Both the position numbers and the translations under genes were made by a program. Positions 1 to 64,000 of a stretch of DNA of 64,000 nucleotides are shown here, piece after piece (position 1 is the stretch's first letter; the number at the start of each line of letters is the position of its first letter). The notes under the pieces are model-generated. The model did no database searches, was not told the origin of the DNA, and saw only the letters and a program-made list of their open reading frames with translations. Source of the stretch: Planctomycetaceae bacterium (GTDB lineage Bacteria > Planctomycetota > Planctomycetia > Pirellulales > UBA1268); the NCBI GenBank assembly GCA_046075685.1, contig JBJTQP010000224.1, forward strand, positions 310-64,309, in the 5' to 3' direction.

Positions 1-621
1 GGCCCGGGGCACCCCCATCTCCGAGTCGGGTGTGTAGGCGGTGCCCTGCCCCGCGGGAATCAACTGGTTGAAGCTGGTGCCGTCGATGTTCGTGTTGTGA
101 CCCACCGGATCGCTGTTGCGGATGTCGATCGGTCGACCGACGCGGCCGACGAACACGGGCGCCAGGAACTCGCAGTTCTTCTGGTCGAAGATCACCACCT
201 GCTCGGCCCCTGCTTCGGCGGTCACCGCTTCCTTGACGCGGCTCGCCTTGCGGACGAAGACCACGACGTCGGCGAGACCCTTGCTGGCGGAGTCCACCCG
301 CAGGGAGCGGTCGAACAGTTTCGCCGCCGCGCCGCAGACCTCGGTGTCCTTGTCGATGACGAGCGGCTTCGGCTGCCCGGCATCACCCGCGAACACGAAC
401 CGCCCCTTGAGCGTGGCCCAGCCCGTGCCCGTGGAGGCTGCGGCTCCGCCCTCGGCGGCCGCCGATGCGGTCCCCGCCGGCGATCCTTGCAGGCTCTCAC
501 GAATCCGCGCCGCCGCAGCCGTGTCCGCGACCGGCGCCGCCACCCGCTGCGGCCCGCAGCCCGTGAACAACGCGGCGACAAGACCGAACGGGGCGGCGGT
601 GCGGCGGAGGGTGGACATCAT
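1..621 (-). CDS. Cupredoxin-like (blue-copper-type) lipoprotein, N-terminal 207 aa only; the 3' end lies outside the window
   Basis: I translated the minus strand from ATG 621 myself; the ORF is missing from the track because it runs off the edge. It reads MMSTLRRTAAPFGLVAALFTGCG (lipobox), then WATLKGRFVFAGD, KNCEFLAPVFVG and IRNSDPVGHNTNI. It is collinear with, and clearly paralogous to, the product of 647..1423. Confidence 0.6.
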   Translation of the reverse strand, partial: MMSTLRRTAAPFGLVAALFTGCGPQRVAAPVADTAAAARIRESLQGSPAGTASAAAEGGAAASTGTGWATLKGRFVFAGDAGQPKPLVIDKDTEVCGAAAKLFDRSLRVDSASKGLADVVVFVRKASRVKEAVTAEAGAEQVVIFDQKNCEFLAPVFVGRVGRPIDIRNSDPVGHNTNIDGTSFNQLIPAGQGTAYTPDSEMGVPRA

Positions 622-646
622 GGCCGGGATTCGCTCTCGCACGGGT

Positions 647-1423
647 TCACTTCTGGAAGACGGCCGCGGGAAGCACGATCTCGCCGAGGTCGGTGCCGGC
701 GGCCGCGACGGCCACCTTCTTGCGGCCCTTCGAGACCTTCTCGGCCTTGCCGCCGATCGTCATCTCACCGAGGTAGCCGGCCTTCTCATGCCAGAACTGC
801 AACTCCACCTCGCCGACCGGCACGTCCTTGATCTCGAAGGTGCCGTCGGCCTTGGAGACGGAGGCGTAGGGATTGGGCCGAACGACCAGCCAGCCCTTCA
901 TCCACGGGTGGATGTTGCAGGTGACCTGGGCCGGCACCGCCTCGTCGCTGGTGAACTTCACCGAGGCGCTGCCGCTGGCGGGGATCAGGTTGTTCGACGG
1001 CGAGTTCTTGACCGTGGCGATGTTGCTGTTGTGGCCCACCGTGTCGGAGTTCTTTACGACCAGTTCCTGGCCCACCTGGACGAACGCCACGTGCGGCTCG
1101 AAGCGGCAGTTCTTGTTGTCGAGCTCGACCTTCGCGGCGGCCGCGGCCTTCGCAGCCTCGGGGTTCACCTTCACGTCCTTGTCACGGACGAACACCACCA
1201 CGTTGGCGATCCCCTTGTCGGCGCCGACGACGAGCTCCTCGGCAAGGAGCTTGTGCTTCCCGCACACCTCGGCGTCCTTGTCGGTCTTGAGCTCCGCCGC
1301 CGTCGGCGCGTCGCCCCCGAACACGAACTTGCCCTTGATCGTCGCCCACTGCTCGGCGGACGCGGGGCCCGCACACAGCGAACTGACGACGGCGACCGAC
1401 AGGATCGACATGAGGCGGGTCAT
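647..1423 (-). CDS. Secreted cupredoxin-like protein with a C-terminal carboxypeptidase-regulatory-like (Ig-like) domain
   Basis: Track ORF 647..1474, with the start moved to the internal Met (MTRLMSILSVAVVSSLCAGPASA signal). It has type-1-copper-like ligand spacing (VGHNSN ... CNIHPWMKGW) and a C-terminal ADGTFEIKDVPVGEVELQFWHEKAGY segment. It lies directly downstream of the multihaem cytochrome gene. Confidence 0.65.
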   Translation of the reverse strand: MTRLMSILSVAVVSSLCAGPASAEQWATIKGKFVFGGDAPTAAELKTDKDAEVCGKHKLLAEELVVGADKGIANVVVFVRDKDVKVNPEAAKAAAAAKVELDNKNCRFEPHVAFVQVGQELVVKNSDTVGHNSNIATVKNSPSNNLIPASGSASVKFTSDEAVPAQVTCNIHPWMKGWLVVRPNPYASVSKADGTFEIKDVPVGEVELQFWHEKAGYLGEMTIGGKAEKVSKGRKKVAVAAAGTDLGEIVLPAAVFQK

Positions 1424-1477
1424 CGAGATGCTCCGGAAGGTGGGACGGGAGGCGGGGCGGACGAACACGACCATGCT

Positions 1478-4400
1478 TCAGTTTAGGACGCCGGCCGCAG
1501 ACGACGACCGCGCCGACGACAAGGGAGCCGGCTCCGCCGCATTCGGCGGCACGGCGGCCCTTCGCGGCGCCAGCGGCTGGGCCGCCGGTCCGGGCTGATC
1601 GGGCTGGGCGGGTGCCGGCTGCTGCCGAAGAAACGCCTCGAGCGAGAGGTTTTTCTTGGCGAAGGCGTCGAAGTGCATCAGCAGATCGGTGAGCGCGTCG
1701 ACCTGCTGCTCGCTGGAGCCCGCGTAGAGGTCCTGGCTCACCGGCTGATTGAACGGAATGTTCACCGGCATGCCCGTGTAGGGGAGGAACCGCTTGGGGT
1801 TGGCGATCCAGCCGTGCACGTAGTCGGGCCGGAGCCGCTCATGCACCCGCTGCAGCTGGGGCGCCAGCGCCTTCACGCTGCCCGCGGGCGTGTAGTCGCC
1901 CACGAGGTGGCACTTCACGCAGTAGTTGTTGTTGGTGACGATCTTCAGGGCGCCTTCGAGGTGCCCCGGGTGGGCCCGCTCCGCGTCGGCCAGCGACGCA
2001 TCGTCGAGCCGCGGATCGTAGACGTAGGGATACTCGGCGCCATCGACTGCGGCGAAGTAGTTGACGAGCGCCGCCGCCTTGGCGGAGTCGAAGTTGAACC
2101 TGGGCATCCGCAGCACCGCCGGCGGCCGGATGGGGTGCGGGTTGAGCAGGAACTTGTGCAGCCACGCCGATTGCACCTTCCCGCCCTCGCCGACGAGCGG
2201 CGGCGGCAGCCACCCCCAGGCGTCGTCCGGCTTGACGTTGGGGTTCACCTGCTTCTCATCGGCGATCACCACCGGGAACAGCAGCCTTGCCAGATCGCCT
2301 CCCCAGCCGGGGTAGTGCCGACCCGCGGCGACGGCATCCTCAGGCACGAGCAGGTTCTGCCCGCCGACCGTCCGCGGCTGCCCGTCGACGACCGCGTCCT
2401 GCCAGAGGGTGAACGGACGATGGACGACCGACTCGGTGTCGCCGGCCTCGATGGGCACGCCATCCTCGTCGACGACCTGGGGCTTGCCGGTTTCGGGATC
2501 GAGCACCGGCGTGCCCACGAGCGTCGCCCGACGGCGGCCCGTCCGGTCGGTGGCCAGCGACGCGGCCACCTGATCCGGCGTCACGTGCGGCGAAAGGAAC
2601 GGGTAGTCGGCAAAGGCCGGCGCCGGGCCGAGGCTCTCCGGCTTGTAGCGGAGATCCCAGCGATCCATCCGCAGCTGGTGGCACCCGCCGCAGTTGTACT
2701 GCTCCGCCACCACGAGCCCGTCGAGCCGGGCCTGCTCGCGCGGCGCCGGCTTGTGAACGTACTGCGGCGCCGGCGGCTCGGCCACCAGCCCCAGCACGAA
2801 GGTCATCACCGCCTCCCGCTGCTTCGCGTCGAACGGGAACTGCGGCATCCGGTACCGCTCGTTGTAGGTCTTGTTCTCGGCCTTCTTGTAGTCGTAGCTC
2901 CGCGGTGCCCGCAGCTTCTGCCAGAGGAAGCCCTCGCGCTCGTGGCCGAGGAGCTTCTCGAGGAAGAAGCCGGTGTCGGGATCGACCGACTCCGGATCGA
3001 CGTGCAGCCCCTCCTCCGCCAGCTCGTAAGCGAGCTTGGGGGAGAGGGCGTCGTCATCATGCCCCGGATCGGTTCCATGGTCGCCGTGAGCCGCCGGGCT
3101 CTCGTGTGCCCCATGCCCGGCATGCCCGGCATGCCCGGCATGCCCACCATGACCATGGGCCATCTGGTGCATCACCAGATGCGACACCTGCTCGAACGCA
3201 ATCCGCGACGGATCCTTCCGGCCCCAGTCGGCGAGCGCCGCGCCCGCCGGCTTGCCGTCCTCGAAGCCGGGGATGTCGTGGCAGGAGTAGCAGGCGAGCT
3301 TGTTGATCGTTTTCTTGCCGACGTACGTGAGCAGCTGGCGGTCGCGATCGGGGCCGGCGAGGCCGGTGAGCATCCGCTCGTCGCCCTGCACGTTCGCCGC
3401 CGCATCGAGGCCCTTGGCCAGCACCTCCGCGGCGCGGGCCACGGTGAACCGCTCCTTCAGGTACATCAGCGCGAGCTCGTCGAGCGCGGCACGCTCCTCG
3501 GCGGTCATCGCGTTGGCCGACGCCATCGTGAACGGCACCTCGCCCCCGAGCGTCTCCACCATCCACTCGGCGGCCGGCTCCCAGTCGCGGCCGGAGCCCA
3601 TCAGGTATTCGGTGGCATCGGCGGCCGGATCGCTGACGGTGCCGTCGGCGAGCGGGACCGGCTCCAGCAGCACGTTGGGCATGATCGTCTTGGGGTGATA
3701 CCGCGACGGCTCGCGGAGCCAGCTGTAGAGCCACTGCCTGCCCTGCGGGTGCGAGGCCGCCTTGGCGCCGATCCGGGAGAGGTTCGGGCCGTGCGTGCTC
3801 GAGGCGTCCGGGAAGTCGTCGTGCTGGTGGCACGCCAGGCAGCCGCGGAGCTGGACGACCTTCCGGCCGCGGGCCGCGTCGGCCCGGGCGGTGATCCCCT
3901 CGTGGGGCGCGACGTACTCGAACGGCGCGCTCGACGCCGTGAGGTAGTGCACCATCGAGCGGATCTCGAGCGGCTCGTACCGCCGCGACTCCTCGAGCTG
4001 CTTGCCGTCGAGGTGGCTCCAGAGCCCGAAGAACCGCGGCATCTTCGTGGACGGCCGGAACTCCTGCGGGTTTCGCAGCCAGGCGTACAGCCAGTCGAAA
4101 CCCAGCTTGCTCGACACGTGCCGCAGGCTGGGGCCCACCTTGGGGAGCGTGCCGGGCGTCTCGGGATCCTTGAGCAGCACCGCCATCTCGTGCGACCGCC
4201 GGGAGAGCCGGGCATCGGCACCGGCCGCGGCGTCACGGTCGATCGCCTCGCGGAGCCGGATCCGCGAGTCGCGGCTGTCGGGGCCGGAGCGGACGTCGGC
4301 CACCCAGCGGGCGAAGGTCTCGCCCATGTCCTTCACGGCCGGATCCGCAGCCAGCGCCTCGGCGGCCTCGTGGAACGTGGGCTCGACCCGCATGTCGGGC

Positions 4401-6121
4401 CCGATCCGCTTCTCGGGGCCGGCCCAGCCGTTGATCTCGTGGCAGCCGTAGCAGCCGTACTGGCGGATCAGGTGATAGCCCTCGACGAGCTGCGGCGCCG
4501 GCGGCTCCGGAAACCTCTCGCTCGGCTCCAGGTCGACCACCTGGTGGTGGCACTTCAGGCAGCTCGACTGCTCGAACCGCTTCGGCAGCATCGGAAAGAT
4601 CCAGTGGTGGTTGTTGAACCAGCCGTGCTCGTCGTGCCACTCATGGGCCTGCTTGGGCGTGTTGGGCGTGTGCGACGCCCACTTGAAGCTCGTGGCGCTC
4701 CCCTGCCCCTGATGGCAGATCGTGCAGCCGAAGTCCTTCATGGGGTGGGGGCTCGAGTCACTCACGAACAGGTCGAGCCGCGGGTGCGACGAGTATGGCT
4801 GGGGCACGCCGCGACGGACGGAGAGGGTCGCCTGCCCGCCCCAGGAGGCCGTGTCGAGCAGCGCGGCCACGGCCGCGGACCGGGCCAGCGCGCGGCCCCC
4901 GTCGACGGCCTCGATCACGTCGCCGGGTTGCAGGCCCGCCACCGCGGCCGGCGACTCCGGCACCACCACGCTGATCGTGGGATCGTCGGCGTCGAACAGG
5001 CCGCGGGCCGCGAGCCGCAGGCCATAGGCCTGCTCCAGGGCGTCGTTGGAGTCGCCGGTGCCCGCCGCAGGCTTCTGGGCGGGCGTGGCCAACGCGACGC
5101 TGATCGTCTGGGCCTCGGGGTAGCCGGGCTCGCTCGGCGCTCCGGGAAGAGACTTGTCCATCCCCTTGTGGCAGGTGGTGCAGCGGTCGAAGCGGGCCAC
5201 GTCGCGGAAGTTGTTGTTGAGCGTCAGCTGCGGCAGCCAGATCTGGTCGATCCTCAGCGGGCTGTTGAAGGCGTCGAGCACGGGGAGTTCGAGCAGGCTC
5301 TTGCCGGCGTTGGGCCGCCGCTGCTCGAGGGTCTTCTGGAGCTGGGCGAGCTTCGCGCGGTGGTCGGCGACGGCCTTGGCGGCGAGATCCTCTCCCTGCG
5401 ACATCCGCCCGAGCAGGGCTTCGAGCTTCTTGCGATGCGTGTTGGCATCCTGGAAGGCGAGGGTGGCATCGGCCACCTCGCCCCGCTTCCGGTCGGCGAC
5501 GACCAGGAATGCCGCCTGCCGGTCGGCCGCCGCCTCGCCGGCCACGGCGAGTTCGTAGTCGGCCCGGCTCTTGTCGAGCTCCGCCCGCCGGAGCTTGAGC
5601 GCACCGGCCCGGCTGTCTTCGCGGAACTTGGCCCGCGCGACGATGTCGCGCAGCCTGGCGAGCAGGTCGCCCCGGAGCACGAGCCGCTCGCCGGCATCCT
5701 GCTGCGTGGCAAGCTGGTCGACGTCGCTGGCCGCCAGATCGGCCGCCTGCCGATCCTCGGCCACCGTGCGAACCTGGTCGAGGAACGCCTGGGCGACGGC
5801 CGGATCGAGCGGGGCCCGGCGGGCGTCGGCCAGCGCCGCCTCGAGCTCGTCGCGCCGCTGCTCGTAGGCCTTGGAATCCTGCTCGTCGACCCGCGCCGCG
5901 GCCGTCCAGGTCTCCAGATCGCGAAACTCCCGGGCGTACTTCTTCCAGGGCCGGTTGTGGTCGGCCGTGAGCATCAGGACCGTCGCGACGAGCAGCGCCA
6001 CGGCCGTCGCCGCGAACGCGACGTGCAGGATCTTGAGGTTCCACCAGGTCTGTTCTGTTGCGGGCATTGCGGTTTCGAGTTCGTTGCGAGTGTGTGCCGC
6101 GGCTTCGACGTCGATCGCCAC
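1478..6121 (-). CDS. Giant membrane-anchored octahaem c-type cytochrome (about 1547 aa) with coiled-coil, PDZ-like and His-rich segments
   Basis: Eight CxxCH motifs are present: CTTCH, CTICH, CLKCH, CYGCH, CLACH, CYSCH, CGGCH and CVKCH. There is an N-terminal TM helix (WWNLKILHVAFAATAVALLVATVLMLT), a long charged helical region, a PDZ-like GLQPGDVIEAVDG segment and the run HGHGGHAGHAGHAGHG. The start is either GTG 6121 or ATG 6067. Confidence 0.85.
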   Translation of the reverse strand: MAIDVEAAAHTRNELETAMPATEQTWWNLKILHVAFAATAVALLVATVLMLTADHNRPWKKYAREFRDLETWTAAARVDEQDSKAYEQRRDELEAALADARRAPLDPAVAQAFLDQVRTVAEDRQAADLAASDVDQLATQQDAGERLVLRGDLLARLRDIVARAKFREDSRAGALKLRRAELDKSRADYELAVAGEAAADRQAAFLVVADRKRGEVADATLAFQDANTHRKKLEALLGRMSQGEDLAAKAVADHRAKLAQLQKTLEQRRPNAGKSLLELPVLDAFNSPLRIDQIWLPQLTLNNNFRDVARFDRCTTCHKGMDKSLPGAPSEPGYPEAQTISVALATPAQKPAAGTGDSNDALEQAYGLRLAARGLFDADDPTISVVVPESPAAVAGLQPGDVIEAVDGGRALARSAAVAALLDTASWGGQATLSVRRGVPQPYSSHPRLDLFVSDSSPHPMKDFGCTICHQGQGSATSFKWASHTPNTPKQAHEWHDEHGWFNNHHWIFPMLPKRFEQSSCLKCHHQVVDLEPSERFPEPPAPQLVEGYHLIRQYGCYGCHEINGWAGPEKRIGPDMRVEPTFHEAAEALAADPAVKDMGETFARWVADVRSGPDSRDSRIRLREAIDRDAAAGADARLSRRSHEMAVLLKDPETPGTLPKVGPSLRHVSSKLGFDWLYAWLRNPQEFRPSTKMPRFFGLWSHLDGKQLEESRRYEPLEIRSMVHYLTASSAPFEYVAPHEGITARADAARGRKVVQLRGCLACHQHDDFPDASSTHGPNLSRIGAKAASHPQGRQWLYSWLREPSRYHPKTIMPNVLLEPVPLADGTVSDPAADATEYLMGSGRDWEPAAEWMVETLGGEVPFTMASANAMTAEERAALDELALMYLKERFTVARAAEVLAKGLDAAANVQGDERMLTGLAGPDRDRQLLTYVGKKTINKLACYSCHDIPGFEDGKPAGAALADWGRKDPSRIAFEQVSHLVMHQMAHGHGGHAGHAGHAGHGAHESPAAHGDHGTDPGHDDDALSPKLAYELAEEGLHVDPESVDPDTGFFLEKLLGHEREGFLWQKLRAPRSYDYKKAENKTYNERYRMPQFPFDAKQREAVMTFVLGLVAEPPAPQYVHKPAPREQARLDGLVVAEQYNCGGCHQLRMDRWDLRYKPESLGPAPAFADYPFLSPHVTPDQVAASLATDRTGRRRATLVGTPVLDPETGKPQVVDEDGVPIEAGDTESVVHRPFTLWQDAVVDGQPRTVGGQNLLVPEDAVAAGRHYPGWGGDLARLLFPVVIADEKQVNPNVKPDDAWGWLPPPLVGEGGKVQSAWLHKFLLNPHPIRPPAVLRMPRFNFDSAKAAALVNYFAAVDGAEYPYVYDPRLDDASLADAERAHPGHLEGALKIVTNNNYCVKCHLVGDYTPAGSVKALAPQLQRVHERLRPDYVHGWIANPKRFLPYTGMPVNIPFNQPVSQDLYAGSSEQQVDALTDLLMHFDAFAKKNLSLEAFLRQQPAPAQPDQPGPAAQPLAPRRAAVPPNAAEPAPLSSARSSSAAGVLN
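3112..3145. repeat. In-frame 9-nt tandem repeat (catgcccgg, about 3.7 copies) inside the cytochrome gene
   Basis: Direct reading of catgcccgg catgcccgg catgcccgg catgccc. On the coding (minus) strand it encodes the (HAG)n stretch. Confidence 0.9.
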
Positions 6122-6146
6122 GCCGACCGGCGCGGCCGGCGCAGAC

Positions 6147-7472
6147 TCAGAAGTTCAGGGAGATCTCGGGCATGCTGATGATGTACTTCAGGTTGAAGCT
6201 CCAGCGGAGGATCATCTTGATCGGCAGCGTGAGCATCAGGAGCATCAGGTTGGCCATGATCATGTAGCGGACCAGGCCCATCTTCGCGAAGTAGCCGCGA
6301 AACACGGTGACCGCGAGCAGCGGCGGCAGGATCAGCAGGTAGGCGCCCATCAGGAGCAGGCCCGGCGCCTCGCGGAGCAGGATCGTGCCCGCCTGCACGA
6401 GGCCGCTCGCCCCGGCAGGCGCCCTGGGCAGCGGCCGGTCGAGCAGGTTCACCCAGAACATCTGCGGCAGATCGACGTTGTTGAGCACCTCGACCTTGTA
6501 GGGCGTCCAGTACTCGAACGGCCCAAAGAAGTTCCAGTTGGGTCCGCGGAGGAAGGTGCCCAGGATGATCAGCGTGATCCAGAGCACGAAGAACCCGAAC
6601 TGGTAGGTCAGGTAGGCGAACTTCCGCTCTTCGATCGAGTAGTAGCCGTTCCCCTTCTTGTTGAAGTCGAGATACGGCATCGCCATCAGCCCGAAGATCA
6701 CCAGGCTCGGCAGCACCACGCCCGCGTACCAGGGGTCGAAGTAGACGAGCATCTCCTGGAGGCCGAGGAAGTACCACGGGGCCTTCGACGGGTTGGGGGT
6801 CTTCACGCTGCTGGCCGGCTCCTCCAGCGGAGCCTGGAGGACGATCGCCCAGACCAGGAGGAAGGCCGACACGGCCACCATGCAGATCAGTTCGGTGTAG
6901 ACCAGATCGGGCCAGACGAGCACCTTCTCGTCGGCGAGTTTCTCCATCGGCGGCTCGCCGCGGGCGATCCGCTCGTCGTTGACCACGGCCTGCTTCGTGG
7001 CCAGCCAGGTGAAGAAGGCGAGCAGGAACACGAGCCCCACGATCGGCACGTTGTCGGGCTTCATCACGATCGAGGCAAAGTTCTCGTCGGCCATCGACAG
7101 CCCCATCAGCACGAGCATCGCGTTGAGGATCGTCCAGGCGACCATCGGGCGGACGAAGAACTTCCGAAACACGAACAGCACCGTCAGCAGAGCCACGGTG
7201 CCGAGCGTGTAGAGCACCGGACCCGACAGGCTGTTGACCAGCCCGCGAACCGCCGCGGGCAGGGCCGGCACCACGCTCGCCGAGCCGGAGAGGGCGAGGC
7301 TCGCCAGCACCATCATGGCCACCGCGACGGCCGTCCACGTCAGCGCCCAGCCGAACTGCCCCTTTTTCCGCCAGAGCAGCAGGGCCGCGATCCCGTTCAT
7401 GATCGCGATGGCGGTGTAGTAGCCCCCGAGGAAGCCGGCGACGTCCTTGAGAAAAAAGCCGTTGGAATGCAT
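6147..7472 (-). CDS. Cytochrome b C-terminal / subunit-IV-like membrane protein with extra N- and C-terminal transmembrane extensions (441 aa)
   Basis: It is polytopic and hydrophobic throughout. The central segment PNPSKAPWYFLGLQEMLVYF is the PEWY-type Qo motif of cytochrome b C-terminal domain / b6f subunit IV. It lies 9 nt downstream of the cytochrome b N-terminal gene. Confidence 0.8.
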   Translation of the reverse strand: MHSNGFFLKDVAGFLGGYYTAIAIMNGIAALLLWRKKGQFGWALTWTAVAVAMMVLASLALSGSASVVPALPAAVRGLVNSLSGPVLYTLGTVALLTVLFVFRKFFVRPMVAWTILNAMLVLMGLSMADENFASIVMKPDNVPIVGLVFLLAFFTWLATKQAVVNDERIARGEPPMEKLADEKVLVWPDLVYTELICMVAVSAFLLVWAIVLQAPLEEPASSVKTPNPSKAPWYFLGLQEMLVYFDPWYAGVVLPSLVIFGLMAMPYLDFNKKGNGYYSIEERKFAYLTYQFGFFVLWITLIILGTFLRGPNWNFFGPFEYWTPYKVEVLNNVDLPQMFWVNLLDRPLPRAPAGASGLVQAGTILLREAPGLLLMGAYLLILPPLLAVTVFRGYFAKMGLVRYMIMANLMLLMLTLPIKMILRWSFNLKYIISMPEISLNF

Positions 7473-7481
7473 GGGGATGTG

Positions 7482-8255
7482 TCAGAGCGGCCCGCTGATG
7501 CCGCCGTCCTTTCGCACGCGCCAGAAGTGGATCGCCAGCAGGAGCGCGACGGCCAGCGGAATCGCGATGCAGTGCAGCACGTAGAAGCGGTTGAGCGTCT
7601 CCTCGCCCACGAAACGCGCCCCCAGCAGCCCGAAGCGGGCGTCGGACGCGTCGGTGATCATGTCGATGCCGCCCACCGTGAGCAGCTGCTGGCCCGGCCC
7701 CTCGTAGCCGAGGAACGGCGTGGCGCGGGCCATGTTGGAGCCCACCGTGATGGCCCAGATGGCGAGCTGATCCCAGGGCAGCAGGTAGCCGGTGAACGAG
7801 AGCAGCAGCGTGAGCAGCAGCAGGATCACTCCCACCACCCAGTTGAACTCCCGGGGCGGCTTGTAGCTGCCCGTGAGGAACACGCGGTACATGTGCAGCC
7901 ACGTGGTGATCACCATCGCGTGGGCGCCCCAGCGGTGCAGCTCGCGGAGGATGCCCAGGCTGGTGACGTCGCGGAGCGCGAGGATGTCGTTGTAGGCCCA
8001 CTCCAGCGTCGGCCGGTAGTAGAACATCAGGAGCACGCCCGTGACCGTCTCCACGAGGAACAGGAAGAAGGTCACGCCGCCCATGCACCAGGTGAACGAC
8101 AGGGCGATGCCCTGCTTCTTGATCGACACCGGGTGCAGGTGGAGGAAGAAGTTGGTGAGCATCACCACGATCCGATTCCGCCGGTCGAGCGGCATCGGGT
8201 GGCGGAAGATGCTCTTCCAGATCTGGGAGTTGCGGATGGTCTCGCCGATGGCCAT
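7482..8255 (-). CDS. Cytochrome b, N-terminal (b6-like) haem-binding subunit (257 aa)
   Basis: Track ORF 7482..9431 trimmed to ATG 8255 ([20 protein letters not shown]). Conserved His pairs occur in TM helices ([18 protein letters not shown] and [22 protein letters not shown]), along with a PWDQ motif. The upstream part of the track ORF overlaps the Rieske CDS in another frame. Confidence 0.85.
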
Positions 8256-8275
8256 ATCTGGTCGCGGTCCCTTCG

Positions 8276-9358
8276 TCAGACGGTCACGTACGATTCGGGG
8301 TCGGCCCACTGGCCGAGCTCTTCCTGGAACGTCCTGCTCTTGTCGATCTCGAGCTGGCCGTCGTCGGCGATGCGGATCGCATACCGCTCGAGCGGCCGGG
8401 GCGCCGGCCCCTCGAAGTTGACGCCGTCCTTGTAGAAGCCGCTCCCGTGGCAGGGGCACTTGAACTTCTGCTCCGCCTCGAGCCAGCTCGGGGTGCAACC
8501 GAGGTGCGTGCAGACGGTCTTGAGGGCGTAGATCTGCTGCTGCCCCTGGAAGTCGCCGTTCACGACCCAGACGCCGTACTGCGGCACGAACTTGGTCTCC
8601 ACCTTGCCGGCCGGGAAGCCGTCCTTGAAGCCCACCTTGAACTTGCTGGGCGGCTCGGCGAGCACGTTGGGAAACAGGAAACGGGCCAGCCCGAGCGAGA
8701 AGAGCCCGCCGGTGACCGACAGGGCCGTGAAGCCCATCGCCATCGCGGACCCGAGCGCGATCTCGAGAAACCCTCGGCGATCCTCCTCGGCTTCGCCCTT
8801 CTTGGCCGGCTTGACCGGCTTGGGCGGCACGGTGGCCACCGTCCGCGGCGGGGCAGCCCGCTCCTCGGCCGGCTTCGCATCCCGTGGCTTCGGCGCCGGC
8901 CGCGCTGGCGCATCCGACTTGCTCACCGGGCCCGGTTTCGCGCCGGCCCGGGCGGCGGCCAGAATGCTTGCGGTGTCGCGCTGCACGCCCGTCTTCGGGG
9001 CCCCGACGGCCACAGGTTTGGCAGCGGGCTTCGCGGCCGCAGCCTTCGCCGCCGGCGCCGCCTTGGCCGCCGCAGCAGGCTTTGCAGCCGGTGCGGCCAC
9101 ATCTCCGCCGGCCTCTTTCTTCGCGCGGGCCATGGCGAGGATTTCCGAGACGCTGGGCCGAGCCCCGCCGGAACTCGCCGCGGCTCCCGCCGCAGCAGCC
9201 TTGGGGGCGGGCTTCGCCGCCGGCGTTTCCACCGCGGCGGGCTCGGCCGCTCCCGTATCGACAGCCTCGGCTGGCGGCGGGGTCGCCCCGCCCTTGCCAT
9301 CCTTTGCCCTGGCCGCCGCGAGGATCTCGGCCACCGACATCTTCTTGTTGTCTGCCAT
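8276..9358 (-). CDS. Rieske [2Fe-2S] subunit of a cytochrome bc-type complex, with a 190-aa Ala/Pro/Lys-rich N-terminal extension
   Basis: The Rieske boxes CTHLGC and CPCHGS are present. A twin-arginine motif ([15 protein letters not shown]) precedes a TM helix at about aa 193. The gene is first in the Rieske, cyt b, subunit IV-like, multihaem cyt c series. Confidence 0.85.
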
Positions 9359-9459
9359 CAGCAGGGCCTCGAGTCGGAGACGTGCCGACCACCGGGCCGG
9401 ACGCGCCCTCCAGCGGAACGCCAGCCACCAAAAACGAAGTTTCGGCCGCTGTTGCGCGG

Positions 9460-9481
9460 GTTCGTGAAGTTTTTCACGAAC
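9460..9481. promoter_or_regulatory. Perfect 9-4-9 inverted repeat with a CRP/FNR-family-like core (GTGA-N6-TCAC) in the divergent Rieske/purD promoter region
   Basis: The sequence gttcgtgaa-gttt-ttcacgaac sits in a locally AT-richer patch about 100 nt upstream of the Rieske start codon. A second small palindrome, acagtaactgt, lies at 9485..9495. Confidence 0.3.
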
Positions 9482-9759
9482 TCCACAGTAACTGTATCGG
9501 CACCCCCATGCCTGTCAACGTCGCCTCCCCACCCATCTCCCCTCGCCGGAGTGGAATCAGCCGTCGCGCCGCCGCCAAACCGCCGTCCCGCTCCCAAAGG
9601 GCTCCCGGTCCGCGGCGATTTAGAGGGCTGCCGGGGCTGGCGAGGGTCGCCGTGGGGAGGACGTGCGGTACAACCTGCATCCCGCGGGCAGGCCGACCGG
9701 CCGGCCCCGCGGACGTCGCCCTTCCGCGCATCGTGATCAGCAGGAACAGGAACGCAGCC

Positions 9760-11088
9760 GTGCCCACATCCCGTCGTGTGCTCGTGGTGGGGGGTGGCGC
9801 ACGGGAACACGCGCTGGCCTGGAAACTCACGGGCGACGGCGCCGAGGTGCTCGTCGCTCCCGGCAACGCCGGCACCGCGTCCGTCGCCGAAAACGTGCCG
9901 CTGGCCGCGACCGACGTCGCCGGCCTGCTCGACGTGGCCCGCCGCCGCGCCGTCGACCTCACCGTGGTCGGCCCCGAGGCTCCGCTGGTGGCGGGCATCG
10001 TCGACGAGTTCCGCGCCGCCGGGCAGCGGATCTTCGGCCCCACCAAACGAGCCGCGCAGATCGAGGGCAGCAAGGCGTTCTGCAAGAAGATCCTGCACCG
10101 CGGCGACGTGCCGACGGCGATGTTTCGCGAGTTTCGCTCGCCCGCGCGGGCCCGTGAATACCTCGAAGCCCGCGAGGACATGCCCGTGGTCGTGAAGGCC
10201 GACGGGCTCGCCGCCGGCAAGGGCGTGTTCGTGTGCGACGATCGCGCCGCGGCGGTGGCGGCCGTGGAGACGCTGGCGGCCGACCCGGCGCTGGCCTCGG
10301 CCGGCATCCTCGTGGAGGAGCGGCTCGACGGCGTCGAAGTGAGCGTGCTGGCGATCACCGACGGGCGGACGATCGTGACGCTGCCCCCGCTCCAGGATCA
10401 CAAGGCGGCCCATGACGGCGATGTCGGCCCGAACACCGGCGGGATGGGCGCCTACTGCCCCACGCCCTTCGTGGACGAGGCCCTGCTCGGGGAGATCGAA
10501 GCCCGGATCCTCGTGCCCACCGTGCATGCCATGCGGCGGGCCAAGACGGCGTTCGAGGGCGTGCTCTACGCCGGGCTCATGCTCACGCCGCAGGGACCGA
10601 AGGTGCTCGAGTTCAACGCCCGCTTCGGCGATCCGGAGTGCGAGCCGCTGCTGGCCCTGATGGAGTCGAGCCTGCTGGAACTTCTCGACGCCACCGTCGA
10701 CCGCAGGCTCGCCGACTGCGAACCGCCCCACTGGAGGGACGGTGCCGCGGTGAGCGTGGTGATGGCGAGCGAGGGCTATCCCGGGAGGGTCAGCACGGGG
10801 ACGCCGATACGCGGCCTCGACGCCGCCGCCCGCCTCGCCGACGTGCAGGTGTTCCACGCCGCGACCCGGCTCGCCGACGGGCAGGTGATCGCCGACGGCG
10901 GCCGGGTGCTCGCCGTGACGGCCCGCGGCCCCTCGCTCGCGCGGGCGAAGCTCCAGGCCTACACGGCCGTGAAGGAGATCCGCTGGCCGGGCGGATGGTG
11001 CCGCAAGGACATCGCCGACAAGGGTCTGGGCCGCGAGCGGGAACTCCTCGCCGCCGGGCACGCCTCCGAGGAGCCGGCGGCATCATGA
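9760..11088 (+). CDS. purD: Phosphoribosylamine--glycine ligase
   Basis: The sequence VLVVGGGAREHALAWKL ... VVKADGLAAGKGV ... GPNTGGMGAY ... LEFNARFGDPE is collinear with PurD over its full length. Track ORF 8884..11088 was trimmed to GTG 9760; GTG 9778 is an alternative start. Confidence 0.9.
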   Translation: MPTSRRVLVVGGGAREHALAWKLTGDGAEVLVAPGNAGTASVAENVPLAATDVAGLLDVARRRAVDLTVVGPEAPLVAGIVDEFRAAGQRIFGPTKRAAQIEGSKAFCKKILHRGDVPTAMFREFRSPARAREYLEAREDMPVVVKADGLAAGKGVFVCDDRAAAVAAVETLAADPALASAGILVEERLDGVEVSVLAITDGRTIVTLPPLQDHKAAHDGDVGPNTGGMGAYCPTPFVDEALLGEIEARILVPTVHAMRRAKTAFEGVLYAGLMLTPQGPKVLEFNARFGDPECEPLLALMESSLLELLDATVDRRLADCEPPHWRDGAAVSVVMASEGYPGRVSTGTPIRGLDAAARLADVQVFHAATRLADGQVIADGGRVLAVTARGPSLARAKLQAYTAVKEIRWPGGWCRKDIADKGLGRERELLAAGHASEEPAAS

Positions 11089-12089
11089 AGCTCCGCGTGG
11101 GGATCGTCGGGCTGGGCGACCAGTGGGAGGGCCGGCACCTGCCCGCCCTGCGGATGCTGGCCGACAAGTTCGAGGTGCTCGGCGTGTGCGAGCAGGTGAG
11201 CCACCGCGCCGAGCGGGCCGCGAAGGAACTGGCCACGTCGGCCGTGGACGGCTTCCGGGCCCTGGCGGCCCGCGACGACGTCGATGCGATCCTCTTCCTC
11301 GCCGACCAGTGGTTCGGCGCCACGCCGATCCTCGCGGCCTGCGACCACGGCAAGGCCGTCTACTCGGCGATCTCCCTGCCCCTCGACCCGCGGGAAGCCG
11401 CCCAGCTGCGGACCCGCGTGGAGGAGTCGGGCATCGCCTTCCTCGCCGAGCTGCCCCGCCGGCACGCCGCCGCCACGGTTCGCCTCAAGGAGCTGATCGC
11501 CACGCGGCTCGGTCCGCCGCGGATGCTCTTCTGCCACCGCCGCGTGCCCCTCTCGGCCGGCGCGTCGCCGGCCCGCGACCGGGGCAGTGAAGCCCGCGAC
11601 ATGATGGAACTCGTCGACTGGTGCCGCTACGTGGCCGGCGTGGAACCGACGAGCGTGGTCGCCGTGCGGCACGCCGAGGCTCCCGGCGGCGAGGCCGACG
11701 ACTACCGGATGATGAGTCTCGATTTCTCGACGACCGGCCGGATCGGCGACGGCCCGCTCGCCCAGATCAGCTGCGGCTACTACATGCCGCGGGCCTGGGA
11801 GGAGGCGGTCGGCTTCCGGCCGCCCCCGGGCCTGCAGGTGGTCTGCGAGCGGGGCATCGCCTTCGTCGACCTGCCGCAGACGCTCGTCTGGTTCGACGAC
11901 GCCGGCCGCCACCAGGAATCGCTCGAGAGCGAGCGGCCGGTGGGCGAACGGATGCTCGGCCACTTCCACCGCATGGTGACGAGCCTGGTGCGGCAGACCA
12001 GCGGCCTCGACGACACGCTCCGCGCCATGCGGGTGGTGGAGGCCGCCGATCGGAGCATCGCCGAAGGCGTCCGCGTGCCGCTCGGCTGA
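11085..12089 (+). CDS. Gfo/Idh/MocA family oxidoreductase
   Basis: It has the N-terminal Rossmann motif MKLRVGIVGLGDQW. ATG 11085 overlaps the purD stop by 4 nt (ATGA). Confidence 0.75.
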   Translation: MKLRVGIVGLGDQWEGRHLPALRMLADKFEVLGVCEQVSHRAERAAKELATSAVDGFRALAARDDVDAILFLADQWFGATPILAACDHGKAVYSAISLPLDPREAAQLRTRVEESGIAFLAELPRRHAAATVRLKELIATRLGPPRMLFCHRRVPLSAGASPARDRGSEARDMMELVDWCRYVAGVEPTSVVAVRHAEAPGGEADDYRMMSLDFSTTGRIGDGPLAQISCGYYMPRAWEEAVGFRPPPGLQVVCERGIAFVDLPQTLVWFDDAGRHQESLESERPVGERMLGHFHRMVTSLVRQTSGLDDTLRAMRVVEAADRSIAEGVRVPLG

Positions 12090-12092
12090 GGA

Positions 12093-13166
12093 TCACCCGA
12101 GGGCGGCGACGACGAGATCGCCGACCTCCCGGGTGCCGTGGCCCATCCGGCCCGCCGCCTGGCTCTTCATCTTCGTGCCGGTGACGTGGGCCACCGCCTT
12201 CTCGACCCGGGCCGCCGACGTCGGCTGGCCGCTGTGCTCGAGCAGCATCGCCATCGCGTTGATCGCGGCGACGGGATTGATCACGTTCTGGCCGGTGTAC
12301 TTGGGCGCGCTGCCCCCCATCGGCTCGAACATGCTCACGCCGCCCTGGTCGGGATTGAGGTTCCCGCCGGCCGCCACGCCCATGCCCCCCTGCAGGATCC
12401 CGGCCAGGTCGGTGATGATGTCGCCGAACATGTTGGTGGTCACGATCACGTCGTACGCGTCGGGATTCTTCACCATCCACATGCAGCAGGCGTCGACGTG
12501 GTTGTAGTCGGTCTTCACGTCAGGGTAGTCCTTGGCCACCTCCTGGAACGTCCGCCACCAGAGGTCGTGGCCGAAGGTGAGCACGTTGGTCTTGGCCACC
12601 AGCGTGAGCGTCTTCTTGGGGCTGTTCCGCTTCCGCGTGTACTCGAACGCCCAGCGGATGCACCGCTCGCAGCCCTTCCGCGTGTAGATCGCCTGCTGCA
12701 CGGCCACCTCGTCGGGCGTGCCCTTCTTGAGATAGCCGCCCACCCCGCAGTAGAGATCTTCGGTGTTCTCGCGAACCACGACGAAGTCGATGTCCTTGGG
12801 GCCCCGGCCGGCCAGCGGCGTCTCGACGCCCGGCAGCAGCTTGACGGGGCGGAGGTTGATGTACTGGTCGAGCTTGAACCGGAGTTCGAGGAGCAGCCCC
12901 TTTTCGAGGATGCCGGGGGCGACGTCCGGATGCCCGATCGCTCCCAGGAAGACCGCGTCCTTGGTCCGCAGCAGCTCGAGTCCGCCCGCGGGCACGATCT
13001 CGCCCGTGCGGAGGTAGCGGTCGCCGCCCCAGTCGAGCATCTCGACGTCGTAGCTGAACCCATCGAGCTTCGACACGGCATCGAGGACCTTGAGCGCCTC
13101 GGCGGTCACTTCGGGACCGGTGCCGTCACCGGGAATCGCGGCGATCTTCAGCGTGCTCGAGGCCAT
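12093..13166 (-). CDS. Isocitrate/isopropylmalate dehydrogenase-family enzyme (3-isopropylmalate dehydrogenase or tartrate/D-malate dehydrogenase type)
   Basis: The sequence KIAAIPGDGTGPEV ... VVVRENTEDLYCG ... NMFGDIITDLAG ... GGSAPKYTGQNVINP is collinear with the beta-decarboxylating dehydrogenase family. The start was set at MASSTLK (Met 68 of the track ORF). Confidence 0.85.
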   Translation of the reverse strand: MASSTLKIAAIPGDGTGPEVTAEALKVLDAVSKLDGFSYDVEMLDWGGDRYLRTGEIVPAGGLELLRTKDAVFLGAIGHPDVAPGILEKGLLLELRFKLDQYINLRPVKLLPGVETPLAGRGPKDIDFVVVRENTEDLYCGVGGYLKKGTPDEVAVQQAIYTRKGCERCIRWAFEYTRKRNSPKKTLTLVAKTNVLTFGHDLWWRTFQEVAKDYPDVKTDYNHVDACCMWMVKNPDAYDVIVTTNMFGDIITDLAGILQGGMGVAAGGNLNPDQGGVSMFEPMGGSAPKYTGQNVINPVAAINAMAMLLEHSGQPTSAARVEKAVAHVTGTKMKSQAAGRMGHGTREVGDLVVAALG

Positions 13167-13306
13167 CGCGGACAATGCTCCATGGACGGGGTGGGGGGGC
13201 GGGACCAGTCCGTCCCTCAGATTACGCGGCGGGGTGCCGCCACGAAACCCGCCTGCATGATCCACGGGATCGATGCCACTGCTCGTGGTTTTCGCGCGAC
13301 GGGTTC

Positions 13307-13385
13307 GAGGACGAGCCGCCGGCCGCACGTCTGTGCGCGCGTTGCGAGGACGAGCCGCCGACCGCATGAGGACGAGCCGCCGACC
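13307..13385. repeat. Three copies of gaggacgagccgccgRccg(ca) at 13307, 13346 and 13368
   Basis: Direct reading. Copies 2 and 3 are tandem with period 22, and copy 1 lies 39 nt upstream. The region is non-coding. Confidence 0.85.
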
Positions 13386-13556
13386 GGGGGAACCGCTCCG
13401 GCGCCGGCGGGCTTTGCGAGTTCATCACACCGGCGGTACCCAGCGGCCGCCACGAGGCGCACAGCTCACCGGCTTCTCCGCGAACCCCCCGGCCGGCTCC
13501 CCATGAGTGAACCAGGCTCCGAGCACCGGCACGAAGCACGACACCGCCACGGCCGC

Positions 13557-13624
13557 CTGCACGCACGACTCAACGGCGACACGATGTCGCCTGCACGCAC
13601 GACTCAACAGCGACACGATGTCGC
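13557..13624. repeat. Tandem direct repeat, 2 x 34 nt (ctgcacgcacgactcaacRgcgacacgatgtcgc)
   Basis: Direct reading; there is one mismatch between copies. Each copy contains the small hairpin gcgac-acgat-gtcgc. Confidence 0.9.
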
Positions 13625-13640
13625 CGATAAAACCCAGCCG

Positions 13641-13700
13641 CAGCGGGCAGGAGGCCGCTGCGGCGTGAACACAGCGGGCAGGAGGCCGCTGCGGCGTGAA
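13641..13700. repeat. Tandem direct repeat, 2 x about 29 nt (cagcgggcaggaggccgctgcggcgtgaa, period 31), each forming a GC hairpin; it abuts the stop codon of the 13701..14012 gene
   Basis: Direct reading. The first copy extends to a 9-bp stem (ccgcagcgg / ccgctgcgg). The position fits a transcript 3'-end structure, but there is no U-tract. Confidence 0.85.
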
Positions 13701-14012
13701 TTAGTTCTGGCTGAAGTCGAGTTGCTTGCCCGCCTTCAGGCCGAGCGGGTTCTTCACGAAGCGTTGGCGACAGGCGTCGCAGAGGTCGAAGCGGAGCGAT
13801 CTGGTCGCGTCTTCCAGATCGGCGATCTCCGAATCGTCGAGCCGCTCGAGAAGGTCCTGCACATCGTCGAGATGATCGGCGTCGGCCGGCGCCGCGACCG
13901 GGCCGCAGCCGTGGTCCTCGACCGCGGGAAACACCTCGATCTTGACCACGTGCCGCATGTCAGCCCCGGCGACGATCGGCCGTTTGCAGATGTCGCACGA
14001 GTAATGGAGCAT
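13701..14012 (-). CDS. Small acidic protein with two CxxC pairs (zinc-ribbon-like); function unknown
   Basis: The 103-aa ORF has CDIC at its N-terminus, CDAC near its C-terminus and an Asp/Glu-rich centre. Third-position GC is high. Confidence 0.6.
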   Translation of the reverse strand: MLHYSCDICKRPIVAGADMRHVVKIEVFPAVEDHGCGPVAAPADADHLDDVQDLLERLDDSEIADLEDATRSLRFDLCDACRQRFVKNPLGLKAGKQLDFSQN

Positions 14013-14216
14013 CGATTCCTCCGTTCACCTGGCGCCGGGCGGCGTTTCCACTCCGTCGCAGCGACGCTGCGAACGAACACTGAATATCCCCTGAGTGTGA
14101 CTGCATTCTCCGGCCGTGGCAAGCGGCCGCACCGGCCCCATGCGACGTTTGGCAGCTTCGCCGCGATCCCGGTAAACTGGGCGACATTAACATTATCAGG
14201 AGCTCCGCGACCGATC

Positions 14217-14870
14217 ATGTCGTCGAACGCGTTCGCCGTGCCGGCACCCCAGGCTCCCTCGCTCGGGCTGAGCGTGCTGGTGCTCAACCGCTCGTTCGTG
14301 GCCGTTCACATCACGAACGTTCGCCGTGCCGTCACCCTGTTGTTTCGGCAGTTGGCCGAGGTGGTGCACATCGAGGAGGGGCAATACTCCGCCTACGACC
14401 TCGCCTCGTGGCGGGAACTGTCGGCGATCCGCTCCACCCTGCGAAGCCCCGATCAGGACTGGATCCGGGCCGTCGGCTACGACCTCCAGGCGCCGCGGGT
14501 GATCCGGCTCGTCTCGTGCGACCGGGGGCCGCGGCAGGGGCTGCGGTTCAATCGGCGCAACGTCTTCGCCCGCGACGCCAACCAGTGCCAGTACTGCGGC
14601 CGTGGCTTTCCCACGAGTGAACTGTCGCTCGACCATGTGGTGCCCCGCAGCCGCGGCGGCTCGACCACGTGGGAGAACATCGTCTGCGCCTGCGTCTCCT
14701 GCAACGTCCGCAAGGGAGGCCGCACCCCCGCCGAGGCGCGGATGCATCTCATCCGCCAGCCGGTCAAGCCGAAGCGGAGCCCGCTCTTGTCGATCAAGCT
14801 CGGCAACCCGAAGTACGCGAGCTGGAAGAGTTTCGTCGACAACGCCTACTGGCTCGTCGACCTGAAATGA
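14217..14870 (+). CDS. HNH endonuclease family protein (McrA-like, 217 aa)
   Basis: The HNH/zinc motif reads CQYCG ... LSLDHVVPRSRGG ... WENIVCACVSCNVRKG. Track ORF 12138..14870 was trimmed to ATG 14217. Confidence 0.85.
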   Translation: MSSNAFAVPAPQAPSLGLSVLVLNRSFVAVHITNVRRAVTLLFRQLAEVVHIEEGQYSAYDLASWRELSAIRSTLRSPDQDWIRAVGYDLQAPRVIRLVSCDRGPRQGLRFNRRNVFARDANQCQYCGRGFPTSELSLDHVVPRSRGGSTTWENIVCACVSCNVRKGGRTPAEARMHLIRQPVKPKRSPLLSIKLGNPKYASWKSFVDNAYWLVDLK

Positions 14871-14911
14871 GCCGCGGCTCTTTATGCCGGAGTCGTCGCA
14901 GCCGATCCGGA

Positions 14912-14986
14912 CTCACTTACCGCCGCCTCACTTACCGCCGCCTCACTCACCGCCGCCTCACTCACCGCCGCCTCACTCACCTCCGC
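14912..14986. repeat. Tandem repeat, 5 x 15 nt (ctcacYYaccKccgc)
   Basis: Direct reading gives ctcacttaccgccgc x2, ctcactcaccgccgc x2 and ctcactcacctccgc. The repeat fills the gap between the convergent HNH and fdxA genes, and its last unit overlaps the fdxA stop and C-terminus. Confidence 0.95.
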
Positions 14987-15257
14987 AGAGCGGGTCCTTC
15001 TTCTCCGTGATCACGGGCAGCCCTTCCTTCGCCATGTCGGCGTTGAGGGCCGTGAAATCCTTCCACTCTGCCGGCAGGTTGTCCTCGTGGAAGATCGCCT
15101 CCACCGGACACTCAGGCACGCAGGCCTCACAGTCGATGCACTCGTCGGGATGGATGTAGACCATCTTGTCGCCTTCGTAGAAGCACTCGACGGGGCAGAC
15201 CACCACGCAGTCGGTGTACTTGCAGGCGAAACACGGCTCGGCGACGACGTGGGTCAT
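14973..15257 (-). CDS. fdxA: 7Fe-type ferredoxin ([3Fe-4S][4Fe-4S], Azotobacter FdxA type)
   Basis: The sequence [21 protein letters not shown] ... [22 protein letters not shown] ... ITEKKDPL is nearly collinear with FdxA. Confidence 0.9.
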
Positions 15258-15454
15258 GATCGGCTCCTGTGACGGTGGCGGCGAAACAGCCTTGGGCTCG
15301 CAGGGGTGTGGAGCCGAAAACCAGCACCAATCACCCTTCCGCGCGGCATCCTAGGGGGCCGGCGCAGGGCTGTCAACGAACCGCACGGCCCGCGCACCCC
15401 GGGACCGGGACGCAGAGGCGACGGTGACGTTGGTGGCTCCGTGCGGGCGCCCCT

Positions 15455-16165
15455 ATGATGGAAGAATCCATCGGCCGTCCCGCGGGAAAAATGAACCGCC
15501 GGGGCCGGCGATGGGCCGCGTCCGCCCCCGGCCGAGGGCGTCCCGCCGCAGGTGCCTCCGTGACGAGCCAGCCTGTGCCCCGCGCCGCCCTGCCGCCCGA
15601 CGACCGCGGGCTGGTCGACGGCTGCCTGCTGGGGGCCGACGGCGCCTGGCAGGCGTTCGTCGACCGCTTCGCCGGGCTGTTCATGTTCGTGGCCACCGCC
15701 ACCGCCCGGCAACGGGGGCAGACGCTCGCAGCGGCGGACCGCGATGACATCGTCGCCGACGTGCTCGTGGAGTGCCTCCGAAACGACGCCGCCGTGCTGC
15801 GGTCGTTCGCCGGCCGTTCCAGCCTGGCGACGTACCTGGCCGTGGTCGCCCGCCGCACCGTCGCCCGGCGGCTCGCCGACGAATCGCGTGCCGCCGCCGT
15901 TCACCCTTCATCGGGCGGTCGCCGCCGTCCCGATGTGATGCTCGCCGACGAGGCGACGCGGGCCGCCGACCGCGAGCACGTGGAATCGCTGCTGCAGGCG
16001 CTCGAGCCCGACGAAGCCCGCCTCGTGCGGCTGCACCACCTCGAGCATCGCAGCTACGGAGAGATCAGCCACGCCACCGGCATGCCCCTCAACTCGATCG
16101 GACCGGCGTTGTCGCGGGCCCGCGAGAAGATGCGGCGGCTCGAGTCACAGCCCCGGGCCGGCTGA
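15455..16165 (+). CDS. ECF-type RNA polymerase sigma-70 factor
   Basis: It has region-2-like (WQAFVDRFAGLFMFVA ... DIVADVLVECL) and region-4 HTH (RSYGEISHATGMPLNSIGPALSRAREKMRRL) segments. The start is uncertain: ATG 15455, ATG 15491 or GTG 15560. Confidence 0.8.
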   Translation: MMEESIGRPAGKMNRRGRRWAASAPGRGRPAAGASVTSQPVPRAALPPDDRGLVDGCLLGADGAWQAFVDRFAGLFMFVATATARQRGQTLAAADRDDIVADVLVECLRNDAAVLRSFAGRSSLATYLAVVARRTVARRLADESRAAAVHPSSGGRRRPDVMLADEATRAADREHVESLLQALEPDEARLVRLHHLEHRSYGEISHATGMPLNSIGPALSRAREKMRRLESQPRAG

Positions 16166-16176
16166 CCTGACCCGAC

Positions 16177-16206
16177 CCGCCCGGGACTGGTCCGCCCGGG
16201 ACTGGT
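16177..16206. repeat. Tandem repeat, 2 x 15 nt (ccgcccgggactggt)
   Basis: Direct reading. It lies in the 45-nt gap between the convergent sigma-factor gene and the 16211..17131 gene. Confidence 0.9.
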
Positions 16207-16210
16207 CACG

Positions 16211-17131
16211 TCAGCGGGCGGGCTGCGGCGGCGGGCCGATCACCACCGCCGGATCGGCGAGATCGACGGGCTCGTAGCCGGGGTAGGCGGGCATATGCCA
16301 GAGCTGGCCGGAATCGCCGCTGGCGGTGTTGGTGGTCAGCGCCGTCAACTCCAGTGAGAAGTCGACGCCCGAGGCGGGCCACGACACTTCCACGAAGTGC
16401 GGCAGGGCGGCGCCCGACGGTGGATCGACGCGGTGCCGGCTCGTCCGCACGCTCGCGAGCCGTTCGCCTCCGGCGGTGAACAGGTGCTGCTCGGAGACGA
16501 GGCCGGTGGTGCCGTCGAGGATCGTCGATTTGAGCAGTTCGCCCTCCGGGGCCGTGATCGTGCTGCGGATCTCGATCCGCCCGTCCGGCAGCGGAAACGG
16601 ACCCTGGTGGCGATCCTCCGCGCGGAACGTGACGAGGCCGAGGAGCTCCGGCATCCAGTCGGCGCGGATCGGCAGCAGGCGGCGGGCCGCCGACTGGGCG
16701 TACTGGTCATGACGGCAGAAGGCCACCACCGGCGGCTTGTGCTGCCGCAGCCAGAGCCAGAACAGGTCGTCATTGCTGCCGATGTCGAGTTCCGGGCCGG
16801 TGATCGCGGTCTGCGCCTGGAGGCGGAACCGCCGCGGCAGCTCGCACGCCACCCGAGCGGAGAGCCGCGGCACCCCGGGCACCGCGAGCACCGCCTGCGT
16901 CGCCATCAGGCTCCGCACCCGCTGCGTGTTGTCATGCACGGCGGCGATGATCTGCTCGAGCGTCGCGTGGGCGGGGAGCGTGCGGGGCAATGGCAACGTG
17001 CCGATCTGGTAGCCCCTGAGCACCTGCGGACACGACGCCCCGCTGGCGGCCACGGAAGCCACGAGGATCGCCAGGGTCGCCAGCCGCAGCGACGCGGCTG
17101 GCGCAGGTCGCCGCCGGGGGGCGTGCGTCAT
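16211..17131 (-). CDS. Lipoprotein, possibly LolA/LolB-fold (DUF4292-like)
   Basis: Track ORF trimmed to Met 183 (MTHAPRRRPAPAASLRLATLAILVASVAASGASC lipobox). The mature part is a mixed beta-type sequence without catalytic motifs, so the fold assignment is tentative. Confidence 0.5.
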   Translation of the reverse strand: MTHAPRRRPAPAASLRLATLAILVASVAASGASCPQVLRGYQIGTLPLPRTLPAHATLEQIIAAVHDNTQRVRSLMATQAVLAVPGVPRLSARVACELPRRFRLQAQTAITGPELDIGSNDDLFWLWLRQHKPPVVAFCRHDQYAQSAARRLLPIRADWMPELLGLVTFRAEDRHQGPFPLPDGRIEIRSTITAPEGELLKSTILDGTTGLVSEQHLFTAGGERLASVRTSRHRVDPPSGAALPHFVEVSWPASGVDFSLELTALTTNTASGDSGQLWHMPAYPGYEPVDLADPAVVIGPPPQPAR

Positions 17132-17625
17132 GCGGCGTCTCCCGACCAGAGCAGCGCCGCGAGCCGGGCCTCGACGCCATCCGCCGCGGCCTCCTCGGCT
17201 GCGACCACCCGCACGCGATAGTCGCGATCCCGCTTCCGGCAGGCGAGCGTGAGCACGGCGGCCGCAGACGCATCCTCGGCGTCGGACTCCGCAGCATCCG
17301 CGATCCGCAGCACCCGCCGCCGCACGAGCTGCAGCGCCAGCAGATAGCGGAGCGGCTCGTCGTCCTCCTGCTCGAGATGCTCGAGCGCGTCGAGGAGCGC
17401 GTCCACCGGCGCGAGCGTGGGCCCCGTCACGCCCGCCTGCGGATACCGCGATCGCCACCACGCGAGCGATCCTTCCGGCGGCCCCTGCCAGGCCTCGGCG
17501 GCGATGTCGAGCCGCTCGACGGCGCCACGGCCGCGGACGACCGCCGAATAGAACACCTCCCCCGGGACGAACGTCCGCCCGGTGGTCGCGCAGGTGGCCT
17601 GGGGCCGGTGGAGCTTGAGATCCAT
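17128..17625 (-). CDS. Conserved-looking hypothetical protein (165 aa)
   Basis: Track ORF trimmed to MDLKLHRPQATCATTG. Its stop overlaps the next gene's ATG by 4 nt (ATGA). I recognised no motif. Confidence 0.5.
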   Translation of the reverse strand: MDLKLHRPQATCATTGRTFVPGEVFYSAVVRGRGAVERLDIAAEAWQGPPEGSLAWWRSRYPQAGVTGPTLAPVDALLDALEHLEQEDDEPLRYLLALQLVRRRVLRIADAAESDAEDASAAAVLTLACRKRDRDYRVRVVAAEEAAADGVEARLAALLWSGDAA

Positions 17626-17721
17626 GGGGCCGGGGACGATAGGCCACGGCCGCCACGGCCACAATCTCGGCCGCCACGGCCCCCGACCCGTCCGCATCGT
17701 GATTCCGGCGGGCGGCGCAGG

Positions 17722-18606
17722 CTAGGCAAGCGCGGCGAGCACGAGATCGGCGACGTCGGCCAGCCCGCCGTCGTCGTTCGTGCCGACCACGACGTCGGCC
17801 GCGGCCCGCACCTCGGGTCGGGCGTTGCCCATCGCCACGCCGAGCCCGGCCTCCCGGATCATCGGCAGGTCGTTGACGTCGTCACCAACCGCACAGATCT
17901 CGGCGGCGGCGATGCCCCAGCCGGCGGCCACCTCGCGGATGCCCGACCACTTGCTCACGCCCGCGGGGGCGATCTCGCACATCCAGTCGCGGTACCGCGG
18001 GCTCTTGATCGTGTGCACCTCGAGCCACCCGGGAAACGCCCTGCCGAGGGCGGCTTCCAGCGCGGCCATCTCGGCGTGCGGCCCCATCGCGAAGCCCCCG
18101 AAGACGTCGGCGGGCGGCGCCTCGTGAAGGCCGGGCATCACATCGGCGAGGCCGCGGTTGCGGCCGAGATACTCCGGCAGGCCGCCTCCGAACGCCTCGG
18201 GATCGGCGGCCGCCGCGGCGAGGCTGCGGCAGTGAAAGTCGAAGCCTCGGGAGTAGCTGTCGCTGTAGAGGATCGGCTCGTGGCCGCGCTCCACCACCAG
18301 CCGCACCACGCCCTCGACCACGCCCGGCGCGAACGACGCCCGGAAGAGCGTGGCGTGATCGGACGGCCGCTTCACGAGCGCCCCCGAGGCCGAGACGAGC
18401 GGCTCGTCGAGCCCCAGGCCGCGGGCGACGGGCAGGGCGTCACGGTAACGCCGCCCGGTGGCCAGCATCACCCGCACCCCGGCGGCGAGCACGCGTGCGA
18501 CCGCATCCCGGGCAGCCGTCGGGACCTCGTGCCGCGAGTCGGTGAGCGTGCCGTCGATGTCGAGCGCAAGCAGCCTCGTGCGGGCCGCGGGGTGCCGATC
18601 CGTCAT
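17722..18606 (-). CDS. HAD-superfamily hydrolase, Cof-type (subfamily IIB) phosphatase
   Basis: Motif I is LLALDIDGTLT and motif IV is VGDDVNDLPMIREAGLGVAMGNA. Confidence 0.85.
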   Translation of the reverse strand: MTDRHPAARTRLLALDIDGTLTDSRHEVPTAARDAVARVLAAGVRVMLATGRRYRDALPVARGLGLDEPLVSASGALVKRPSDHATLFRASFAPGVVEGVVRLVVERGHEPILYSDSYSRGFDFHCRSLAAAAADPEAFGGGLPEYLGRNRGLADVMPGLHEAPPADVFGGFAMGPHAEMAALEAALGRAFPGWLEVHTIKSPRYRDWMCEIAPAGVSKWSGIREVAAGWGIAAAEICAVGDDVNDLPMIREAGLGVAMGNARPEVRAAADVVVGTNDDGGLADVADLVLAALA

Positions 18607-18623
18607 GCGTCTATGATACCGGC

Positions 18624-18968
18624 ATGGCCGTTTCCGACGACGACGCGACGCCTTTCACGCCCGTGGCCCGGCACGGCGACATCCCCGCCGGGGAGGGCCG
18701 CACCTTCGAGGTGGGCGGCCGGTTGGTCGCCGTGTTCTTCGACGGCGCGACCTACCACGCGATCGACGACCTCTGCCCGCACATGGGCGCATCGCTGGGC
18801 TCCGGCCCGTTCGTCGACGGCGTCGTCACCTGCCCCTGGCATGCCTGGCGGTTCCGGGCCTGCGACGGCGCCTGGTGCGACAACGAGAAGCTGCGGGCCG
18901 AGGTGTTTGCCGTGCGTCGCGCCGGTGACGCGATCGAGGTTCGCGTGCCGCCGGCCGCTACAGCGTGA
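18624..18968 (+). CDS. Small Rieske [2Fe-2S] domain protein (NirD / Rieske-ferredoxin type)
   Basis: The motifs CPHMGASL and CPWHAWRF occur in a 114-aa protein. Confidence 0.8.
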   Translation: MAVSDDDATPFTPVARHGDIPAGEGRTFEVGGRLVAVFFDGATYHAIDDLCPHMGASLGSGPFVDGVVTCPWHAWRFRACDGAWCDNEKLRAEVFAVRRAGDAIEVRVPPAATA

Positions 18969-19653
18969 CCGACTCGCCGGGCACGAGCACCCGCGCCGCG
19001 GCGACACCGTCGGCGATGACGCCCCGGGCCCAGGCCGCGGCATCCTGCTCGATCGGCGGCCACGTGCCGTAGTGGCTCGGCAGGGCGAGTGTCGGTGCGA
19101 GCAGGCGGATCGCCTCCCGGGACGCGTCGGGCCCCATCGTGAACAGGTCGCCGATCGGGAGAATCGCGGCGTCGAGCCGCCGGCCGTCGCGCCGGCGGCC
19201 GATCCGTTCCATGTCGGAAAACAACGCCGTGTCGCCCGCGACGTAGATCAGCCGCCCGCCCACGTCGAGCAGCCAGCCGCAGGGATTGCCGCCGTAGCTC
19301 CCGTCAGGCAGGCTCGACGAATGCCAGGCGAGTTCCATCGTGGCCGTGCCGCCGGGCACCGCCGCGCTGCCGCCGAGGTTCATCGGCTGCACGTTCTCCA
19401 CCCCCTGCCTGCCGAGCCACTGGGCGATCTCCCAGTTGCAGAACACCTTCACCCCGGTCCGCTTCGCGACGGCCACGAGGTCGGCGACGTGATCGAAGTG
19501 GCCGTGGGTGACGAGGATCGCATCGCAGGCAACGCGTTCGGCCGGCATGCTGCAGCCGGGGCACTCGTCGAAGAACGGGTCGATGAGCAGCACGCCGGCG
19601 CCGGTGTCGACGAGCCAGGTGGCGTGTCCGGTCCAGGTGAGGGTGACGGGCAT
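18958..19653 (-). CDS. Metallo-beta-lactamase-fold hydrolase (UPF0173-like)
   Basis: It has N-terminal TWTGHATWLV, the ILVTHGHFDHVADL motif and a length of 231 aa. Confidence 0.8.
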   Translation of the reverse strand: MPVTLTWTGHATWLVDTGAGVLLIDPFFDECPGCSMPAERVACDAILVTHGHFDHVADLVAVAKRTGVKVFCNWEIAQWLGRQGVENVQPMNLGGSAAVPGGTATMELAWHSSSLPDGSYGGNPCGWLLDVGGRLIYVAGDTALFSDMERIGRRRDGRRLDAAILPIGDLFTMGPDASREAIRLLAPTLALPSHYGTWPPIEQDAAAWARGVIADGVAAARVLVPGESVTL

Positions 19654-19705
19654 GCGAACGGCTCCGCGGGTCGGGGGAATGGGTGAACTCTATGGCGCAT
19701 CGGCT

Positions 19706-21145
19706 CTACGGCCTCAACCGGCGCATCATGCACTGCTTGTACTGCTCCACCCCGGGCTGCCCGTAGGGGTTCGTGCCCACGAGCCGCCCCTCGACCACGG
19801 TCGCGAGCATCAGCATCTGCAGCAGCTGGCCGACCACGTGCTCGTCGATCCGGGGCAGCGTGATGTCGGCCGTCGGCCGCCGGGCGTCGGCATACGCCTC
19901 GTTGGTTCCCGCGACCGCCGCAGCCAGCATCTCGGGCCACGTCCTGCCCACGAGGTCGTCGAGTTTGTCCTGGTTGGCGGCGTAGCGGCCGAGCGCGGGC
20001 AGCAGGATGGGATCGCGACGCGGCTCGCCGACCACGAGGTTGGTGATCAGCTTGTCGCGGCGGCCATCCTGGTGCTGCTGCCCCCGGGAATGGAGGTCGC
20101 GGGTGGTGACGGCCGTCAGCGGCGTGGCGCCCCGCCCATCCTTGCCGAGGCTTTCGGAAAGCAGCTGGTCGTACCACAGCCCGACCGCCTCCAGACGATT
20201 GCTCCACGACGAGAGCACCCGCAGCGCGGCGCCGGCCTCCTCGGCCAGATGGCAGACGCCGACGTACTGCAGCACCGGATTCTCCGCGACGGGCGACTCG
20301 CGGAAGCGACGGTTCATCGCGGCGGCCCCCTCGAGGAGCCGCACCACGTCGATGCCCACGATGGACGCCGGCAGCAGGCCGACCGCGGTGAGCAGGGAGA
20401 ATCGCCCGCCGACGCCGTCGGGAATCTCGAACACGTCAGGACAGCCGATCGCCCGGGCGAGGTCGGCGAGCCGTCCCGTCCGGCCCGTGATCGGCACCAC
20501 CACCTCGGCGAGCCGGTGCACGTCGCCGCCGACCGCCTCGAGGAGGGCCGCGAGGAACAGCCGCGTGGCCACGGCCGTCTCCAGCGTGCCGCCGCTCTTG
20601 CTGACGACGAGCACCGCCCAGCGGTCGAGCAGGTCGTCGCCCCGCGGCCGCCCGTGCGGGGCCACGAGATCGAGCAGCCCCGGGGCGGAGTCGTTGTCCA
20701 TGTTGAAGCCCTCGAACGAGAGCCGCGGCCGGCCGCCACGTTCGCCGCGGGGCAGATCATTGTGAAACGGATGGCAGCAGGCCTCGAACAGGGCCCGCGT
20801 GCCCATGTAGGAGCCGCCGATGCCGAGCACCATCACGCGATCGACCGCATCGCGGATGCGCCGGGCCGTCTGCAGGATCGCGAACAGTTCGCTCGCGGGC
20901 CGCTGCGCGGCGTAGTCTGCGAGCAGCCTGTCCGGCAGGTCGATGAAGGCCGGATCGAGGGCCTCGCCCGGCGTGACGACGCCGCTCCGCCAGCGGCCGA
21001 GGTCGGCGAGCGTCTCGCCGCGGGCGGCGTCGAGCCGTCCCGCGAGTGCGGCGAGTTTCGCCGGCGGCACGATGCCGGAGGTGAACACGGCCGTCGGATC
21101 GTAGTGGATCGGATCCTCGGGCGGCTTCGGACGGATGACGCTCAT
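19706..21145 (-). CDS. pgi: Glucose-6-phosphate isomerase (short bacterial/archaeal-like form, 479 aa)
   Basis: The sequence VMVLGIGGSYMGTRAL ... VVSKSGGTLET ... IPDGVGGRFSLLTAVGLLP ... NPYGQPGVE is diagnostic. This is the C-terminal 479 aa of track ORF 19706..23941. Confidence 0.85.
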   Translation of the reverse strand: MSVIRPKPPEDPIHYDPTAVFTSGIVPPAKLAALAGRLDAARGETLADLGRWRSGVVTPGEALDPAFIDLPDRLLADYAAQRPASELFAILQTARRIRDAVDRVMVLGIGGSYMGTRALFEACCHPFHNDLPRGERGGRPRLSFEGFNMDNDSAPGLLDLVAPHGRPRGDDLLDRWAVLVVSKSGGTLETAVATRLFLAALLEAVGGDVHRLAEVVVPITGRTGRLADLARAIGCPDVFEIPDGVGGRFSLLTAVGLLPASIVGIDVVRLLEGAAAMNRRFRESPVAENPVLQYVGVCHLAEEAGAALRVLSSWSNRLEAVGLWYDQLLSESLGKDGRGATPLTAVTTRDLHSRGQQHQDGRRDKLITNLVVGEPRRDPILLPALGRYAANQDKLDDLVGRTWPEMLAAAVAGTNEAYADARRPTADITLPRIDEHVVGQLLQMLMLATVVEGRLVGTNPYGQPGVEQYKQCMMRRLRP

Positions 21146-21271
21146 GATGGGGCCTCGAACGGCGGGCGTGTTTGGGGCGGGAGGGCGGCGGTGTAGATTC
21201 TGGCGGCGGAACTCTAGCCGATCGCGAGAAACACCCGCAAACGCCGCCTCCCTCCCCGCAGGAACATCGCC

Positions 21272-22477
21272 GTGAAAGAACACGACCTCATCCGCGAACT
21301 CGCCGAGAAGAACACCACCAAGATCGTGCTGCTCGTGGCCGACGGGCTTGGCGGGCTGCCGCTGACGGCGGGCGGGAAGACGGAGCTCGAGACGGCGGCC
21401 ACGCCCAACCTCGACCGGCTTGCAGCCCGAGGCACGAGCGGGTCGAGCATTCCGGTGCTGCCGGGCATCACGCCCGGGTCCGGTCCCGGCCACCTCGGAC
21501 TCTTCGGCTACGACCCGCTGGAGTTCAAGATCGGCCGCGGCGCGCTGGAGGCCACAGGCATCGGCTTCGAACTCGGGCCCCACGACGTGGCCGCCCGCGG
21601 CAACTTCTGCACGCTCGACGCCGCCGGAACGATCTCCGACCGCCGCGCCGGGCGGATTCCGTCGGAGGAGAGCTTCGCCGTCGTGGAGAGGCTCCAGGCG
21701 GTGAAGATCCCAGGGGTCGAGACCTTCGTGAAGCCGGTCAAGGAGCACCGCTTCGTGGTGGTGTTCCGCGGCCCGGGCCTCGACGGCCGCGTCGCCGACA
21801 CCGATCCGCAGGCCGTGGGCGTGGCCCCGCTCGACCCGCAGCCGGTCGACCCGGCGGCCCGCAAGACGGCCGACGTCGCCACGGAGTTCGTGCGGCAGGC
21901 CCGCGCGATCCTGAAGGACGAGAAGAAGGCCAACGGCATGGTGCTCCGCGGCTTCGCGGCCAAGCCCGCCCTGCCCGGGTACGAGGAACTCTACGGCCTG
22001 CGGGCCGCGGCGATCGCCGTGTATCCGATGTACAAGGGCCTCGCCCGGCTGGTGGGCATGACGCTCGTGGGCAAGCCGCAGTCGCTCGACGAGCAGATCG
22101 CCGCGCTCGCCGCCTGCTGGAACGAGTACGATTTTTTCTTCCTGCACTTCAAGTACACCGACTCCACCGGCGAGGACGGCGCCTTCGAGCAGAAGGTGAA
22201 GCGGATCGAGGAACTCGACCGCGCGATCCCCGGGATCGAGGCGCTCAAGCCCGACGTGCTGATCGTGACTGGCGATCACTCCACGCCAAGCAAACTCAAG
22301 AGCCACTCCTGGCACCCGGTGCCCACGCTCCTCGTGGCCGACACCTGCCGGCCCGACGGCCTGACGAGCTTCTCGGAGCGGGACTGCCTTCGCGGCGGCT
22401 TCGGGATCTTTCCCGCCAAGCACCTGATGCTGCTGGCGATGGCCCACGCCCAGCGATTCGGCAAGTACGGCGCGTAG
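21272..22477 (+). CDS. apgM: Cofactor-independent phosphoglycerate mutase, archaeal type
   Basis: It starts at a GTG and has IVLLVADGLGGLP ... and ... LIVTGDHSTPS. The 401-aa length is typical of ApgM. Confidence 0.85.
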   Translation: MKEHDLIRELAEKNTTKIVLLVADGLGGLPLTAGGKTELETAATPNLDRLAARGTSGSSIPVLPGITPGSGPGHLGLFGYDPLEFKIGRGALEATGIGFELGPHDVAARGNFCTLDAAGTISDRRAGRIPSEESFAVVERLQAVKIPGVETFVKPVKEHRFVVVFRGPGLDGRVADTDPQAVGVAPLDPQPVDPAARKTADVATEFVRQARAILKDEKKANGMVLRGFAAKPALPGYEELYGLRAAAIAVYPMYKGLARLVGMTLVGKPQSLDEQIAALAACWNEYDFFFLHFKYTDSTGEDGAFEQKVKRIEELDRAIPGIEALKPDVLIVTGDHSTPSKLKSHSWHPVPTLLVADTCRPDGLTSFSERDCLRGGFGIFPAKHLMLLAMAHAQRFGKYGA

Positions 22478-22485
22478 CGACGGCA

Positions 22486-22506
22486 CCGCAGGCTGCAAGC
22501 CCGCGG
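22486..22506. repeat. REP-like palindrome, type A core (ccgcaggct-gca-agcccgcgg)
   Basis: Direct reading. It lies 9 nt after the apgM stop. The same core occurs at 40150..40170 and 47166..47186. Confidence 0.85.
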
Positions 22507-22535
22507 CGAAGGGGTAATGGCTGCATCCCGCCCGC

Positions 22536-22563
22536 CCAGTAGGTGCAGGCTTGCAGCCTGCAC
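22536..22563. repeat. REP-like palindrome, type B (ccagtaggtgcaggcttgcagcctgcac)
   Basis: An identical 28-mer occurs at 47211..47238. Its core is a 9-bp stem, gtgcaggct / agcctgcac. Confidence 0.9.
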
Positions 22564-22663
22564 ACCGGTGACGGCAAAACACCAGCGACCACGCATGGAG
22601 GCTTCCCGACGCCGGAATCGCAACTAGAGTCGAGGGATACCGCCCAGGAGTTCCACGAGCCTG

Positions 22664-23713
22664 ATGCCCCGCCCCTCCGACGACGACCTGTTCCAGAGCT
22701 CGACGATGACCTTCGGCGAGCACCTCGAGGAACTCCGTGGCTGCCTGATCCGGGCGGCGGCGGGGCTGGCCGTGGCGGTGCTGCTCGGCTTTTTCGTGGC
22801 CCGGCCCGTCGTGCACCTGATCGAGGAGCCGCTGCGGAGGGCGCTGGGCGACTATTACTCCACGCGGGCCATCGAGACGGCCGCCGACTGGCGGACGCGG
22901 ACGCCGGGCGGCGCAGCCCTGCCCTACTCGCAGGCCGAGATCCGCGACGCCGTCGAACGGCACGGGATGACCTTCGAACTTCGCGAGGTGCACCCCGACC
23001 GGCTCGCGGCCGTGATCGCGGGGGGCACGGCCGGCACCGGCGGCAGCGGGATCGCAGCGGGCGGCACGGCGGCCTTCGACACCGACGCGCTGGTGCCCGT
23101 GCTGCTCTGGCAGCCGCTCTCGCGTGACCCGCGGGTCAGCATCACCACGCTGTCGGCGCAGGAGGCGTTTGCGATCTACGTGAAGGCGGCGCTGCTCGTC
23201 GGCGTGGTGCTGGCGAGCCCATGGATCTTCTACCAGCTCTGGACGTTCGTCGCCGCAGGGCTCTACGTGCACGAGCGGAAGTGGGTCTGGACGTTCCTCC
23301 CGATCAGCATCGCCCTGTTCCTGGCCGGCGTGTTCATCGCGTTCTTCTTCGTGTTCGACTTCGTGCTCGACTACCTGCTGCAGTTCAACGCCTGGCTGGG
23401 GCTCGATCCCGATCCGCGGATCAGCGAGTGGCTCAGCTTCGTGCTCATCATGCCGATCGGCTTCGGGCTCGGCTTCCAGCTCCCCCTGGTGATGCTGTTC
23501 CTCGAACGGATCGGCGTGTTCGAGGTGGAGGCCTACACGGCCCAGTGGCGGATGGCGGTGCTCGTGATCGTGATCGCGTCGGCCATCCTCACGCCCGCCG
23601 ATCCCTACAGCATGCTGTTCCTCGCCGTGCCGCTGTGCCTGCTCTACTTCGGCGGCGTGGGCTTGTGCCGCTGGTTCGGCGGCCCCGGTCAGGCCACGAA
23701 GGCGAGCCAGTAG
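22664..23713 (+). CDS. tatC: Twin-arginine translocase subunit TatC, with an enlarged first periplasmic loop
   Basis: The sequence MTFGEHLEELRGCLI ... YQLWTFVAAGLYVHERK ... AILTPADPYSM is collinear with TatC. About 95 extra residues sit between TM1 and TM2. Confidence 0.85.
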   Translation: MPRPSDDDLFQSSTMTFGEHLEELRGCLIRAAAGLAVAVLLGFFVARPVVHLIEEPLRRALGDYYSTRAIETAADWRTRTPGGAALPYSQAEIRDAVERHGMTFELREVHPDRLAAVIAGGTAGTGGSGIAAGGTAAFDTDALVPVLLWQPLSRDPRVSITTLSAQEAFAIYVKAALLVGVVLASPWIFYQLWTFVAAGLYVHERKWVWTFLPISIALFLAGVFIAFFFVFDFVLDYLLQFNAWLGLDPDPRISEWLSFVLIMPIGFGLGFQLPLVMLFLERIGVFEVEAYTAQWRMAVLVIVIASAILTPADPYSMLFLAVPLCLLYFGGVGLCRWFGGPGQATKASQ

Positions 23714-24141
23714 AACACGCTGCCGGTGACGGCCGTGAGCAGCAGGTCTGCGGCGGCAAGCCGGGCCATGCGGCGGTGCCGCGGGCCGTGCGTGCCGGCC
23801 GCCGGCGGCACCGGGAATCGCGACAGCGCCTCCCACACCACCCAGGCCCAGAGCACGAGGGTCGAGATGGCGAACACGAGGTGGACGCCGAGGGCCACGA
23901 GCACGCCCCTGGGCCACCAGGCGTTGGGCTCCCCGCCCCACGGTCCGCCGCCTGCGGCCCGCACCCGCCAGTCGCTGAACAGCCGGATGTCGATCTCGAA
24001 GACCACGATCGCCGCCAGCAGCGCGGCGACGATGAACAGCTGCAGCCGCTTGTGGGCCGCGTATCTGCCCCGCCGGACGAGGGCCACGCTCCAGGCCAGC
24101 ACCGGCAGGAGCGCGAGCAGACCGACGAGCACCACGTCCAT
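23689..24141 (-). CDS. DUF420-like integral membrane protein
   Basis: The 150-aa hydrophobic protein has four predicted helices. The start was set at MDVVLVG and could lie further upstream. It overlaps the convergent tatC 3' end by 25 nt. Confidence 0.5.
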   Translation of the reverse strand: MDVVLVGLLALLPVLAWSVALVRRGRYAAHKRLQLFIVAALLAAIVVFEIDIRLFSDWRVRAAGGGPWGGEPNAWWPRGVLVALGVHLVFAISTLVLWAWVVWEALSRFPVPPAAGTHGPRHRRMARLAAADLLLTAVTGSVFYWLAFVA

Positions 24142-24317
24142 GCCGAACGATGCCCGCGTGCCGAGAAAGCCGTCGAGCCCGCGGGCGGCCGACGTGGTCG
24201 TCGAGGCGGCTGGCGGCACGGTCACGATCTCGGGGTGGGCGACGGTCGCAGGGAGATTCGGCGGATTGTAGCGGCCTGCTGCCCGCGGCGGACTCCCGGC
24301 GATACGATCATGCCACC

Positions 24318-24403
24318 GGCCGAGTGGCGAAACTGGCAGACGCACGGGACTTAAAATCCCGTATCCCGCAAGGGGTGTGCGGGTTCGATCCCCGCCTCGG
24401 CCA
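24318..24403 (+). tRNA. tRNA-Leu (anticodon UAA), 86 nt, CCA not encoded
   Basis: I folded it by hand. The acceptor is ggccgag/ctcggcc with discriminator a. The anticodon arm is cggga-cttaaaa-tcccg, the variable arm is long, and the T arm is gcggg-ttcgatc-cccgc. Confidence 0.9.
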
Positions 24404-24472
24404 CTGCCCGCGAGGCCTCGCGGCCCGCAGTCGGCCTTGCCTCGGCCGCCCGCAGGCCGGTATCTCCCCGGC

Positions 24473-24748
24473 ATGGCCTTGCGTAACCATGAGTCGTCGG
24501 CGTCGCCCGGGCAGGTGTCCGTCTGGCTGCCCTGGGTCGCCGCGCCGCTGTTCTTCCTCCTGCCGATCTGCGGTTGCGGCGTCGCCGGGGCGGCACGGCG
24601 GCCTGCGATCGCGGCGGATGTGGCCGAGGCGCCGCTGCCCGGGCCTGCCGATCGGGTGGCGACGATGGTGACGGTCGTGACGCCGTCTCGCTCGGTCGCG
24701 ACGTCCGGCAACACCGTCGAGACGCCCTTCGGACCGCGCTGCCGCTGA
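24473..24748 (+). CDS. Possible small lipoprotein (91 aa)
   Basis: It has an internal Met of track ORF 24377..24748, the signal/lipobox-like segment WLPWVAAPLFFLLPICGCG, and high third-position GC. I recognised no homology. Confidence 0.35.
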   Translation: MALRNHESSASPGQVSVWLPWVAAPLFFLLPICGCGVAGAARRPAIAADVAEAPLPGPADRVATMVTVVTPSRSVATSGNTVETPFGPRCR

Positions 24749-24823
24749 AAAAGTGGCGGCCGGCCGGCCGGCGCACTAGTTTTGCTCGTGGGTTCCCGAC
24801 CGGGCCCCAGGGAGAACACGGGC

Positions 24824-26833
24824 ATGTCACTACGTTCCAGGATCGCCGCGGTGGCCGGGCTGCTGGTGCTCGCCGCCATCGCGGTGAGCACGCTCGTGCA
24901 GACGCTCGCCGCCCGACGGGCGCTCATCGAGCAGGCGCGGGCGGGCGCCGACGGCATCGCCCGGATGCTCGCCCGGGCGGCTGCATTCGCCGAGGACGTG
25001 CCCGCGCTGGTCGAGGACGAGATCGGCCGGCACATGCTGGCCGAGGCCCGCCTGCTTGCGGCCTACGTCGCCGCGGCGGAACGGGCCGGCGACTCGACGG
25101 CCACGATCACCGACCGGCTCGCCGCGGTGGCCGACGAGACCGTGGTCGACCAGCTGCTGGTCACCGGCACGGACGGAGCCGGCACGATCGACTCCGCACG
25201 GCCCGAGAAGCCGTTCGTGTTCCTCGCCGATCCGGCGCGGCAGCCCGAGGCACACGCCTTCCACCGCCTGCTCACGGGCGAGACGCAAAGTCTGGTGCAG
25301 AAGGCGCAGCCCCGGGATCAGGACGGCCGCATCTACAAATATGCGGGCGTCGCCGGCCTCGACAAGCCGCGGATCGTGGAAGTGGGCATGGAAGCCACCT
25401 TTCGCGATCGGCTGGAGAAGAATCTCGGCGTTCGCCGGCTAGTCGCCGAACTGGTGGGGGGAGACGTCCGCGAGGTGCAGGTGCTCGACCGGCAGCTCGC
25501 GCCCATCGTCGGCCGGCGGCTGGACGCCGAGGGCGGCCCGATCGAGGGCGGATCGATGCTCGCCGTCGACGACACGGCGCTCGCCCGCGAGGCGATGGCG
25601 TCGGGCCAGCCGGTCGGCCGGCTCACCGCCGACGGCTACCATGTGGCCGCACCGGTCTCCCGCGCCGACGGGCGTTCCTCCGGCGCCGTGCTCGTGACGC
25701 TCGCCGCCGACTCGAGCCGCGACGTGCTCTGGTGGCAGGCCGCGGGCGCGGCCGCTTCAGCCCTGCTCGTGGGGCTGCCGGGAGTGCTGGCCGCGATGTG
25801 GATGGCCCGCTCGATCGCCGAACCCGTGAACCGGGCGCTGACTGTGGCCGAGTCGATCGCCGCCGGTGACCTCACGCACCGCATCGAGGCCGGCGGGGGC
25901 AGCCGCGAGATCGGCCGACTGCTCGGGTCTTTCGAGCGGATGACGCAGTCGCTCGGCGGGCTGGTGGGACGGATTCAGCAGGCCGGCGAGCGGCTCTCGA
26001 GCGTCGAGGCCGACGCCACCTCCGCACTCACCCGGCAGGAGCAGGCGGTGCGGAGCGTGAACGGGTCGGCCAACGAGATCGCCGCGGCCGTCACCGAGAT
26101 CTCCGCCACCGGCGAGCAGCTCCTCGACGCGACCAGCAGCGTCACGAGCATCGCCCGGGAGGCGGCGGAGGTGGCCGAGCAGGGCCGCGGCGGACTCGAG
26201 AGCATGGCCGCCTCGATGGAGCAGCTCGACGAGGCCATGAACGCCTTCACGAGGAAGCTCGCCACGATCAGCCAGCGGGCCAGCGGGATCACCTCCGTGG
26301 TGACCACGATCGCGAAGGTGGCCGAGCAGACGAACCTGCTCTCGGTGAATGCCACGATCGAGGCGGAGAAGGCGGGCGAGTCGGGACGCGGCTTCCGCAT
26401 CGTCGCCCAGGAGATCCGGCGGCTCGCCGACCAGACGGCCCTCTCGACCAAGGACATCGAGCGGATGGTCCGCGACATGCAGGCCGCGGTCGCGAGCGGC
26501 ACGATGGAGATGGACCGCTTCCGCAACGAGGTCAGCGGCCGGATCGGGGAGGTGGCCGACGTCAGCGAGAAACTCGGCCGGATCATCGAGCCGGTGCAGT
26601 CGGTCACCAGGTCGCTCGAGACGGTGCACCAGGGCATGGAGTCGCAGTCGCTGGGCGCCCGCCAGATCCGTGACGCCATGGGCACCCTGCGGACCGAGGC
26701 GGGCGAGTCGGCCGCGTCGTTGGCCGTGTTTGCCACGTCGCTGGCCGAACTCCGGCGGGCGATCGTGGAACTCAACGCAGAGGTGGCCCGCTTCCGCACC
26801 AGTCCGGACGGGCGCACCGACGCGGTTGCCTGA
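24824..26833 (+). CDS. Methyl-accepting chemotaxis protein
   Basis: It has an N-terminal TM helix, a periplasmic region of about 290 aa, a second TM helix, a HAMP-like segment, and the highly conserved signalling hairpin AEQTNLLSVNATIEAEKAGESGRGFRIVAQEIRRLADQT. Confidence 0.85.
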   Translation: MSLRSRIAAVAGLLVLAAIAVSTLVQTLAARRALIEQARAGADGIARMLARAAAFAEDVPALVEDEIGRHMLAEARLLAAYVAAAERAGDSTATITDRLAAVADETVVDQLLVTGTDGAGTIDSARPEKPFVFLADPARQPEAHAFHRLLTGETQSLVQKAQPRDQDGRIYKYAGVAGLDKPRIVEVGMEATFRDRLEKNLGVRRLVAELVGGDVREVQVLDRQLAPIVGRRLDAEGGPIEGGSMLAVDDTALAREAMASGQPVGRLTADGYHVAAPVSRADGRSSGAVLVTLAADSSRDVLWWQAAGAAASALLVGLPGVLAAMWMARSIAEPVNRALTVAESIAAGDLTHRIEAGGGSREIGRLLGSFERMTQSLGGLVGRIQQAGERLSSVEADATSALTRQEQAVRSVNGSANEIAAAVTEISATGEQLLDATSSVTSIAREAAEVAEQGRGGLESMAASMEQLDEAMNAFTRKLATISQRASGITSVVTTIAKVAEQTNLLSVNATIEAEKAGESGRGFRIVAQEIRRLADQTALSTKDIERMVRDMQAAVASGTMEMDRFRNEVSGRIGEVADVSEKLGRIIEPVQSVTRSLETVHQGMESQSLGARQIRDAMGTLRTEAGESAASLAVFATSLAELRRAIVELNAEVARFRTSPDGRTDAVA

Positions 26834-26838
26834 CGGGC

Positions 26839-27825
26839 TTACCGCCGGGTTTCGGCCTGCCGGGACGCCTGGCGATTGGCCAGAAACCGCCGCAGGCCGA
26901 TCACGATCCGGGTGGCGGTCTGCGATCCCGACTCCATGTGGGCCGGAGTCTCGCCGTCCTCCGTCACGATCACCTCGACCGCTTCCGGAGCGAGGGCCAC
27001 GCCTCCCAGGAGGTCCGCCGGGACGCCGGTGACCTGATCGGTTGCCTCGTCGCGGGGCGGAACCCGGGCCACGACGAAGTTCTCCCTGGTCAGGGACTCG
27101 AACTCCGGGTCCTCGATCAGCGTGGCCACCCTGGTGGTGGCGGCCTGATCACCGGGACGCGAGACCAGCAGCAGCATCGGCTTGCGGGAATCCCGGGCGG
27201 TTTCCATGGCCTTGTCCAGCGACGACAGGATGCGATCCCCCTCGTCGGCCGCCGGCCGCTCGGCCAGTTCGGGGGCGGGCACGTGCTTGTCGAGGGCCGC
27301 CAGCCAGGCCTCGGGGGACTGCCCGTGATAGCCCGACTGCCCCATGATCTTGGCACCGTCCGGGGCGATCAGGACCGTGTTCGGGAACGTCCGCACCCCG
27401 TATTTGATGCACACCCTCGACCGAACGGTCCGCTCCTCCTGGGAAATGCCCTGCTGGGGCAGGTCGATCATCAGGAGCACGACCCGATCCTCGGCCCAGT
27501 CGAGGAACTGCCGCGATTCGAGCACCTTTTTCTCGAGGGTGACGCAGTGGGGGCACCAGTCGCTCCCCGTGAAGATCGTGAGCACGGGCCGGCCGGTCCG
27601 CTCGGCGGCCGCCAGAGCCTCGTCGTAGTCCCGGATCCAGTGACCCTGGGTCCCGCCGGCCCCTGACTCGCCGCCCAAGGCCGATCCCGCCGTCGACGCC
27701 GCGACCACCGCCACCAGGACCGCAGCAAGCCAACGGCCCGGGGCGAGAGTCGGCCCTGGGAATCGAAGCCGTGACGACCCAAGACCCGAAAACTGCAGTC
27801 TTTCCGAGAATCCGCTCAGACTCAT
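26839..27825 (-). CDS. Secreted protein with two thioredoxin-fold (thioredoxin_7/DUF255-like) modules
   Basis: Module 1 has RPVLTIFTGSDWCPHCVTLEKKV (a CxxC). Module 2 (KPMLLLVSRPGDQAATTRVATL) is collinear but lacks the cysteines. There is an N-terminal signal-like hydrophobic segment. Confidence 0.7.
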   Translation of the reverse strand: MSLSGFSERLQFSGLGSSRLRFPGPTLAPGRWLAAVLVAVVAASTAGSALGGESGAGGTQGHWIRDYDEALAAAERTGRPVLTIFTGSDWCPHCVTLEKKVLESRQFLDWAEDRVVLLMIDLPQQGISQEERTVRSRVCIKYGVRTFPNTVLIAPDGAKIMGQSGYHGQSPEAWLAALDKHVPAPELAERPAADEGDRILSSLDKAMETARDSRKPMLLLVSRPGDQAATTRVATLIEDPEFESLTRENFVVARVPPRDEATDQVTGVPADLLGGVALAPEAVEVIVTEDGETPAHMESGSQTATRIVIGLRRFLANRQASRQAETRR

Positions 27826-28250
27826 CGTTCCTTGCCTCCCTGCCGTGCCGTACCCATTTCATCGGGTGGACTTCCGGTGTCCCGCGAGGCTTCGCGGGCT
27901 GAAACACACCAGAAAGGTAGGGTGCAGCCACTCACCCTGTAAAACTGTGAGTCTTGTGCAGATTCCGCACCTTGCCAGGATTCACTGCCTGCTTCGCAGC
28001 CGTTGGACTTACGTCGCGACACGGCACGCGAACGCGACCCAAAAAAACGGCGAGGGAACCGACAACGCCACCCGCACTCGGGCTCGTCCCCGGAAAACAT
28101 GCGGGGCCCGCCGTCGCCGGCAGGCCCCGCTGGTCGCTCGCTGATGCTGTGGCGGACCTTCCGTCCGCCGGTCCAGCCAGAGAACCCGTGGGCTCCCTCG
28201 CCGGGCTTCGGGCGGCAGGGGCCACGGATGGGCCCCCCGCCGCCGTGAAC

Positions 28251-29732
28251 TCAAAACTGCCAGATCGCGTCGCAGCCGCCGTACAGCTGCCCGTACTGGT
28301 CGCCCGAGCCGCCCGTGATCTTCCCGAAGGGCAGCGGCCCCTTCATGTTGTCGGGCGAGTAGAAGTCGTACCGCAGTTCCGGCCGCACGATCACGTTGCG
28401 GTTCGGCTTCCAGTTCAGGCCCCAGGTGACCTGCCAGAAGTTGCCGGCGTAGCCGCTGCCGTACGGCCCGCCGTAGATCAGGTTGCGGATCGGGTTGACC
28501 ACGCGATAGCCGTTGTTGTCGCGGAACCACTCCAGCCGCATGCCGCCGATCAGCGTGTCGCTGAAGGTGTAGAACATGTACTGGTTGATGCCGTACCACT
28601 GCGCCAGGCCGTTGGCCTGCCCGATGTTCTGGGACACCGGATTGGCGTTGAACTGCCAGCCCAGGTCATTCTGGAACACGTAGGTGACCTTGTCGGTCAG
28701 CTCGTTGATGTACACGGTGCTCACGACCGAGCGGTTGCCGATGTTGCCCAGCCCCGTCGGCGAGAACGAGCCGATCTCGTTGCCGCTGGAGACCGCCGTC
28801 GTCAGGGCCTGCTTGGCATCCGAACTCTTGAACGTCACGCCGCCGAGGAAGGCCGCGTTGCTGTTCGCGCCGGGGTAGCCGGGGTTGGCGATCCCCAGGA
28901 TGTTGATGGGATCACTGAAGTTGTCCCAGCCGTTCGTGATGCCGCCGTAGACGATCAACTGGTCGTTGGGCGTCCACGTGTCGAGGATGCCCGTGTGGGT
29001 AAACGGCTCGCCGTACTGCATCGTGTAGGCGTGCGTGTAGAAGAAGTTGCCGATCGCCGGCACCACCTCGTACCCGATGATGGTGTAGAAGTGACCGAAC
29101 TTTACGGCATGGTTGGCGGCTCCAACCTCGCCGTAGAGCTGCGGCATGGCGAGGCCGTAGTCCTTGCTCGAGGCCCACGACGGAGCTCCGGTCACGCCGG
29201 CGACGTTGGCCTGATTGAGCAGGTTGGCGTCGAGGCCCCGGGCCGTCGTGTAGATGTAGTCGGTGCCATACAGCAGGTCGACGCGACCGCCGAAGTTCCG
29301 CCCCCCGTCGACGTCGAGCAGCCGCTCGTTAACGAGATACAACTGGTTCATCTGGCCCTGCCAGTTGCGATCGTTGAACGTGATCGGGCCGTTGAAGGGC
29401 GAGCCCCAGTTGTTGGCCCCGATGCCCGCGTCGATCCAGCCGTAGGTGTTGATGCCCCGGCTCGTCAGCGGCTCGATCTCGAGGTAGCGGTTCGGCCCCT
29501 CCTCCGCGGACGCCTCCTGGGCAGCCTCCTGGGGAGGAAGCGCCCGCATCTGGTAGGCGTCTTCCTCGGGCACGGCCGGCAGCACGGGTGCGGCCGGCGT
29601 GTTTTGAGCCAGTTGGGCGTAGAGATTCGGGTCGATCCGGGACGGCAGGGTCGAGTCGGCGGCGGTCGCCGCTGACGCGGCCAGCAGGCCGGTCGCCACC
29701 CAGGCGGGCAGCACGAACTTCGTGAAACGCAT
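28251..29732 (-). CDS. Outer-membrane beta-barrel (porin-like) protein
   Basis: Track ORF trimmed to MRFTKFVLPAWVATGLLAASAATA (signal peptide). The sequence is rich in Gly/Asn/Tyr/Trp alternating beta-strand patterns and ends in ...AIWQF, an aromatic terminus typical of OMPs. Confidence 0.65.
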   Translation of the reverse strand: MRFTKFVLPAWVATGLLAASAATAADSTLPSRIDPNLYAQLAQNTPAAPVLPAVPEEDAYQMRALPPQEAAQEASAEEGPNRYLEIEPLTSRGINTYGWIDAGIGANNWGSPFNGPITFNDRNWQGQMNQLYLVNERLLDVDGGRNFGGRVDLLYGTDYIYTTARGLDANLLNQANVAGVTGAPSWASSKDYGLAMPQLYGEVGAANHAVKFGHFYTIIGYEVVPAIGNFFYTHAYTMQYGEPFTHTGILDTWTPNDQLIVYGGITNGWDNFSDPINILGIANPGYPGANSNAAFLGGVTFKSSDAKQALTTAVSSGNEIGSFSPTGLGNIGNRSVVSTVYINELTDKVTYVFQNDLGWQFNANPVSQNIGQANGLAQWYGINQYMFYTFSDTLIGGMRLEWFRDNNGYRVVNPIRNLIYGGPYGSGYAGNFWQVTWGLNWKPNRNVIVRPELRYDFYSPDNMKGPLPFGKITGGSGDQYGQLYGGCDAIWQF

Positions 29733-29977
29733 GGCGGAGAGTCTCCCAATCCTTCGGTGTGGTTCCCGATCCGCTCCAGCGGACCGGTGGACGTGGGCAC
29801 GGAGATCCAGCCGCCGGCCGCAGAATCCGCCGATCCGCCGCCGATCCACCCCATCCCCGCCTTAAGATTCGACAGGTGCGAAACTTAAAATGCTGTCGTC
29901 CGCCCCAAGCCCGCACATTCTCCGCGACCCGCACGCCGCCGCGGACGCCGCGGTCGACCGGGCATACAAGGCTGCGG

Positions 29978-31060
29978 TCAGCCCGCCGGGGCGAAGGAGC
30001 CCTCGAGCAGGGCCGCCAGGAAGGCCTCGGGGCGGAACGGCTCCAGATCGTCGGCCGACTCGCCCACGCCCACGAACTTGACGGGCAGCCCGAACTGCTC
30101 CGCCACCGGCACGATCACGCCGCCCCGGGCGGAGCCGTCGAGCTTCGCCAGCACGATCCCCGTGCAGCCCGCCGCCTCCTTGAAGCCCTTCGCCTGCGAG
30201 AGGGCGTTCTGGCCGGCGGTGGCGTCGATCACCAGCAGCGTCTCGTGCGGAGCGTCGGGAACCTGCTTGGCGATCACGCGGCGGATCTTGCCGAGCTCCT
30301 GCATCAGGTTGGCCTGCGTCTGCAGCCGGCCGGCGGTGTCGACGATGCAGATGTCGAAGCCTCCCTCGACCGCCCTCGCCACCGCCCGGTGCGCCACGCT
30401 CGCCGGATCACAGCCCGGTTCGCCCCGGACGATCTCCGCCCCGAGGCGACCGGCCCACATGGCGAGCTGCTCCACCGCCGCCGCCCGGAAGGTGTCGCCG
30501 GCGCCGAGGACGACCCGCCGGCCGTCGCGGATGAACATCCGGGTCAGTTTGGCGATCGACGTCGTCTTGCCCGACCCGTTGACGCCGGTCACGAGGATCA
30601 CGGTCGGGCCGCTCGCCGCGGTCGCGATGCCCGACTCCGCCGGGGCGAGCCTGGCGAGCAGCTGCGTCCGGATCGAGTCGAGCACGACCTCCGGCTCGAC
30701 GACGCGGGCCCGGAGCCGGGTGGAGACGTCGCCGACGATCGCCTCCGCCGCGGCGGGCCCCATGTCGGTCTTCACGAGCGCCGCCCGCAGCTCACCCAGA
30801 AACTCATCGTCGACGAGCCTGCCCTCGCGCTTGAAGATGTCGCGGACGTCGGTCGAGAGCACCCGGGCCGTCTTTGCCAGGCCGGCTCGGAGCCGGTCGA
30901 GCAGGCCGGGCCGAGGCGCCCGTGATGCGGCCTGCTGGTCGTCTGCCTGCCGGATATCGGCCTGCTGGCTCTCCGCCTGCCGGCTCTCCGCCTGAGCAGC
31001 CTGCGGCCCGGAGGCATCCGGCTGGGGCTCGTTCTTGCGTCCGAATCGAAACAGCGCCAT
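29978..31060 (-). CDS. ftsY: Signal recognition particle receptor FtsY
   Basis: It has GVNGSGKTTSIAKL, DTAGRLQ and LAKLDGSARGG, plus an acidic/Gln-rich N-terminal region. Confidence 0.9.
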   Translation of the reverse strand: MALFRFGRKNEPQPDASGPQAAQAESRQAESQQADIRQADDQQAASRAPRPGLLDRLRAGLAKTARVLSTDVRDIFKREGRLVDDEFLGELRAALVKTDMGPAAAEAIVGDVSTRLRARVVEPEVVLDSIRTQLLARLAPAESGIATAASGPTVILVTGVNGSGKTTSIAKLTRMFIRDGRRVVLGAGDTFRAAAVEQLAMWAGRLGAEIVRGEPGCDPASVAHRAVARAVEGGFDICIVDTAGRLQTQANLMQELGKIRRVIAKQVPDAPHETLLVIDATAGQNALSQAKGFKEAAGCTGIVLAKLDGSARGGVIVPVAEQFGLPVKFVGVGESADDLEPFRPEAFLAALLEGSFAPAG

Positions 31061-31082
31061 ACGTGCTCGCTCTCCGCGTGCG

Positions 31083-31505
31083 TCAGCCGGCGGCCGGCCG
31101 GGAGCGGCCGCCGCGATCGCCCAGGATCCCGCCGAGGATGCCCGCCACGAACGTCGGCGACTCCTGGCTCCCGTAGCGGCGGGCCAGATCGATCGCCTCG
31201 TCCACCACCACCGGGCCCGGCGTCTCGGTGTGCAGCAGTTCGAACGCCGCGAGCCGCAGCACCGCTCGGTCGGTGGCCGCCATCCGCGACAGCCGCCAGT
31301 TGACGCTGCGGGCGTCGAGCATGGCGTCGATCTCCGCCTGGTGACCGCGGACGCCGTCCACGAGGGCGTCGGCGAAGGCGACGAGCTCCGCCGACCGCAG
31401 CCGGCCGCGATGGAAGCGGGTCCGGTCGGCCGGGCTCACGGCATTCACCTCGCCCTGGTAGAGCGACTGGAGCGCCACCTCACGGGCCCGGCTGCGGCGG
31501 CTCAT
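31083..31505 (-). CDS. nusB: Transcription antitermination factor NusB
   Basis: The sequence RSRAREVALQSLYQ ... DRAVLRLAAFEL ... VVVDEAIDLARRYG is diagnostic. Its ATG overlaps the ribH stop by 4 nt. Confidence 0.85.
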   Translation of the reverse strand: MSRRSRAREVALQSLYQGEVNAVSPADRTRFHRGRLRSAELVAFADALVDGVRGHQAEIDAMLDARSVNWRLSRMAATDRAVLRLAAFELLHTETPGPVVVDEAIDLARRYGSQESPTFVAGILGGILGDRGGRSRPAAG

Positions 31506-32017
31506 GCCCCGGCTCCACGGCGGATCGCCTCGAGGACCGCGATCATCTCCACGGCGGCGGCGGCGCACTCGGCGCCCTTGTTGCCGGCGAAGTCGTCGGC
31601 CGCGTCGCCGCCGGCCCGGACCAGCGCCTGGGCGAGCGTGTCGCACGTCAGCACGCCGAAGATCACCGGCAGGCCGTGCCGGCGGGCGGCCGCCTCGATG
31701 CCGGCGGCGGCGGCGGTGGCGATGTGATGGTCGTGCGAGGTCTCGCCCTTGATCACCGCCCCGAGGCAGAGCACCGCCGCATAGCGGCCCGTGACGGCGA
31801 AGCGGTCGGCGGCGAGCGGCAGTTCGAACGAACCCGGCACCCAGGTCACGTCGACGGCGTCAGCCGTCAGGCCGGCCGCGGCGAAGCGATGCAGGGCGCC
31901 GGCGAGCAGCCGGCGGGTGATCGAGTCGTTCCAGCGGGCCACCGCCACGGCGACCCTGGTGCCGGGAGGCGGGGAGGCCGTGCCGTCGAACACCGCCGGC
32001 GGGCGGGAGCCACTCAT
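31502..32017 (-). CDS. ribH: 6,7-dimethyl-8-ribityllumazine synthase
   Basis: The sequence [13 protein letters not shown] ... WVPGSFELP ... [15 protein letters not shown] ... VIFGVLT is diagnostic. Confidence 0.9.
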
Positions 32018-32036
32018 GCCGCAACGCTCCCGCGGG

Positions 32037-33428
32037 TCACGACTTGAGGGCCATGAGGAACTCGCTGTTCGACTTCGTCTTCGAGAGCCGGTTGATCAGC
32101 AGTTCCATGGCATCGGTGGGATTCATCTCGCCGAGCACCCGCCGCAGCACGCAGATGCGGCGGTACTCGTCGGGTTCGAGCAGCATCTCCTCGCGACGCG
32201 TGCCCGAGCGGTTGATGTCGATGGCGGGATAGATCCGCTTGTCGACCAGCCGGCGGTCGAGCACGATCTCGAGGTTGCCCGTGCCCTTGAACTCCTCGAA
32301 GATCACGTCGTCCATGCGGCTGCCCGTGTCGACGAGCGCCGTGGCGATGATCGTCAGTGAGCCGCCCTGCTCCACCTTGCGGGCGCTGCCGAAGAACCGC
32401 TTGGGCCGCTGCAGCGCCCCGGAATCGACGCCGCCGGAGAGGATCTTTCCCGAGTTGGGCACCTCGGAGTTCCAGGCCCGGGCCAGCCGCGTGATCGAGT
32501 CGAGGAAGATCACCACGTCGCGGCCGTATTCCACGAGCCGCTTCGCCTTCTCGATCACCATGTCGGCCACCTGGATGTGCCGGCTGGAGTTCTCGTCGAA
32601 GGTCGAGCTGATGACCTCGCACGACGGGCCCTTGACCTGCCGCTCCATGTCGGTGACCTCCTCCGGCCGCTCGTCGATCAGGAGCATGAAGACGTAGGCC
32701 TCGGGATAGTTCGCCAGCACGGCCTTGGCCATCTTCTGCAGGAGGATCGTCTTGCCGGCACGCGGCGGGCTGACGATCAGGCCCCGCTGGCCGAAGCCGA
32801 TCGGCACGATCAGGTCGACGACCCGCGTGGAGATCTCCTCGGCGGTGGTCTCGAGCACGATCCGCTCGTCGGGATGCAGGGGCGTGAGCTCGTCGAAGAA
32901 CACGCGGGTGGTGAGCTTGGCGGGGTCCTCACCGTTGATCGCCTCCACCCTGAGGAGCGCGAAATACCGCTCGCTCTCCTTGGGCGGACGGATCTGGCCC
33001 GCCACGCTCATGCCGTTGCGAAGGCCGAAGCGGCGGATCTGGCTCGGCGAGACATAGATGTCGTCGGGGCAGGAGAGGTAATGGGCGTCCGGGCTGCGGA
33101 GGAAGCCGAACCCGTCGGGCAGGATCTCGAGCGTGCCCTCGCCGAACATCAGGCCGTTGAGCTTGATCCGCTCCTTGAGGATCCGAAACACGAGATCCTG
33201 CCGCTTTGCCCCGGAGACGTCGCCGATGTTCTCGGTGCGGGCCAGCTCCACCAGCTCCTGCATCGAGAGCTTCTGGAGCTCCGCGATGACGGAATCGCCC
33301 TTCTTGAGGGCCTCGTAGTGGCTGGTGACGTCGAGGCCGTCCTTCACCTCGGCGGCGATCTCCTCCGCGAGCGAGAGGGGTTCGCGGCCGGAATCGTCGA
33401 GCGGCGAGTCAGCGGGCGTGTGGGACAT
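32037..33428 (-). CDS. rho: Transcription termination factor Rho
   Basis: Track ORF trimmed to Met 146 (MSHTPADS). It has the [12 protein letters not shown] ... cold-shock-like RNA-binding domain, the Walker A motif PPRAGKT, and RSGTRREE. Confidence 0.9.
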
Positions 33429-33633
33429 GGTGCACCGGAAGCCGCGGCGGCGGGACGCCGACGAACGGCTGGTCGTGATCGCGGAGGGGGATGAGGCGGA
33501 GGCGACGCGAGGGACGGAGGAGCGGTGGGTGACACACGACCGGTGCGCGCGGGAACTCGACAGGCTGGCGGTGCTGCCGGAACAAACGGTGGGGGAACCC
33601 CGAACACTGCTGGAGGCGGGAGCCGCCGGGCCG

Positions 33634-34272
33634 TCAGCCGCCGGAGCCTTGATGCCCCCGGACCGCCTGCCACACCCGATCGACCTGAGCCGCAGTATAG
33701 GCAGGATTCCCCGACGCATCCACGGGCCACGTGCCGGGGCCGGGCGGCGGCCGGCGAAACCGCCGCTCCCAGGCGCGATCGCGCGACGCGATCTGCTCCT
33801 CCGACCATCCCCTGGCGAGCAGCCGCGCCCGCCGCACCGGCTCCGGGCACTCGACGACGACACACAGCGTGCACATCGCGTCCCATCCGGCCTGCATCAA
33901 CAGCGGCACGTCGAGGACGACCACCGGCTCGAGATCCGCCGCGCGTTTCCGGTCACCGAGTTCCTCGATCCGCTCCACCAGCCGCTGCCGCACGCGAGGA
34001 TGGACGATCGCCTCGAGGTCGGCGAGGGCCGCGGCGTGCGCGGCACCGAGGCCGAACACCTCGCGGGCCAGATGGGCCCGATCGACCCGCCCGGACGAGT
34101 CGAGTGCCGACGGCCCGAATCTGGCGGCCACCTCCGCCGCCACGGCGGGATCACCGAGCGCGTCATGGGCGAGCCGGTCGGCGTCGATGACGGTCGCCCC
34201 ATGGCCGGCGAAGAGCCGCGCCACGGTCGACTTGCCGGCCCCCGCCCTGCCCACGAGCCCGATGATGATCAT
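33634..34272 (-). CDS. coaE: Dephospho-CoA kinase
   Basis: It has [16 protein letters not shown] (P-loop) ... IVHPRV ... VLDVPLL. It starts 1 nt after the polA stop. Confidence 0.85.
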
Positions 34273-34273
34273 C

Positions 34274-37108
34274 TCACTCGCACTCCGCCCACGTGCCGCC
34301 CGACTGCACCGACACCTCGACGGGCACCCGGAGCGGCAGGGCGGCCTGCATCTCCTCGGTGAGCAGCCGCTCCGCAGCCGGCACCTCGTCGGCCGGCGCT
34401 TCCAGCAGCAGCTCGTCATGGATCTGGAGGATCAGCGCCGCCCGCAGCCGCTCGTCTCGCAGCCGGGCGTCGACCCGCAGCATGGCGAGCTTGATCAGAT
34501 CCGCCGCCGACCCCTGCACCACCGTGTTGACCGCCTCCCGCTCCGGGAGCGTGAGCGTCATGACCCCGGTGGCGGTGCGGCGCCGCGATCGCTCGCGGAC
34601 GCCCGCGATGGCCCGCCGTCGCCCCAGCATCGTCGTCACGTGGCCATCGCGCCGGCAGCCGTCGAGGACGTCGTCCATGAACGCGGCCGCACCCGCGAAG
34701 GCCGTGAGGTAGCCGTCGATGAACTCCGCCGCCTCGCCCTGGGAGATGCCGAGCGCCTTGGCCAGCCCGAAGGCCGACTGGCCGTAGAGGATGCCGAAGT
34801 TGACCGCCTTGGCGATCCGCCGCAGCGCCGGCGTGACCTCGCTGGCCGGCACGCCGGCGACCGCGGCGGCCGTGCGGGCGTGGATGTCCTCTCCCGCGAC
34901 GAAGGCCGCCGTCATCGCCGCGTCGCCCGAGAGGTGGGCCAGGATCCGCAGCTCGATCTGCGAGTAGTCGGCCGCCACGAACCGCCATCCCGTCTCGCCG
35001 GGAAGAAAGGCGGCCCGGATCTCCTGGCCCTCGACGGTGCGCGTGGGAATGTTCTGCAGGTTCGGTTCGCTGGAACTCAGCCGCCCGGTGGCGGTAACGG
35101 TCTGGTTGAACGTGGTGTGAACCCGGCCGGTGGCGGGATCGACCAGGGCCGGCAGGGCGTCGACGTAGGTGCTCTTGAGCTTGGCGTACTTGCGGTGCTC
35201 GAGCAGCCGCGCGGGCAGCGGGTGCAGCGGCGCAAGCTGCTCGAGCACCTCCGCGTCGGTGCTCGGACCGGTTTTCGTCCGCTTCACGACCGGCAGGCCC
35301 AGCTCGTCGAAGAGCACGGCCCGGAGCTGGAGCGGCGATGAGATCAGGAACTCGCGGCCTGCCAGGCCGTGGATCTCTTGCTCGAGCGTCGCGAGCCGCG
35401 CCGCATAGTCGGCCGAGAGCGCGGCCAGCCGCGGCACGTCGATGCGGACTCCCCGGCACTCCATGTCGGCGAGCACCGCCGCCAGCGGGAGCTCCACCGA
35501 CGCGTACAGATCGGTGAGTCCGGCGGCGGCGAGCAACGACGGCAGTCGCTCGGCGAGCGCGTGCACCAGCCTGCAGTGCGTGGCCGCCACGGCGGCGGAT
35601 GCCGGCCGGTCCACGCCCGCCGCGGCGGCGGCGTCCACGCCCGGCACCCCGTGCCGCACGGCGGTTTCCGTGAGTCCGAGGTTGCGCTCGCCGGCCTCGA
35701 GCAGGTAGGCCGCGAGCAGCGTGTCGCAGGCAGCCCCGGCGACGCGGATGCCGAGCGAGCGCAGGGCGACGGCCTGCTGCTTGAGGTCGTGGCCGCGCTT
35801 CGGCACCCCCGGGTCCATCAGCAGCCGCTGCAGCGGCTGGTTCGCGGCCACGGTGTCGGCGGCGAACCACGTCGCGTGCGCCCCGGAGGCCAGCAGCACG
35901 CCGAGCGGCCGGCCACGGCCCGCGGCCGGCGGCCGCACCACGCAGACCGTCACCGCCCCCGACGCCGCCAGCCGGCCGACCGCGGTGGCGATCGCCTGCT
36001 CGTCGAGCGGCTCCTCCACGACGAGCGGGGGCGGATTCTCCGTCTCGCCCGCGGGCTCGGCGGCGTCCGCATCGGAGCCGTGCATGTCGAACAGCGTCCG
36101 CGGCCGCTTCGCCACATGCGTCACGGTCGCCACCTTCGCCGCGCGGACGGCGGACGCCTCCGCTTCCGGGGCAGCCTTCACGACCCGGCCCAGCAGGCTG
36201 CGAAAGCCGAACTCCCTGAGCAGCCCGGCCAGCACCTCGGGGTCGGGCGGATGCAACGCGGCGGCGTGCCACGGCACCGCGAGGGGAACGTTCGTCTCCA
36301 GCCGGATCAGTTCGCGGCCGGCCCGGGCGGTCTCGCCGTGGAGCCGCAGGTTTTCCTTGCGCTTCGCCCCGGACACGCCGTCGATGCCGGCAAGCACGGC
36401 GTCGAGGGTGCCATGCGCACGGATCAGCTCCGACGCGATCTTGGGACCGATCCCGGGCACACCCGGGACGTTGTCGACCGCGTCGCCGACGAGAGCCAGG
36501 AAATCGACCACCTGGTCGGGCCTGATGCCCCACTCCTCCATCAGTTCCGCCGTGCCGAGCGGCTGGTTGGTGCGGAGGTTGAGAAGCATCACGTGGGGCC
36601 CGAGCAGCTGCCGCGCGTCCTTGTCGGAGGTGGCGATCGTGCAGTCGTCGCCGGCGGCGACGATCCGCGTCGCCAGCGTGGCGAGCACGTCGTCGGCCTC
36701 GTAGCCGGGCACCTCCAGGCAGGGGATGCCGAAAACCTCGAGCAGCCGCCGCACCAGCGGGATCTGCGGCACGAGGTCGGCCGGCATCTCGGCGCGATTG
36801 GCCTTGTACTGGTCGAACTTCTCGTGACGAAAGGTCGGCCCCGGCGGATCCATCGCGCAGACGAGATAGTCGGGCCGCTTCTTCTCGATGATGTCGAGGA
36901 GGTCCCGCGTGAGCCCGAAGATCACCGACACCGGCGTGCCGTCAGGCGCCGTCATTTCCGGCAGCGCATGAAACAGCTGGTAGACCCGCGACAGCGTGTC
37001 GATCGCCAGCACGGTCTTGCCGTGCAGATCGGGCGTGGCGTCGGCGGGGGCGTGGGGGCCTATCACGTCGCAAGCATAGCGAAGCAGGACGCAGGCCGAT
37101 GCGGGCAT
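34274..37108 (-). CDS. polA: DNA polymerase I
   Basis: It has a 5'-nuclease domain (GLTRDLL ... YKANR ... EADDVLATL) and polymerase motifs (DYSQIELRILAHLSGD, RRIAKAVNFGILYG, LQIHDELLLE). The start was chosen at ATG 37108, and the N-terminus is uncertain. Confidence 0.9.
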   Translation of the reverse strand: MPASACVLLRYACDVIGPHAPADATPDLHGKTVLAIDTLSRVYQLFHALPEMTAPDGTPVSVIFGLTRDLLDIIEKKRPDYLVCAMDPPGPTFRHEKFDQYKANRAEMPADLVPQIPLVRRLLEVFGIPCLEVPGYEADDVLATLATRIVAAGDDCTIATSDKDARQLLGPHVMLLNLRTNQPLGTAELMEEWGIRPDQVVDFLALVGDAVDNVPGVPGIGPKIASELIRAHGTLDAVLAGIDGVSGAKRKENLRLHGETARAGRELIRLETNVPLAVPWHAAALHPPDPEVLAGLLREFGFRSLLGRVVKAAPEAEASAVRAAKVATVTHVAKRPRTLFDMHGSDADAAEPAGETENPPPLVVEEPLDEQAIATAVGRLAASGAVTVCVVRPPAAGRGRPLGVLLASGAHATWFAADTVAANQPLQRLLMDPGVPKRGHDLKQQAVALRSLGIRVAGAACDTLLAAYLLEAGERNLGLTETAVRHGVPGVDAAAAAGVDRPASAAVAATHCRLVHALAERLPSLLAAAGLTDLYASVELPLAAVLADMECRGVRIDVPRLAALSADYAARLATLEQEIHGLAGREFLISSPLQLRAVLFDELGLPVVKRTKTGPSTDAEVLEQLAPLHPLPARLLEHRKYAKLKSTYVDALPALVDPATGRVHTTFNQTVTATGRLSSSEPNLQNIPTRTVEGQEIRAAFLPGETGWRFVAADYSQIELRILAHLSGDAAMTAAFVAGEDIHARTAAAVAGVPASEVTPALRRIAKAVNFGILYGQSAFGLAKALGISQGEAAEFIDGYLTAFAGAAAFMDDVLDGCRRDGHVTTMLGRRRAIAGVRERSRRRTATGVMTLTLPEREAVNTVVQGSAADLIKLAMLRVDARLRDERLRAALILQIHDELLLEAPADEVPAAERLLTEEMQAALPLRVPVEVSVQSGGTWAECE

Positions 37109-37224
37109 CCGCGAATCGCACTGCCGCCCACGGCACAGACGGCCCCGAGCCTCACAGACGCGCAGGAATGGCGCGTGAACCGGATCGGTGGCATGGCACG
37201 CGGCCGTGCCACGGGCCGCCGCCG

Positions 37225-38154
37225 TCAATCACCGCTCGGGGGCTCGTATTCGAAGTCCTTCCACTTCATGGCGCGGCGGAAGGGCTCGATGCGGAGCACC
37301 ACCTCGCCGTTCTGGAAGATCCGCACGGTGCCGCTCGTCTCGCTCACGGCCACGGCCACGCTCTTCGTCCGCCGGGTGACGGCGGCGGCGGCCCAGTGGC
37401 GGGCGCCGAGGCCCTTCGACACCGACACGTTCTCGGCCGAGGCGTCGATGTAGCGGGCCGCCGCCTCGACCGTGCCGTCGGGGCCGATCACGAACGCGCC
37501 GTCGAGCTGCGCGATCTCCTTGAGCCCCTCGCGGACGCGGGGATCGGTGAGCCGACGCTCCGAGCGGCTGTAGCCGCGGACGGGATCGAAGCCCGCCGAG
37601 TGGCTCGACTGGATCACCTTTCGCGTGTCGCCGACCACGAACAGGGTGCCCACCGGCTTGCCCTCGCGGCCCTCGCGGCCGATCTCGACGGCGAGGTCGA
37701 CGACCAGCTTCAGCGTCTCCAGCGGCACCTTGGTCTCCAGGTTCCGCAGGTCGCGGACCGTCAGCTGCCCAAGGTGCTCGGCCAGCCTCAGCAGGCTCAC
37801 CGAGTCGATCGTGCCGGCCTCGAAGCCGCTGTAGACGGCGACGACCTGGGCCTCGGGCGGCACCAGTTCGGCGGCCACGCACTCCAGCAGCGCCTGGGCG
37901 AGCCGCTCGTGCACGGGCAGCCCGGCCACGTCGAGCGTGACCGGCTTGAGCCCATGCTCTGCGGCGCCATCGAGGTGGGCCGCATCGTCGGCGGCCACCA
38001 GCACGGAGCCCGCATGCACGATCTCTCTGACGTGCGGCCACTCCAGCCGCTCCTCCACGAGCAGCAGCACCGCCTCGGCCGCCGTCGCCTCGACGAGCCG
38101 CGCGGCCGCGTCGAGAAGCCTCGCGAGTTGCGGAGTGACGTCAGCGCCGGCCAT
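37225..38154 (-). CDS. DisA_N/DAC-domain protein (putative diadenylate cyclase) with an uncharacterised N-terminal domain of about 150 aa
   Basis: The C-terminal half is collinear with DAC domains: GTLFVVGD ... LDGAFVIGPDGTVEAAARY ... GLGARHWAAA ... AVAVSETSGTVRIFQNG. There is no TM segment. Confidence 0.65.
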   Translation of the reverse strand: MAGADVTPQLARLLDAAARLVEATAAEAVLLLVEERLEWPHVREIVHAGSVLVAADDAAHLDGAAEHGLKPVTLDVAGLPVHERLAQALLECVAAELVPPEAQVVAVYSGFEAGTIDSVSLLRLAEHLGQLTVRDLRNLETKVPLETLKLVVDLAVEIGREGREGKPVGTLFVVGDTRKVIQSSHSAGFDPVRGYSRSERRLTDPRVREGLKEIAQLDGAFVIGPDGTVEAAARYIDASAENVSVSKGLGARHWAAAAVTRRTKSVAVAVSETSGTVRIFQNGEVVLRIEPFRRAMKWKDFEYEPPSGD

Positions 38155-38301
38155 GAGCCCGCTCCCTGCGTGCGGAGAGGCCGCGGGGCGGCAACGCCGC
38201 CCTTCCGATATCAGGGCGGCACAAGCGCGGCATCCGACGCGGAAGCCTACGCACGGGGGGCCGGACCTTCAAGGAGTGCCCGCCCGGCGCGGACTCCCCG
38301 G

Positions 38302-39930
38302 TCAGCGGCGGGTGGTCGAACCGCCCGAGGTTCCCTTCGACGAGTCGGGCTTGTCGGCGATCATCGCCGGCTCGGCCGCCGCCTTCATCGAGCCGCCATA
38401 GGCCGCGATCCCGCCGGGCAGCACGGTGCCCCAGGCCCGCTCCTGGTAGATGTTGAGCGCGTGGAGCGCGTGACCGAGCGGCCCGATCTTCCACTCCCGC
38501 GACGGCTCGCTGAGCAGGGCCGAACAGAGGTACTCGGCCGCGGCCACGATCCGCGGCTCGTAGAGGCGATCCTGGTCGAGCGACCCGACAAGCCACTCCA
38601 GGATGTGCCCGGTCGTCTGGATCTTGCGGTCGATGTCGTCATCGCGGTCGGCCGGATACTTGAACCATTCGGTGCTGAACGAGCCGTCGCCGTTCTGCAG
38701 CTTCGCGAGCGTGAAGTTCTGGTAGTCGCGGACGTACTTGTCGGCCCGCAGGTAGGGGCCGTCGAGCTCGCCGGCCGCCCGGAGCCGCCGCTGGCAGCCG
38801 TAGGCCAGGCCGTAGAGCCGATGCGTGCCGCCGCAGGGCGCCCCGCGGATCGGCTGCACGATCTCCTCCTCGACGAGCCGTGGCAGCGACCACTTCTCCC
38901 CGCTGCGATTCTTCCAGGTGGCGTCGGTGGGCAGGTAGTGCGCCAGGGCGATGAGGGCGAAGGTGAGTTCCGTCTTCGACTTGCAGGACAGCTTCTCCTC
39001 CTCGATCAGATCCGTGACGGTGAACGGCTTCCCCTGCACGGTGAGCGGCGAGTTGGCCGCCACGCGGCACTGCGCGAGGATCGCCAGGTACTGCGCCGAG
39101 TGGCCCTGCACGCCGACGCCCTTGAGGGCCACCACCCGATCGTCGGCGGCTGCCAGCATCACCTGGCCGCGACACGTGCCGCCCATGTTGGACCAGCCGA
39201 TCGCGCTGACAAGGTCACCCGCCGGGCCGCCCACACGGATCTGGGTCGGGATCCCGAAGGCGATGAAGCCGTGCATCACCTCCCACGGGGTGTTCTGCGC
39301 GGTGTTCAAGGGCCGCCGCTGGTAGGTTGCCAGCGTCTGCGCGATGCGGCCACGGAGCCGTTCGAATCGCCGCGTCTTCGGCGGCGGAGCCCCGGTGGCC
39401 TGCAGCCGTGTCACCACCAGCGGAGGCGTCTGCCGCTTCGCGGTGGGCGGCGGCGCGATGACGGCCGTGGTGGGCCGCGGGGTCGGCTTGGGCTTGTAGG
39501 CGGGATTGGTGGCGTCATCGACGACCTTCGTGGCGACATCCTTGAGCCGCGATCCCGCCTCGACGGCGTCGGCCCACGTGGGCGTCCGCTGGGCCGCGGT
39601 TCCGGTGGTCGCGGTCGACTTCTTGGCCGGCGGCTTCGCTCGTGCCTGTCGTGCCGCCGCCAGGCGGTTCGCCTCCTCCTGGGTCGGCGGCTGGGGCAGG
39701 GCGATGAACGAGGGCGTCGGCTCCACCTTCTTGAGCAGGCCGTCGATGAACCGGCCCGGCCCGGAGCGACCTCGGCCGGGAGGCGCCGCATCGCCCTGGC
39801 GGGATCCCGACGTGGCCACGCAGCAGGCGGCCAGGACCACCACGAGCAGGCTGCCCCACTGAGGGCGAACCAGCCGAACGGCCCTCGGGAGACACGAGGA
39901 CGCCGGAGTAGGGGCGTGATGGCTGGGCAT
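38302..39930 (-). CDS. Secreted protein with a terpenoid-cyclase/prenyltransferase-like alpha-alpha-toroid repeat signature; function unknown
   Basis: It has an N-terminal signal-like helix (WGSLLVVVLAACCVA), a Pro/Ala/Lys-rich linker and a C-terminal domain with the QW-like repeat LQNGDGSFSTEWF. The fold call is tentative. Confidence 0.5.
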   Translation of the reverse strand: MPSHHAPTPASSCLPRAVRLVRPQWGSLLVVVLAACCVATSGSRQGDAAPPGRGRSGPGRFIDGLLKKVEPTPSFIALPQPPTQEEANRLAAARQARAKPPAKKSTATTGTAAQRTPTWADAVEAGSRLKDVATKVVDDATNPAYKPKPTPRPTTAVIAPPPTAKRQTPPLVVTRLQATGAPPPKTRRFERLRGRIAQTLATYQRRPLNTAQNTPWEVMHGFIAFGIPTQIRVGGPAGDLVSAIGWSNMGGTCRGQVMLAAADDRVVALKGVGVQGHSAQYLAILAQCRVAANSPLTVQGKPFTVTDLIEEEKLSCKSKTELTFALIALAHYLPTDATWKNRSGEKWSLPRLVEEEIVQPIRGAPCGGTHRLYGLAYGCQRRLRAAGELDGPYLRADKYVRDYQNFTLAKLQNGDGSFSTEWFKYPADRDDDIDRKIQTTGHILEWLVGSLDQDRLYEPRIVAAAEYLCSALLSEPSREWKIGPLGHALHALNIYQERAWGTVLPGGIAAYGGSMKAAAEPAMIADKPDSSKGTSGGSTTRR

Positions 39931-40146
39931 TGCGGGCTTCGGTCGGGAACGGCACACGGTCGCGTGTTCGGGGTATCGACCGCCCTGACGCAGGAATCAT
40001 GGCGGCCGTCGACGAAGCCCCGAGGGTTTCGGCAACCTGCCAACGCGTACCAGGTTGCCCCGTTTCACATGCGGCGAGCCGAGCAACGGCCGCCGCATGC
40101 GCACCGTCGGGGCTGCAGGCCGCCAGCCCGCAGCAGATCAACGCGG

Positions 40147-40175
40147 ATTCCGCGGGCTGCAAGCCCGCGGCTACG
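40147..40175. repeat. REP-like palindrome, type A (attccgcgggctgcaagcccgcggctacg)
   Basis: The core is a perfect 9-bp stem, ccgcgggct/agcccgcgg. It is near-identical to 47163..47191, and a half copy (gattccgcaggctgca) lies at 40190..40205. It sits downstream of the HEAT-repeat gene. Confidence 0.9.
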
Positions 40176-40223
40176 AGATCAGTCCCCGCGATTCCGCAGG
40201 CTGCACCACGCCGACCCAGCCGA

Positions 40224-40925
40224 TCAGAACAACTGCCGGAAGCCCTCGGCGATCGTCCATTCGGCGGCCGTACCGTCCGGATCGGCGGCCCATTCCCGCC
40301 ATTTGTTGACGTCGTCGCCCAGATCGCGGCCGCTCACTTTTTTCAGCGCCGCGACGGCGCGGTATTGCACCGCAGGATCGGGGTCCTCGAGCGCCTTGGC
40401 CAGGACGGGCACCGCCTCCTTGTCGCCCAGTTCACCCAACTCCCTCAGGGCCCGCAGGCGGACGTCGATCTCCCGGTCGGTGCGGTAGCGCGTGGAGAGC
40501 TGCTCGACGGCCTCAGACCCGCCGCGTTTTCGCCAGGCCGAGCAGGCGGCCATCCGCACCCGCTCGTCCGGATCCTCGAGGGCTCCGGCACAGATGGCCT
40601 TCGCGGCGGGCGTGTCGAAATCGGCCGCCGTCTGCAGGATCACGCTCCGCACGCGGGCATCGTGCTCGCTGAGAATCTCGTCCGCGAGCGTGCGGGTGAA
40701 CTCGACCTGATCGGCGTGGCCGCCGGCCTTGGCCCGCTTCGACTCCGCGGCCAGTTCCTCGATCCGCTGCTCGGCCGTGGGCCCGTATTTCCGCTCCTCG
40801 GCGAGGGCTTTCTGGCTCGTCGTCAGCTTTTTCCAGGTGCTGCACCCCGCCAGCGGGAGGCAGCTCACCGCCACGATCACGCAGACCGCCGCCCGCGAAA
40901 GGCACATCAGGGTCATGCCGCGCAT
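40224..40925 (-). CDS. HEAT-repeat lipoprotein
   Basis: Track ORF trimmed to MRGMTLMCLSRAAVCVIVAVSCLPLAGC (lipobox). It has repeated LEDPD(E/P)xVRxxA HEAT-like units. Confidence 0.7.
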   Translation of the reverse strand: MRGMTLMCLSRAAVCVIVAVSCLPLAGCSTWKKLTTSQKALAEERKYGPTAEQRIEELAAESKRAKAGGHADQVEFTRTLADEILSEHDARVRSVILQTAADFDTPAAKAICAGALEDPDERVRMAACSAWRKRGGSEAVEQLSTRYRTDREIDVRLRALRELGELGDKEAVPVLAKALEDPDPAVQYRAVAALKKVSGRDLGDDVNKWREWAADPDGTAAEWTIAEGFRQLF

Positions 40926-41034
40926 CTCGACCGGCCTCCGGAGGGGGCGGGAGACTAGCGGCCGGTCACCCGAGGGTGAAGGCCAGCCTTGACTGGCCTT
41001 CCCTCGTGTGGGGCGACCTGCTTGCATTGCCCAC

Positions 41035-42237
41035 ATGCCACGGCTTTCCCCGTCCCTCGCGTGCCCGTTCCTCGTCTGCCTGTCTCTCTCAACGGCCCGG
41101 CCCTCCACCGCGACCGCGGCGACGGAGCAGGTTGCGGCGCCGGCATCCGGCCCGTGGGAACGCATCACCGTGCGCGGTGACTCCGGCGAGCGTGCCGTGG
41201 AGGGCGAAATCGTCGTCGCGGCGGCGGACGGCGGGGTGCTGCTCGCCCGTGCCGACGGCCGCTACGAGCTCCTGCAGCCGGGCGAGATCGTGTCGCGTGA
41301 ACCGACCGCCGCCGAGACCCCGGCGGAGCCGGCCCGGGAACTCGCCGCCAGGATCGTCGCCGACCTGCCGCCCGGCTTCGAGGTGCACCTGACGCGGCAT
41401 TACATCGTCTGCTTCGACACGTCCCGCGAGTACGCGCGGTGGTGCGCGGCCCTGTTCGAACGGGTGCACGACGCCTTCATCAACGTCTGGACCAAGGCCG
41501 GCCTCGCAGTGGCCCCGCCGGCACGGCCGCTGGTGGTGGTGATCTTCGCCGATCGGGCAGCCTACGAGGCGCACGCCGCCCGCGACCTCGGCGCGGCCGC
41601 CGACCGGGTCGTGGGCTACTACAACCTGCTGACGAATCGCGTCACCACGTTCGACCTCACCGGCACCGACGACCTCCGGCCGGCCTCCGGAAACGGACGC
41701 CGCGGCTCGGCGGCCGACATCATGGCCAGCCCCGCCGCGGCGGCCCTCGTCTCGACGCTCGTTCACGAGGCGACCCACCAGATGGCCTTCACCTGCGGCA
41801 TGCACCGGCGGCTCGCTCCGATCCCGCTCTGGCTCAGCGAGGGCATCGCGACCTGCTTCGAGACGCCGGACCTCGGCAACGACCGGGGCTGGCGCGGCCT
41901 CGGGGCCGTCAATCGACCGCGGCTCGACCGCTTTCTCGCCAGCCATCGCCCCGGTGACATCGCGGCGATCGTCTCCGATGACGCGAGGTTCCGGTCGCCC
42001 GACGCCCCGCTCGACGCCTACGCGGCCGCCTGGGCCCTGACCCGTCACCTGCTCGACACCCGCAAGGCCGCCCTCGTCGATTACCTGCGGATCCAGGCCG
42101 CCAAGCAGCCGCTGGCCGCCGACTCGCCGGCGCAGAGGCTGGCCGACTTCGAGGCGGCGTTCGGCACGACGCCCGCGGCCATCGAGGCCGAACTGGTCAA
42201 GTCGATGGCGCGGCTGGCGTCGCGGTCTCCGCGGTGA
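41035..42237 (+). CDS. DUF1570-like secreted protein (putative zinc peptidase-like, HExxH)
   Basis: It has a signal-like N-terminus, TLVHEATHQMAF (HExxH) and a downstream WLSEGIA segment. This architecture is typical of planctomycete DUF1570 proteins, as far as I can recognise without a search. Confidence 0.6.
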   Translation: MPRLSPSLACPFLVCLSLSTARPSTATAATEQVAAPASGPWERITVRGDSGERAVEGEIVVAAADGGVLLARADGRYELLQPGEIVSREPTAAETPAEPARELAARIVADLPPGFEVHLTRHYIVCFDTSREYARWCAALFERVHDAFINVWTKAGLAVAPPARPLVVVIFADRAAYEAHAARDLGAAADRVVGYYNLLTNRVTTFDLTGTDDLRPASGNGRRGSAADIMASPAAAALVSTLVHEATHQMAFTCGMHRRLAPIPLWLSEGIATCFETPDLGNDRGWRGLGAVNRPRLDRFLASHRPGDIAAIVSDDARFRSPDAPLDAYAAAWALTRHLLDTRKAALVDYLRIQAAKQPLAADSPAQRLADFEAAFGTTPAAIEAELVKSMARLASRSPR

Positions 42238-42325
42238 CGGCCGGATTGGTACATTTGCGCGGGGCCGGCCGTGAGCTGCCGGCCGCTGGCTGCACGCGTC
42301 CTTCACTCGACGGAGGCACTGTCGC

Positions 42326-43486
42326 ATGACTCCTTCACGCACCCCGACGACGGCACCCCGGCTCGACCGCCGGGAGTTCCTCCAGGGATCGATCCGCGGA
42401 TCGATCGCCGCAGCCGCCGCGGCCGCATGTCCCGCGGGCGCCTTCGCAGGCGGCAGCGACTCGATCAAAGTCGGGCTGGTGGGCTGCGGCGGACGCGGCG
42501 TGGGCGCTGCGGCGCAGGCCGCGGCGGCCGATCCGGCCGTCCAGATCGTGGCGCTCGGCGACATGTTCCGGGACCAGGTCGGGCGGGCCGCCGAGACGCT
42601 GTCTGCGACGCACGGCAGGCAGTTTGCCCCCGCCTGCCTGCTCCACGGACCTGATGCGGGCGAACTCGTGATCCAGGCCGACGTCGATGCCGTGATCCTG
42701 GCCACGCCGCCCTGCTTCCGGCCTTCCGAGATCGCGGCAGCCGTGCGGGCGGGCCGGCACGTCTATGCGGAGCCGCCGATCGGCGTGGACGAGCAGGGAA
42801 TCCTCACCGCCGCCGAACTGGTGGCCACGGGCCTGCGCCTCGGACTGTCGCTCGCGGGCGGGCTTCACTCCCGGCACCACGAACCGGCGCGGTCGGCGGT
42901 CGCCGGGGTGGCCGCAGGCGGGATCGGCCGCCCGCTTCGCGGGATCGCCATCCATCGCCTCGGCCTGCCGTGGCGGCGTGCCGACACGGACGATCTCCTG
43001 CGCAACTGGATCCACCACGAGCAGGTGTCGGGCGGCCCGCTTCTCTGGCATCACCTGCATGCGCTCGATCGAGTGCACTGGGCCCTCGGCGAGCCGGCGC
43101 CGCTCGCCGCCGTCGCCCTCGCGGCGGACGCTGTGCTGCCGCAGCCGGCTGGCGGCCGCCAGGAGCCGACGGTGCGGATCACGTGTGCGGGCGGCGTGAC
43201 GCTCGACGTGGGCGTCGTGCGCCGCGCGGGCATCGACGACGGCATCGTGGAGGCCGTCGTCGGCGAAGCCGGCACGCTCGATCTTCGCAAGCAGGCGGGC
43301 GTTGGCGGCCACGCCGCAAGCATGGCGTCGTTCATCCGCTCCCTGCGGGGCGGGCCCCGCACCGATCTGGCGGCCGCATGCCGCAGCACCCGACTGGCGA
43401 GCCTGGTTCGCGCCGCAGCCGCAGCGGGCGGCGAGACCATCCCCTGGAATCGCGACCCGTGGACCGGCGACGGGGTCGCGGCCTGA
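42326..43486 (+). CDS. Tat-exported Gfo/Idh/MocA family oxidoreductase
   Basis: It has the twin-arginine signal LDRREFLQGSI followed by the Rossmann motif IKVGLVGCGGRG. Confidence 0.8.
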   Translation: MTPSRTPTTAPRLDRREFLQGSIRGSIAAAAAAACPAGAFAGGSDSIKVGLVGCGGRGVGAAAQAAAADPAVQIVALGDMFRDQVGRAAETLSATHGRQFAPACLLHGPDAGELVIQADVDAVILATPPCFRPSEIAAAVRAGRHVYAEPPIGVDEQGILTAAELVATGLRLGLSLAGGLHSRHHEPARSAVAGVAAGGIGRPLRGIAIHRLGLPWRRADTDDLLRNWIHHEQVSGGPLLWHHLHALDRVHWALGEPAPLAAVALAADAVLPQPAGGRQEPTVRITCAGGVTLDVGVVRRAGIDDGIVEAVVGEAGTLDLRKQAGVGGHAASMASFIRSLRGGPRTDLAAACRSTRLASLVRAAAAAGGETIPWNRDPWTGDGVAA

Positions 43487-43682
43487 AGGACGCCCGCGCC
43501 GGCGGAGATCGCCCGGAGCCCGACGGCACGCCCGCACGACCGATACAATCGGCAGGAGTGTCATGCCGCCGGAGCGGGCGGGCCGATGACGAGAAGGCGG
43601 CCTGGATCGGAGGCGTGCGGCCGTCGGCTGCGCTGCCGCTGCCGGAGCCCTTGGGCCGGGCGCGTGCGGGGAAGGGAGTTCG

Positions 43683-45056
43683 ATGGCGACGACGAACCCG
43701 ACGGTGTACAGGCTCACCATCGCCCTGGTGGTGTTCGTGCTGCTCACGTTCATCCTCACGATCACGACATACCTGTTCTTCAAGCAGCGGTCGGACGAGC
43801 AGGCCAAGGCCCTCGTCGCCGAGAAGGCCACGTCCGACAAACAGGCGGCCCTCAATGCCGCGGAGCAGGAGAACCGCCGGCTCCGCGAACTCATCGGGGC
43901 GGCCGAGGGCGCCACCCTGGAGACGGTCGAGACCGATCTCAACAACCTGTTCACAAAGGACTTCGCGGGCTTCAACGAGGAGCCCAAGTCCTACGGCAGG
44001 CTGGTGGCATGGCTGCGGGCGGAGTTTCAGCGGCGGGCGGCGGATGCGAAGGCGGCCGAGACGAAGCTCGCCGACTCGGCGAAGGCGGTGACGGCAGCCA
44101 GCAAGGACGTGGAGGCGGCCCGCCAGGACGCCGACAAGCGGGTCGGCGAGGCCCGCGACGAGCAGGCGACGCAGAAGAAGGAATACGACGACGCGCGGGC
44201 CACCCTCGAAAAGGAGAAGAACGACCTGCTCGCCCAGAAGCAGAAGGCCGAGGCCGAATCGACGCAGCTCGCGGGCCTCATCAAGGCGATCGGGATGCTG
44301 CAGGACGACGTTCCCTCCAAGAAAGACAAGTTCGCGGCCGCGCCGCCGGAACAGCGGCTGGAAATCCTGCGGAGCGAGATCATCGACCTGCGCAAGACCA
44401 TCCGGCAGCACAACGACGAACTGAAGGTGTTGCGAGCCTCGAAGCCGGAGGACCGCGTCATCGCCTTCGACGGCCACATCGCCACGGTGGACGCGGGCGA
44501 ACGGAGCGTGACGATCGTCTGCCCGACGACCCGCACTGCCCGGCCGGGCATGGAGCTCCGCGTGTTCCGTCCCGACATCCCGAATCCGAAGAATGCCGAC
44601 AGCAAGGCCACGCTCGTCGTGACGCGGATCGAGGGTGATTCGCGGCTTCGCGCGGCCATCCGCGGCGACGCGCCCGAGAATCCGATCATCCCCGGCGATG
44701 CCGTGGCCTCGAGCCTGTGGAATCCCGGGCCGATGGAGATCGCGGTGGTGGGCAGTCTCAACGTGGGCCGCGGGGCCGGCCCCGAAGACCGGGCCTGGCT
44801 CACGCGACGGATCGATGCCGCCGGGGGAAGCGTCTCCGCTGCGGTGACGTCCACGACGGCGTTCGTTCTCGACGGGGGTGACGCGCCGACTCCCGCCGAA
44901 ACGCCGGACGACGAGCCGACCAGGCAGCTCCGCTCCCAGCGGGAGTCGGCGCTGCGGGACGCCAAGAAATACGGCATCCCGGTCGGCGGGATCGACACGC
45001 TCGCCGACCTCCTCGGGCTCACGCCCGCGGATCTGGTGGCCACCCCGCGCCGCTGA
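43683..45056 (+). CDS. Membrane-anchored coiled-coil protein of unknown function
   Basis: It has an N-terminal TM helix (YRLTIALVVFVLLTFILTITTYLFF), about 230 aa of heptad-like charged sequence and a C-terminal globular region of about 200 aa. A GGGAG motif lies about 8 nt upstream of the ATG. Confidence 0.6.
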   Translation: MATTNPTVYRLTIALVVFVLLTFILTITTYLFFKQRSDEQAKALVAEKATSDKQAALNAAEQENRRLRELIGAAEGATLETVETDLNNLFTKDFAGFNEEPKSYGRLVAWLRAEFQRRAADAKAAETKLADSAKAVTAASKDVEAARQDADKRVGEARDEQATQKKEYDDARATLEKEKNDLLAQKQKAEAESTQLAGLIKAIGMLQDDVPSKKDKFAAAPPEQRLEILRSEIIDLRKTIRQHNDELKVLRASKPEDRVIAFDGHIATVDAGERSVTIVCPTTRTARPGMELRVFRPDIPNPKNADSKATLVVTRIEGDSRLRAAIRGDAPENPIIPGDAVASSLWNPGPMEIAVVGSLNVGRGAGPEDRAWLTRRIDAAGGSVSAAVTSTTAFVLDGGDAPTPAETPDDEPTRQLRSQRESALRDAKKYGIPVGGIDTLADLLGLTPADLVATPRR

Positions 45057-45145
45057 GCCTCACGGCGTCCGATGTCGCGACCCGGGCAGCGGTGGCATAA
45101 TGCCGCGGCGCCGCCGCAGCGTGGCTCCCCCCGGAGGTCCCCGTC

Positions 45146-46726
45146 ATGTCCGTGCCTGAACGTCGTCCGTGTGCCGTGGCCCTGCTGTGCGGCATGGCGG
45201 CCGTGCTGATGCTCGTCGCCCGCGCCCCGATCGCCCGCGCCGACGAGCCCGGGGTGCCGATCTTCAACGGCACGACGCTCGAGGGCTGGGAAGGTCGGCC
45301 GGGGTTCTGGAGGGTCGAGGATGGCGCGATCGTCGGCGAGACCACGGCCGAGAACCCCACGCAGGGCAACACGTTCCTGATCTGGCGGCAGGGGCTCGTC
45401 GACGACTTCGACCTCACGCTCCGGTACCGGATCACGGGCACGCCCAAGGCCAACAGCGGCATCCAGTACCGGAGCCGCGACCGCGGCGAGTTCGTGGTCA
45501 GCGGCTACCAGGCCGACTTCGAAGCCGGCCCGACCTACTCGGGCATCGTCTACGAGGAGAAGGGTCGCGGCATCCTCTGCCAGCGCGGCCAGCGGGCCAC
45601 GATCGCCGCCGACGGTGGCCAGCAGGCCGGTGAACCGATCGGCGACACCGACGAACTCCAGAAGACGATCAGGCCCGGCGAGTGGAACGACTACCGCATC
45701 GTGGCCCGCGGGCCGCGGCTGCAGCACTTCATCAACGGGCAGCTGATGTCGGAGGTGCTCGACGAGCAGGCCGACAAGCGGTCGCTGCAGGGCATCCTCG
45801 CGCTGCAACTCCACGCCGGGCCGCCGATGAAAGTCGAGTTCAAGGACATCCGCCTCGCGCGGCTGAAGCTTGCGGATGATCGCAGGAAGCTCGTGCTGGT
45901 GGCGGGCACGCCGAGCCACGGCCGGGGAGAGCACGAGCATCGGGCCGGCGTGATGCTCGCGGAGAAGTGTCTCGACGCGCACTTCGCCGGCGAGCCGCTG
46001 CCCCGGCTGGTGACCGAAACCTACACCGGCGGCTGGCCCACAGACCCCACCGCCTTCGACAACGCCGACGCGATCTTCTTCTTCGCCGACGGCGGCGGCG
46101 GCCATCCGGTGCTGCAGAGCAATCGCCTCGCCCAGGTCGATGCCCTGGCGAAGCGGGGCGTCGGCATCGCCTGCCTCCACTACGCCGTGGAGGTGCCCAA
46201 GGAGAAGGGCGGGCCCGAGTTTCTCAACTGGCTGGGGGGGTATTTCGAGCCGCACTGGTCGGTGAACCCGCACTGGACCCTCGCGGACACACAGGTCGCC
46301 GAGGGCCACCCGATCGTCCGCGGCGTGAAGCCCTTCGTGACCAACGACGAGTGGTACTACCACATGCGGTTTCGCGAGCCGCCGGAGGGCCTGACGATGA
46401 TCCTCACGGCCGTGCCGCCCGACGACACCCGCACAGGGGCGGATCACTCCCACCACGGCAATCCGGTCGTTCGTGCCGGCAAGGGCGACCGCGAGACGCT
46501 CGCCTGGGCCTACGAGCGGCCGGGCGGCGGCCGGGGATTCGGCTGCACCGGAGCGCACTTCCACCGCAACTGGGCGAACGACGACTTCCGCACGATGATG
46601 CTCAACGCCCTCGCCTGGACGGCCGGCCTCGAAGTCCCGGCAGGCGGCATTCCCTCGGCGGTGTCGGCCGACGACCTCGCGGCCAATCTTGACGAGTGGG
46701 ATGAGCAGCGATCGCGTAAAAAGTAG
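45146..46726 (+). CDS. Secreted DUF1080 (3-keto-disaccharide hydrolase-like) / ThuA-like fusion protein
   Basis: The N-terminal half reads PIFNGTTLEGWEG ... FWRVEDGAIVG ... NSGIQYR ... ALQLHAGPPMKVEFKDIRL (DUF1080 pattern). The C-terminal half reads LVLVAG ... HEHRAG ... DAIFFFADGGGGHP (ThuA-like pattern). Confidence 0.7.
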   Translation: MSVPERRPCAVALLCGMAAVLMLVARAPIARADEPGVPIFNGTTLEGWEGRPGFWRVEDGAIVGETTAENPTQGNTFLIWRQGLVDDFDLTLRYRITGTPKANSGIQYRSRDRGEFVVSGYQADFEAGPTYSGIVYEEKGRGILCQRGQRATIAADGGQQAGEPIGDTDELQKTIRPGEWNDYRIVARGPRLQHFINGQLMSEVLDEQADKRSLQGILALQLHAGPPMKVEFKDIRLARLKLADDRRKLVLVAGTPSHGRGEHEHRAGVMLAEKCLDAHFAGEPLPRLVTETYTGGWPTDPTAFDNADAIFFFADGGGGHPVLQSNRLAQVDALAKRGVGIACLHYAVEVPKEKGGPEFLNWLGGYFEPHWSVNPHWTLADTQVAEGHPIVRGVKPFVTNDEWYYHMRFREPPEGLTMILTAVPPDDTRTGADHSHHGNPVVRAGKGDRETLAWAYERPGGGRGFGCTGAHFHRNWANDDFRTMMLNALAWTAGLEVPAGGIPSAVSADDLAANLDEWDEQRSRKK

Positions 46727-46742
46727 CCCCCGGAGACAACCG

Positions 46743-47099
46743 ATGCCCACGCTGACCGTTGAAGGAAAAGACTCGTTCCAGGTGCCGGCCGGCAAGCGGC
46801 TGGTCAACGCGCTCGAGGACGAGTGCGGCACCGACCAGCTCCACGCCTGCGGCGGCGTGGCCCGCTGCACGACCTGCCGGGTCGAGTTCGTGGCCGGGGA
46901 GCCGGCGCGGATGACCCAGGCCGAGAAGGACGTGCTCGCGGCCAAGGGCGTGACCACGCCCGGCGTGCGGCTCTCCTGCCAGATCCCCTGTGACGCCGAC
47001 ATGACGGTGCGGCTGATCAGCCGCTTCGAGGGCTCGGGCCGCAAGGACTGCGGCCACCGCTGCGGCGACGCGATCGAGCCGCCGCCCGACTGGGTCTGA
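46743..47099 (+). CDS. [2Fe-2S] ferredoxin
   Basis: The Cys pattern is C-x5-C-x2-C ... C (ACGGVARCTTC ... LSCQI). Track ORF trimmed to MPTLTVEGK. Confidence 0.75.
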   Translation: MPTLTVEGKDSFQVPAGKRLVNALEDECGTDQLHACGGVARCTTCRVEFVAGEPARMTQAEKDVLAAKGVTTPGVRLSCQIPCDADMTVRLISRFEGSGRKDCGHRCGDAIEPPPDWV

Positions 47100-47162
47100 C
47101 GCGGTTGCTGCTGGCTGCATCGGACGTAGCCGGTCGGCCGGCGGTGACGTGCTCGCAGCCGG

Positions 47163-47191
47163 ATTCCGCAGGCTGCAAGCCTGCGGCTACG
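47163..47191. repeat. REP-like palindrome, type A (attccgcaggctgcaagcctgcggctacg)
   Basis: The core is a perfect 9-bp stem, ccgcaggct/agcctgcgg. It lies 64 nt after the ferredoxin stop. Confidence 0.9.
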
Positions 47192-47210
47192 GGAAACACC
47201 TGCCGTCCTG

Positions 47211-47238
47211 CCAGTAGGTGCAGGCTTGCAGCCTGCAC
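47211..47238. repeat. REP-like palindrome, type B (identical to 22536..22563)
   Basis: Direct reading shows 28/28 identity. Confidence 0.95.
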
Positions 47239-47253
47239 CAGAGTGCGGCGCGG

Positions 47254-47277
47254 GTTCCGCAGGCTACAAGCCCACGG
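47254..47277. repeat. Degenerate type A REP-like copy (gttccgcaggctacaagcccacgg)
   Basis: Direct reading. Several substitutions break the stem. Confidence 0.7.
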
Positions 47278-47288
47278 AACGGCCCGCG

Positions 47289-48671
47289 TCACGTCGCGCC
47301 TGCCGCGCCTGCCACGCCGAACAGCCGCTCGACGAGCCCTGCGACCTCGGCCATCGTGACCGCGTTCGCGGAGGTGACGTCGGGCTGCGATGCGATCAGG
47401 ATCGTCTCGCACGGATTCGCCGGATCGACGGCGCCGTGGGAGCCCTTCACGAGCGACGGGTCGAGCGGAATCGCGATCTGCGGCAGCCGCGTGCGGTCGA
47501 GGTGGAGTTCGAGCGGATCGTAGCCGGGCTTGCGGTGGATGTCGATCGTGCGGGCGAAGGTCGGGGCCCGGGCATCGTCGAGCCAGTAACAGTACGTCTG
47601 CCACGAGTCGAGCGTGCTCTCGATCACGAGGTCGCCGCAGCGGCTCTCGTCGCGGGCCTGGCCCGGCGACACGAGCCCGGCGGCGGCCAGTTCGTCGCCG
47701 TGGAGCACGCGGCCCACCCCCGCCCTGCCCCGAAAGAGATCGGCCACCGCCGCCGCGTCGGCCGGGTCGCGGAGAAACACGTGGCCGATCTGGTGGTCGG
47801 CGAGCGTCCAGGCCCGGCTTGCCCCGACATCGAGGATCTCGCCCTCACCCGTCTCGCGCACCGCCAGCAGGCCGGCCTCGCGGAGCACGCGGTTGGGATG
47901 CAGGGCGTGGGCCACCGGCCGGATGGCGTACTCGCCGGCCACGAGGACGGTCAGGTCGTCGCAGCCCACGAGGCCGCCGAAGTCGGCGATCAGCGTGCCG
48001 ATCTCGGCGTCGAGTTCGCCGCAGGCCGCATGCGCCTGCGGGCTGTCGGGGCCGGTTCGCTGGGCGGCGTAATCGAGGTGCGGGAGATAGACGAAGGCGA
48101 GGTGCGGCGGAGCGGGCCGCGACGCCTCCACGAAGCTCCTCGCGATCCACCGCGACGACTCGATCCCGGCGACCGGCCCCCAGAACCTGTGCAGCGGAAA
48201 CTCGCCGAGCGTCTCGCGGAGCGAGGCATAGAGCGGCTCCGGATTCGTATGGCACCACATCGTCTCGCTGCCGTCGGCGTTGTGCGTGGGCGCGGGCAGG
48301 CAGACGAGGTCGGCGGCGGCATGCTTCGACTGCAGCAGGAACCAGGCGGCCGTCCGCACCTCGGGCCGCGTCGCCTTGACCCGCTCCCAGAGCCGCGGCA
48401 CGCGGTGCACCGAATCAGGGCTGATCCACATCTCCAGGTGCTGCGACCGCCGGTCGAAGAGGCCGTTGGCGACGATCCCGTGCGCGGCGGGCGGCGCGCC
48501 GGTGGTGAGCGTGGCCTGCACGGGACAGGTGACCGCGGGAAAGCCGGGGGCGAGCGGCAGGCAGCGGCCCGCAGCGGCGAGGCCGGCGAGCACCGGCATC
48601 CGCGCGAGGTCGACGGCGCGGAGGCCGGGAACCGAAAGCACGAGCACGTGCGGGATGCGGGCGGTGGTCAT
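47289..48671 (-). CDS. Alkaline-phosphatase-superfamily protein, nucleotide pyrophosphatase/phosphodiesterase type (EboF-like)
   Basis: Track ORF trimmed to Met 92 (MTTARIPHVLVLSVPGLR). It has FPAVTCPVQATLTTG (the nucleophile-Thr region of type I phosphodiesterases) and YLPHLDYAAQRTGP. Its ATG overlaps the upstream stop by 4 nt. Confidence 0.7.
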   Translation of the reverse strand: MTTARIPHVLVLSVPGLRAVDLARMPVLAGLAAAGRCLPLAPGFPAVTCPVQATLTTGAPPAAHGIVANGLFDRRSQHLEMWISPDSVHRVPRLWERVKATRPEVRTAAWFLLQSKHAAADLVCLPAPTHNADGSETMWCHTNPEPLYASLRETLGEFPLHRFWGPVAGIESSRWIARSFVEASRPAPPHLAFVYLPHLDYAAQRTGPDSPQAHAACGELDAEIGTLIADFGGLVGCDDLTVLVAGEYAIRPVAHALHPNRVLREAGLLAVRETGEGEILDVGASRAWTLADHQIGHVFLRDPADAAAVADLFRGRAGVGRVLHGDELAAAGLVSPGQARDESRCGDLVIESTLDSWQTYCYWLDDARAPTFARTIDIHRKPGYDPLELHLDRTRLPQIAIPLDPSLVKGSHGAVDPANPCETILIASQPDVTSANAVTMAEVAGLVERLFGVAGAAGAT

Positions 48672-49513
48672 GCGGAGGCTCCGGGAGAGATGAGCGGGGC
48701 AAGCATGCGGGCCGACTCGCGGGCCGTCTCCAGCCAGCGGTGCGCCTGCCGCGGGAGTTCCACGTGCAGGCCGCCGTCGTAATCGGCAGCCGCCAGCGCC
48801 GCGACGGCCGCGGCGAGATCGACGTCGCCGCCGCCCAGCGGCAGGTGCTCGTGGCGGCAGGCGAGCATGTCGTCCACGTGGACGTTGGCGATCATCCCCC
48901 GCCACGGCTGCAGGTGAAGGGCGTACGGCCGTTCGCCCATGCACTCCAGGTGGCCGATGTCCACGGTGAGCCGCAGGTGTCCGGGGCGGCCGAGCCTCTC
49001 GAAGAGCGTGCCCGCCCCTGCGAGCGTGTCGATCACCATCCCGGGCTCTGGCTCACAGGCCACGATCAAGCGGGCGGCGGCGTGGTCGAGGATCGCGGCC
49101 ATGCCGTCCACGAGGCGATTCCACACCGCCTCGAGCGGCGCCGAGTCGCGGCCGACGCCCGACCAGAGCGACACGCCGCCGGCGCCCAGGTCGATCGCGA
49201 TGTCGATCGCCCGGCGCGTGAAGTCGATCCGCCGCGCCCGCGCCGCCGGATCCGCCGACACGAGCGTGGGTTCGTGCTTCACCGCGGGATCGAGGAGGTG
49301 GCGGGCGCCGGTCTCGACCACGCAGTCCATGCCGGCGGCGGCGAGGGCCTTCCGCCAGCGGGCGATCCGGCCGGGAAGATCGGCGGCGAACGGGTCGATC
49401 GTGTGACGATCGAGCGTGATCGCCAGCGACTCGTAGCCCAGATCGCGAAGCATCGGCACGGCGTCGAGCGGATCGACGTCGGCGATCGAGTTGGTGCTGA
49501 AGCCGAGCCGCAT
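48668..49513 (-). CDS. Xylose-isomerase-like TIM-barrel protein (sugar phosphate isomerase/epimerase family; EboE-like)
   Basis: It shows the typical AP_endonuc_2 pattern: MRLGFSTNS ... LGYESL ... VACEPEPG ... LTVDIGH ... HLPLGGGDVD. Confidence 0.7.
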   Translation of the reverse strand: MRLGFSTNSIADVDPLDAVPMLRDLGYESLAITLDRHTIDPFAADLPGRIARWRKALAAAGMDCVVETGARHLLDPAVKHEPTLVSADPAARARRIDFTRRAIDIAIDLGAGGVSLWSGVGRDSAPLEAVWNRLVDGMAAILDHAAARLIVACEPEPGMVIDTLAGAGTLFERLGRPGHLRLTVDIGHLECMGERPYALHLQPWRGMIANVHVDDMLACRHEHLPLGGGDVDLAAAVAALAAADYDGGLHVELPRQAHRWLETARESARMLAPLISPGASA

Positions 49514-49520
49514 GGATGGA

Positions 49521-50438
49521 TCAGGTGGGGGGCACGAGCCGGCGGCCGAGGATGAACCAGGCGACGAGCATGATCACCGCGATCGCCCACCGCTCGCCGC
49601 AGGCGGCGAGCACGAGGACGGCGTCGAGCGTGATGATCGCCATGATCGCATTGCCGACGGCCGCCCGCACCCGGCCGGGCGACGGGTCGGCGACGGCCTG
49701 CCCCGCCCGCACGAGGATCGATCCCGCCAGCAGCCCCCAGCAGGCGAGCCAGGTCGTGGATTCCAGCGTGGCCGTGCGGGTGTGGCCGTCGATCAGCGGC
49801 AGCCACACGAAGCCCGCCGCCGCCCCGAGGCCGAGGGCCATGACCACCGCCCCGACGGCGAGCGTGGCCCGGCGGTTGGTCGCGGCCTCGTCCCGCGCGA
49901 CGATCGTGATGCCGGCCACGTAGACGCTCATGCCGACCGGGATCATCCAGTCCGCCCGCGTCATCGGCCCGCCCGCTGCGGTCATCCCGAGCAGCCAGTT
50001 GAGCCCGCGGCAGGCCCCCATCACCGCCGGCCCGGCGCCGGTCGCCTTGGCGTGGCGGTCGTAGAGCCAGATCGCCGCGGTAAGGGCCGCGCCGACGAGC
50101 GCCGGCCACGGTGAGTTCGCCGCCACGGCCGCGGCGCAGGCGGCCGCGGCACCGACGGCCATCAGCACGCCGCCCACGAGCGCCGCCCGCGGCACCGCGA
50201 TGGCCCCGCTCGGCAGCGGCCGCTCGGGCCGCTCGACGCGATCGAGCTCCACGTCGCAGACGTCGTTGAGCACCATGCCCGCGGCGTAGAAGGCGACCGA
50301 CGCCAGCACGGCGAGCCCGCAGGCGGCCGGCGGCCAGTCGAGCGACGTGAGCCGCGAGACCACGAGAAACCCGGCCAGCGAGTCGGCCGCCGCCGAGGCG
50401 AGGTTCGGCAGCCGCATGAGCCGCGCCCACGCGAGCAT
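49521..50438 (-). CDS. UbiA-family aromatic/lipid prenyltransferase (EboC-like)
   Basis: It is a polytopic membrane protein with the first Asp-rich motif NDVCDVELDRVERPERPLPSG. The start is at MLAWARLMRLPN, 1 nt after the upstream stop. Confidence 0.8.
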   Translation of the reverse strand: MLAWARLMRLPNLASAAADSLAGFLVVSRLTSLDWPPAACGLAVLASVAFYAAGMVLNDVCDVELDRVERPERPLPSGAIAVPRAALVGGVLMAVGAAAACAAAVAANSPWPALVGAALTAAIWLYDRHAKATGAGPAVMGACRGLNWLLGMTAAGGPMTRADWMIPVGMSVYVAGITIVARDEAATNRRATLAVGAVVMALGLGAAAGFVWLPLIDGHTRTATLESTTWLACWGLLAGSILVRAGQAVADPSPGRVRAAVGNAIMAIITLDAVLVLAACGERWAIAVIMLVAWFILGRRLVPPT

Positions 50439-50439
50439 C

Positions 50440-51315
50440 TCAGGCAAGCTCCACGCCGGCGGTGGACGCCACGGCGAGGAGATGCCGCCGCGCCGCACGG
50501 GCCGCGTCGTCGGGCCGGTCGCGATAGGGGTAGAGTTCGACCGTCACCCAGATGTCGGGGGTATGCATGGCGATGGCCTGCAGCGTGGCCGCGAAATCGA
50601 TCGCGCCCTCACCGGGCACGAGGTGGTGATGCACCCGCGTGGCCGCGATGTCCTCGACATGGTAGTGCCGCGTGTGGGCCTTCATCCGCGGCACCCACTC
50701 CGCGGGATCCTCGCCCACGCAGTAGGCGTGGCCGACGTCGAAGTTGAGGCCGAGCGCCGGATGATTCACCCGCTCGGCAAACTCCAGGTACTGCCCGAAC
50801 GTCTCGATCAGCAGCCCCGGCTCCGGCTCGATGAGGAGCGTCACGCCGCAGTCGGCCGCCACGTCGAGCACGGGCATGATTTCGTCGTAGAAGATGGCGG
50901 CTGCCTGCTCCCGGGCCTGCCCCGGCTGAACCTCGCCCCCGGGCTCGGTGGAGATGTGCGGCGCCCCGAGCTCGGCGGCCAGCTTCAAGGCCCGCTTGGT
51001 GTGCTCGCGCCGGATCGCCCGGTAGTGCGGGTCGGGATCGGTCCAGCCTGGATGCCAGTAGGGCTGCCGCGGATCGGCGATCGCGTTCATCATGAACGCG
51101 TTGATGTTCGAGACGACGAGGCCGCTGGCCCCAAGCGCCCGCCGGATCGACTCCTTCTGCACCTCGAGCAGCCCGGCCGGCCACGCATGCGGCACGTCGG
51201 CGAGCAGCTCGATGCCGCCATAGCCGAAGCCGGCGATCCGCGCGATCGCCTGCTCCACCGGCACGTCGAGATACGCATTGGAGCTGAAGGCGAGGCGCAA
51301 AGGCATGACGATCAT
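50440..51315 (-). CDS. Second xylose-isomerase-like TIM-barrel protein
   Basis: The sequence LRLAFSSNAY ... FGYGGIELL ... LLIEPEPG ... LNFDVGHAY ... HLVPGEGAIDF is paralogous in pattern to 48668..49513. Confidence 0.7.
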   Translation of the reverse strand: MIVMPLRLAFSSNAYLDVPVEQAIARIAGFGYGGIELLADVPHAWPAGLLEVQKESIRRALGASGLVVSNINAFMMNAIADPRQPYWHPGWTDPDPHYRAIRREHTKRALKLAAELGAPHISTEPGGEVQPGQAREQAAAIFYDEIMPVLDVAADCGVTLLIEPEPGLLIETFGQYLEFAERVNHPALGLNFDVGHAYCVGEDPAEWVPRMKAHTRHYHVEDIAATRVHHHLVPGEGAIDFAATLQAIAMHTPDIWVTVELYPYRDRPDDAARAARRHLLAVASTAGVELA

Positions 51316-51500
51316 CCGTTGTGTTGGCTAGAAGACTATACCCGCCACTGGCCCACCGCGAACGGCAGCAGCCCGTCGGAGGCACGCGCAGGAGCCGGGG
51401 AGCTGTGTGCCTCGCCGGACGCGCTCGGTGCCGTTTGGGCGGTGAACTCACAAAGCCCCCCGGCGACGAGCATGTCCTCCGACGGGCTGCGGCGCATCGC

Positions 51501-51722
51501 CTACGGCCAGAGCATCACCCGAGTCTCCACCCAGCGGGGCCGCACCGGCAGCCGCTCGAGCTCTGTGTAGACCATCGCCGCCGGATTGACGCCGCGGGAC
51601 TCCATGGCGGCCACGTGTCGCTCGATGACGCGACAGCGGCCGATCCACGGCAAGAACCCGCACCACACGACGGCGAGCCCGGCCACCACCGCCGCCAAGC
51701 GAATCACGCGGCCGGAACTCAC
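51501..51722 (-). CDS. Possible small membrane protein (73 aa)
   Basis: Its GTG start overlaps the stop of the upstream UPF0324 gene (GTGA). It has one hydrophobic helix (VIRLAAVVAGLAVVWCGFLPWI) and GC-rich third positions. No homology is known to me. Confidence 0.35.
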   Translation of the reverse strand: MSSGRVIRLAAVVAGLAVVWCGFLPWIGRCRVIERHVAAMESRGVNPAAMVYTELERLPVRPRWVETRVMLWP

Positions 51723-53113
51723 GGCTCCACCGCCTTCTTGAACAGCCAGCCGAAGGTCAGGCTCGCCATGGCCAGCGTGAGCACGAGGTTGAGGATCTGC
51801 CCGCCGACGTAGAGCACGAGCGGCCGGCCGCTGGAGAGCACCGGGGCCAGTTCACGGATGTTGGTCTGCAGGCCCATGCACACGAAGCTGGCGCAGAACA
51901 GCCAGCCGCGGAGCCGCGACGTGAAGCCCGTGGTGGTGCCGTCAACCCACAGCGCGCCTTCCGGTGAACCGCTGAAGATCCACGAGCAGGCGAGGGATGC
52001 GGCCAGGAAGCCGAGGATGAATCGCGGAAACCTGGCCCAGGCCTCGGCGACGAGCGACCTCTCCCGCGGCCCGGCGGAGCGGTCCACCCAGCCGGCCCAG
52101 TAGACCGCGACCGCGAAGGCGATGATCCCGATCATCGAGTTCTGGATCATCTTCACCGTGGCCGCCACCTCGCCGGCCTCCTTGCCGAGCGACTCGCCGG
52201 CGGCGACCACCGCCCCCGTGGCGTCGATCGTGCCGCCGATCCAGGCTCCGCCCAGGATCGGGTCGAGCCCCAGCCACTCGATCGCGGGCGGCATGACCAC
52301 CATCATGATCACGGTGAAGAAGAGCGACAGGCCGATCGCCAGCGAGAGTTCCTCCTTCTTCGCCCGGCAGGCGGCCCCGGTGGCGATCGCGGCGGAGACG
52401 CCGCAGACCGACATGTCGGCCGACACCACCATGCACAGCGGCTTCGACGGGATCCCGAGCACGTGCACGCCGCACCAGTAGGTCGTGACCAGGACGATCG
52501 GCGTCACGACCCAGGCCGTGAGGAAGCCCGGCAGGCCCAGCTCGAGAAGCCGGCCGAAGAGCACCTCGGCCCCGAAGACCACGAGGCCCGTCTTGATGAG
52601 GAACTCTCCCGCCAGCGCCCGCTCCAGCCACGGCGGCACCCCGACCACGTTGCCGAGCAGGATCCCGATCAGGAGGGCCCACAGTGGATACTCGAGGTTG
52701 TAGAAGTGGATCACCTTCTGCGCGGAGAGCAGGTACGCCGCGCCGGCGAGTGCGGCCAGCGCGACCGCCCCCGGCAGCATCCGGGCCGCCGGCCGGCCGC
52801 CGAGCGCCGCCCCGGCGACCGCCACGGCCACCACCCACGCCCCGCCGAGCACGATCGGCACCACGACGGCCTCGCCCTGCCTGTCGCGAAACGCCGCCAG
52901 CGGCGAATCGGCCCAGGTCTGCGGCTTGTCGATCGTGCGGGCCAGTGGCGTGGGCCAGCCCTTCGGCCACCGCTGGCGGCTCCCCGCCGCCTCGTCCGGG
53001 CGGGCAGACCAGGTCGCGGCGAGACCGCAGGCCACGAGCGCCAGGCCCACGATCGTCGCCACCACGTCCTCGTGCAGGCCGGATTGCCGCGTGGATGATT
53101 TCGGCGTCGTCAT
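51719..53113 (-). CDS. UPF0324 / YeiH-family membrane protein (putative sulfate-exporter-family transporter)
   Basis: Track ORF trimmed to Met 259 (MTTPKSS). It is polytopic, with CMVVSADMSVCGVSAAIATGAA and GGAWIGGTIDATGAVVAAG, which are characteristic of the family. Confidence 0.7.
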   Translation of the reverse strand: MTTPKSSTRQSGLHEDVVATIVGLALVACGLAATWSARPDEAAGSRQRWPKGWPTPLARTIDKPQTWADSPLAAFRDRQGEAVVVPIVLGGAWVVAVAVAGAALGGRPAARMLPGAVALAALAGAAYLLSAQKVIHFYNLEYPLWALLIGILLGNVVGVPPWLERALAGEFLIKTGLVVFGAEVLFGRLLELGLPGFLTAWVVTPIVLVTTYWCGVHVLGIPSKPLCMVVSADMSVCGVSAAIATGAACRAKKEELSLAIGLSLFFTVIMMVVMPPAIEWLGLDPILGGAWIGGTIDATGAVVAAGESLGKEAGEVAATVKMIQNSMIGIIAFAVAVYWAGWVDRSAGPRERSLVAEAWARFPRFILGFLAASLACSWIFSGSPEGALWVDGTTTGFTSRLRGWLFCASFVCMGLQTNIRELAPVLSSGRPLVLYVGGQILNLVLTLAMASLTFGWLFKKAVEP

Positions 53114-53154
53114 GGTCGTCAGTCGTGCCTTCCCGCCCCGCGTGCCGCCCCGGT

Positions 53155-53973
53155 TCAACTCGAGGCCGAACGATACCGGGCCAGCGCCCGCTGAAACACG
53201 ATCCGCGACACCACGAGCGCCGCGATCGCGGCACTCACGGCGGCGGCCACGCCCCCCCACGACTCGCCCGTGAACGGCTGGGCGATCACGCGGGCCGGCA
53301 CGTTGACGACCAGCAGGATCGGGATCACGAACGTGCAGATCGTCCGCAGCGGTCCGCCCCACGGACCGGCGTAGATCTCGGCGGGGTAGCGGGAGAAGTT
53401 CGTGAGGTAGAACCAGAAGTCGTAGAGGCTCTGGTTGCGGCCCATCAGGATCGTGGCGGCGGCGAGCATGATCACCAGGCCGTAGAGGATCGCCACGCCG
53501 CAGAGCAGCAGCAGCGGATAGAGCAGCCAGGCCACCGGCGGCGGCGCGTGCTCCATCCGCCCCAGCGACCAGGCGAGCAGGCCCACGCCCACGAGGCCGT
53601 TGGCCAGCGACGAGAAATCGACCCGGTGCAGCGAGAGCAGGAACTGGGCGTCGAGGGGCTGCACGAGCACGGCGTCGAGGCCGCCGGTGCGGACGAGCTC
53701 CGTGAGCTCCTCCGCGCTCGGCATGAAGAAGGCCTGCACGATCGAGTTGATGATCAGCCCCGTGGCCACGAACGCGAAGAACGGCGCCTTCGACCAGCCG
53801 CTCCCCTTGCCGATCTCGGACGTGTAGGTGAACACGAGCAGGTAGAAGGCGAGGTTCATCGACATCCAGCCGAGGCTCGTGAGGCACTCGAGGATGAAGT
53901 TCGCCCGGAAGGTCATGTCGCGGACGAGGCAGGCCCGGGCGAACGTCAGGAAGATGGCGAGGTAGCGGTGCAC
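53155..53973 (-). CDS. ABC-2 family transporter permease (ABC2_membrane_6-like)
   Basis: It starts MHRYLAIFLTFARACLVRDMTFRANF and has six hydrophobic segments. It is paired with a paralogue and an ABC ATPase. Confidence 0.7.
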   Translation of the reverse strand: MHRYLAIFLTFARACLVRDMTFRANFILECLTSLGWMSMNLAFYLLVFTYTSEIGKGSGWSKAPFFAFVATGLIINSIVQAFFMPSAEELTELVRTGGLDAVLVQPLDAQFLLSLHRVDFSSLANGLVGVGLLAWSLGRMEHAPPPVAWLLYPLLLLCGVAILYGLVIMLAAATILMGRNQSLYDFWFYLTNFSRYPAEIYAGPWGGPLRTICTFVIPILLVVNVPARVIAQPFTGESWGGVAAAVSAAIAALVVSRIVFQRALARYRSASS

Positions 53974-53974
53974 G

Positions 53975-54841
53975 TCAGCCTCCGAAGCCGCTGTACCGCC
54001 GGGTGCCCCGCCACCAGGCGACGCGGCAGGCGACCGCCATCACCACCACCCAGCCGGCCTCGATCGCCAGCGCGGCGGCGAGATCGGCCCCCTGCACCTT
54101 GCCGAGCCAGATCGCCGACGAGAAGTAGGCGGTGTATTCGAAGGGCAGCCAGTGGACGACGTCGGCGAGCGTGGCGGGGCCCACGGGCACCGTGCGGAGC
54201 AGGTCGATCGGGAACATGTGGCCCGAGAGCAGGTACTGCACGAGCATGTAGCCGAACACGATGCTCGACACCTCCATGAACCAGAAGCCGAGCATCCCCA
54301 GCGCCGCCTCCATGAAGAAGCCGAGCAGGAACGAGAGCACGAGCGAGAGCAGGAAGGCGGCGATCGTGACGGCGTCGGGAACAGGCGGGAAGTAGCCGCG
54401 ACAGAGAAAGAACACGAGGGCGAACGGGAGCGCGGCCACGGCATAGTAGACGAGCTTGTGGGCCACGCGGGCGGCCAGCAGGAACGAGACGTAGTCGACC
54501 GGCTGGATGAGGAACTTCTTCACCGAGCCGTCGCGGACGCTGCGGGCGATGCCGCCCGCGAGCCCCGGCATGCTCGAGAAGGCGCGGGTGAGCATGGTGA
54601 GCAGGTAGTAGGCCACGATGTCGTTCCGCGAGTAGCCGGCGATGTCGCCCCGGCTGGTCGCGGAGAACACGGCCGTCCAGAGGAAGACCTGCGTGACGAT
54701 CGGCAGGAACCGCATCAGGGTGCCGAGCGCGAAGTCGCCCCGGTAGACGAGCCGCTCCTCGAGGCAGATCCTCAGCATCGTCCACCACGTCCGCAGCCCC
54801 TGCAGCGGCCGGGAGGCCGCGGGTGTGCCGGCAGCGGTCAT
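53975..54841 (-). CDS. ABC-2 family transporter permease (paralogue)
   Basis: Track ORF trimmed to Met 370 (MTAAGTP ... LRICLEERLVYRGDF). Its ATG overlaps the ATPase stop by 4 nt. Confidence 0.7.
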   Translation of the reverse strand: MTAAGTPAASRPLQGLRTWWTMLRICLEERLVYRGDFALGTLMRFLPIVTQVFLWTAVFSATSRGDIAGYSRNDIVAYYLLTMLTRAFSSMPGLAGGIARSVRDGSVKKFLIQPVDYVSFLLAARVAHKLVYYAVAALPFALVFFLCRGYFPPVPDAVTIAAFLLSLVLSFLLGFFMEAALGMLGFWFMEVSSIVFGYMLVQYLLSGHMFPIDLLRTVPVGPATLADVVHWLPFEYTAYFSSAIWLGKVQGADLAAALAIEAGWVVVMAVACRVAWWRGTRRYSGFGG

Positions 54842-55887
54842 CGCCCCGCCCCCGCCGCGGCGGCCGCCTCGCGGGCGTCGCCGCGGAAGAGTTCCGCCAC
54901 GATCTCCTCGAGCGGCACGTCCTCCACCGACACGTCGCGGACGCCGGCCGCTCCGAGGATCCCCGGCAGCACGTCGGCGATCCGGGTGCGGTCGATGCGG
55001 AGCACGGCCTGCGGTCCGCGGACCTCGCAGGGAAACCCGAACCGCTCGAGGCGGCCCCGGTCGGGCGTCTTGTCGAAGTCGAGGGTCACGATCTTGTGCG
55101 TGGTGAACCGGTCGACGATCTCGGCCAGGGAGCCGTCGTAGAGCACCTCGCCGCGGGTGATCACCACCACCCGCTCGCAGAGCGCGGCCACGTCCTTCAT
55201 GTAGTGGGTGGTCAGGATCACCGTCATCCGCCGCCGCCGCTGCACGCCGCGGAGAAACTCGTGGATCGTGTGCTGGGCGACCACGTCGAGGCCGATCGTC
55301 GGCTCGTCGAGAAACAGCACCTCGGGCTCGTGGAGCAGGGCCGCCACGAGCTCCAGCTTCATCCGCTCGCCGAGCGAAAGCTCGCGGACCGGCTGCAGCA
55401 CGAGCCGCCCGACGCCGAGCAGGTCGACGAGCTCGTCGCGGGTCTTCTCGAACCGGGCCGGCTCGATGCGATAGATCTCCTGGTGGAGGCGGAAGCTCTC
55501 GGCCGCGGGCAGGTCCCACCAGAGCTGGTTCCGCTGGCCCATCACGAGGGCGAAGCGACGGCGGAAGTCGTCGGCCCGCTCCCAGGGCACGTGCCCGAGA
55601 ACCGTGGCCGTGCCGCGGGTGGGCGTGATGATGCCGGAGAGCAGCTTGAGGAGCGTGGTCTTGCCGGCGCCGTTGGGCCCCAGCAGGGCGACGAACTCGC
55701 CGCGACCGACCCCCAGATCGACGCCCTTCACCGCCTCCACCACGCGGCTGGTGCGGTGGAACAGCGCCCTCACGCTCGCCGCCAGCCCCTCCGGCTTGTC
55801 GAAGACCCGATAGTCCTTGGCGAGGCCCGCCACGCGGATGACCGGCTCGTCGGGCCGGTCCACGGCGGCAGGATCGGTGTTGTGCAT
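54838..55887 (-). CDS. ABC transporter ATP-binding protein
   Basis: It has Walker A (GPNGAGKTT), the signature LSLGERMK, Walker B (VLFLDEPT) and a C-terminal extension of about 100 aa. The start is at MHNTDP. Confidence 0.85.
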   Translation of the reverse strand: MHNTDPAAVDRPDEPVIRVAGLAKDYRVFDKPEGLAASVRALFHRTSRVVEAVKGVDLGVGRGEFVALLGPNGAGKTTLLKLLSGIITPTRGTATVLGHVPWERADDFRRRFALVMGQRNQLWWDLPAAESFRLHQEIYRIEPARFEKTRDELVDLLGVGRLVLQPVRELSLGERMKLELVAALLHEPEVLFLDEPTIGLDVVAQHTIHEFLRGVQRRRRMTVILTTHYMKDVAALCERVVVITRGEVLYDGSLAEIVDRFTTHKIVTLDFDKTPDRGRLERFGFPCEVRGPQAVLRIDRTRIADVLPGILGAAGVRDVSVEDVPLEEIVAELFRGDAREAAAAAGAGR

Positions 55888-55937
55888 GGCGGGAGTATAG
55901 GGGAAAACCGTGCCTGCCCCGCCTGGAGACGGCACGC

Positions 55938-56414
55938 ATGCACCGCATCGGTCTCGGTCACGACACGCACCGCCTCGGCCCCGGCGACACGCTGGTGCTC
56001 GGCGGCGTGCGAATCCCCCACGACCGCGCCGCGATCGGCCACAGCGACGCCGACGTGCTCCTCCACGCGATCACCGACGCCCTGCTCGGCGCGGCGGCCC
56101 TCGGCGACATCGGCGAGCTGTTTCCCGACACCGATCCGGCGAACCGGGGCCGCGACTCGGCCGACATGCTGCGGCGGGCGTGCGATCTCGTGGCGGCGGC
56201 GGGCTGGCGGCTCGTGAACCTGGATTGCGTGATTTTCGCCCAACGGCCCAAAATCCTCCCGCACCGCCCGGCGATCCGGCGGCGGATCGCGGAGATCCTC
56301 GGCGTCGACGAGTCGGCCGTGTGGCTCAAGGCCAAGACGGGCGAGGGCGTGGGCCCGATCGGCACGGAGCTCGCGATCGCCGCCGAGTGCGTCGTGCTCG
56401 TTGACCGGTCGTGA
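55938..56414 (+). CDS. ispF: 2-C-methyl-D-erythritol 2,4-cyclodiphosphate synthase
   Basis: The sequence RIGLGHDTHRL ... GHSDADVLLHAITDALLGA ... GDIGELFPD is diagnostic. Confidence 0.9.
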   Translation: MHRIGLGHDTHRLGPGDTLVLGGVRIPHDRAAIGHSDADVLLHAITDALLGAAALGDIGELFPDTDPANRGRDSADMLRRACDLVAAAGWRLVNLDCVIFAQRPKILPHRPAIRRRIAEILGVDESAVWLKAKTGEGVGPIGTELAIAAECVVLVDRS

Positions 56415-56443
56415 CAGGACAACCTGACGGAAGCGGAGGCGAG

Positions 56444-58009
56444 ATGGCGATGGTGGACGCGGTGGCCGGACTCCCCGGGATCGAGATCTACAGCACCCTG
56501 ACGCGGGCCAAGACGCCGCTGGTCACCGTGCAGCCGGGCCACGTGGGCATGTACCTCTGCGGCCCCACGGTCTACAAGCCGAGCCACATCGGCCACATGG
56601 TCGGCCCGGTGATCTTCGACACCGTCAAGCGGCACCTCGTCTACTCGGGCTGGCGGGTGACGTGGGTCGTCAACGTGACCGACGTCGACGACAAGATCAT
56701 CGCCGAGAGCACCGCCCGCGGCACGACGATGGAGAAGCTCGCCGCGGAGATGACGGCCGACTACCTCGAGAACCTCGCCACGCTGGGCGTGACCGGCATC
56801 GACGAGATGCCGAAGGCCACGGACCACATCGGCACGATCATCGCGTTCATCGAGGGCCTGATCGCCAAGGGCTGCGCCTACTCAAGCGATGGCGACGTCT
56901 ACTTCGACGTGACCCGCGACGCCGACTACGGCAAGCTCACCAACCGCACCGTCGAGAGCACGCAGGGCGAAGGGGGCTCGACCGCGGACCGGAAAAAGTC
57001 GGCGGCCGACTTCGCCCTCTGGAAGAAGGCCAAGCCGGGCGAGCCCGCCTGGGACAGTCCCTGGGGCCCCGGCCGGCCCGGCTGGCACATCGAGTGCTCG
57101 GCGATGAGCAAGGCGATCCTCGGGCCGCACTTCGACATCCACGGCGGCGGCCTCGACCTCGTGTTTCCGCATCACGAAAACGAGATCGCCCAGAGCGAAT
57201 CGCTCCACGACTGCCCGATGGCCACGTTCTGGATGCACAACGGCCTGATGCAGGCCGGGGGCGCCGCCGGCAAGGTGGGCGGCCGGCCACGGGGCGAGGC
57301 GGGCGCGGCCGACGATGCGGCGGCGCAGGCGGCCACCAAGATCTCGAAGTCGACCGGCGCGGAGCCCTTCAAGAACCTGCTGGCCCGGCATCGCCCCGAG
57401 GCGATCCGCGTGCTCCTCCTCTCCACCCACTACCGCAGCCCGATCCACTTCGGCGAGGAACCGCTCGGCGAGAGCGCCCGGGCGATGGAGGCGTTCGAGA
57501 GGCTCTTCGCCCGCTCCCAGCGGGTGAGCGGCAAAACCTTCTATGCCCTGCCGTGCCGCGACCGCCGGGCCGGCGACGCCTCCGTGGCGGCGGCCGGCGA
57601 GGAAGTGCGGGTGCTGCGCGAGAAGTTCCTCGCGGCGATGGACGACGACTTCAACACGGCGATTGCGATCGCGTCGCTGTTCGACTACGTCCGGGTGGTG
57701 AACAAGTTCATCGACCAGCACGGCCTGGAGGCGAAGAAGCCACCGGCTGAACTGGCCACGCTCGACGCGATGATACTCACGCTCAGGGAACTCACCGGCG
57801 TGCTCGGCCTGTTCCTCGAGCCGCCGAAGCAGCAGGGCGGCGCCGACGAGGGCCTCGTGGCGGCACTCATGGACCTCGTGATCGAGATCCGGGCCAATGC
57901 CCGCAAGGCGAAGGATTTCGCGACCGCCGATCTCGTGCGGACCAAGCTCACCGCCGCGGGCATCGTGCTCGAAGACCGCCCCGACGGCACGGGCTGGACG
58001 CGGAAGTAG
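56444..58009 (+). CDS. cysS: Cysteine--tRNA ligase
   Basis: It has YLCGPTVYKPSHIGH (HIGH), WHIECSAM, the KISKS (KMSKS) motif and a C-terminal anticodon-binding helical domain. The start was taken at ATG 56444; the track gives GTG 56411. Confidence 0.9.
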   Translation: MAMVDAVAGLPGIEIYSTLTRAKTPLVTVQPGHVGMYLCGPTVYKPSHIGHMVGPVIFDTVKRHLVYSGWRVTWVVNVTDVDDKIIAESTARGTTMEKLAAEMTADYLENLATLGVTGIDEMPKATDHIGTIIAFIEGLIAKGCAYSSDGDVYFDVTRDADYGKLTNRTVESTQGEGGSTADRKKSAADFALWKKAKPGEPAWDSPWGPGRPGWHIECSAMSKAILGPHFDIHGGGLDLVFPHHENEIAQSESLHDCPMATFWMHNGLMQAGGAAGKVGGRPRGEAGAADDAAAQAATKISKSTGAEPFKNLLARHRPEAIRVLLLSTHYRSPIHFGEEPLGESARAMEAFERLFARSQRVSGKTFYALPCRDRRAGDASVAAAGEEVRVLREKFLAAMDDDFNTAIAIASLFDYVRVVNKFIDQHGLEAKKPPAELATLDAMILTLRELTGVLGLFLEPPKQQGGADEGLVAALMDLVIEIRANARKAKDFATADLVRTKLTAAGIVLEDRPDGTGWTRK

Positions 58010-58104
58010 GCCGGGCGTGGCCCCCTTGCCGCGGCTGCAGGATTCTGCGACCGTCCCCGCCTCGGGGCCCGCGCGTCAGGCGGCTCCGGCCGGCGACGAA
58101 CGCG

Positions 58105-58992
58105 ATGACGGACGTGCGAACTCTGGCGTGCTGGGCGGTGCTGATCGCGGCGGGCGCACGTGCCGCGCGCTGCGACGTGCCCTTCGACCCGGCCCGCGAG
58201 GCGGACCGGCCGTGGACCCGCTTCCTCGCCGAGGCGTTTCCCGAGGGCATCGATCCCGACGCGTCGCGGGGGCCGACCACGATCCGCGAGCCTGGGCCCG
58301 ACACCGCCAACTACCCCAACAGCCCCGACACGCTGCCCCGGGGGGGCGTCTATCTGGAAATGAGCCCGGTCTTCTACACGAGCGCCATCTCCACGATCCA
58401 GCCGGCCGCCTACAACGCCGAGTTCCTCCTCCGCATGGGGCTCACCGATCGCGTCGAGTTCCGCGTCTACTCCAGCGGCTTCACGTGGCAGGCGGCGGGG
58501 CTCGGCATGGGGGAGACCACGGGCTTCTCGCCACTCATCTTCGACACGAAGATCCACTTCTGGGAGGAGAACCGCGACTGGTTCCTGCCCGCCGTCGGCT
58601 TCGAGGCCTTCATCCAGACGCCCTGGTCGTCGCCGGCCTTCAACGGCGGCACGCAGCCGGCGCTGATGATGCTGTTCCGCAACACGCTCTTCTGGGGCCT
58701 GGTCGCGGAATACAACGTGGGCATGGCCACCGACTCGACGCAGCAGGGCTTCGTGCCGATCGACATCGTGCAGTGGGCCATCAGCAAGGAGCTCACCGAC
58801 GATTTCCAGGTCTTCGTGCACGGCTTCCAGAACGAGTCGGCCCTGCCCAGGCTCTCGGCGCAGACGGTGGTCGGCGGCGGGTTCGTCTGGTTTCCCAGCG
58901 ACCGACTTTCGGTGTACGGGAACTGGGGAGCCGGCACCGACAAGGCCGGGCCCGCGACGACCTTCCAGTTCGGCATGGCCACCACGCTCTGA
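58105..58992 (+). CDS. Putative outer-membrane beta-barrel protein (MetA-pathway/transporter-like family)
   Basis: It has a signal peptide (MTDVRTLACWAVLIAAGARA) and alternating aromatic/Gly beta-strand patterns over about 270 aa. The family call is tentative. Confidence 0.5.
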   Translation: MTDVRTLACWAVLIAAGARAARCDVPFDPAREADRPWTRFLAEAFPEGIDPDASRGPTTIREPGPDTANYPNSPDTLPRGGVYLEMSPVFYTSAISTIQPAAYNAEFLLRMGLTDRVEFRVYSSGFTWQAAGLGMGETTGFSPLIFDTKIHFWEENRDWFLPAVGFEAFIQTPWSSPAFNGGTQPALMMLFRNTLFWGLVAEYNVGMATDSTQQGFVPIDIVQWAISKELTDDFQVFVHGFQNESALPRLSAQTVVGGGFVWFPSDRLSVYGNWGAGTDKAGPATTFQFGMATTL

Positions 58993-58997
58993 CGGCC

Positions 58998-59041
58998 GCA
59001 GCGCCGCAGGCTCCTGCAGCGCCGCAGGCTACCGCAGCGCC
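58998..59041. repeat. Tandem repeat, about 2.5 x 18 nt (gcagcgccgcaggctNNN)
   Basis: Direct reading. It lies in the 36-nt gap between convergent genes and overlaps the stop codon of 59029..60159. It contains the ccgcaggct half-site of the REP-like family. Confidence 0.85.
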
Positions 59042-60159
59042 GGGTCGTGCGGCTCGTCGAAGGGGCCTTCGAGCACCGCGCCGGGCTGGTCGCGACGGCC
59101 GGCCTTGTCGATCACCACCGTTGCCTGGCGAAGGATCGCCTCCGGCACCCGCCAGCGGGCCCGGTCGTAGCCCGGAGCCTCGAGGTTCACGGTCAGCCGC
59201 GGCGGAATCGTCCGCGAGGTCTCGCCGATCGGAATCGTCTTCGGATCGGCGCCCGCGAGGATGTCGCCGGCCACCCGCCCCGCGAGCAACCCCACCTGGT
59301 GGAAGTCGTAGCCCACGTCGAAGAGCGTGCCGCGGTCCGGCGGTCCCGGCGTGACCGAGAACACGGGCAGTCCGGCCTTGGCCGCGGCCGCAACCACCGA
59401 GTCGGTCACGCTCGACACGGTGGTGTCGCCGGGGATGAAGATCACGTCGGCGCCGCGGGAGATCGTCGCCTGCACCGCCTCCACCACGCCCGACGAGTTT
59501 TCCACGGCGGCCTCGAGCAGTTCGAGGGTGCGGGCGGCACAGGTGGCCCGGGCGAGTTCCATGAACCGCCGCGAGTTGCTCTCCGCGGGATTGTGGGCCG
59601 CGCCCACCCGGCGGACGTGCGGGGCGATCGCCTGCAGCAGCCGAAACGTGGCGTCCACCGGCGAGAGGCTGCCATAACCGACGAGGTGGGGCGGGTGGAC
59701 GAGCGGGTCGCGGCGGTCGAGGCCGACGCCGGCGGAGAACGGGTCGGCCACCGCGGCGAACACGTGGACGAGCCGGCTCCCCGCCGGCCGCCCCCGCTCG
59801 TTGGCCGTGGCCAGCGCCTGGAGCGAGGGCGTGCTCGACGTCAGCCCCATGTCGAAGCCGCCGCCCACGATCTCGCGGGCGATCGCGTTGGCCTGGGCGA
59901 GATCCCCTTCCGCGTTGTAGCGGCGGATGGTCACGGTCGTGCCGTCGACGAAGCCCTTCTCCGCCAGCCCGTCGATCATCCCGCGGACGGCGTCGTCGAG
60001 CAGCGGCGTGCTCACCTGCTGGAGCACCGCCACCACCGGCACGCTCCGTCGCGATCCCGCCCGATCGGTCGCGAGCAGCAGGGCCGACGCGCCGCCGAGC
60101 ACGGCGACGAGCGGCAGCCAGCGGCGAAGCGGAGCGGGCAGGATGGCATGGTCGGTCAT
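59029..60159 (-). CDS. ABC transporter substrate-binding protein (ABC_sub_bind / PF04392-like, TrpX-type)
   Basis: It has an N-terminal anchor helix, then VVAVLQQVSTPLLDDAVRGMIDGLAEKGFVDG ... YNAEGD, a pattern typical of this periplasmic-binding family. Confidence 0.7.
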   Translation of the reverse strand: MTDHAILPAPLRRWLPLVAVLGGASALLLATDRAGSRRSVPVVAVLQQVSTPLLDDAVRGMIDGLAEKGFVDGTTVTIRRYNAEGDLAQANAIAREIVGGGFDMGLTSSTPSLQALATANERGRPAGSRLVHVFAAVADPFSAGVGLDRRDPLVHPPHLVGYGSLSPVDATFRLLQAIAPHVRRVGAAHNPAESNSRRFMELARATCAARTLELLEAAVENSSGVVEAVQATISRGADVIFIPGDTTVSSVTDSVVAAAAKAGLPVFSVTPGPPDRGTLFDVGYDFHQVGLLAGRVAGDILAGADPKTIPIGETSRTIPPRLTVNLEAPGYDRARWRVPEAILRQATVVIDKAGRRDQPGAVLEGPFDEPHDPALR

Positions 60160-60169
60160 GGCGGGCTCG

Positions 60170-60982
60170 TCACACGTAGAGGTCGGCAAGGGTGCGGGCC
60201 GCGGCGTCGTCGAGCTGGTCGGCCCGCCGCAGGGCGTCGAAGCGGTCGGCGAGATCCTCGGGCGTCAGCCGCCGCTTCGCCGCCCCCGCGACGTCGAGTT
60301 CGATGCGGCCGCGGTGCACGAGCACCAGCCGGTCGCCGAGCGAGGCAGCCTGGGCCAGCGAGTGCGTGACCATCAGTGCCGTGAGCTTGCCGGCCCGGAT
60401 GAGGTCGGCCGTCGCCCGCACCACGCGGTCGGCCGCCGCCGGGTCGAGGGCGGCGGTGTGCTCGTCGAGCAGGAGGAGTTCCGGGCGGTGCCAGGTGGCC
60501 ATCAGGAGCGTGACGATCTGCCGCTGGCCCCCCGACATCGAGCCGATCGGCTGGTCGAGCCGCTCCTCGAGCCCGGGCACGATGCGGCCCAGCCGCGCGG
60601 ACGCCTCGGCACGCAGCCGCCGGTCGGTGGCCCAGCGCAGGCCGGGCAGGCGGCCGCGGCAGGCGGCCACGGCGATGTTCTCCAGCACCGTCAGCGACGC
60701 GGCGGTGCCGGCCCGCGGATCCTGGAACACGCGGCCGATGAGGCCGGCGCGGGCGTGCTGCGACCAGCCCGTGATGTCGCGGCCGGCGAGCGAGATGCAG
60801 CCCGACGAGAGCCGCACCGTGCCGGCGATCGCCCCCTGGAGCGTGCTCTTGCCCGAGCCGTTGGTGCCGATCACCACCACGAACTGGCCAGCCGGCACGT
60901 GCAACGACACGCCGTCGACCGCCCGCACCGCCGGCCCACCCGGCGACTGGAAGATCACGCTGGCACGATCGATGTCGAGCAT
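60170..60982 (-). CDS. ABC transporter ATP-binding protein
   Basis: It has Walker A (GTNGSGKST), the signature MSGGQRQ and Walker B (LLLLDEHTAALD). Confidence 0.85.
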   Translation of the reverse strand: MLDIDRASVIFQSPGGPAVRAVDGVSLHVPAGQFVVVIGTNGSGKSTLQGAIAGTVRLSSGCISLAGRDITGWSQHARAGLIGRVFQDPRAGTAASLTVLENIAVAACRGRLPGLRWATDRRLRAEASARLGRIVPGLEERLDQPIGSMSGGQRQIVTLLMATWHRPELLLLDEHTAALDPAAADRVVRATADLIRAGKLTALMVTHSLAQAASLGDRLVLVHRGRIELDVAGAAKRRLTPEDLADRFDALRRADQLDDAAARTLADLYV

Positions 60983-60983
60983 C

Positions 60984-61886
60984 TCAGGCCCTGCTCCGGG
61001 AGCCGAGCAGCCGCGGGGCGACCAGCGCCGCGAGCACCACGGCGGCGGTGGCCGCCTTGAGCCAGTCGGGGTCGAGCCCCGCCCGCAGCGCCGAGGCCAC
61101 GAGCAGGCGGAAGGTCACGCTGCCCGACGCCGCCGCCGCCAGCGCCGTGCCCAGGCCCGCCCCGCCCACGAGCGCCCGGCCGAGGAACACGCTCGCCATG
61201 CCCCAGACCACCATCCCGATGCCCATCTGGACGTCGGCGAAACCCTGGTACTGCGCGACGAGGCCGCCAGCGGCCGCGGTGAGCGAGTTGGAGATCGCCA
61301 GACCGCCCACCGTGAGCAGGCCGGTGTCGCGGCCCAGCGCCCGGGCCATGGTCGGCGTGTCGCCGCCCGCCCGCATCGCGGTGCCGAGCCGCGTGCGGAA
61401 GAAGAGGTACAGGACCGTCGCCGCGACGATCACCACGCCGAGCGCGAACGCCGTGCGGGCCAGTTCCCCGGCCAGCGTCGCATCGACGCCGCATCGCTCC
61501 AGGAGCGGCCCGAGCCGCCGCTCGACCACGTCGAACAGCGTCGTGGCCCGGCCGAGCGGCACGTTGCTGCGGCCGAGCGCCACGAGGTTCACGCTCGCCA
61601 GCGACGTGCTCACGAGGATGCCCGCGAGCAGCGGCTCCACCCCGAGGAAGGCGTTGATCAGCGCGGTCGCCACGCCCGCCGTCGCGCCGGCCGCCATGCC
61701 GGCGAGCGTCGCCGGCGCCGGATCCCATCCCGCGACGAGCAGGCCGGCGGCCACGACGCCCCCCAGGGTGAACGAGCCGTCGGTGGTGATGTCGGGAAAG
61801 GAGAACAGCCGGTAGCTCACGAACACGCCCAGGGCGACGAGCGCCAGTGTCAGACCGAACGTCCATGTGGAGAGCAGCGTGATCAT
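60984..61886 (-). CDS. ABC transporter permease (branched-chain/BPD_transp_2-like)
   Basis: Track ORF trimmed to Met 116 (MITLLSTWTFGLTLALVALGVFVSYR). It has DITTDGSF and many hydrophobic segments. Its ATG overlaps the upstream stop by 4 nt. Confidence 0.8.
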   Translation of the reverse strand: MITLLSTWTFGLTLALVALGVFVSYRLFSFPDITTDGSFTLGGVVAAGLLVAGWDPAPATLAGMAAGATAGVATALINAFLGVEPLLAGILVSTSLASVNLVALGRSNVPLGRATTLFDVVERRLGPLLERCGVDATLAGELARTAFALGVVIVAATVLYLFFRTRLGTAMRAGGDTPTMARALGRDTGLLTVGGLAISNSLTAAAGGLVAQYQGFADVQMGIGMVVWGMASVFLGRALVGGAGLGTALAAAASGSVTFRLLVASALRAGLDPDWLKAATAAVVLAALVAPRLLGSRSRA

Positions 61887-63145
61887 GTCGCCGGCCCTCC
61901 CGCGTCGATCTCGAGCGGCGTGAACCAGACCGACCCCCGGGCAAACTCCGAGCGGCCGCTGCCGAGGACGGGCTGCGGGTCGGCCACGAGATGCATCACC
62001 GCCAGGGGCGACGACGCCGCGAGGTCGGCCACGGTGGCGGCGAGGTCGAGGCCGCCGCGGCGGAGCGGCCGATACGGAAACACCACCGCGTGGAAGTGGG
62101 CGGCGAAGCCGCGGCCCGGCACGTCGCGGACGAAGCCGGCGAGCTGGCCGGCCGCCGGCGTGCGCGTCACGATCCCGACGACCGCGGCGGTTCGCCGCGC
62201 GTGGACCGGCTCGCGGGAGAAGCTCAGCCACGTGGCCGCCACCTCGCGGGTGCCCGCCACCGGCGTGTCGCCCGCGCGGGCCTCGGCGAGCGGCCGGATC
62301 AGCTCGGCTCCCACGAGGCCGTGCACCTCGCCGGCCACGATGATCCCGAGCGTGGCCGCCTCCGTCTGGGCGAACACCGCCTCCACGAGGTCGTCGAGCC
62401 GCACGCTGGGCTCGTCACCGGTGGGCTCGAAGCCGGCCCGGCCCGCCGGGATGCCCTCCCACACGGCACCCGAGAGCAGGTTGACGTCGGCGAGCAGGTC
62501 GCCCTGGGGCAGCACGTAGTCGACCGCGGCGTGGGGCTGAGGCGGACGGTGAAACACGGCCCCGGCCGCCGCCACCAGTTCGCCGGCCCGTTCGGCGGGC
62601 GGATGGCCGTCGGCGATCGCGGCCAGCCCGAGGCCGCAGGCGTGCCGCGGGATGCGGCGCCGCGTCGCCGGGCCGCCGCGACCGGCCACCGCATCGCCCG
62701 CCGCGTCGAACAGCGTGCATCGCAGGGAGGCGGACGGCCGCTCAACGCCGAGCAGCGTCACCGGGCCACAGACGAGATCGGCCGCCGGCGGCGGCGCGGA
62801 TGACGCGGCTGGCGCCGCCGCAGCTCCCGCCCCCTCCATGATCAAGGGCGACAGCCGCGTCAGGTCGAGCACCCGCTTCACCACGGGGCTCACCAGGCGG
62901 GCGAAGCACGTCCCGCCCACCGCCTTCGCCGACTTCTGGGTCTCGAACAGGTGGCTGATGCCCGCGGAGCTCAGGAACGTGATCGCGTCGAGGTCGAGCC
63001 GGATCGCGTGATGCCCGAGCCGCAGCTCGTCGGCCACGGCCCGCATGAGCTCCGGACCCGTCTCGGCGTCCACGCGGCCCGCACACACGAGGAGCACGAC
63101 GCCCCCCTGCTCCACGCGGTCGATGCTCAGGTCCATCGGATTCAC
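61883..63145 (-). CDS. STAS-domain (anti-sigma-antagonist-like) protein fused to a C-terminal domain of about 300 aa of unknown family
   Basis: It starts at a GTG. The N-terminal 100 aa (VVLLVCAGRVDAETGPELMRAV ... IRLDLDAITFLSSAGISHLFE ... VSPVVKRVLDLTRL) match the STAS/SpoIIAA pattern. I recognised no motif in the remainder. Confidence 0.65.
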   Translation of the reverse strand: MNPMDLSIDRVEQGGVVLLVCAGRVDAETGPELMRAVADELRLGHHAIRLDLDAITFLSSAGISHLFETQKSAKAVGGTCFARLVSPVVKRVLDLTRLSPLIMEGAGAAAAPAASSAPPPAADLVCGPVTLLGVERPSASLRCTLFDAAGDAVAGRGGPATRRRIPRHACGLGLAAIADGHPPAERAGELVAAAGAVFHRPPQPHAAVDYVLPQGDLLADVNLLSGAVWEGIPAGRAGFEPTGDEPSVRLDDLVEAVFAQTEAATLGIIVAGEVHGLVGAELIRPLAEARAGDTPVAGTREVAATWLSFSREPVHARRTAAVVGIVTRTPAAGQLAGFVRDVPGRGFAAHFHAVVFPYRPLRRGGLDLAATVADLAASSPLAVMHLVADPQPVLGSGRSEFARGSVWFTPLEIDAGGPAT

Positions 63146-63170
63146 TGGCCGACGACGGGCCGGCTCCGCG

Positions 63171-64000
<830 letters not shown>

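Follow-up and report, generated by a model that had tools for sequence, protein, structure and literature searches.

The four minus-strand genes at positions 47289-51315 of the window (the whole 64-kb stretch of DNA analysed, on a contig of an uncultured Planctomycetaceae MAG) probably represent the Planctomycete form of an eboD-less, inositol-type ebo biosynthetic cluster, whose product would belong to the thallusin/saccharoquinoline class or be a close analogue. We assign this reading a probability of roughly 0.6. The ebo-type pathway itself is known and widespread, and the Planctomycete locus is a lineage-specific version of it, with two small sugar-isomerase-like barrels in place of the usual cyclase and large barrel, and with a drug-type exporter adjoining. 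The relevant features are as follows.

47140..47270, no strand assigned: palindromic repeat element with two hairpins, just past the EboF stop and between convergent genes
47289..48671, minus: PDE, EboF-type alkaline-phosphatase-superfamily phosphodiesterase/phosphatase (460 aa; PF01663, 147 bits)
48668..49513, minus: TIM2, second small xylose-isomerase-like TIM barrel (281 aa; PF01261, 108 bits)
49521..50438, minus: UbiA, EboC-like UbiA-family membrane prenyltransferase (305 aa from ATG; PF01040, 60 bits)
50440..51315, minus: TIM1, small xylose-isomerase-like TIM barrel (291 aa; PF01261, 132 bits)
51335..51340, minus: TATAGT, -10-like hexamer, 19 nt before the TIM1 ATG at 51315
51501..51722, minus: conserved 73-aa ORF, overlapping the YeiH-like stop codon (GTGA)
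51719..53113, minus: YeiH-family membrane protein between exporter and TIM1 (PF03601, 161 bits)
53155..55887, minus: ABC-2 exporter (ATPase 54838-55887, permeases 53975-54841 and 53155-53973)

The gene junctions, read directly from the sequence, are TGA-g-ATG for TIM1/UbiA (1 nt), TGA-tccatcc-ATG for UbiA/TIM2 (7 nt) and a 4-nt ATGA overlap for TIM2/PDE, confirming the packing described in an earlier note on this DNA. All four genes appear to be translationally coupled, and codon-position GC (GC3 of 0.83-0.96) supports coding for each. The same note held that the DHQS-like cyclase EboD is missing, and this is borne out. Genes for EboA, EboB, EboD, EboE and inositol-3-phosphate synthase (MIPS) were all sought and none was found within the 64-kb window, so the pathway cannot be completed from the window sequence alone.

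Assignment of the four proteins

By sequence comparison, the UbiA protein is a member of the Planctomycete EboC-like clade. A neighbour-joining tree nests it there together with marine Pirellulaceae genes and the EboC-like gene of Roseimaritima. The NCBIfam EboC model gives 178.9 bits (cut-off 250) and the model for SCO3242, the actinomycete ebo prenyltransferase, gives 146.7 bits, both below cut-off. The EboC cut-off is narrow, because a gammaproteobacterial UbiA clustered with bona fide EboA/B/E/F likewise falls short of it at 198.9 bits. The next model is PRK12884, labelled only 'prenyltransferase' (66 bits); a geranylgeranylglycerol-phosphate geranylgeranyltransferase (DGGGPS-type) model scores 59 bits and the generic UbiA-like TIGR01475 only 21 bits, and MenA and haem O synthase models give no match at E<=0.01. 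The proposed grouping with EboC, rather than with quinone, haem O or DGGGP synthases, therefore stands (179 versus at most 66 bits). When ten of the 150 nearest 50%-cluster representatives were scanned, one per largest sequence group, all ten were EboC-like (155-204 bits). The NDVCDVELD motif named previously is present, and the protein shares the NDxxDxxxD, ERPERPLPSG, MGxCRxLNxLLG and RDE motifs with EboC from Flagellimonas, Bacillus, Haloferax and Streptomyces. The Asp-rich prenyltransferase motifs are intact and invariant.

To judge from its alignments, PDE is a true, full-length EboF homologue, in agreement with the grouping suggested before. An HMM made from ten EboF sequences of Bacteroidota gives it 322 bits, and it is 33-41% identical to the EboF or cluster phosphodiesterase of Flagellimonas, Sedimenticolaceae, Bacillus, Haloferax and Streptomyces. 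These alignments cover almost the whole protein, apart from that with Haloferax, which spans query residues 9-417 of 460. Its active site carries the EboF-specific signature, wherein the first NPP Asp is missing but the Thr nucleophile is kept, along with PHLD, (S/G)EY and KGSHG.

The two barrels required reassignment. The earlier note read UbiA-TIM-PDE as the eboC-eboE-eboF order, but TIM2 is not EboE: it scores 14.8 bits on the EboE model (cut-off 250), and hhalign returns a probability of 2.7%. TIM1 reaches 28.3 bits and an hhalign probability of 91%, the latter over only 157 columns, and its identification as EboE was also rejected. As far as homology can tell, TIM1 and TIM2 are instead orthologues of small accessory TIM barrels found in eboD-less, inositol-phosphate-synthase-linked ebo clusters. 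For TIM2, the counterpart is in a Streptomyces ebo cluster, where a sugar phosphate isomerase/epimerase encoded directly 3' of the SCO3242-family prenyltransferase matches it over the full length at 46% identity (209 bits). For TIM1, the barrel that immediately precedes eboC on a Bacillus cereus plasmid matches at 42% identity (225 bits), and the barrels of Haloferax pHV3 match at 41-42%. TIM1 is also the best conserved of the module's genes, with 79-92% identity in 20 close loci and 58-70% identity even beside UbiA proteins that are only 32-43% identical, and its metal-ligand pattern (E163/E165, D193/H196, H219/E221, E260) is invariant. A profile search of the PDB found no characterised close relative of either barrel; the best matches, at about 80 bits, are to an uncharacterised protein, and those of TIM1 include MJ1311, IolI, Art22 and AsbF. 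Thus, the description of the locus as a reduced ebo-like cluster survives for the EboC-like UbiA, the EboF homologue and the missing EboD, but not for EboE, which neither barrel represents.

Gene order in relatives and in known ebo clusters

The predicted synteny is present in Planctomycete relatives. The TIM1-UbiA-TIM2 order occurs in 20 of 20 close loci, 13 of which have the PDE gene adjoining, and 27 of about 47 loci of the wider clade retain at least one of TIM1, TIM2, EboF, EboB and MIPS beside UbiA. An inositol-3-phosphate synthase gene adjoins the cluster in two Planctomycete relatives, and one locus (L073) has the order MIPS-TIM1-UbiA-TIM2. EboB is encoded near UbiA in loci such as L032, L040, L043, L057 and L059. 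The suggestion that a second barrel has taken the TatD (eboB) position does not hold, since Planctomycete relatives carry eboB a few kb away, and Bacillus and Haloferax have a TIM1-type gene between TatD and the prenyltransferase.

The exporter, of the DrrAB-like ABC-2 type, carries an ABC_tran domain and two PF06182 domains, and its ATPase is DrrA-like (197 bits). Every close-family locus whose flank is long enough has it immediately upstream on the same strand, as do nine distant Planctomycete loci; L040 shows the order EboB-ABC-EboC-EboF. The exporter and the ebo-type genes probably form one functional unit, although common descent of the gene order, rather than function, could also explain why they adjoin.

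The canonical eboABCDEF operon is that of Bacteroidota, Cyanobacteria and eustigmatophyte plastids (Yurchenko 2016; Klicki 2018; thallusin pathway of 10.64898/2026.05.21.724671). Like that operon, the window locus is tightly packed, involves TIM-barrel chemistry and has its EboC-clade prenyltransferase and EboF-type phosphodiesterase in the relative order seen there. However, it lacks EboA, EboB, EboD and EboE, its two PF01261 barrels of about 285 aa contrast with a roughly 400-aa EboE that barely matches PF01261, and its UbiA is only 31-38% identical to Bacteroidota EboC. The Actinomycetota-type cluster, exemplified by a Streptomyces sp. NBC_00376 plasmid (L086), also has no EboD, carries a small barrel directly 3' of the prenyltransferase (46% identical to TIM2) and encodes an EboF 39% identical to PDE. 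The Streptomyces order is MIPS, SCO3242 prenyltransferase, TIM, EboA, TatD, EboE, EboF. Thus, EboA, EboB, EboE and the synthase are kept in one operon there, whereas all four are missing locally from the window, which in turn has a TIM1-type barrel that is absent from the stretch of L086 seen.

Uncharacterised plasmid clusters of Bacillus cereus (NZ_CP053952.1; TIM-TatD-TIM-EboC-PDE-MIPS) and Haloferax volcanii (pHV3, NC_013964.1; TatD-TIM-UbiA-TIM, divergent from MIPS-PDE) likewise combine two small TIM barrels, a prenyltransferase and an EboF-like phosphodiesterase without EboD, and no canonical EboE was seen on either plasmid. In both, the TIM1 orthologue directly precedes the prenyltransferase gene, as in the window. 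Unlike the window locus, they include TatD and inositol-3-phosphate synthase and have no adjoining ABC-2 exporter, and their second barrel belongs to a small-TIM clade other than that of TIM2.

Candidate product and competing readings

The chemistry of ebo clusters had been called unresolved in the earlier note, but this view is outdated. A May 2026 preprint (10.64898/2026.05.21.724671), on which the thallusin assignment rests, ties eboB/C/E/F to the algal morphogen thallusin and to saccharoquinoline. In that work, deletion of eboB, C, E or F abolished thallusin in Stieleria maiorica, and EboC proteins from three phyla, including a planctomycete, farnesylated hydroxyquinaldate esters; EboC from an eboD-less actinomycete is among the enzymes with this activity. 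Saccharomonospora, which has an inositol-type cluster, makes both saccharoquinoline and thallusin, and Roseimaritima includes a confirmed producer. The Planctomycete ebo genes of that study (Stieleria, Rhodopirellula) are from the same phylum as the window locus and also lack eboA, and the EboC-like clade of the window protein is shared with Roseimaritima. The genes of that study are called scattered, with eboE listed as core, whereas the window and at least 40 MAG loci cluster eboC/eboF with TIM1, TIM2 and the exporter.

In the pathway we propose, the starting compound would most likely be inositol-3-phosphate, supplied by a synthase whose gene would lie elsewhere in the genome. EboF, TIM1 and TIM2 might dephosphorylate and isomerise or dehydrate this cyclitol phosphate to a deoxy-inosose or hydroxylated ring precursor, taking over the roles of EboD and the large EboE barrel of canonical operons; we infer that such a route would be EboE-less. 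EboB, a TatD-like hydrolase presumed to be encoded elsewhere, could then use aspartate to convert the precursor into a hydroxyquinaldate-type acceptor, which the EboC-like enzyme would prenylate, likely with farnesyl diphosphate as donor. The resulting thallusin/saccharoquinoline-class meroterpenoid, or close analogue, would be exported by the adjoining ABC-2 pump.

The same enzyme families might instead yield a prenylated membrane lipid or carrier derived from a cyclitol or inositol; a prenylated cyclitol was argued for in PMC5133447 (the Yurchenko-type hypothesis), with TIM1 and TIM2 tailoring an inositol head group and EboF trimming phosphate. The earlier note favoured a prenylated, phosphorylated polyol lipid, but a product of this kind is no longer the leading guess, because the preprint connects ebo genes to thallusin and EboC to farnesylation of hydroxyquinaldates. 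We consider it a less likely alternative. In its favour, clusters without eboD have ties to inositol-3-phosphate synthase, the inosose isomerase IolI and IolE are among TIM1 profile matches, the window UbiA is weakly DGGGPS-like (59-66 bits), and EboE, needed for Stieleria thallusin according to the preprint, is absent both here and from the Bacillus and Haloferax plasmids. Activity of planctomycete and eboD-less actinomycete EboC on hydroxyquinaldate esters, the Saccharomonospora products, and the shared clade with marine Pirellulaceae genes all favour the meroterpenoid.

Two other readings fare far worse. The barrels weakly resemble IolE, IolI, IolO, UlaE and xylose isomerase, which could point to an operon that breaks down or salvages inositol or a rare sugar by means of TIM-barrel isomerases, with a phosphatase and a UbiA-like protein that serves as a non-catalytic membrane anchor. 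This is very unlikely, as the Asp-rich motifs are preserved, the unit has no conserved kinase, dehydrogenase or sugar importer, the adjoining transporter is of the exporter type, and the linkage in other taxa is to biosynthetic inositol-phosphate synthase rather than to catabolic genes. Even less probable, and largely refuted, is a housekeeping UbiA for menaquinone, ubiquinone, haem O, chlorophyll or archaeal-type ether lipids (DGGGP synthase) beside unrelated sugar-metabolism genes. Some sources do label homologues 4-hydroxybenzoate polyprenyltransferase, but these JGI names are automatic and generic; DGGGPS-like and other such models match weakly, at no more than 66 bits against cut-offs of 180-490, and the order with TIM1, TIM2 and EboF is kept down to 35% UbiA identity, across phyla and domains.

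Adjoining ORFs and flanking elements

The YeiH-family gene is a variable neighbour, being present in 10 close loci and missing from L002, L014, L019 and L020. The 73-aa ORF has no Pfam match but is 46-64% identical in 10 related loci (tblastn).

The TATAGT hexamer reported upstream of the first ATG is indeed present, and hexamers of the form TAnnnT (TACAAT, TAGAAT and TAGGAT) occupy a similar position in three relatives. However, its single occurrence in the window is not significant alone, since 35 of 100 shuffled sequences contain at least one, and a sigma-70 scan revealed no -35 partner. At the other end of the cluster, the palindromic repeat pattern has four matches versus 0.02 expected, with a second copy (81% identical) at 22460-22590. 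Its predicted RNA fold has a free energy of -88 kcal/mol (z = -4.6), and the element is possibly a terminator or a REP-like element.

The four-gene module and its surroundings

The four minus-strand genes that an earlier note had interpreted as a reduced ebo cluster, with an eboC-eboE-eboF core and no eboD, are present in the window at the positions claimed, as judged from ORFs and Pfam matches. They encode a small xylose-isomerase-like TIM barrel (TIM1), an EboC-like prenyltransferase (UbiA), a second small barrel (TIM2), and an EboF-type phosphodiesterase (PDE). The tight junctions are also as described, reading TGA-g-ATG, TGA-tccatcc-ATG, and ATGA. The locus is an ebo-type cluster, a kind already known, and its composition (TIM1, eboC-like, TIM2, and eboF genes with no EboD or EboE, arranged compactly beside an ABC-2 exporter) is not described in the literature examined.

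Features of the window discussed in the text
55938-58009, plus strand: IspF and CysS genes, divergent, upstream of the exporter
53155-55887, minus strand: ABC-2 exporter, a DrrA-like ATPase (197 bits) and two PF06182 permeases
51501-51722, minus strand: 73-aa ORF with a GTGA overlap with the stop of a YeiH-like gene; no Pfam family
50440-51315, minus strand: TIM1, 291 aa (PF01261, 132 bits)
49521-50438, minus strand: UbiA, 305 aa (PF01040, 60 bits), with the motif NDVCDVELD
48668-49513, minus strand: TIM2, 281 aa (PF01261, 108 bits)
47289-48671, minus strand: PDE, 460 aa (PF01663, 147 bits)

Genes were called by codon-position GC. All four module genes have GC3 values of 0.83-0.96 and are therefore considered coding, in a sequence that is 71% GC overall. 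A long, overlapping ORF at 44027-47044 is rejected on the same measure as a shadow ORF, and the actual downstream neighbor of the module is a convergent ThuA/3-keto-disaccharide hydrolase gene.

The -10-like hexamer TATAGT that had been proposed upstream of TIM1 does exist at 51335-51340. No second copy exists in the window, but one third of shuffled sequences yield the hexamer too. A sigma-70 scan detected no -35 element upstream of TIM1, and the sigma-70 and terminator scans gave no convincing signal at either end of the module. The hexamers TACAAT, TAGAAT, and TAGGAT occur at a comparable position in three relatives, and thus a promoter near TATAGT is plausible, albeit unproven.

No riboswitch or other RNA element was identified by Rfam near the cluster, and the sole RNA gene detected in the window is a tRNA-Leu (anticodon TAA) at 24318-24404 on the plus strand. 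A palindromic repeat of about 100 nt is present in two copies (47140-47270 and 22460-22590) that share 81% identity, each with two GCAGGCT-NNN-AGCCTGC hairpins. One copy directly follows the EboF stop codon, between the convergent genes. The pattern has 4 matches where 0.02 are expected, and its RNA fold has a z-score of -4.6. The repeat could represent an element of the REP type or act as a terminator.

A prenyltransferase and a phosphodiesterase of the ebo type

UbiA scores highest on two NCBIfam models, EboC (178.9 bits; the cut-off is 250) and the SCO3242-family prenyltransferase (146.7 bits; the cut-off is 260). The third, PRK12884, is labeled only 'prenyltransferase' and gives 65.8 bits (cut-off 269), and all remaining models give 59 bits or fewer. 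An enzyme of quinone, heme, chlorophyll, or archaeal lipid synthesis was considered as an alternative. However, no score exceeds the cut-offs for MenA, UbiA, CyoE, ChlG, or DGGGPS, the MenA and heme O synthase models have no match at E<=0.01, and the generic UbiA-like model TIGR01475 reaches only 21 bits. On these scores, menaquinone, ubiquinone, heme O, chlorophyll, and DGGGP synthase identities are rejected, in agreement with the original reading of the gene.

Although the EboC score falls below its cut-off, this threshold is not decisive, because a UbiA protein from Sedimenticolaceae (locus L082) that scores 198.9 bits resides within a bona fide cluster with EboA, EboB, EboE (433 bits), and EboF. 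An exhaustive HMMER search recovered 258 cluster representatives related to the window protein at E<1e-30. The best 150 of these were grouped by sequence identity, and ten members of the largest groups were scanned. All ten score 155-204 bits on EboC and lower on SCO3242, and they therefore form an EboC-like clade that is missed by NCBI's narrow equivalog model. The window protein and the EboC proteins of Flagellimonas, Bacillus, Haloferax, and Streptomyces have in common the motifs NDxxDxxxD, ERPxRPxPSG, MGxCRxxNxLLG, and R-x-E. In a neighbor-joining tree, the window protein is placed within a Planctomycete EboC-like clade alongside Roseimaritima sediminicola, with canonical Bacteroidota EboC on the opposite side. 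Roseimaritima is a genus with a confirmed producer of thallusin (10.64898/2026.05.21.724671). UbiA is thus predicted to be an EboC-type prenyltransferase of a broad-sense ebo cluster.

Models for EboF and the other ebo proteins were built from ten Bacteroidota eboABCDEF operons, one of which was verified by NCBIfam (EboC 368 bits, EboE 481 bits, an EboA domain, TatD, and a DHQS-like protein). PDE groups with EboF, as had been proposed, scoring 322 bits on this model. Other NCBIfam models of the alkaline phosphatase superfamily give at most 30 bits, and a comparison with alkaline-phosphatase-superfamily models and nucleotide pyrophosphatases (NPPs) from the PDB gives 30-46 bits. The protein shares 33-41% identity with the EboF or cluster phosphodiesterase of five taxa (four phyla plus one archaeon), in alignments that are near full length except that with Haloferax (residues 9-417). 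Its active site has EboF-specific features: the first metal-binding Asp of NPPs is replaced and (S/G)EY occurs where NPPs have SDH, whereas the Thr nucleophile, PHLD, and KGSHG are retained. Judged by its sequence, PDE is an EboF-type PF01663 phosphodiesterase.

Two small TIM barrels at a locus without EboD and EboE

TIM2 had been assigned as EboE, but this identity does not hold. The EboE model (NF035939) describes a TIM barrel of about 400 aa, and TIM2 scores only 14.8 bits against a cut-off of 250, with an hhalign probability of 2.7%. TIM1 can likewise be rejected as EboE, given its 28.3 bits against the same cut-off and an hhalign probability of 91% across just 157 columns. The family alignments of TIM1 and TIM2 match each other over their full length with a probability of 99.9%. 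Moreover, EboE barely matches PF01261 (PMC5133447), whereas both window barrels match this family strongly.

Counterparts of the two barrels are found beside other prenyltransferase genes. TIM1 has 42% identity (225 bits) with the protein encoded directly upstream of eboC in Bacillus and 41-42% with the Haloferax barrels, and TIM2 has 46% identity (209 bits, over the full length) with its Streptomyces counterpart, encoded directly downstream of the prenyltransferase. A distance tree resolves three small-barrel clades: TIM2 with the Streptomyces protein, TIM1 with one barrel each from B. cereus and H. volcanii (Bce_TIMa and Hvo_TIMa), and a third. The metal ligands of TIM1 and TIM2 are invariant. 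Profile searches of PDB sequences revealed no close characterized relative of either protein, and we found nothing useful in the literature on SCO3242, Art22, or MJ1311. The remote similarity of TIM1 to IolI, IolE, and the dehydroshikimate dehydratase AsbF fits a role in cyclitol isomerization or dehydration. From their identities to the Streptomyces and Bacillus barrels in the equivalent positions, TIM1 and TIM2 are predicted to be the small PF01261 barrels that accompany the prenyltransferase in inositol-type ebo clusters. Set against the description in the thallusin preprint (10.64898/2026.05.21.724671), they probably correspond to Ino2 and Ino3 of Saccharomonospora sp. CNQ-490.

The absence of eboD at this locus was borne out, as neither the window nor any of the Planctomycete loci retrieved contains a match to EboD (a DHQS-like sugar phosphate cyclase). 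Neither EboD nor EboE is encoded near UbiA in any of these loci. The 64-kb window also lacks EboE, EboB (a TatD-like hydrolase), EboA, and inositol-3-phosphate synthase (ino1). EboA is reported to be absent from most Planctomycetota (10.64898/2026.05.21.724671). If the pathway is complete, eboB and the synthase gene must be encoded elsewhere in the genome.

Clusters without eboD were located by tblastn against annotated plasmids. In Haloferax volcanii pHV3 (243-249 kb), genes for TatD, a TIM barrel, UbiA, and another TIM barrel diverge from those for inositol-3-phosphate synthase and the phosphodiesterase. The B. cereus plasmid (373-379 kb) carries TIM, TatD, TIM, eboC, phosphodiesterase, and synthase genes. 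A Streptomyces plasmid encodes the synthase, an SCO3242-family prenyltransferase, a small TIM barrel, an EboA domain, TatD, EboE, and an alkaline-phosphatase-family protein. Canonical EboE is encoded on plasmids from Streptomyces and elsewhere but is missing from those of Bacillus and Haloferax, and thus EboE is lacking in the clusters that have two small barrels. The actinomycete cluster and those of Bacillus and Haloferax all lack EboD, as does the gammaproteobacterial Sedimenticolaceae cluster (L082, 5318-12413), which encodes a small TIM barrel, EboC-like, EboA-like, EboB, EboE, and EboF proteins. A cytochrome b561 gene precedes the latter cluster.

Conserved gene order, a linked exporter, and a candidate second route

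A scan for related loci, based on a 12-sequence UbiA alignment, confirmed that the module is syntenic. The order TIM1-UbiA-TIM2 occurs in all 20 close loci (Planctomycetota MAGs with UbiA 53-74% identical), where TIM1 is the most conserved module gene (79-92% identity). PDE adjoins the other genes in 13 of the 20, and in at least six it is missing from as much flank as was available. Closed or near-closed Planctomycete genomes with the module include OZ244209.1 and CAXXQT010000005.1. Across the wider Planctomycete clade (UbiA identity 32-43%), at least one partner remains beside UbiA in 27 of about 47 loci, in every combination. In five loci (L032, L040, L043, L057, and L059), EboB is encoded no more than 7 kb from the UbiA ortholog, and an inositol-3-phosphate synthase gene sits immediately upstream in both L073 (synthase-TIM1-UbiA-TIM2) and L050. 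Four loci (L004, L006, L014, and L048) are labeled Candidatus Kuenenia stuttgartiensis and one (L015) Chitinophagaceae. Gene for gene, L004, L006, L014, and L015 match the order of loci from Pirellulales and Planctomycetaceae lake MAGs, and L048, which has a lone EboC-like UbiA, falls in the Planctomycete clade of the tree. The public MAG names of all five look wrong.

The ABC-2 exporter, which was absent from the gene set first proposed, is located upstream of the module on the same strand. By targeted tblastn comparison, the exporter occupies this position in all close loci whose flank is long enough, and in nine loci of distant Planctomycetes. Between it and TIM1 are a YeiH-family gene and the conserved 73-aa ORF, an insertion found in ten relatives and missing in others. 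This ORF is 46-64% identical in ten related loci, all of which also carry the YeiH-like gene. The IspF-CysS pair is syntenic in most relatives, and IspF is the MEcPP synthase of the MEP isoprenoid pathway. However, in L040 (1-6126) the order is EboB, ABC ATPase, two permeases, EboC, and EboF, with the IspF-CysS pair relocated to the other side. This arrangement supports the view that the exporter and the ebo genes move together, whereas the IspF-CysS linkage probably reflects no more than general conservation of gene order.

Few conserved clusters are as widespread as the ebo genes, the function of which stayed unassigned for a decade. A 2026 preprint links them to thallusin, a picomolar morphogen of algae. 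It reports that a planctomycete loses thallusin when eboB, C, E, or F is deleted, that EboC enzymes of three phyla transfer farnesyl groups to hydroxyquinaldate esters, and that aspartate is incorporated into the quinoline ring, and it proposes inositol-3-phosphate as the starting point from which actinomycetes make the same cyclitol (10.64898/2026.05.21.724671). TIM1, TIM2, and EboF would convert a cyclitol phosphate into the ring precursor, to which the prenyltransferase would add the terpenoid part before the ABC-2 pump exports the product.

We consider it possible, with a probability of roughly 0.3, that Planctomycetes and the Bacillus and haloarchaeal plasmids share a second ebo route without EboD and EboE. 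Inositol-3-phosphate synthase and barrels of the TIM1 and TIM2 types would replace the cyclase and the large barrel, and in Planctomycetes the route would be firmly coupled to an ABC-2 exporter of the DrrAB type. The main uncertainties are the product identity, the EboE-independent route, and the thallusin link, which rests on a preprint. If such a route exists, abundant freshwater planktonic planctomycetes would make and secrete a thallusin-class signal or a distinct prenylated cyclitol, and the long-suspected 'metabolite traffic' side of ebo would gain a concrete transporter.

Planctomycete ebo genes have been described as scattered (10.64898/2026.05.21.724671), whereas the window module is compact, as is the pathway in many uncultured Planctomycetes, including several lake MAGs. 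Two small TIM barrels are used where canonical operons use EboD and EboE, and the exporter is physically joined. The comparison defines a small gene set consisting of the exporter, TIM1, eboC, TIM2, and eboF, plus eboB and inositol-3-phosphate synthase. Six-gene clusters without eboD and eboE are complete on the megaplasmids of Haloferax volcanii and B. cereus, both of which are genetically tractable hosts.
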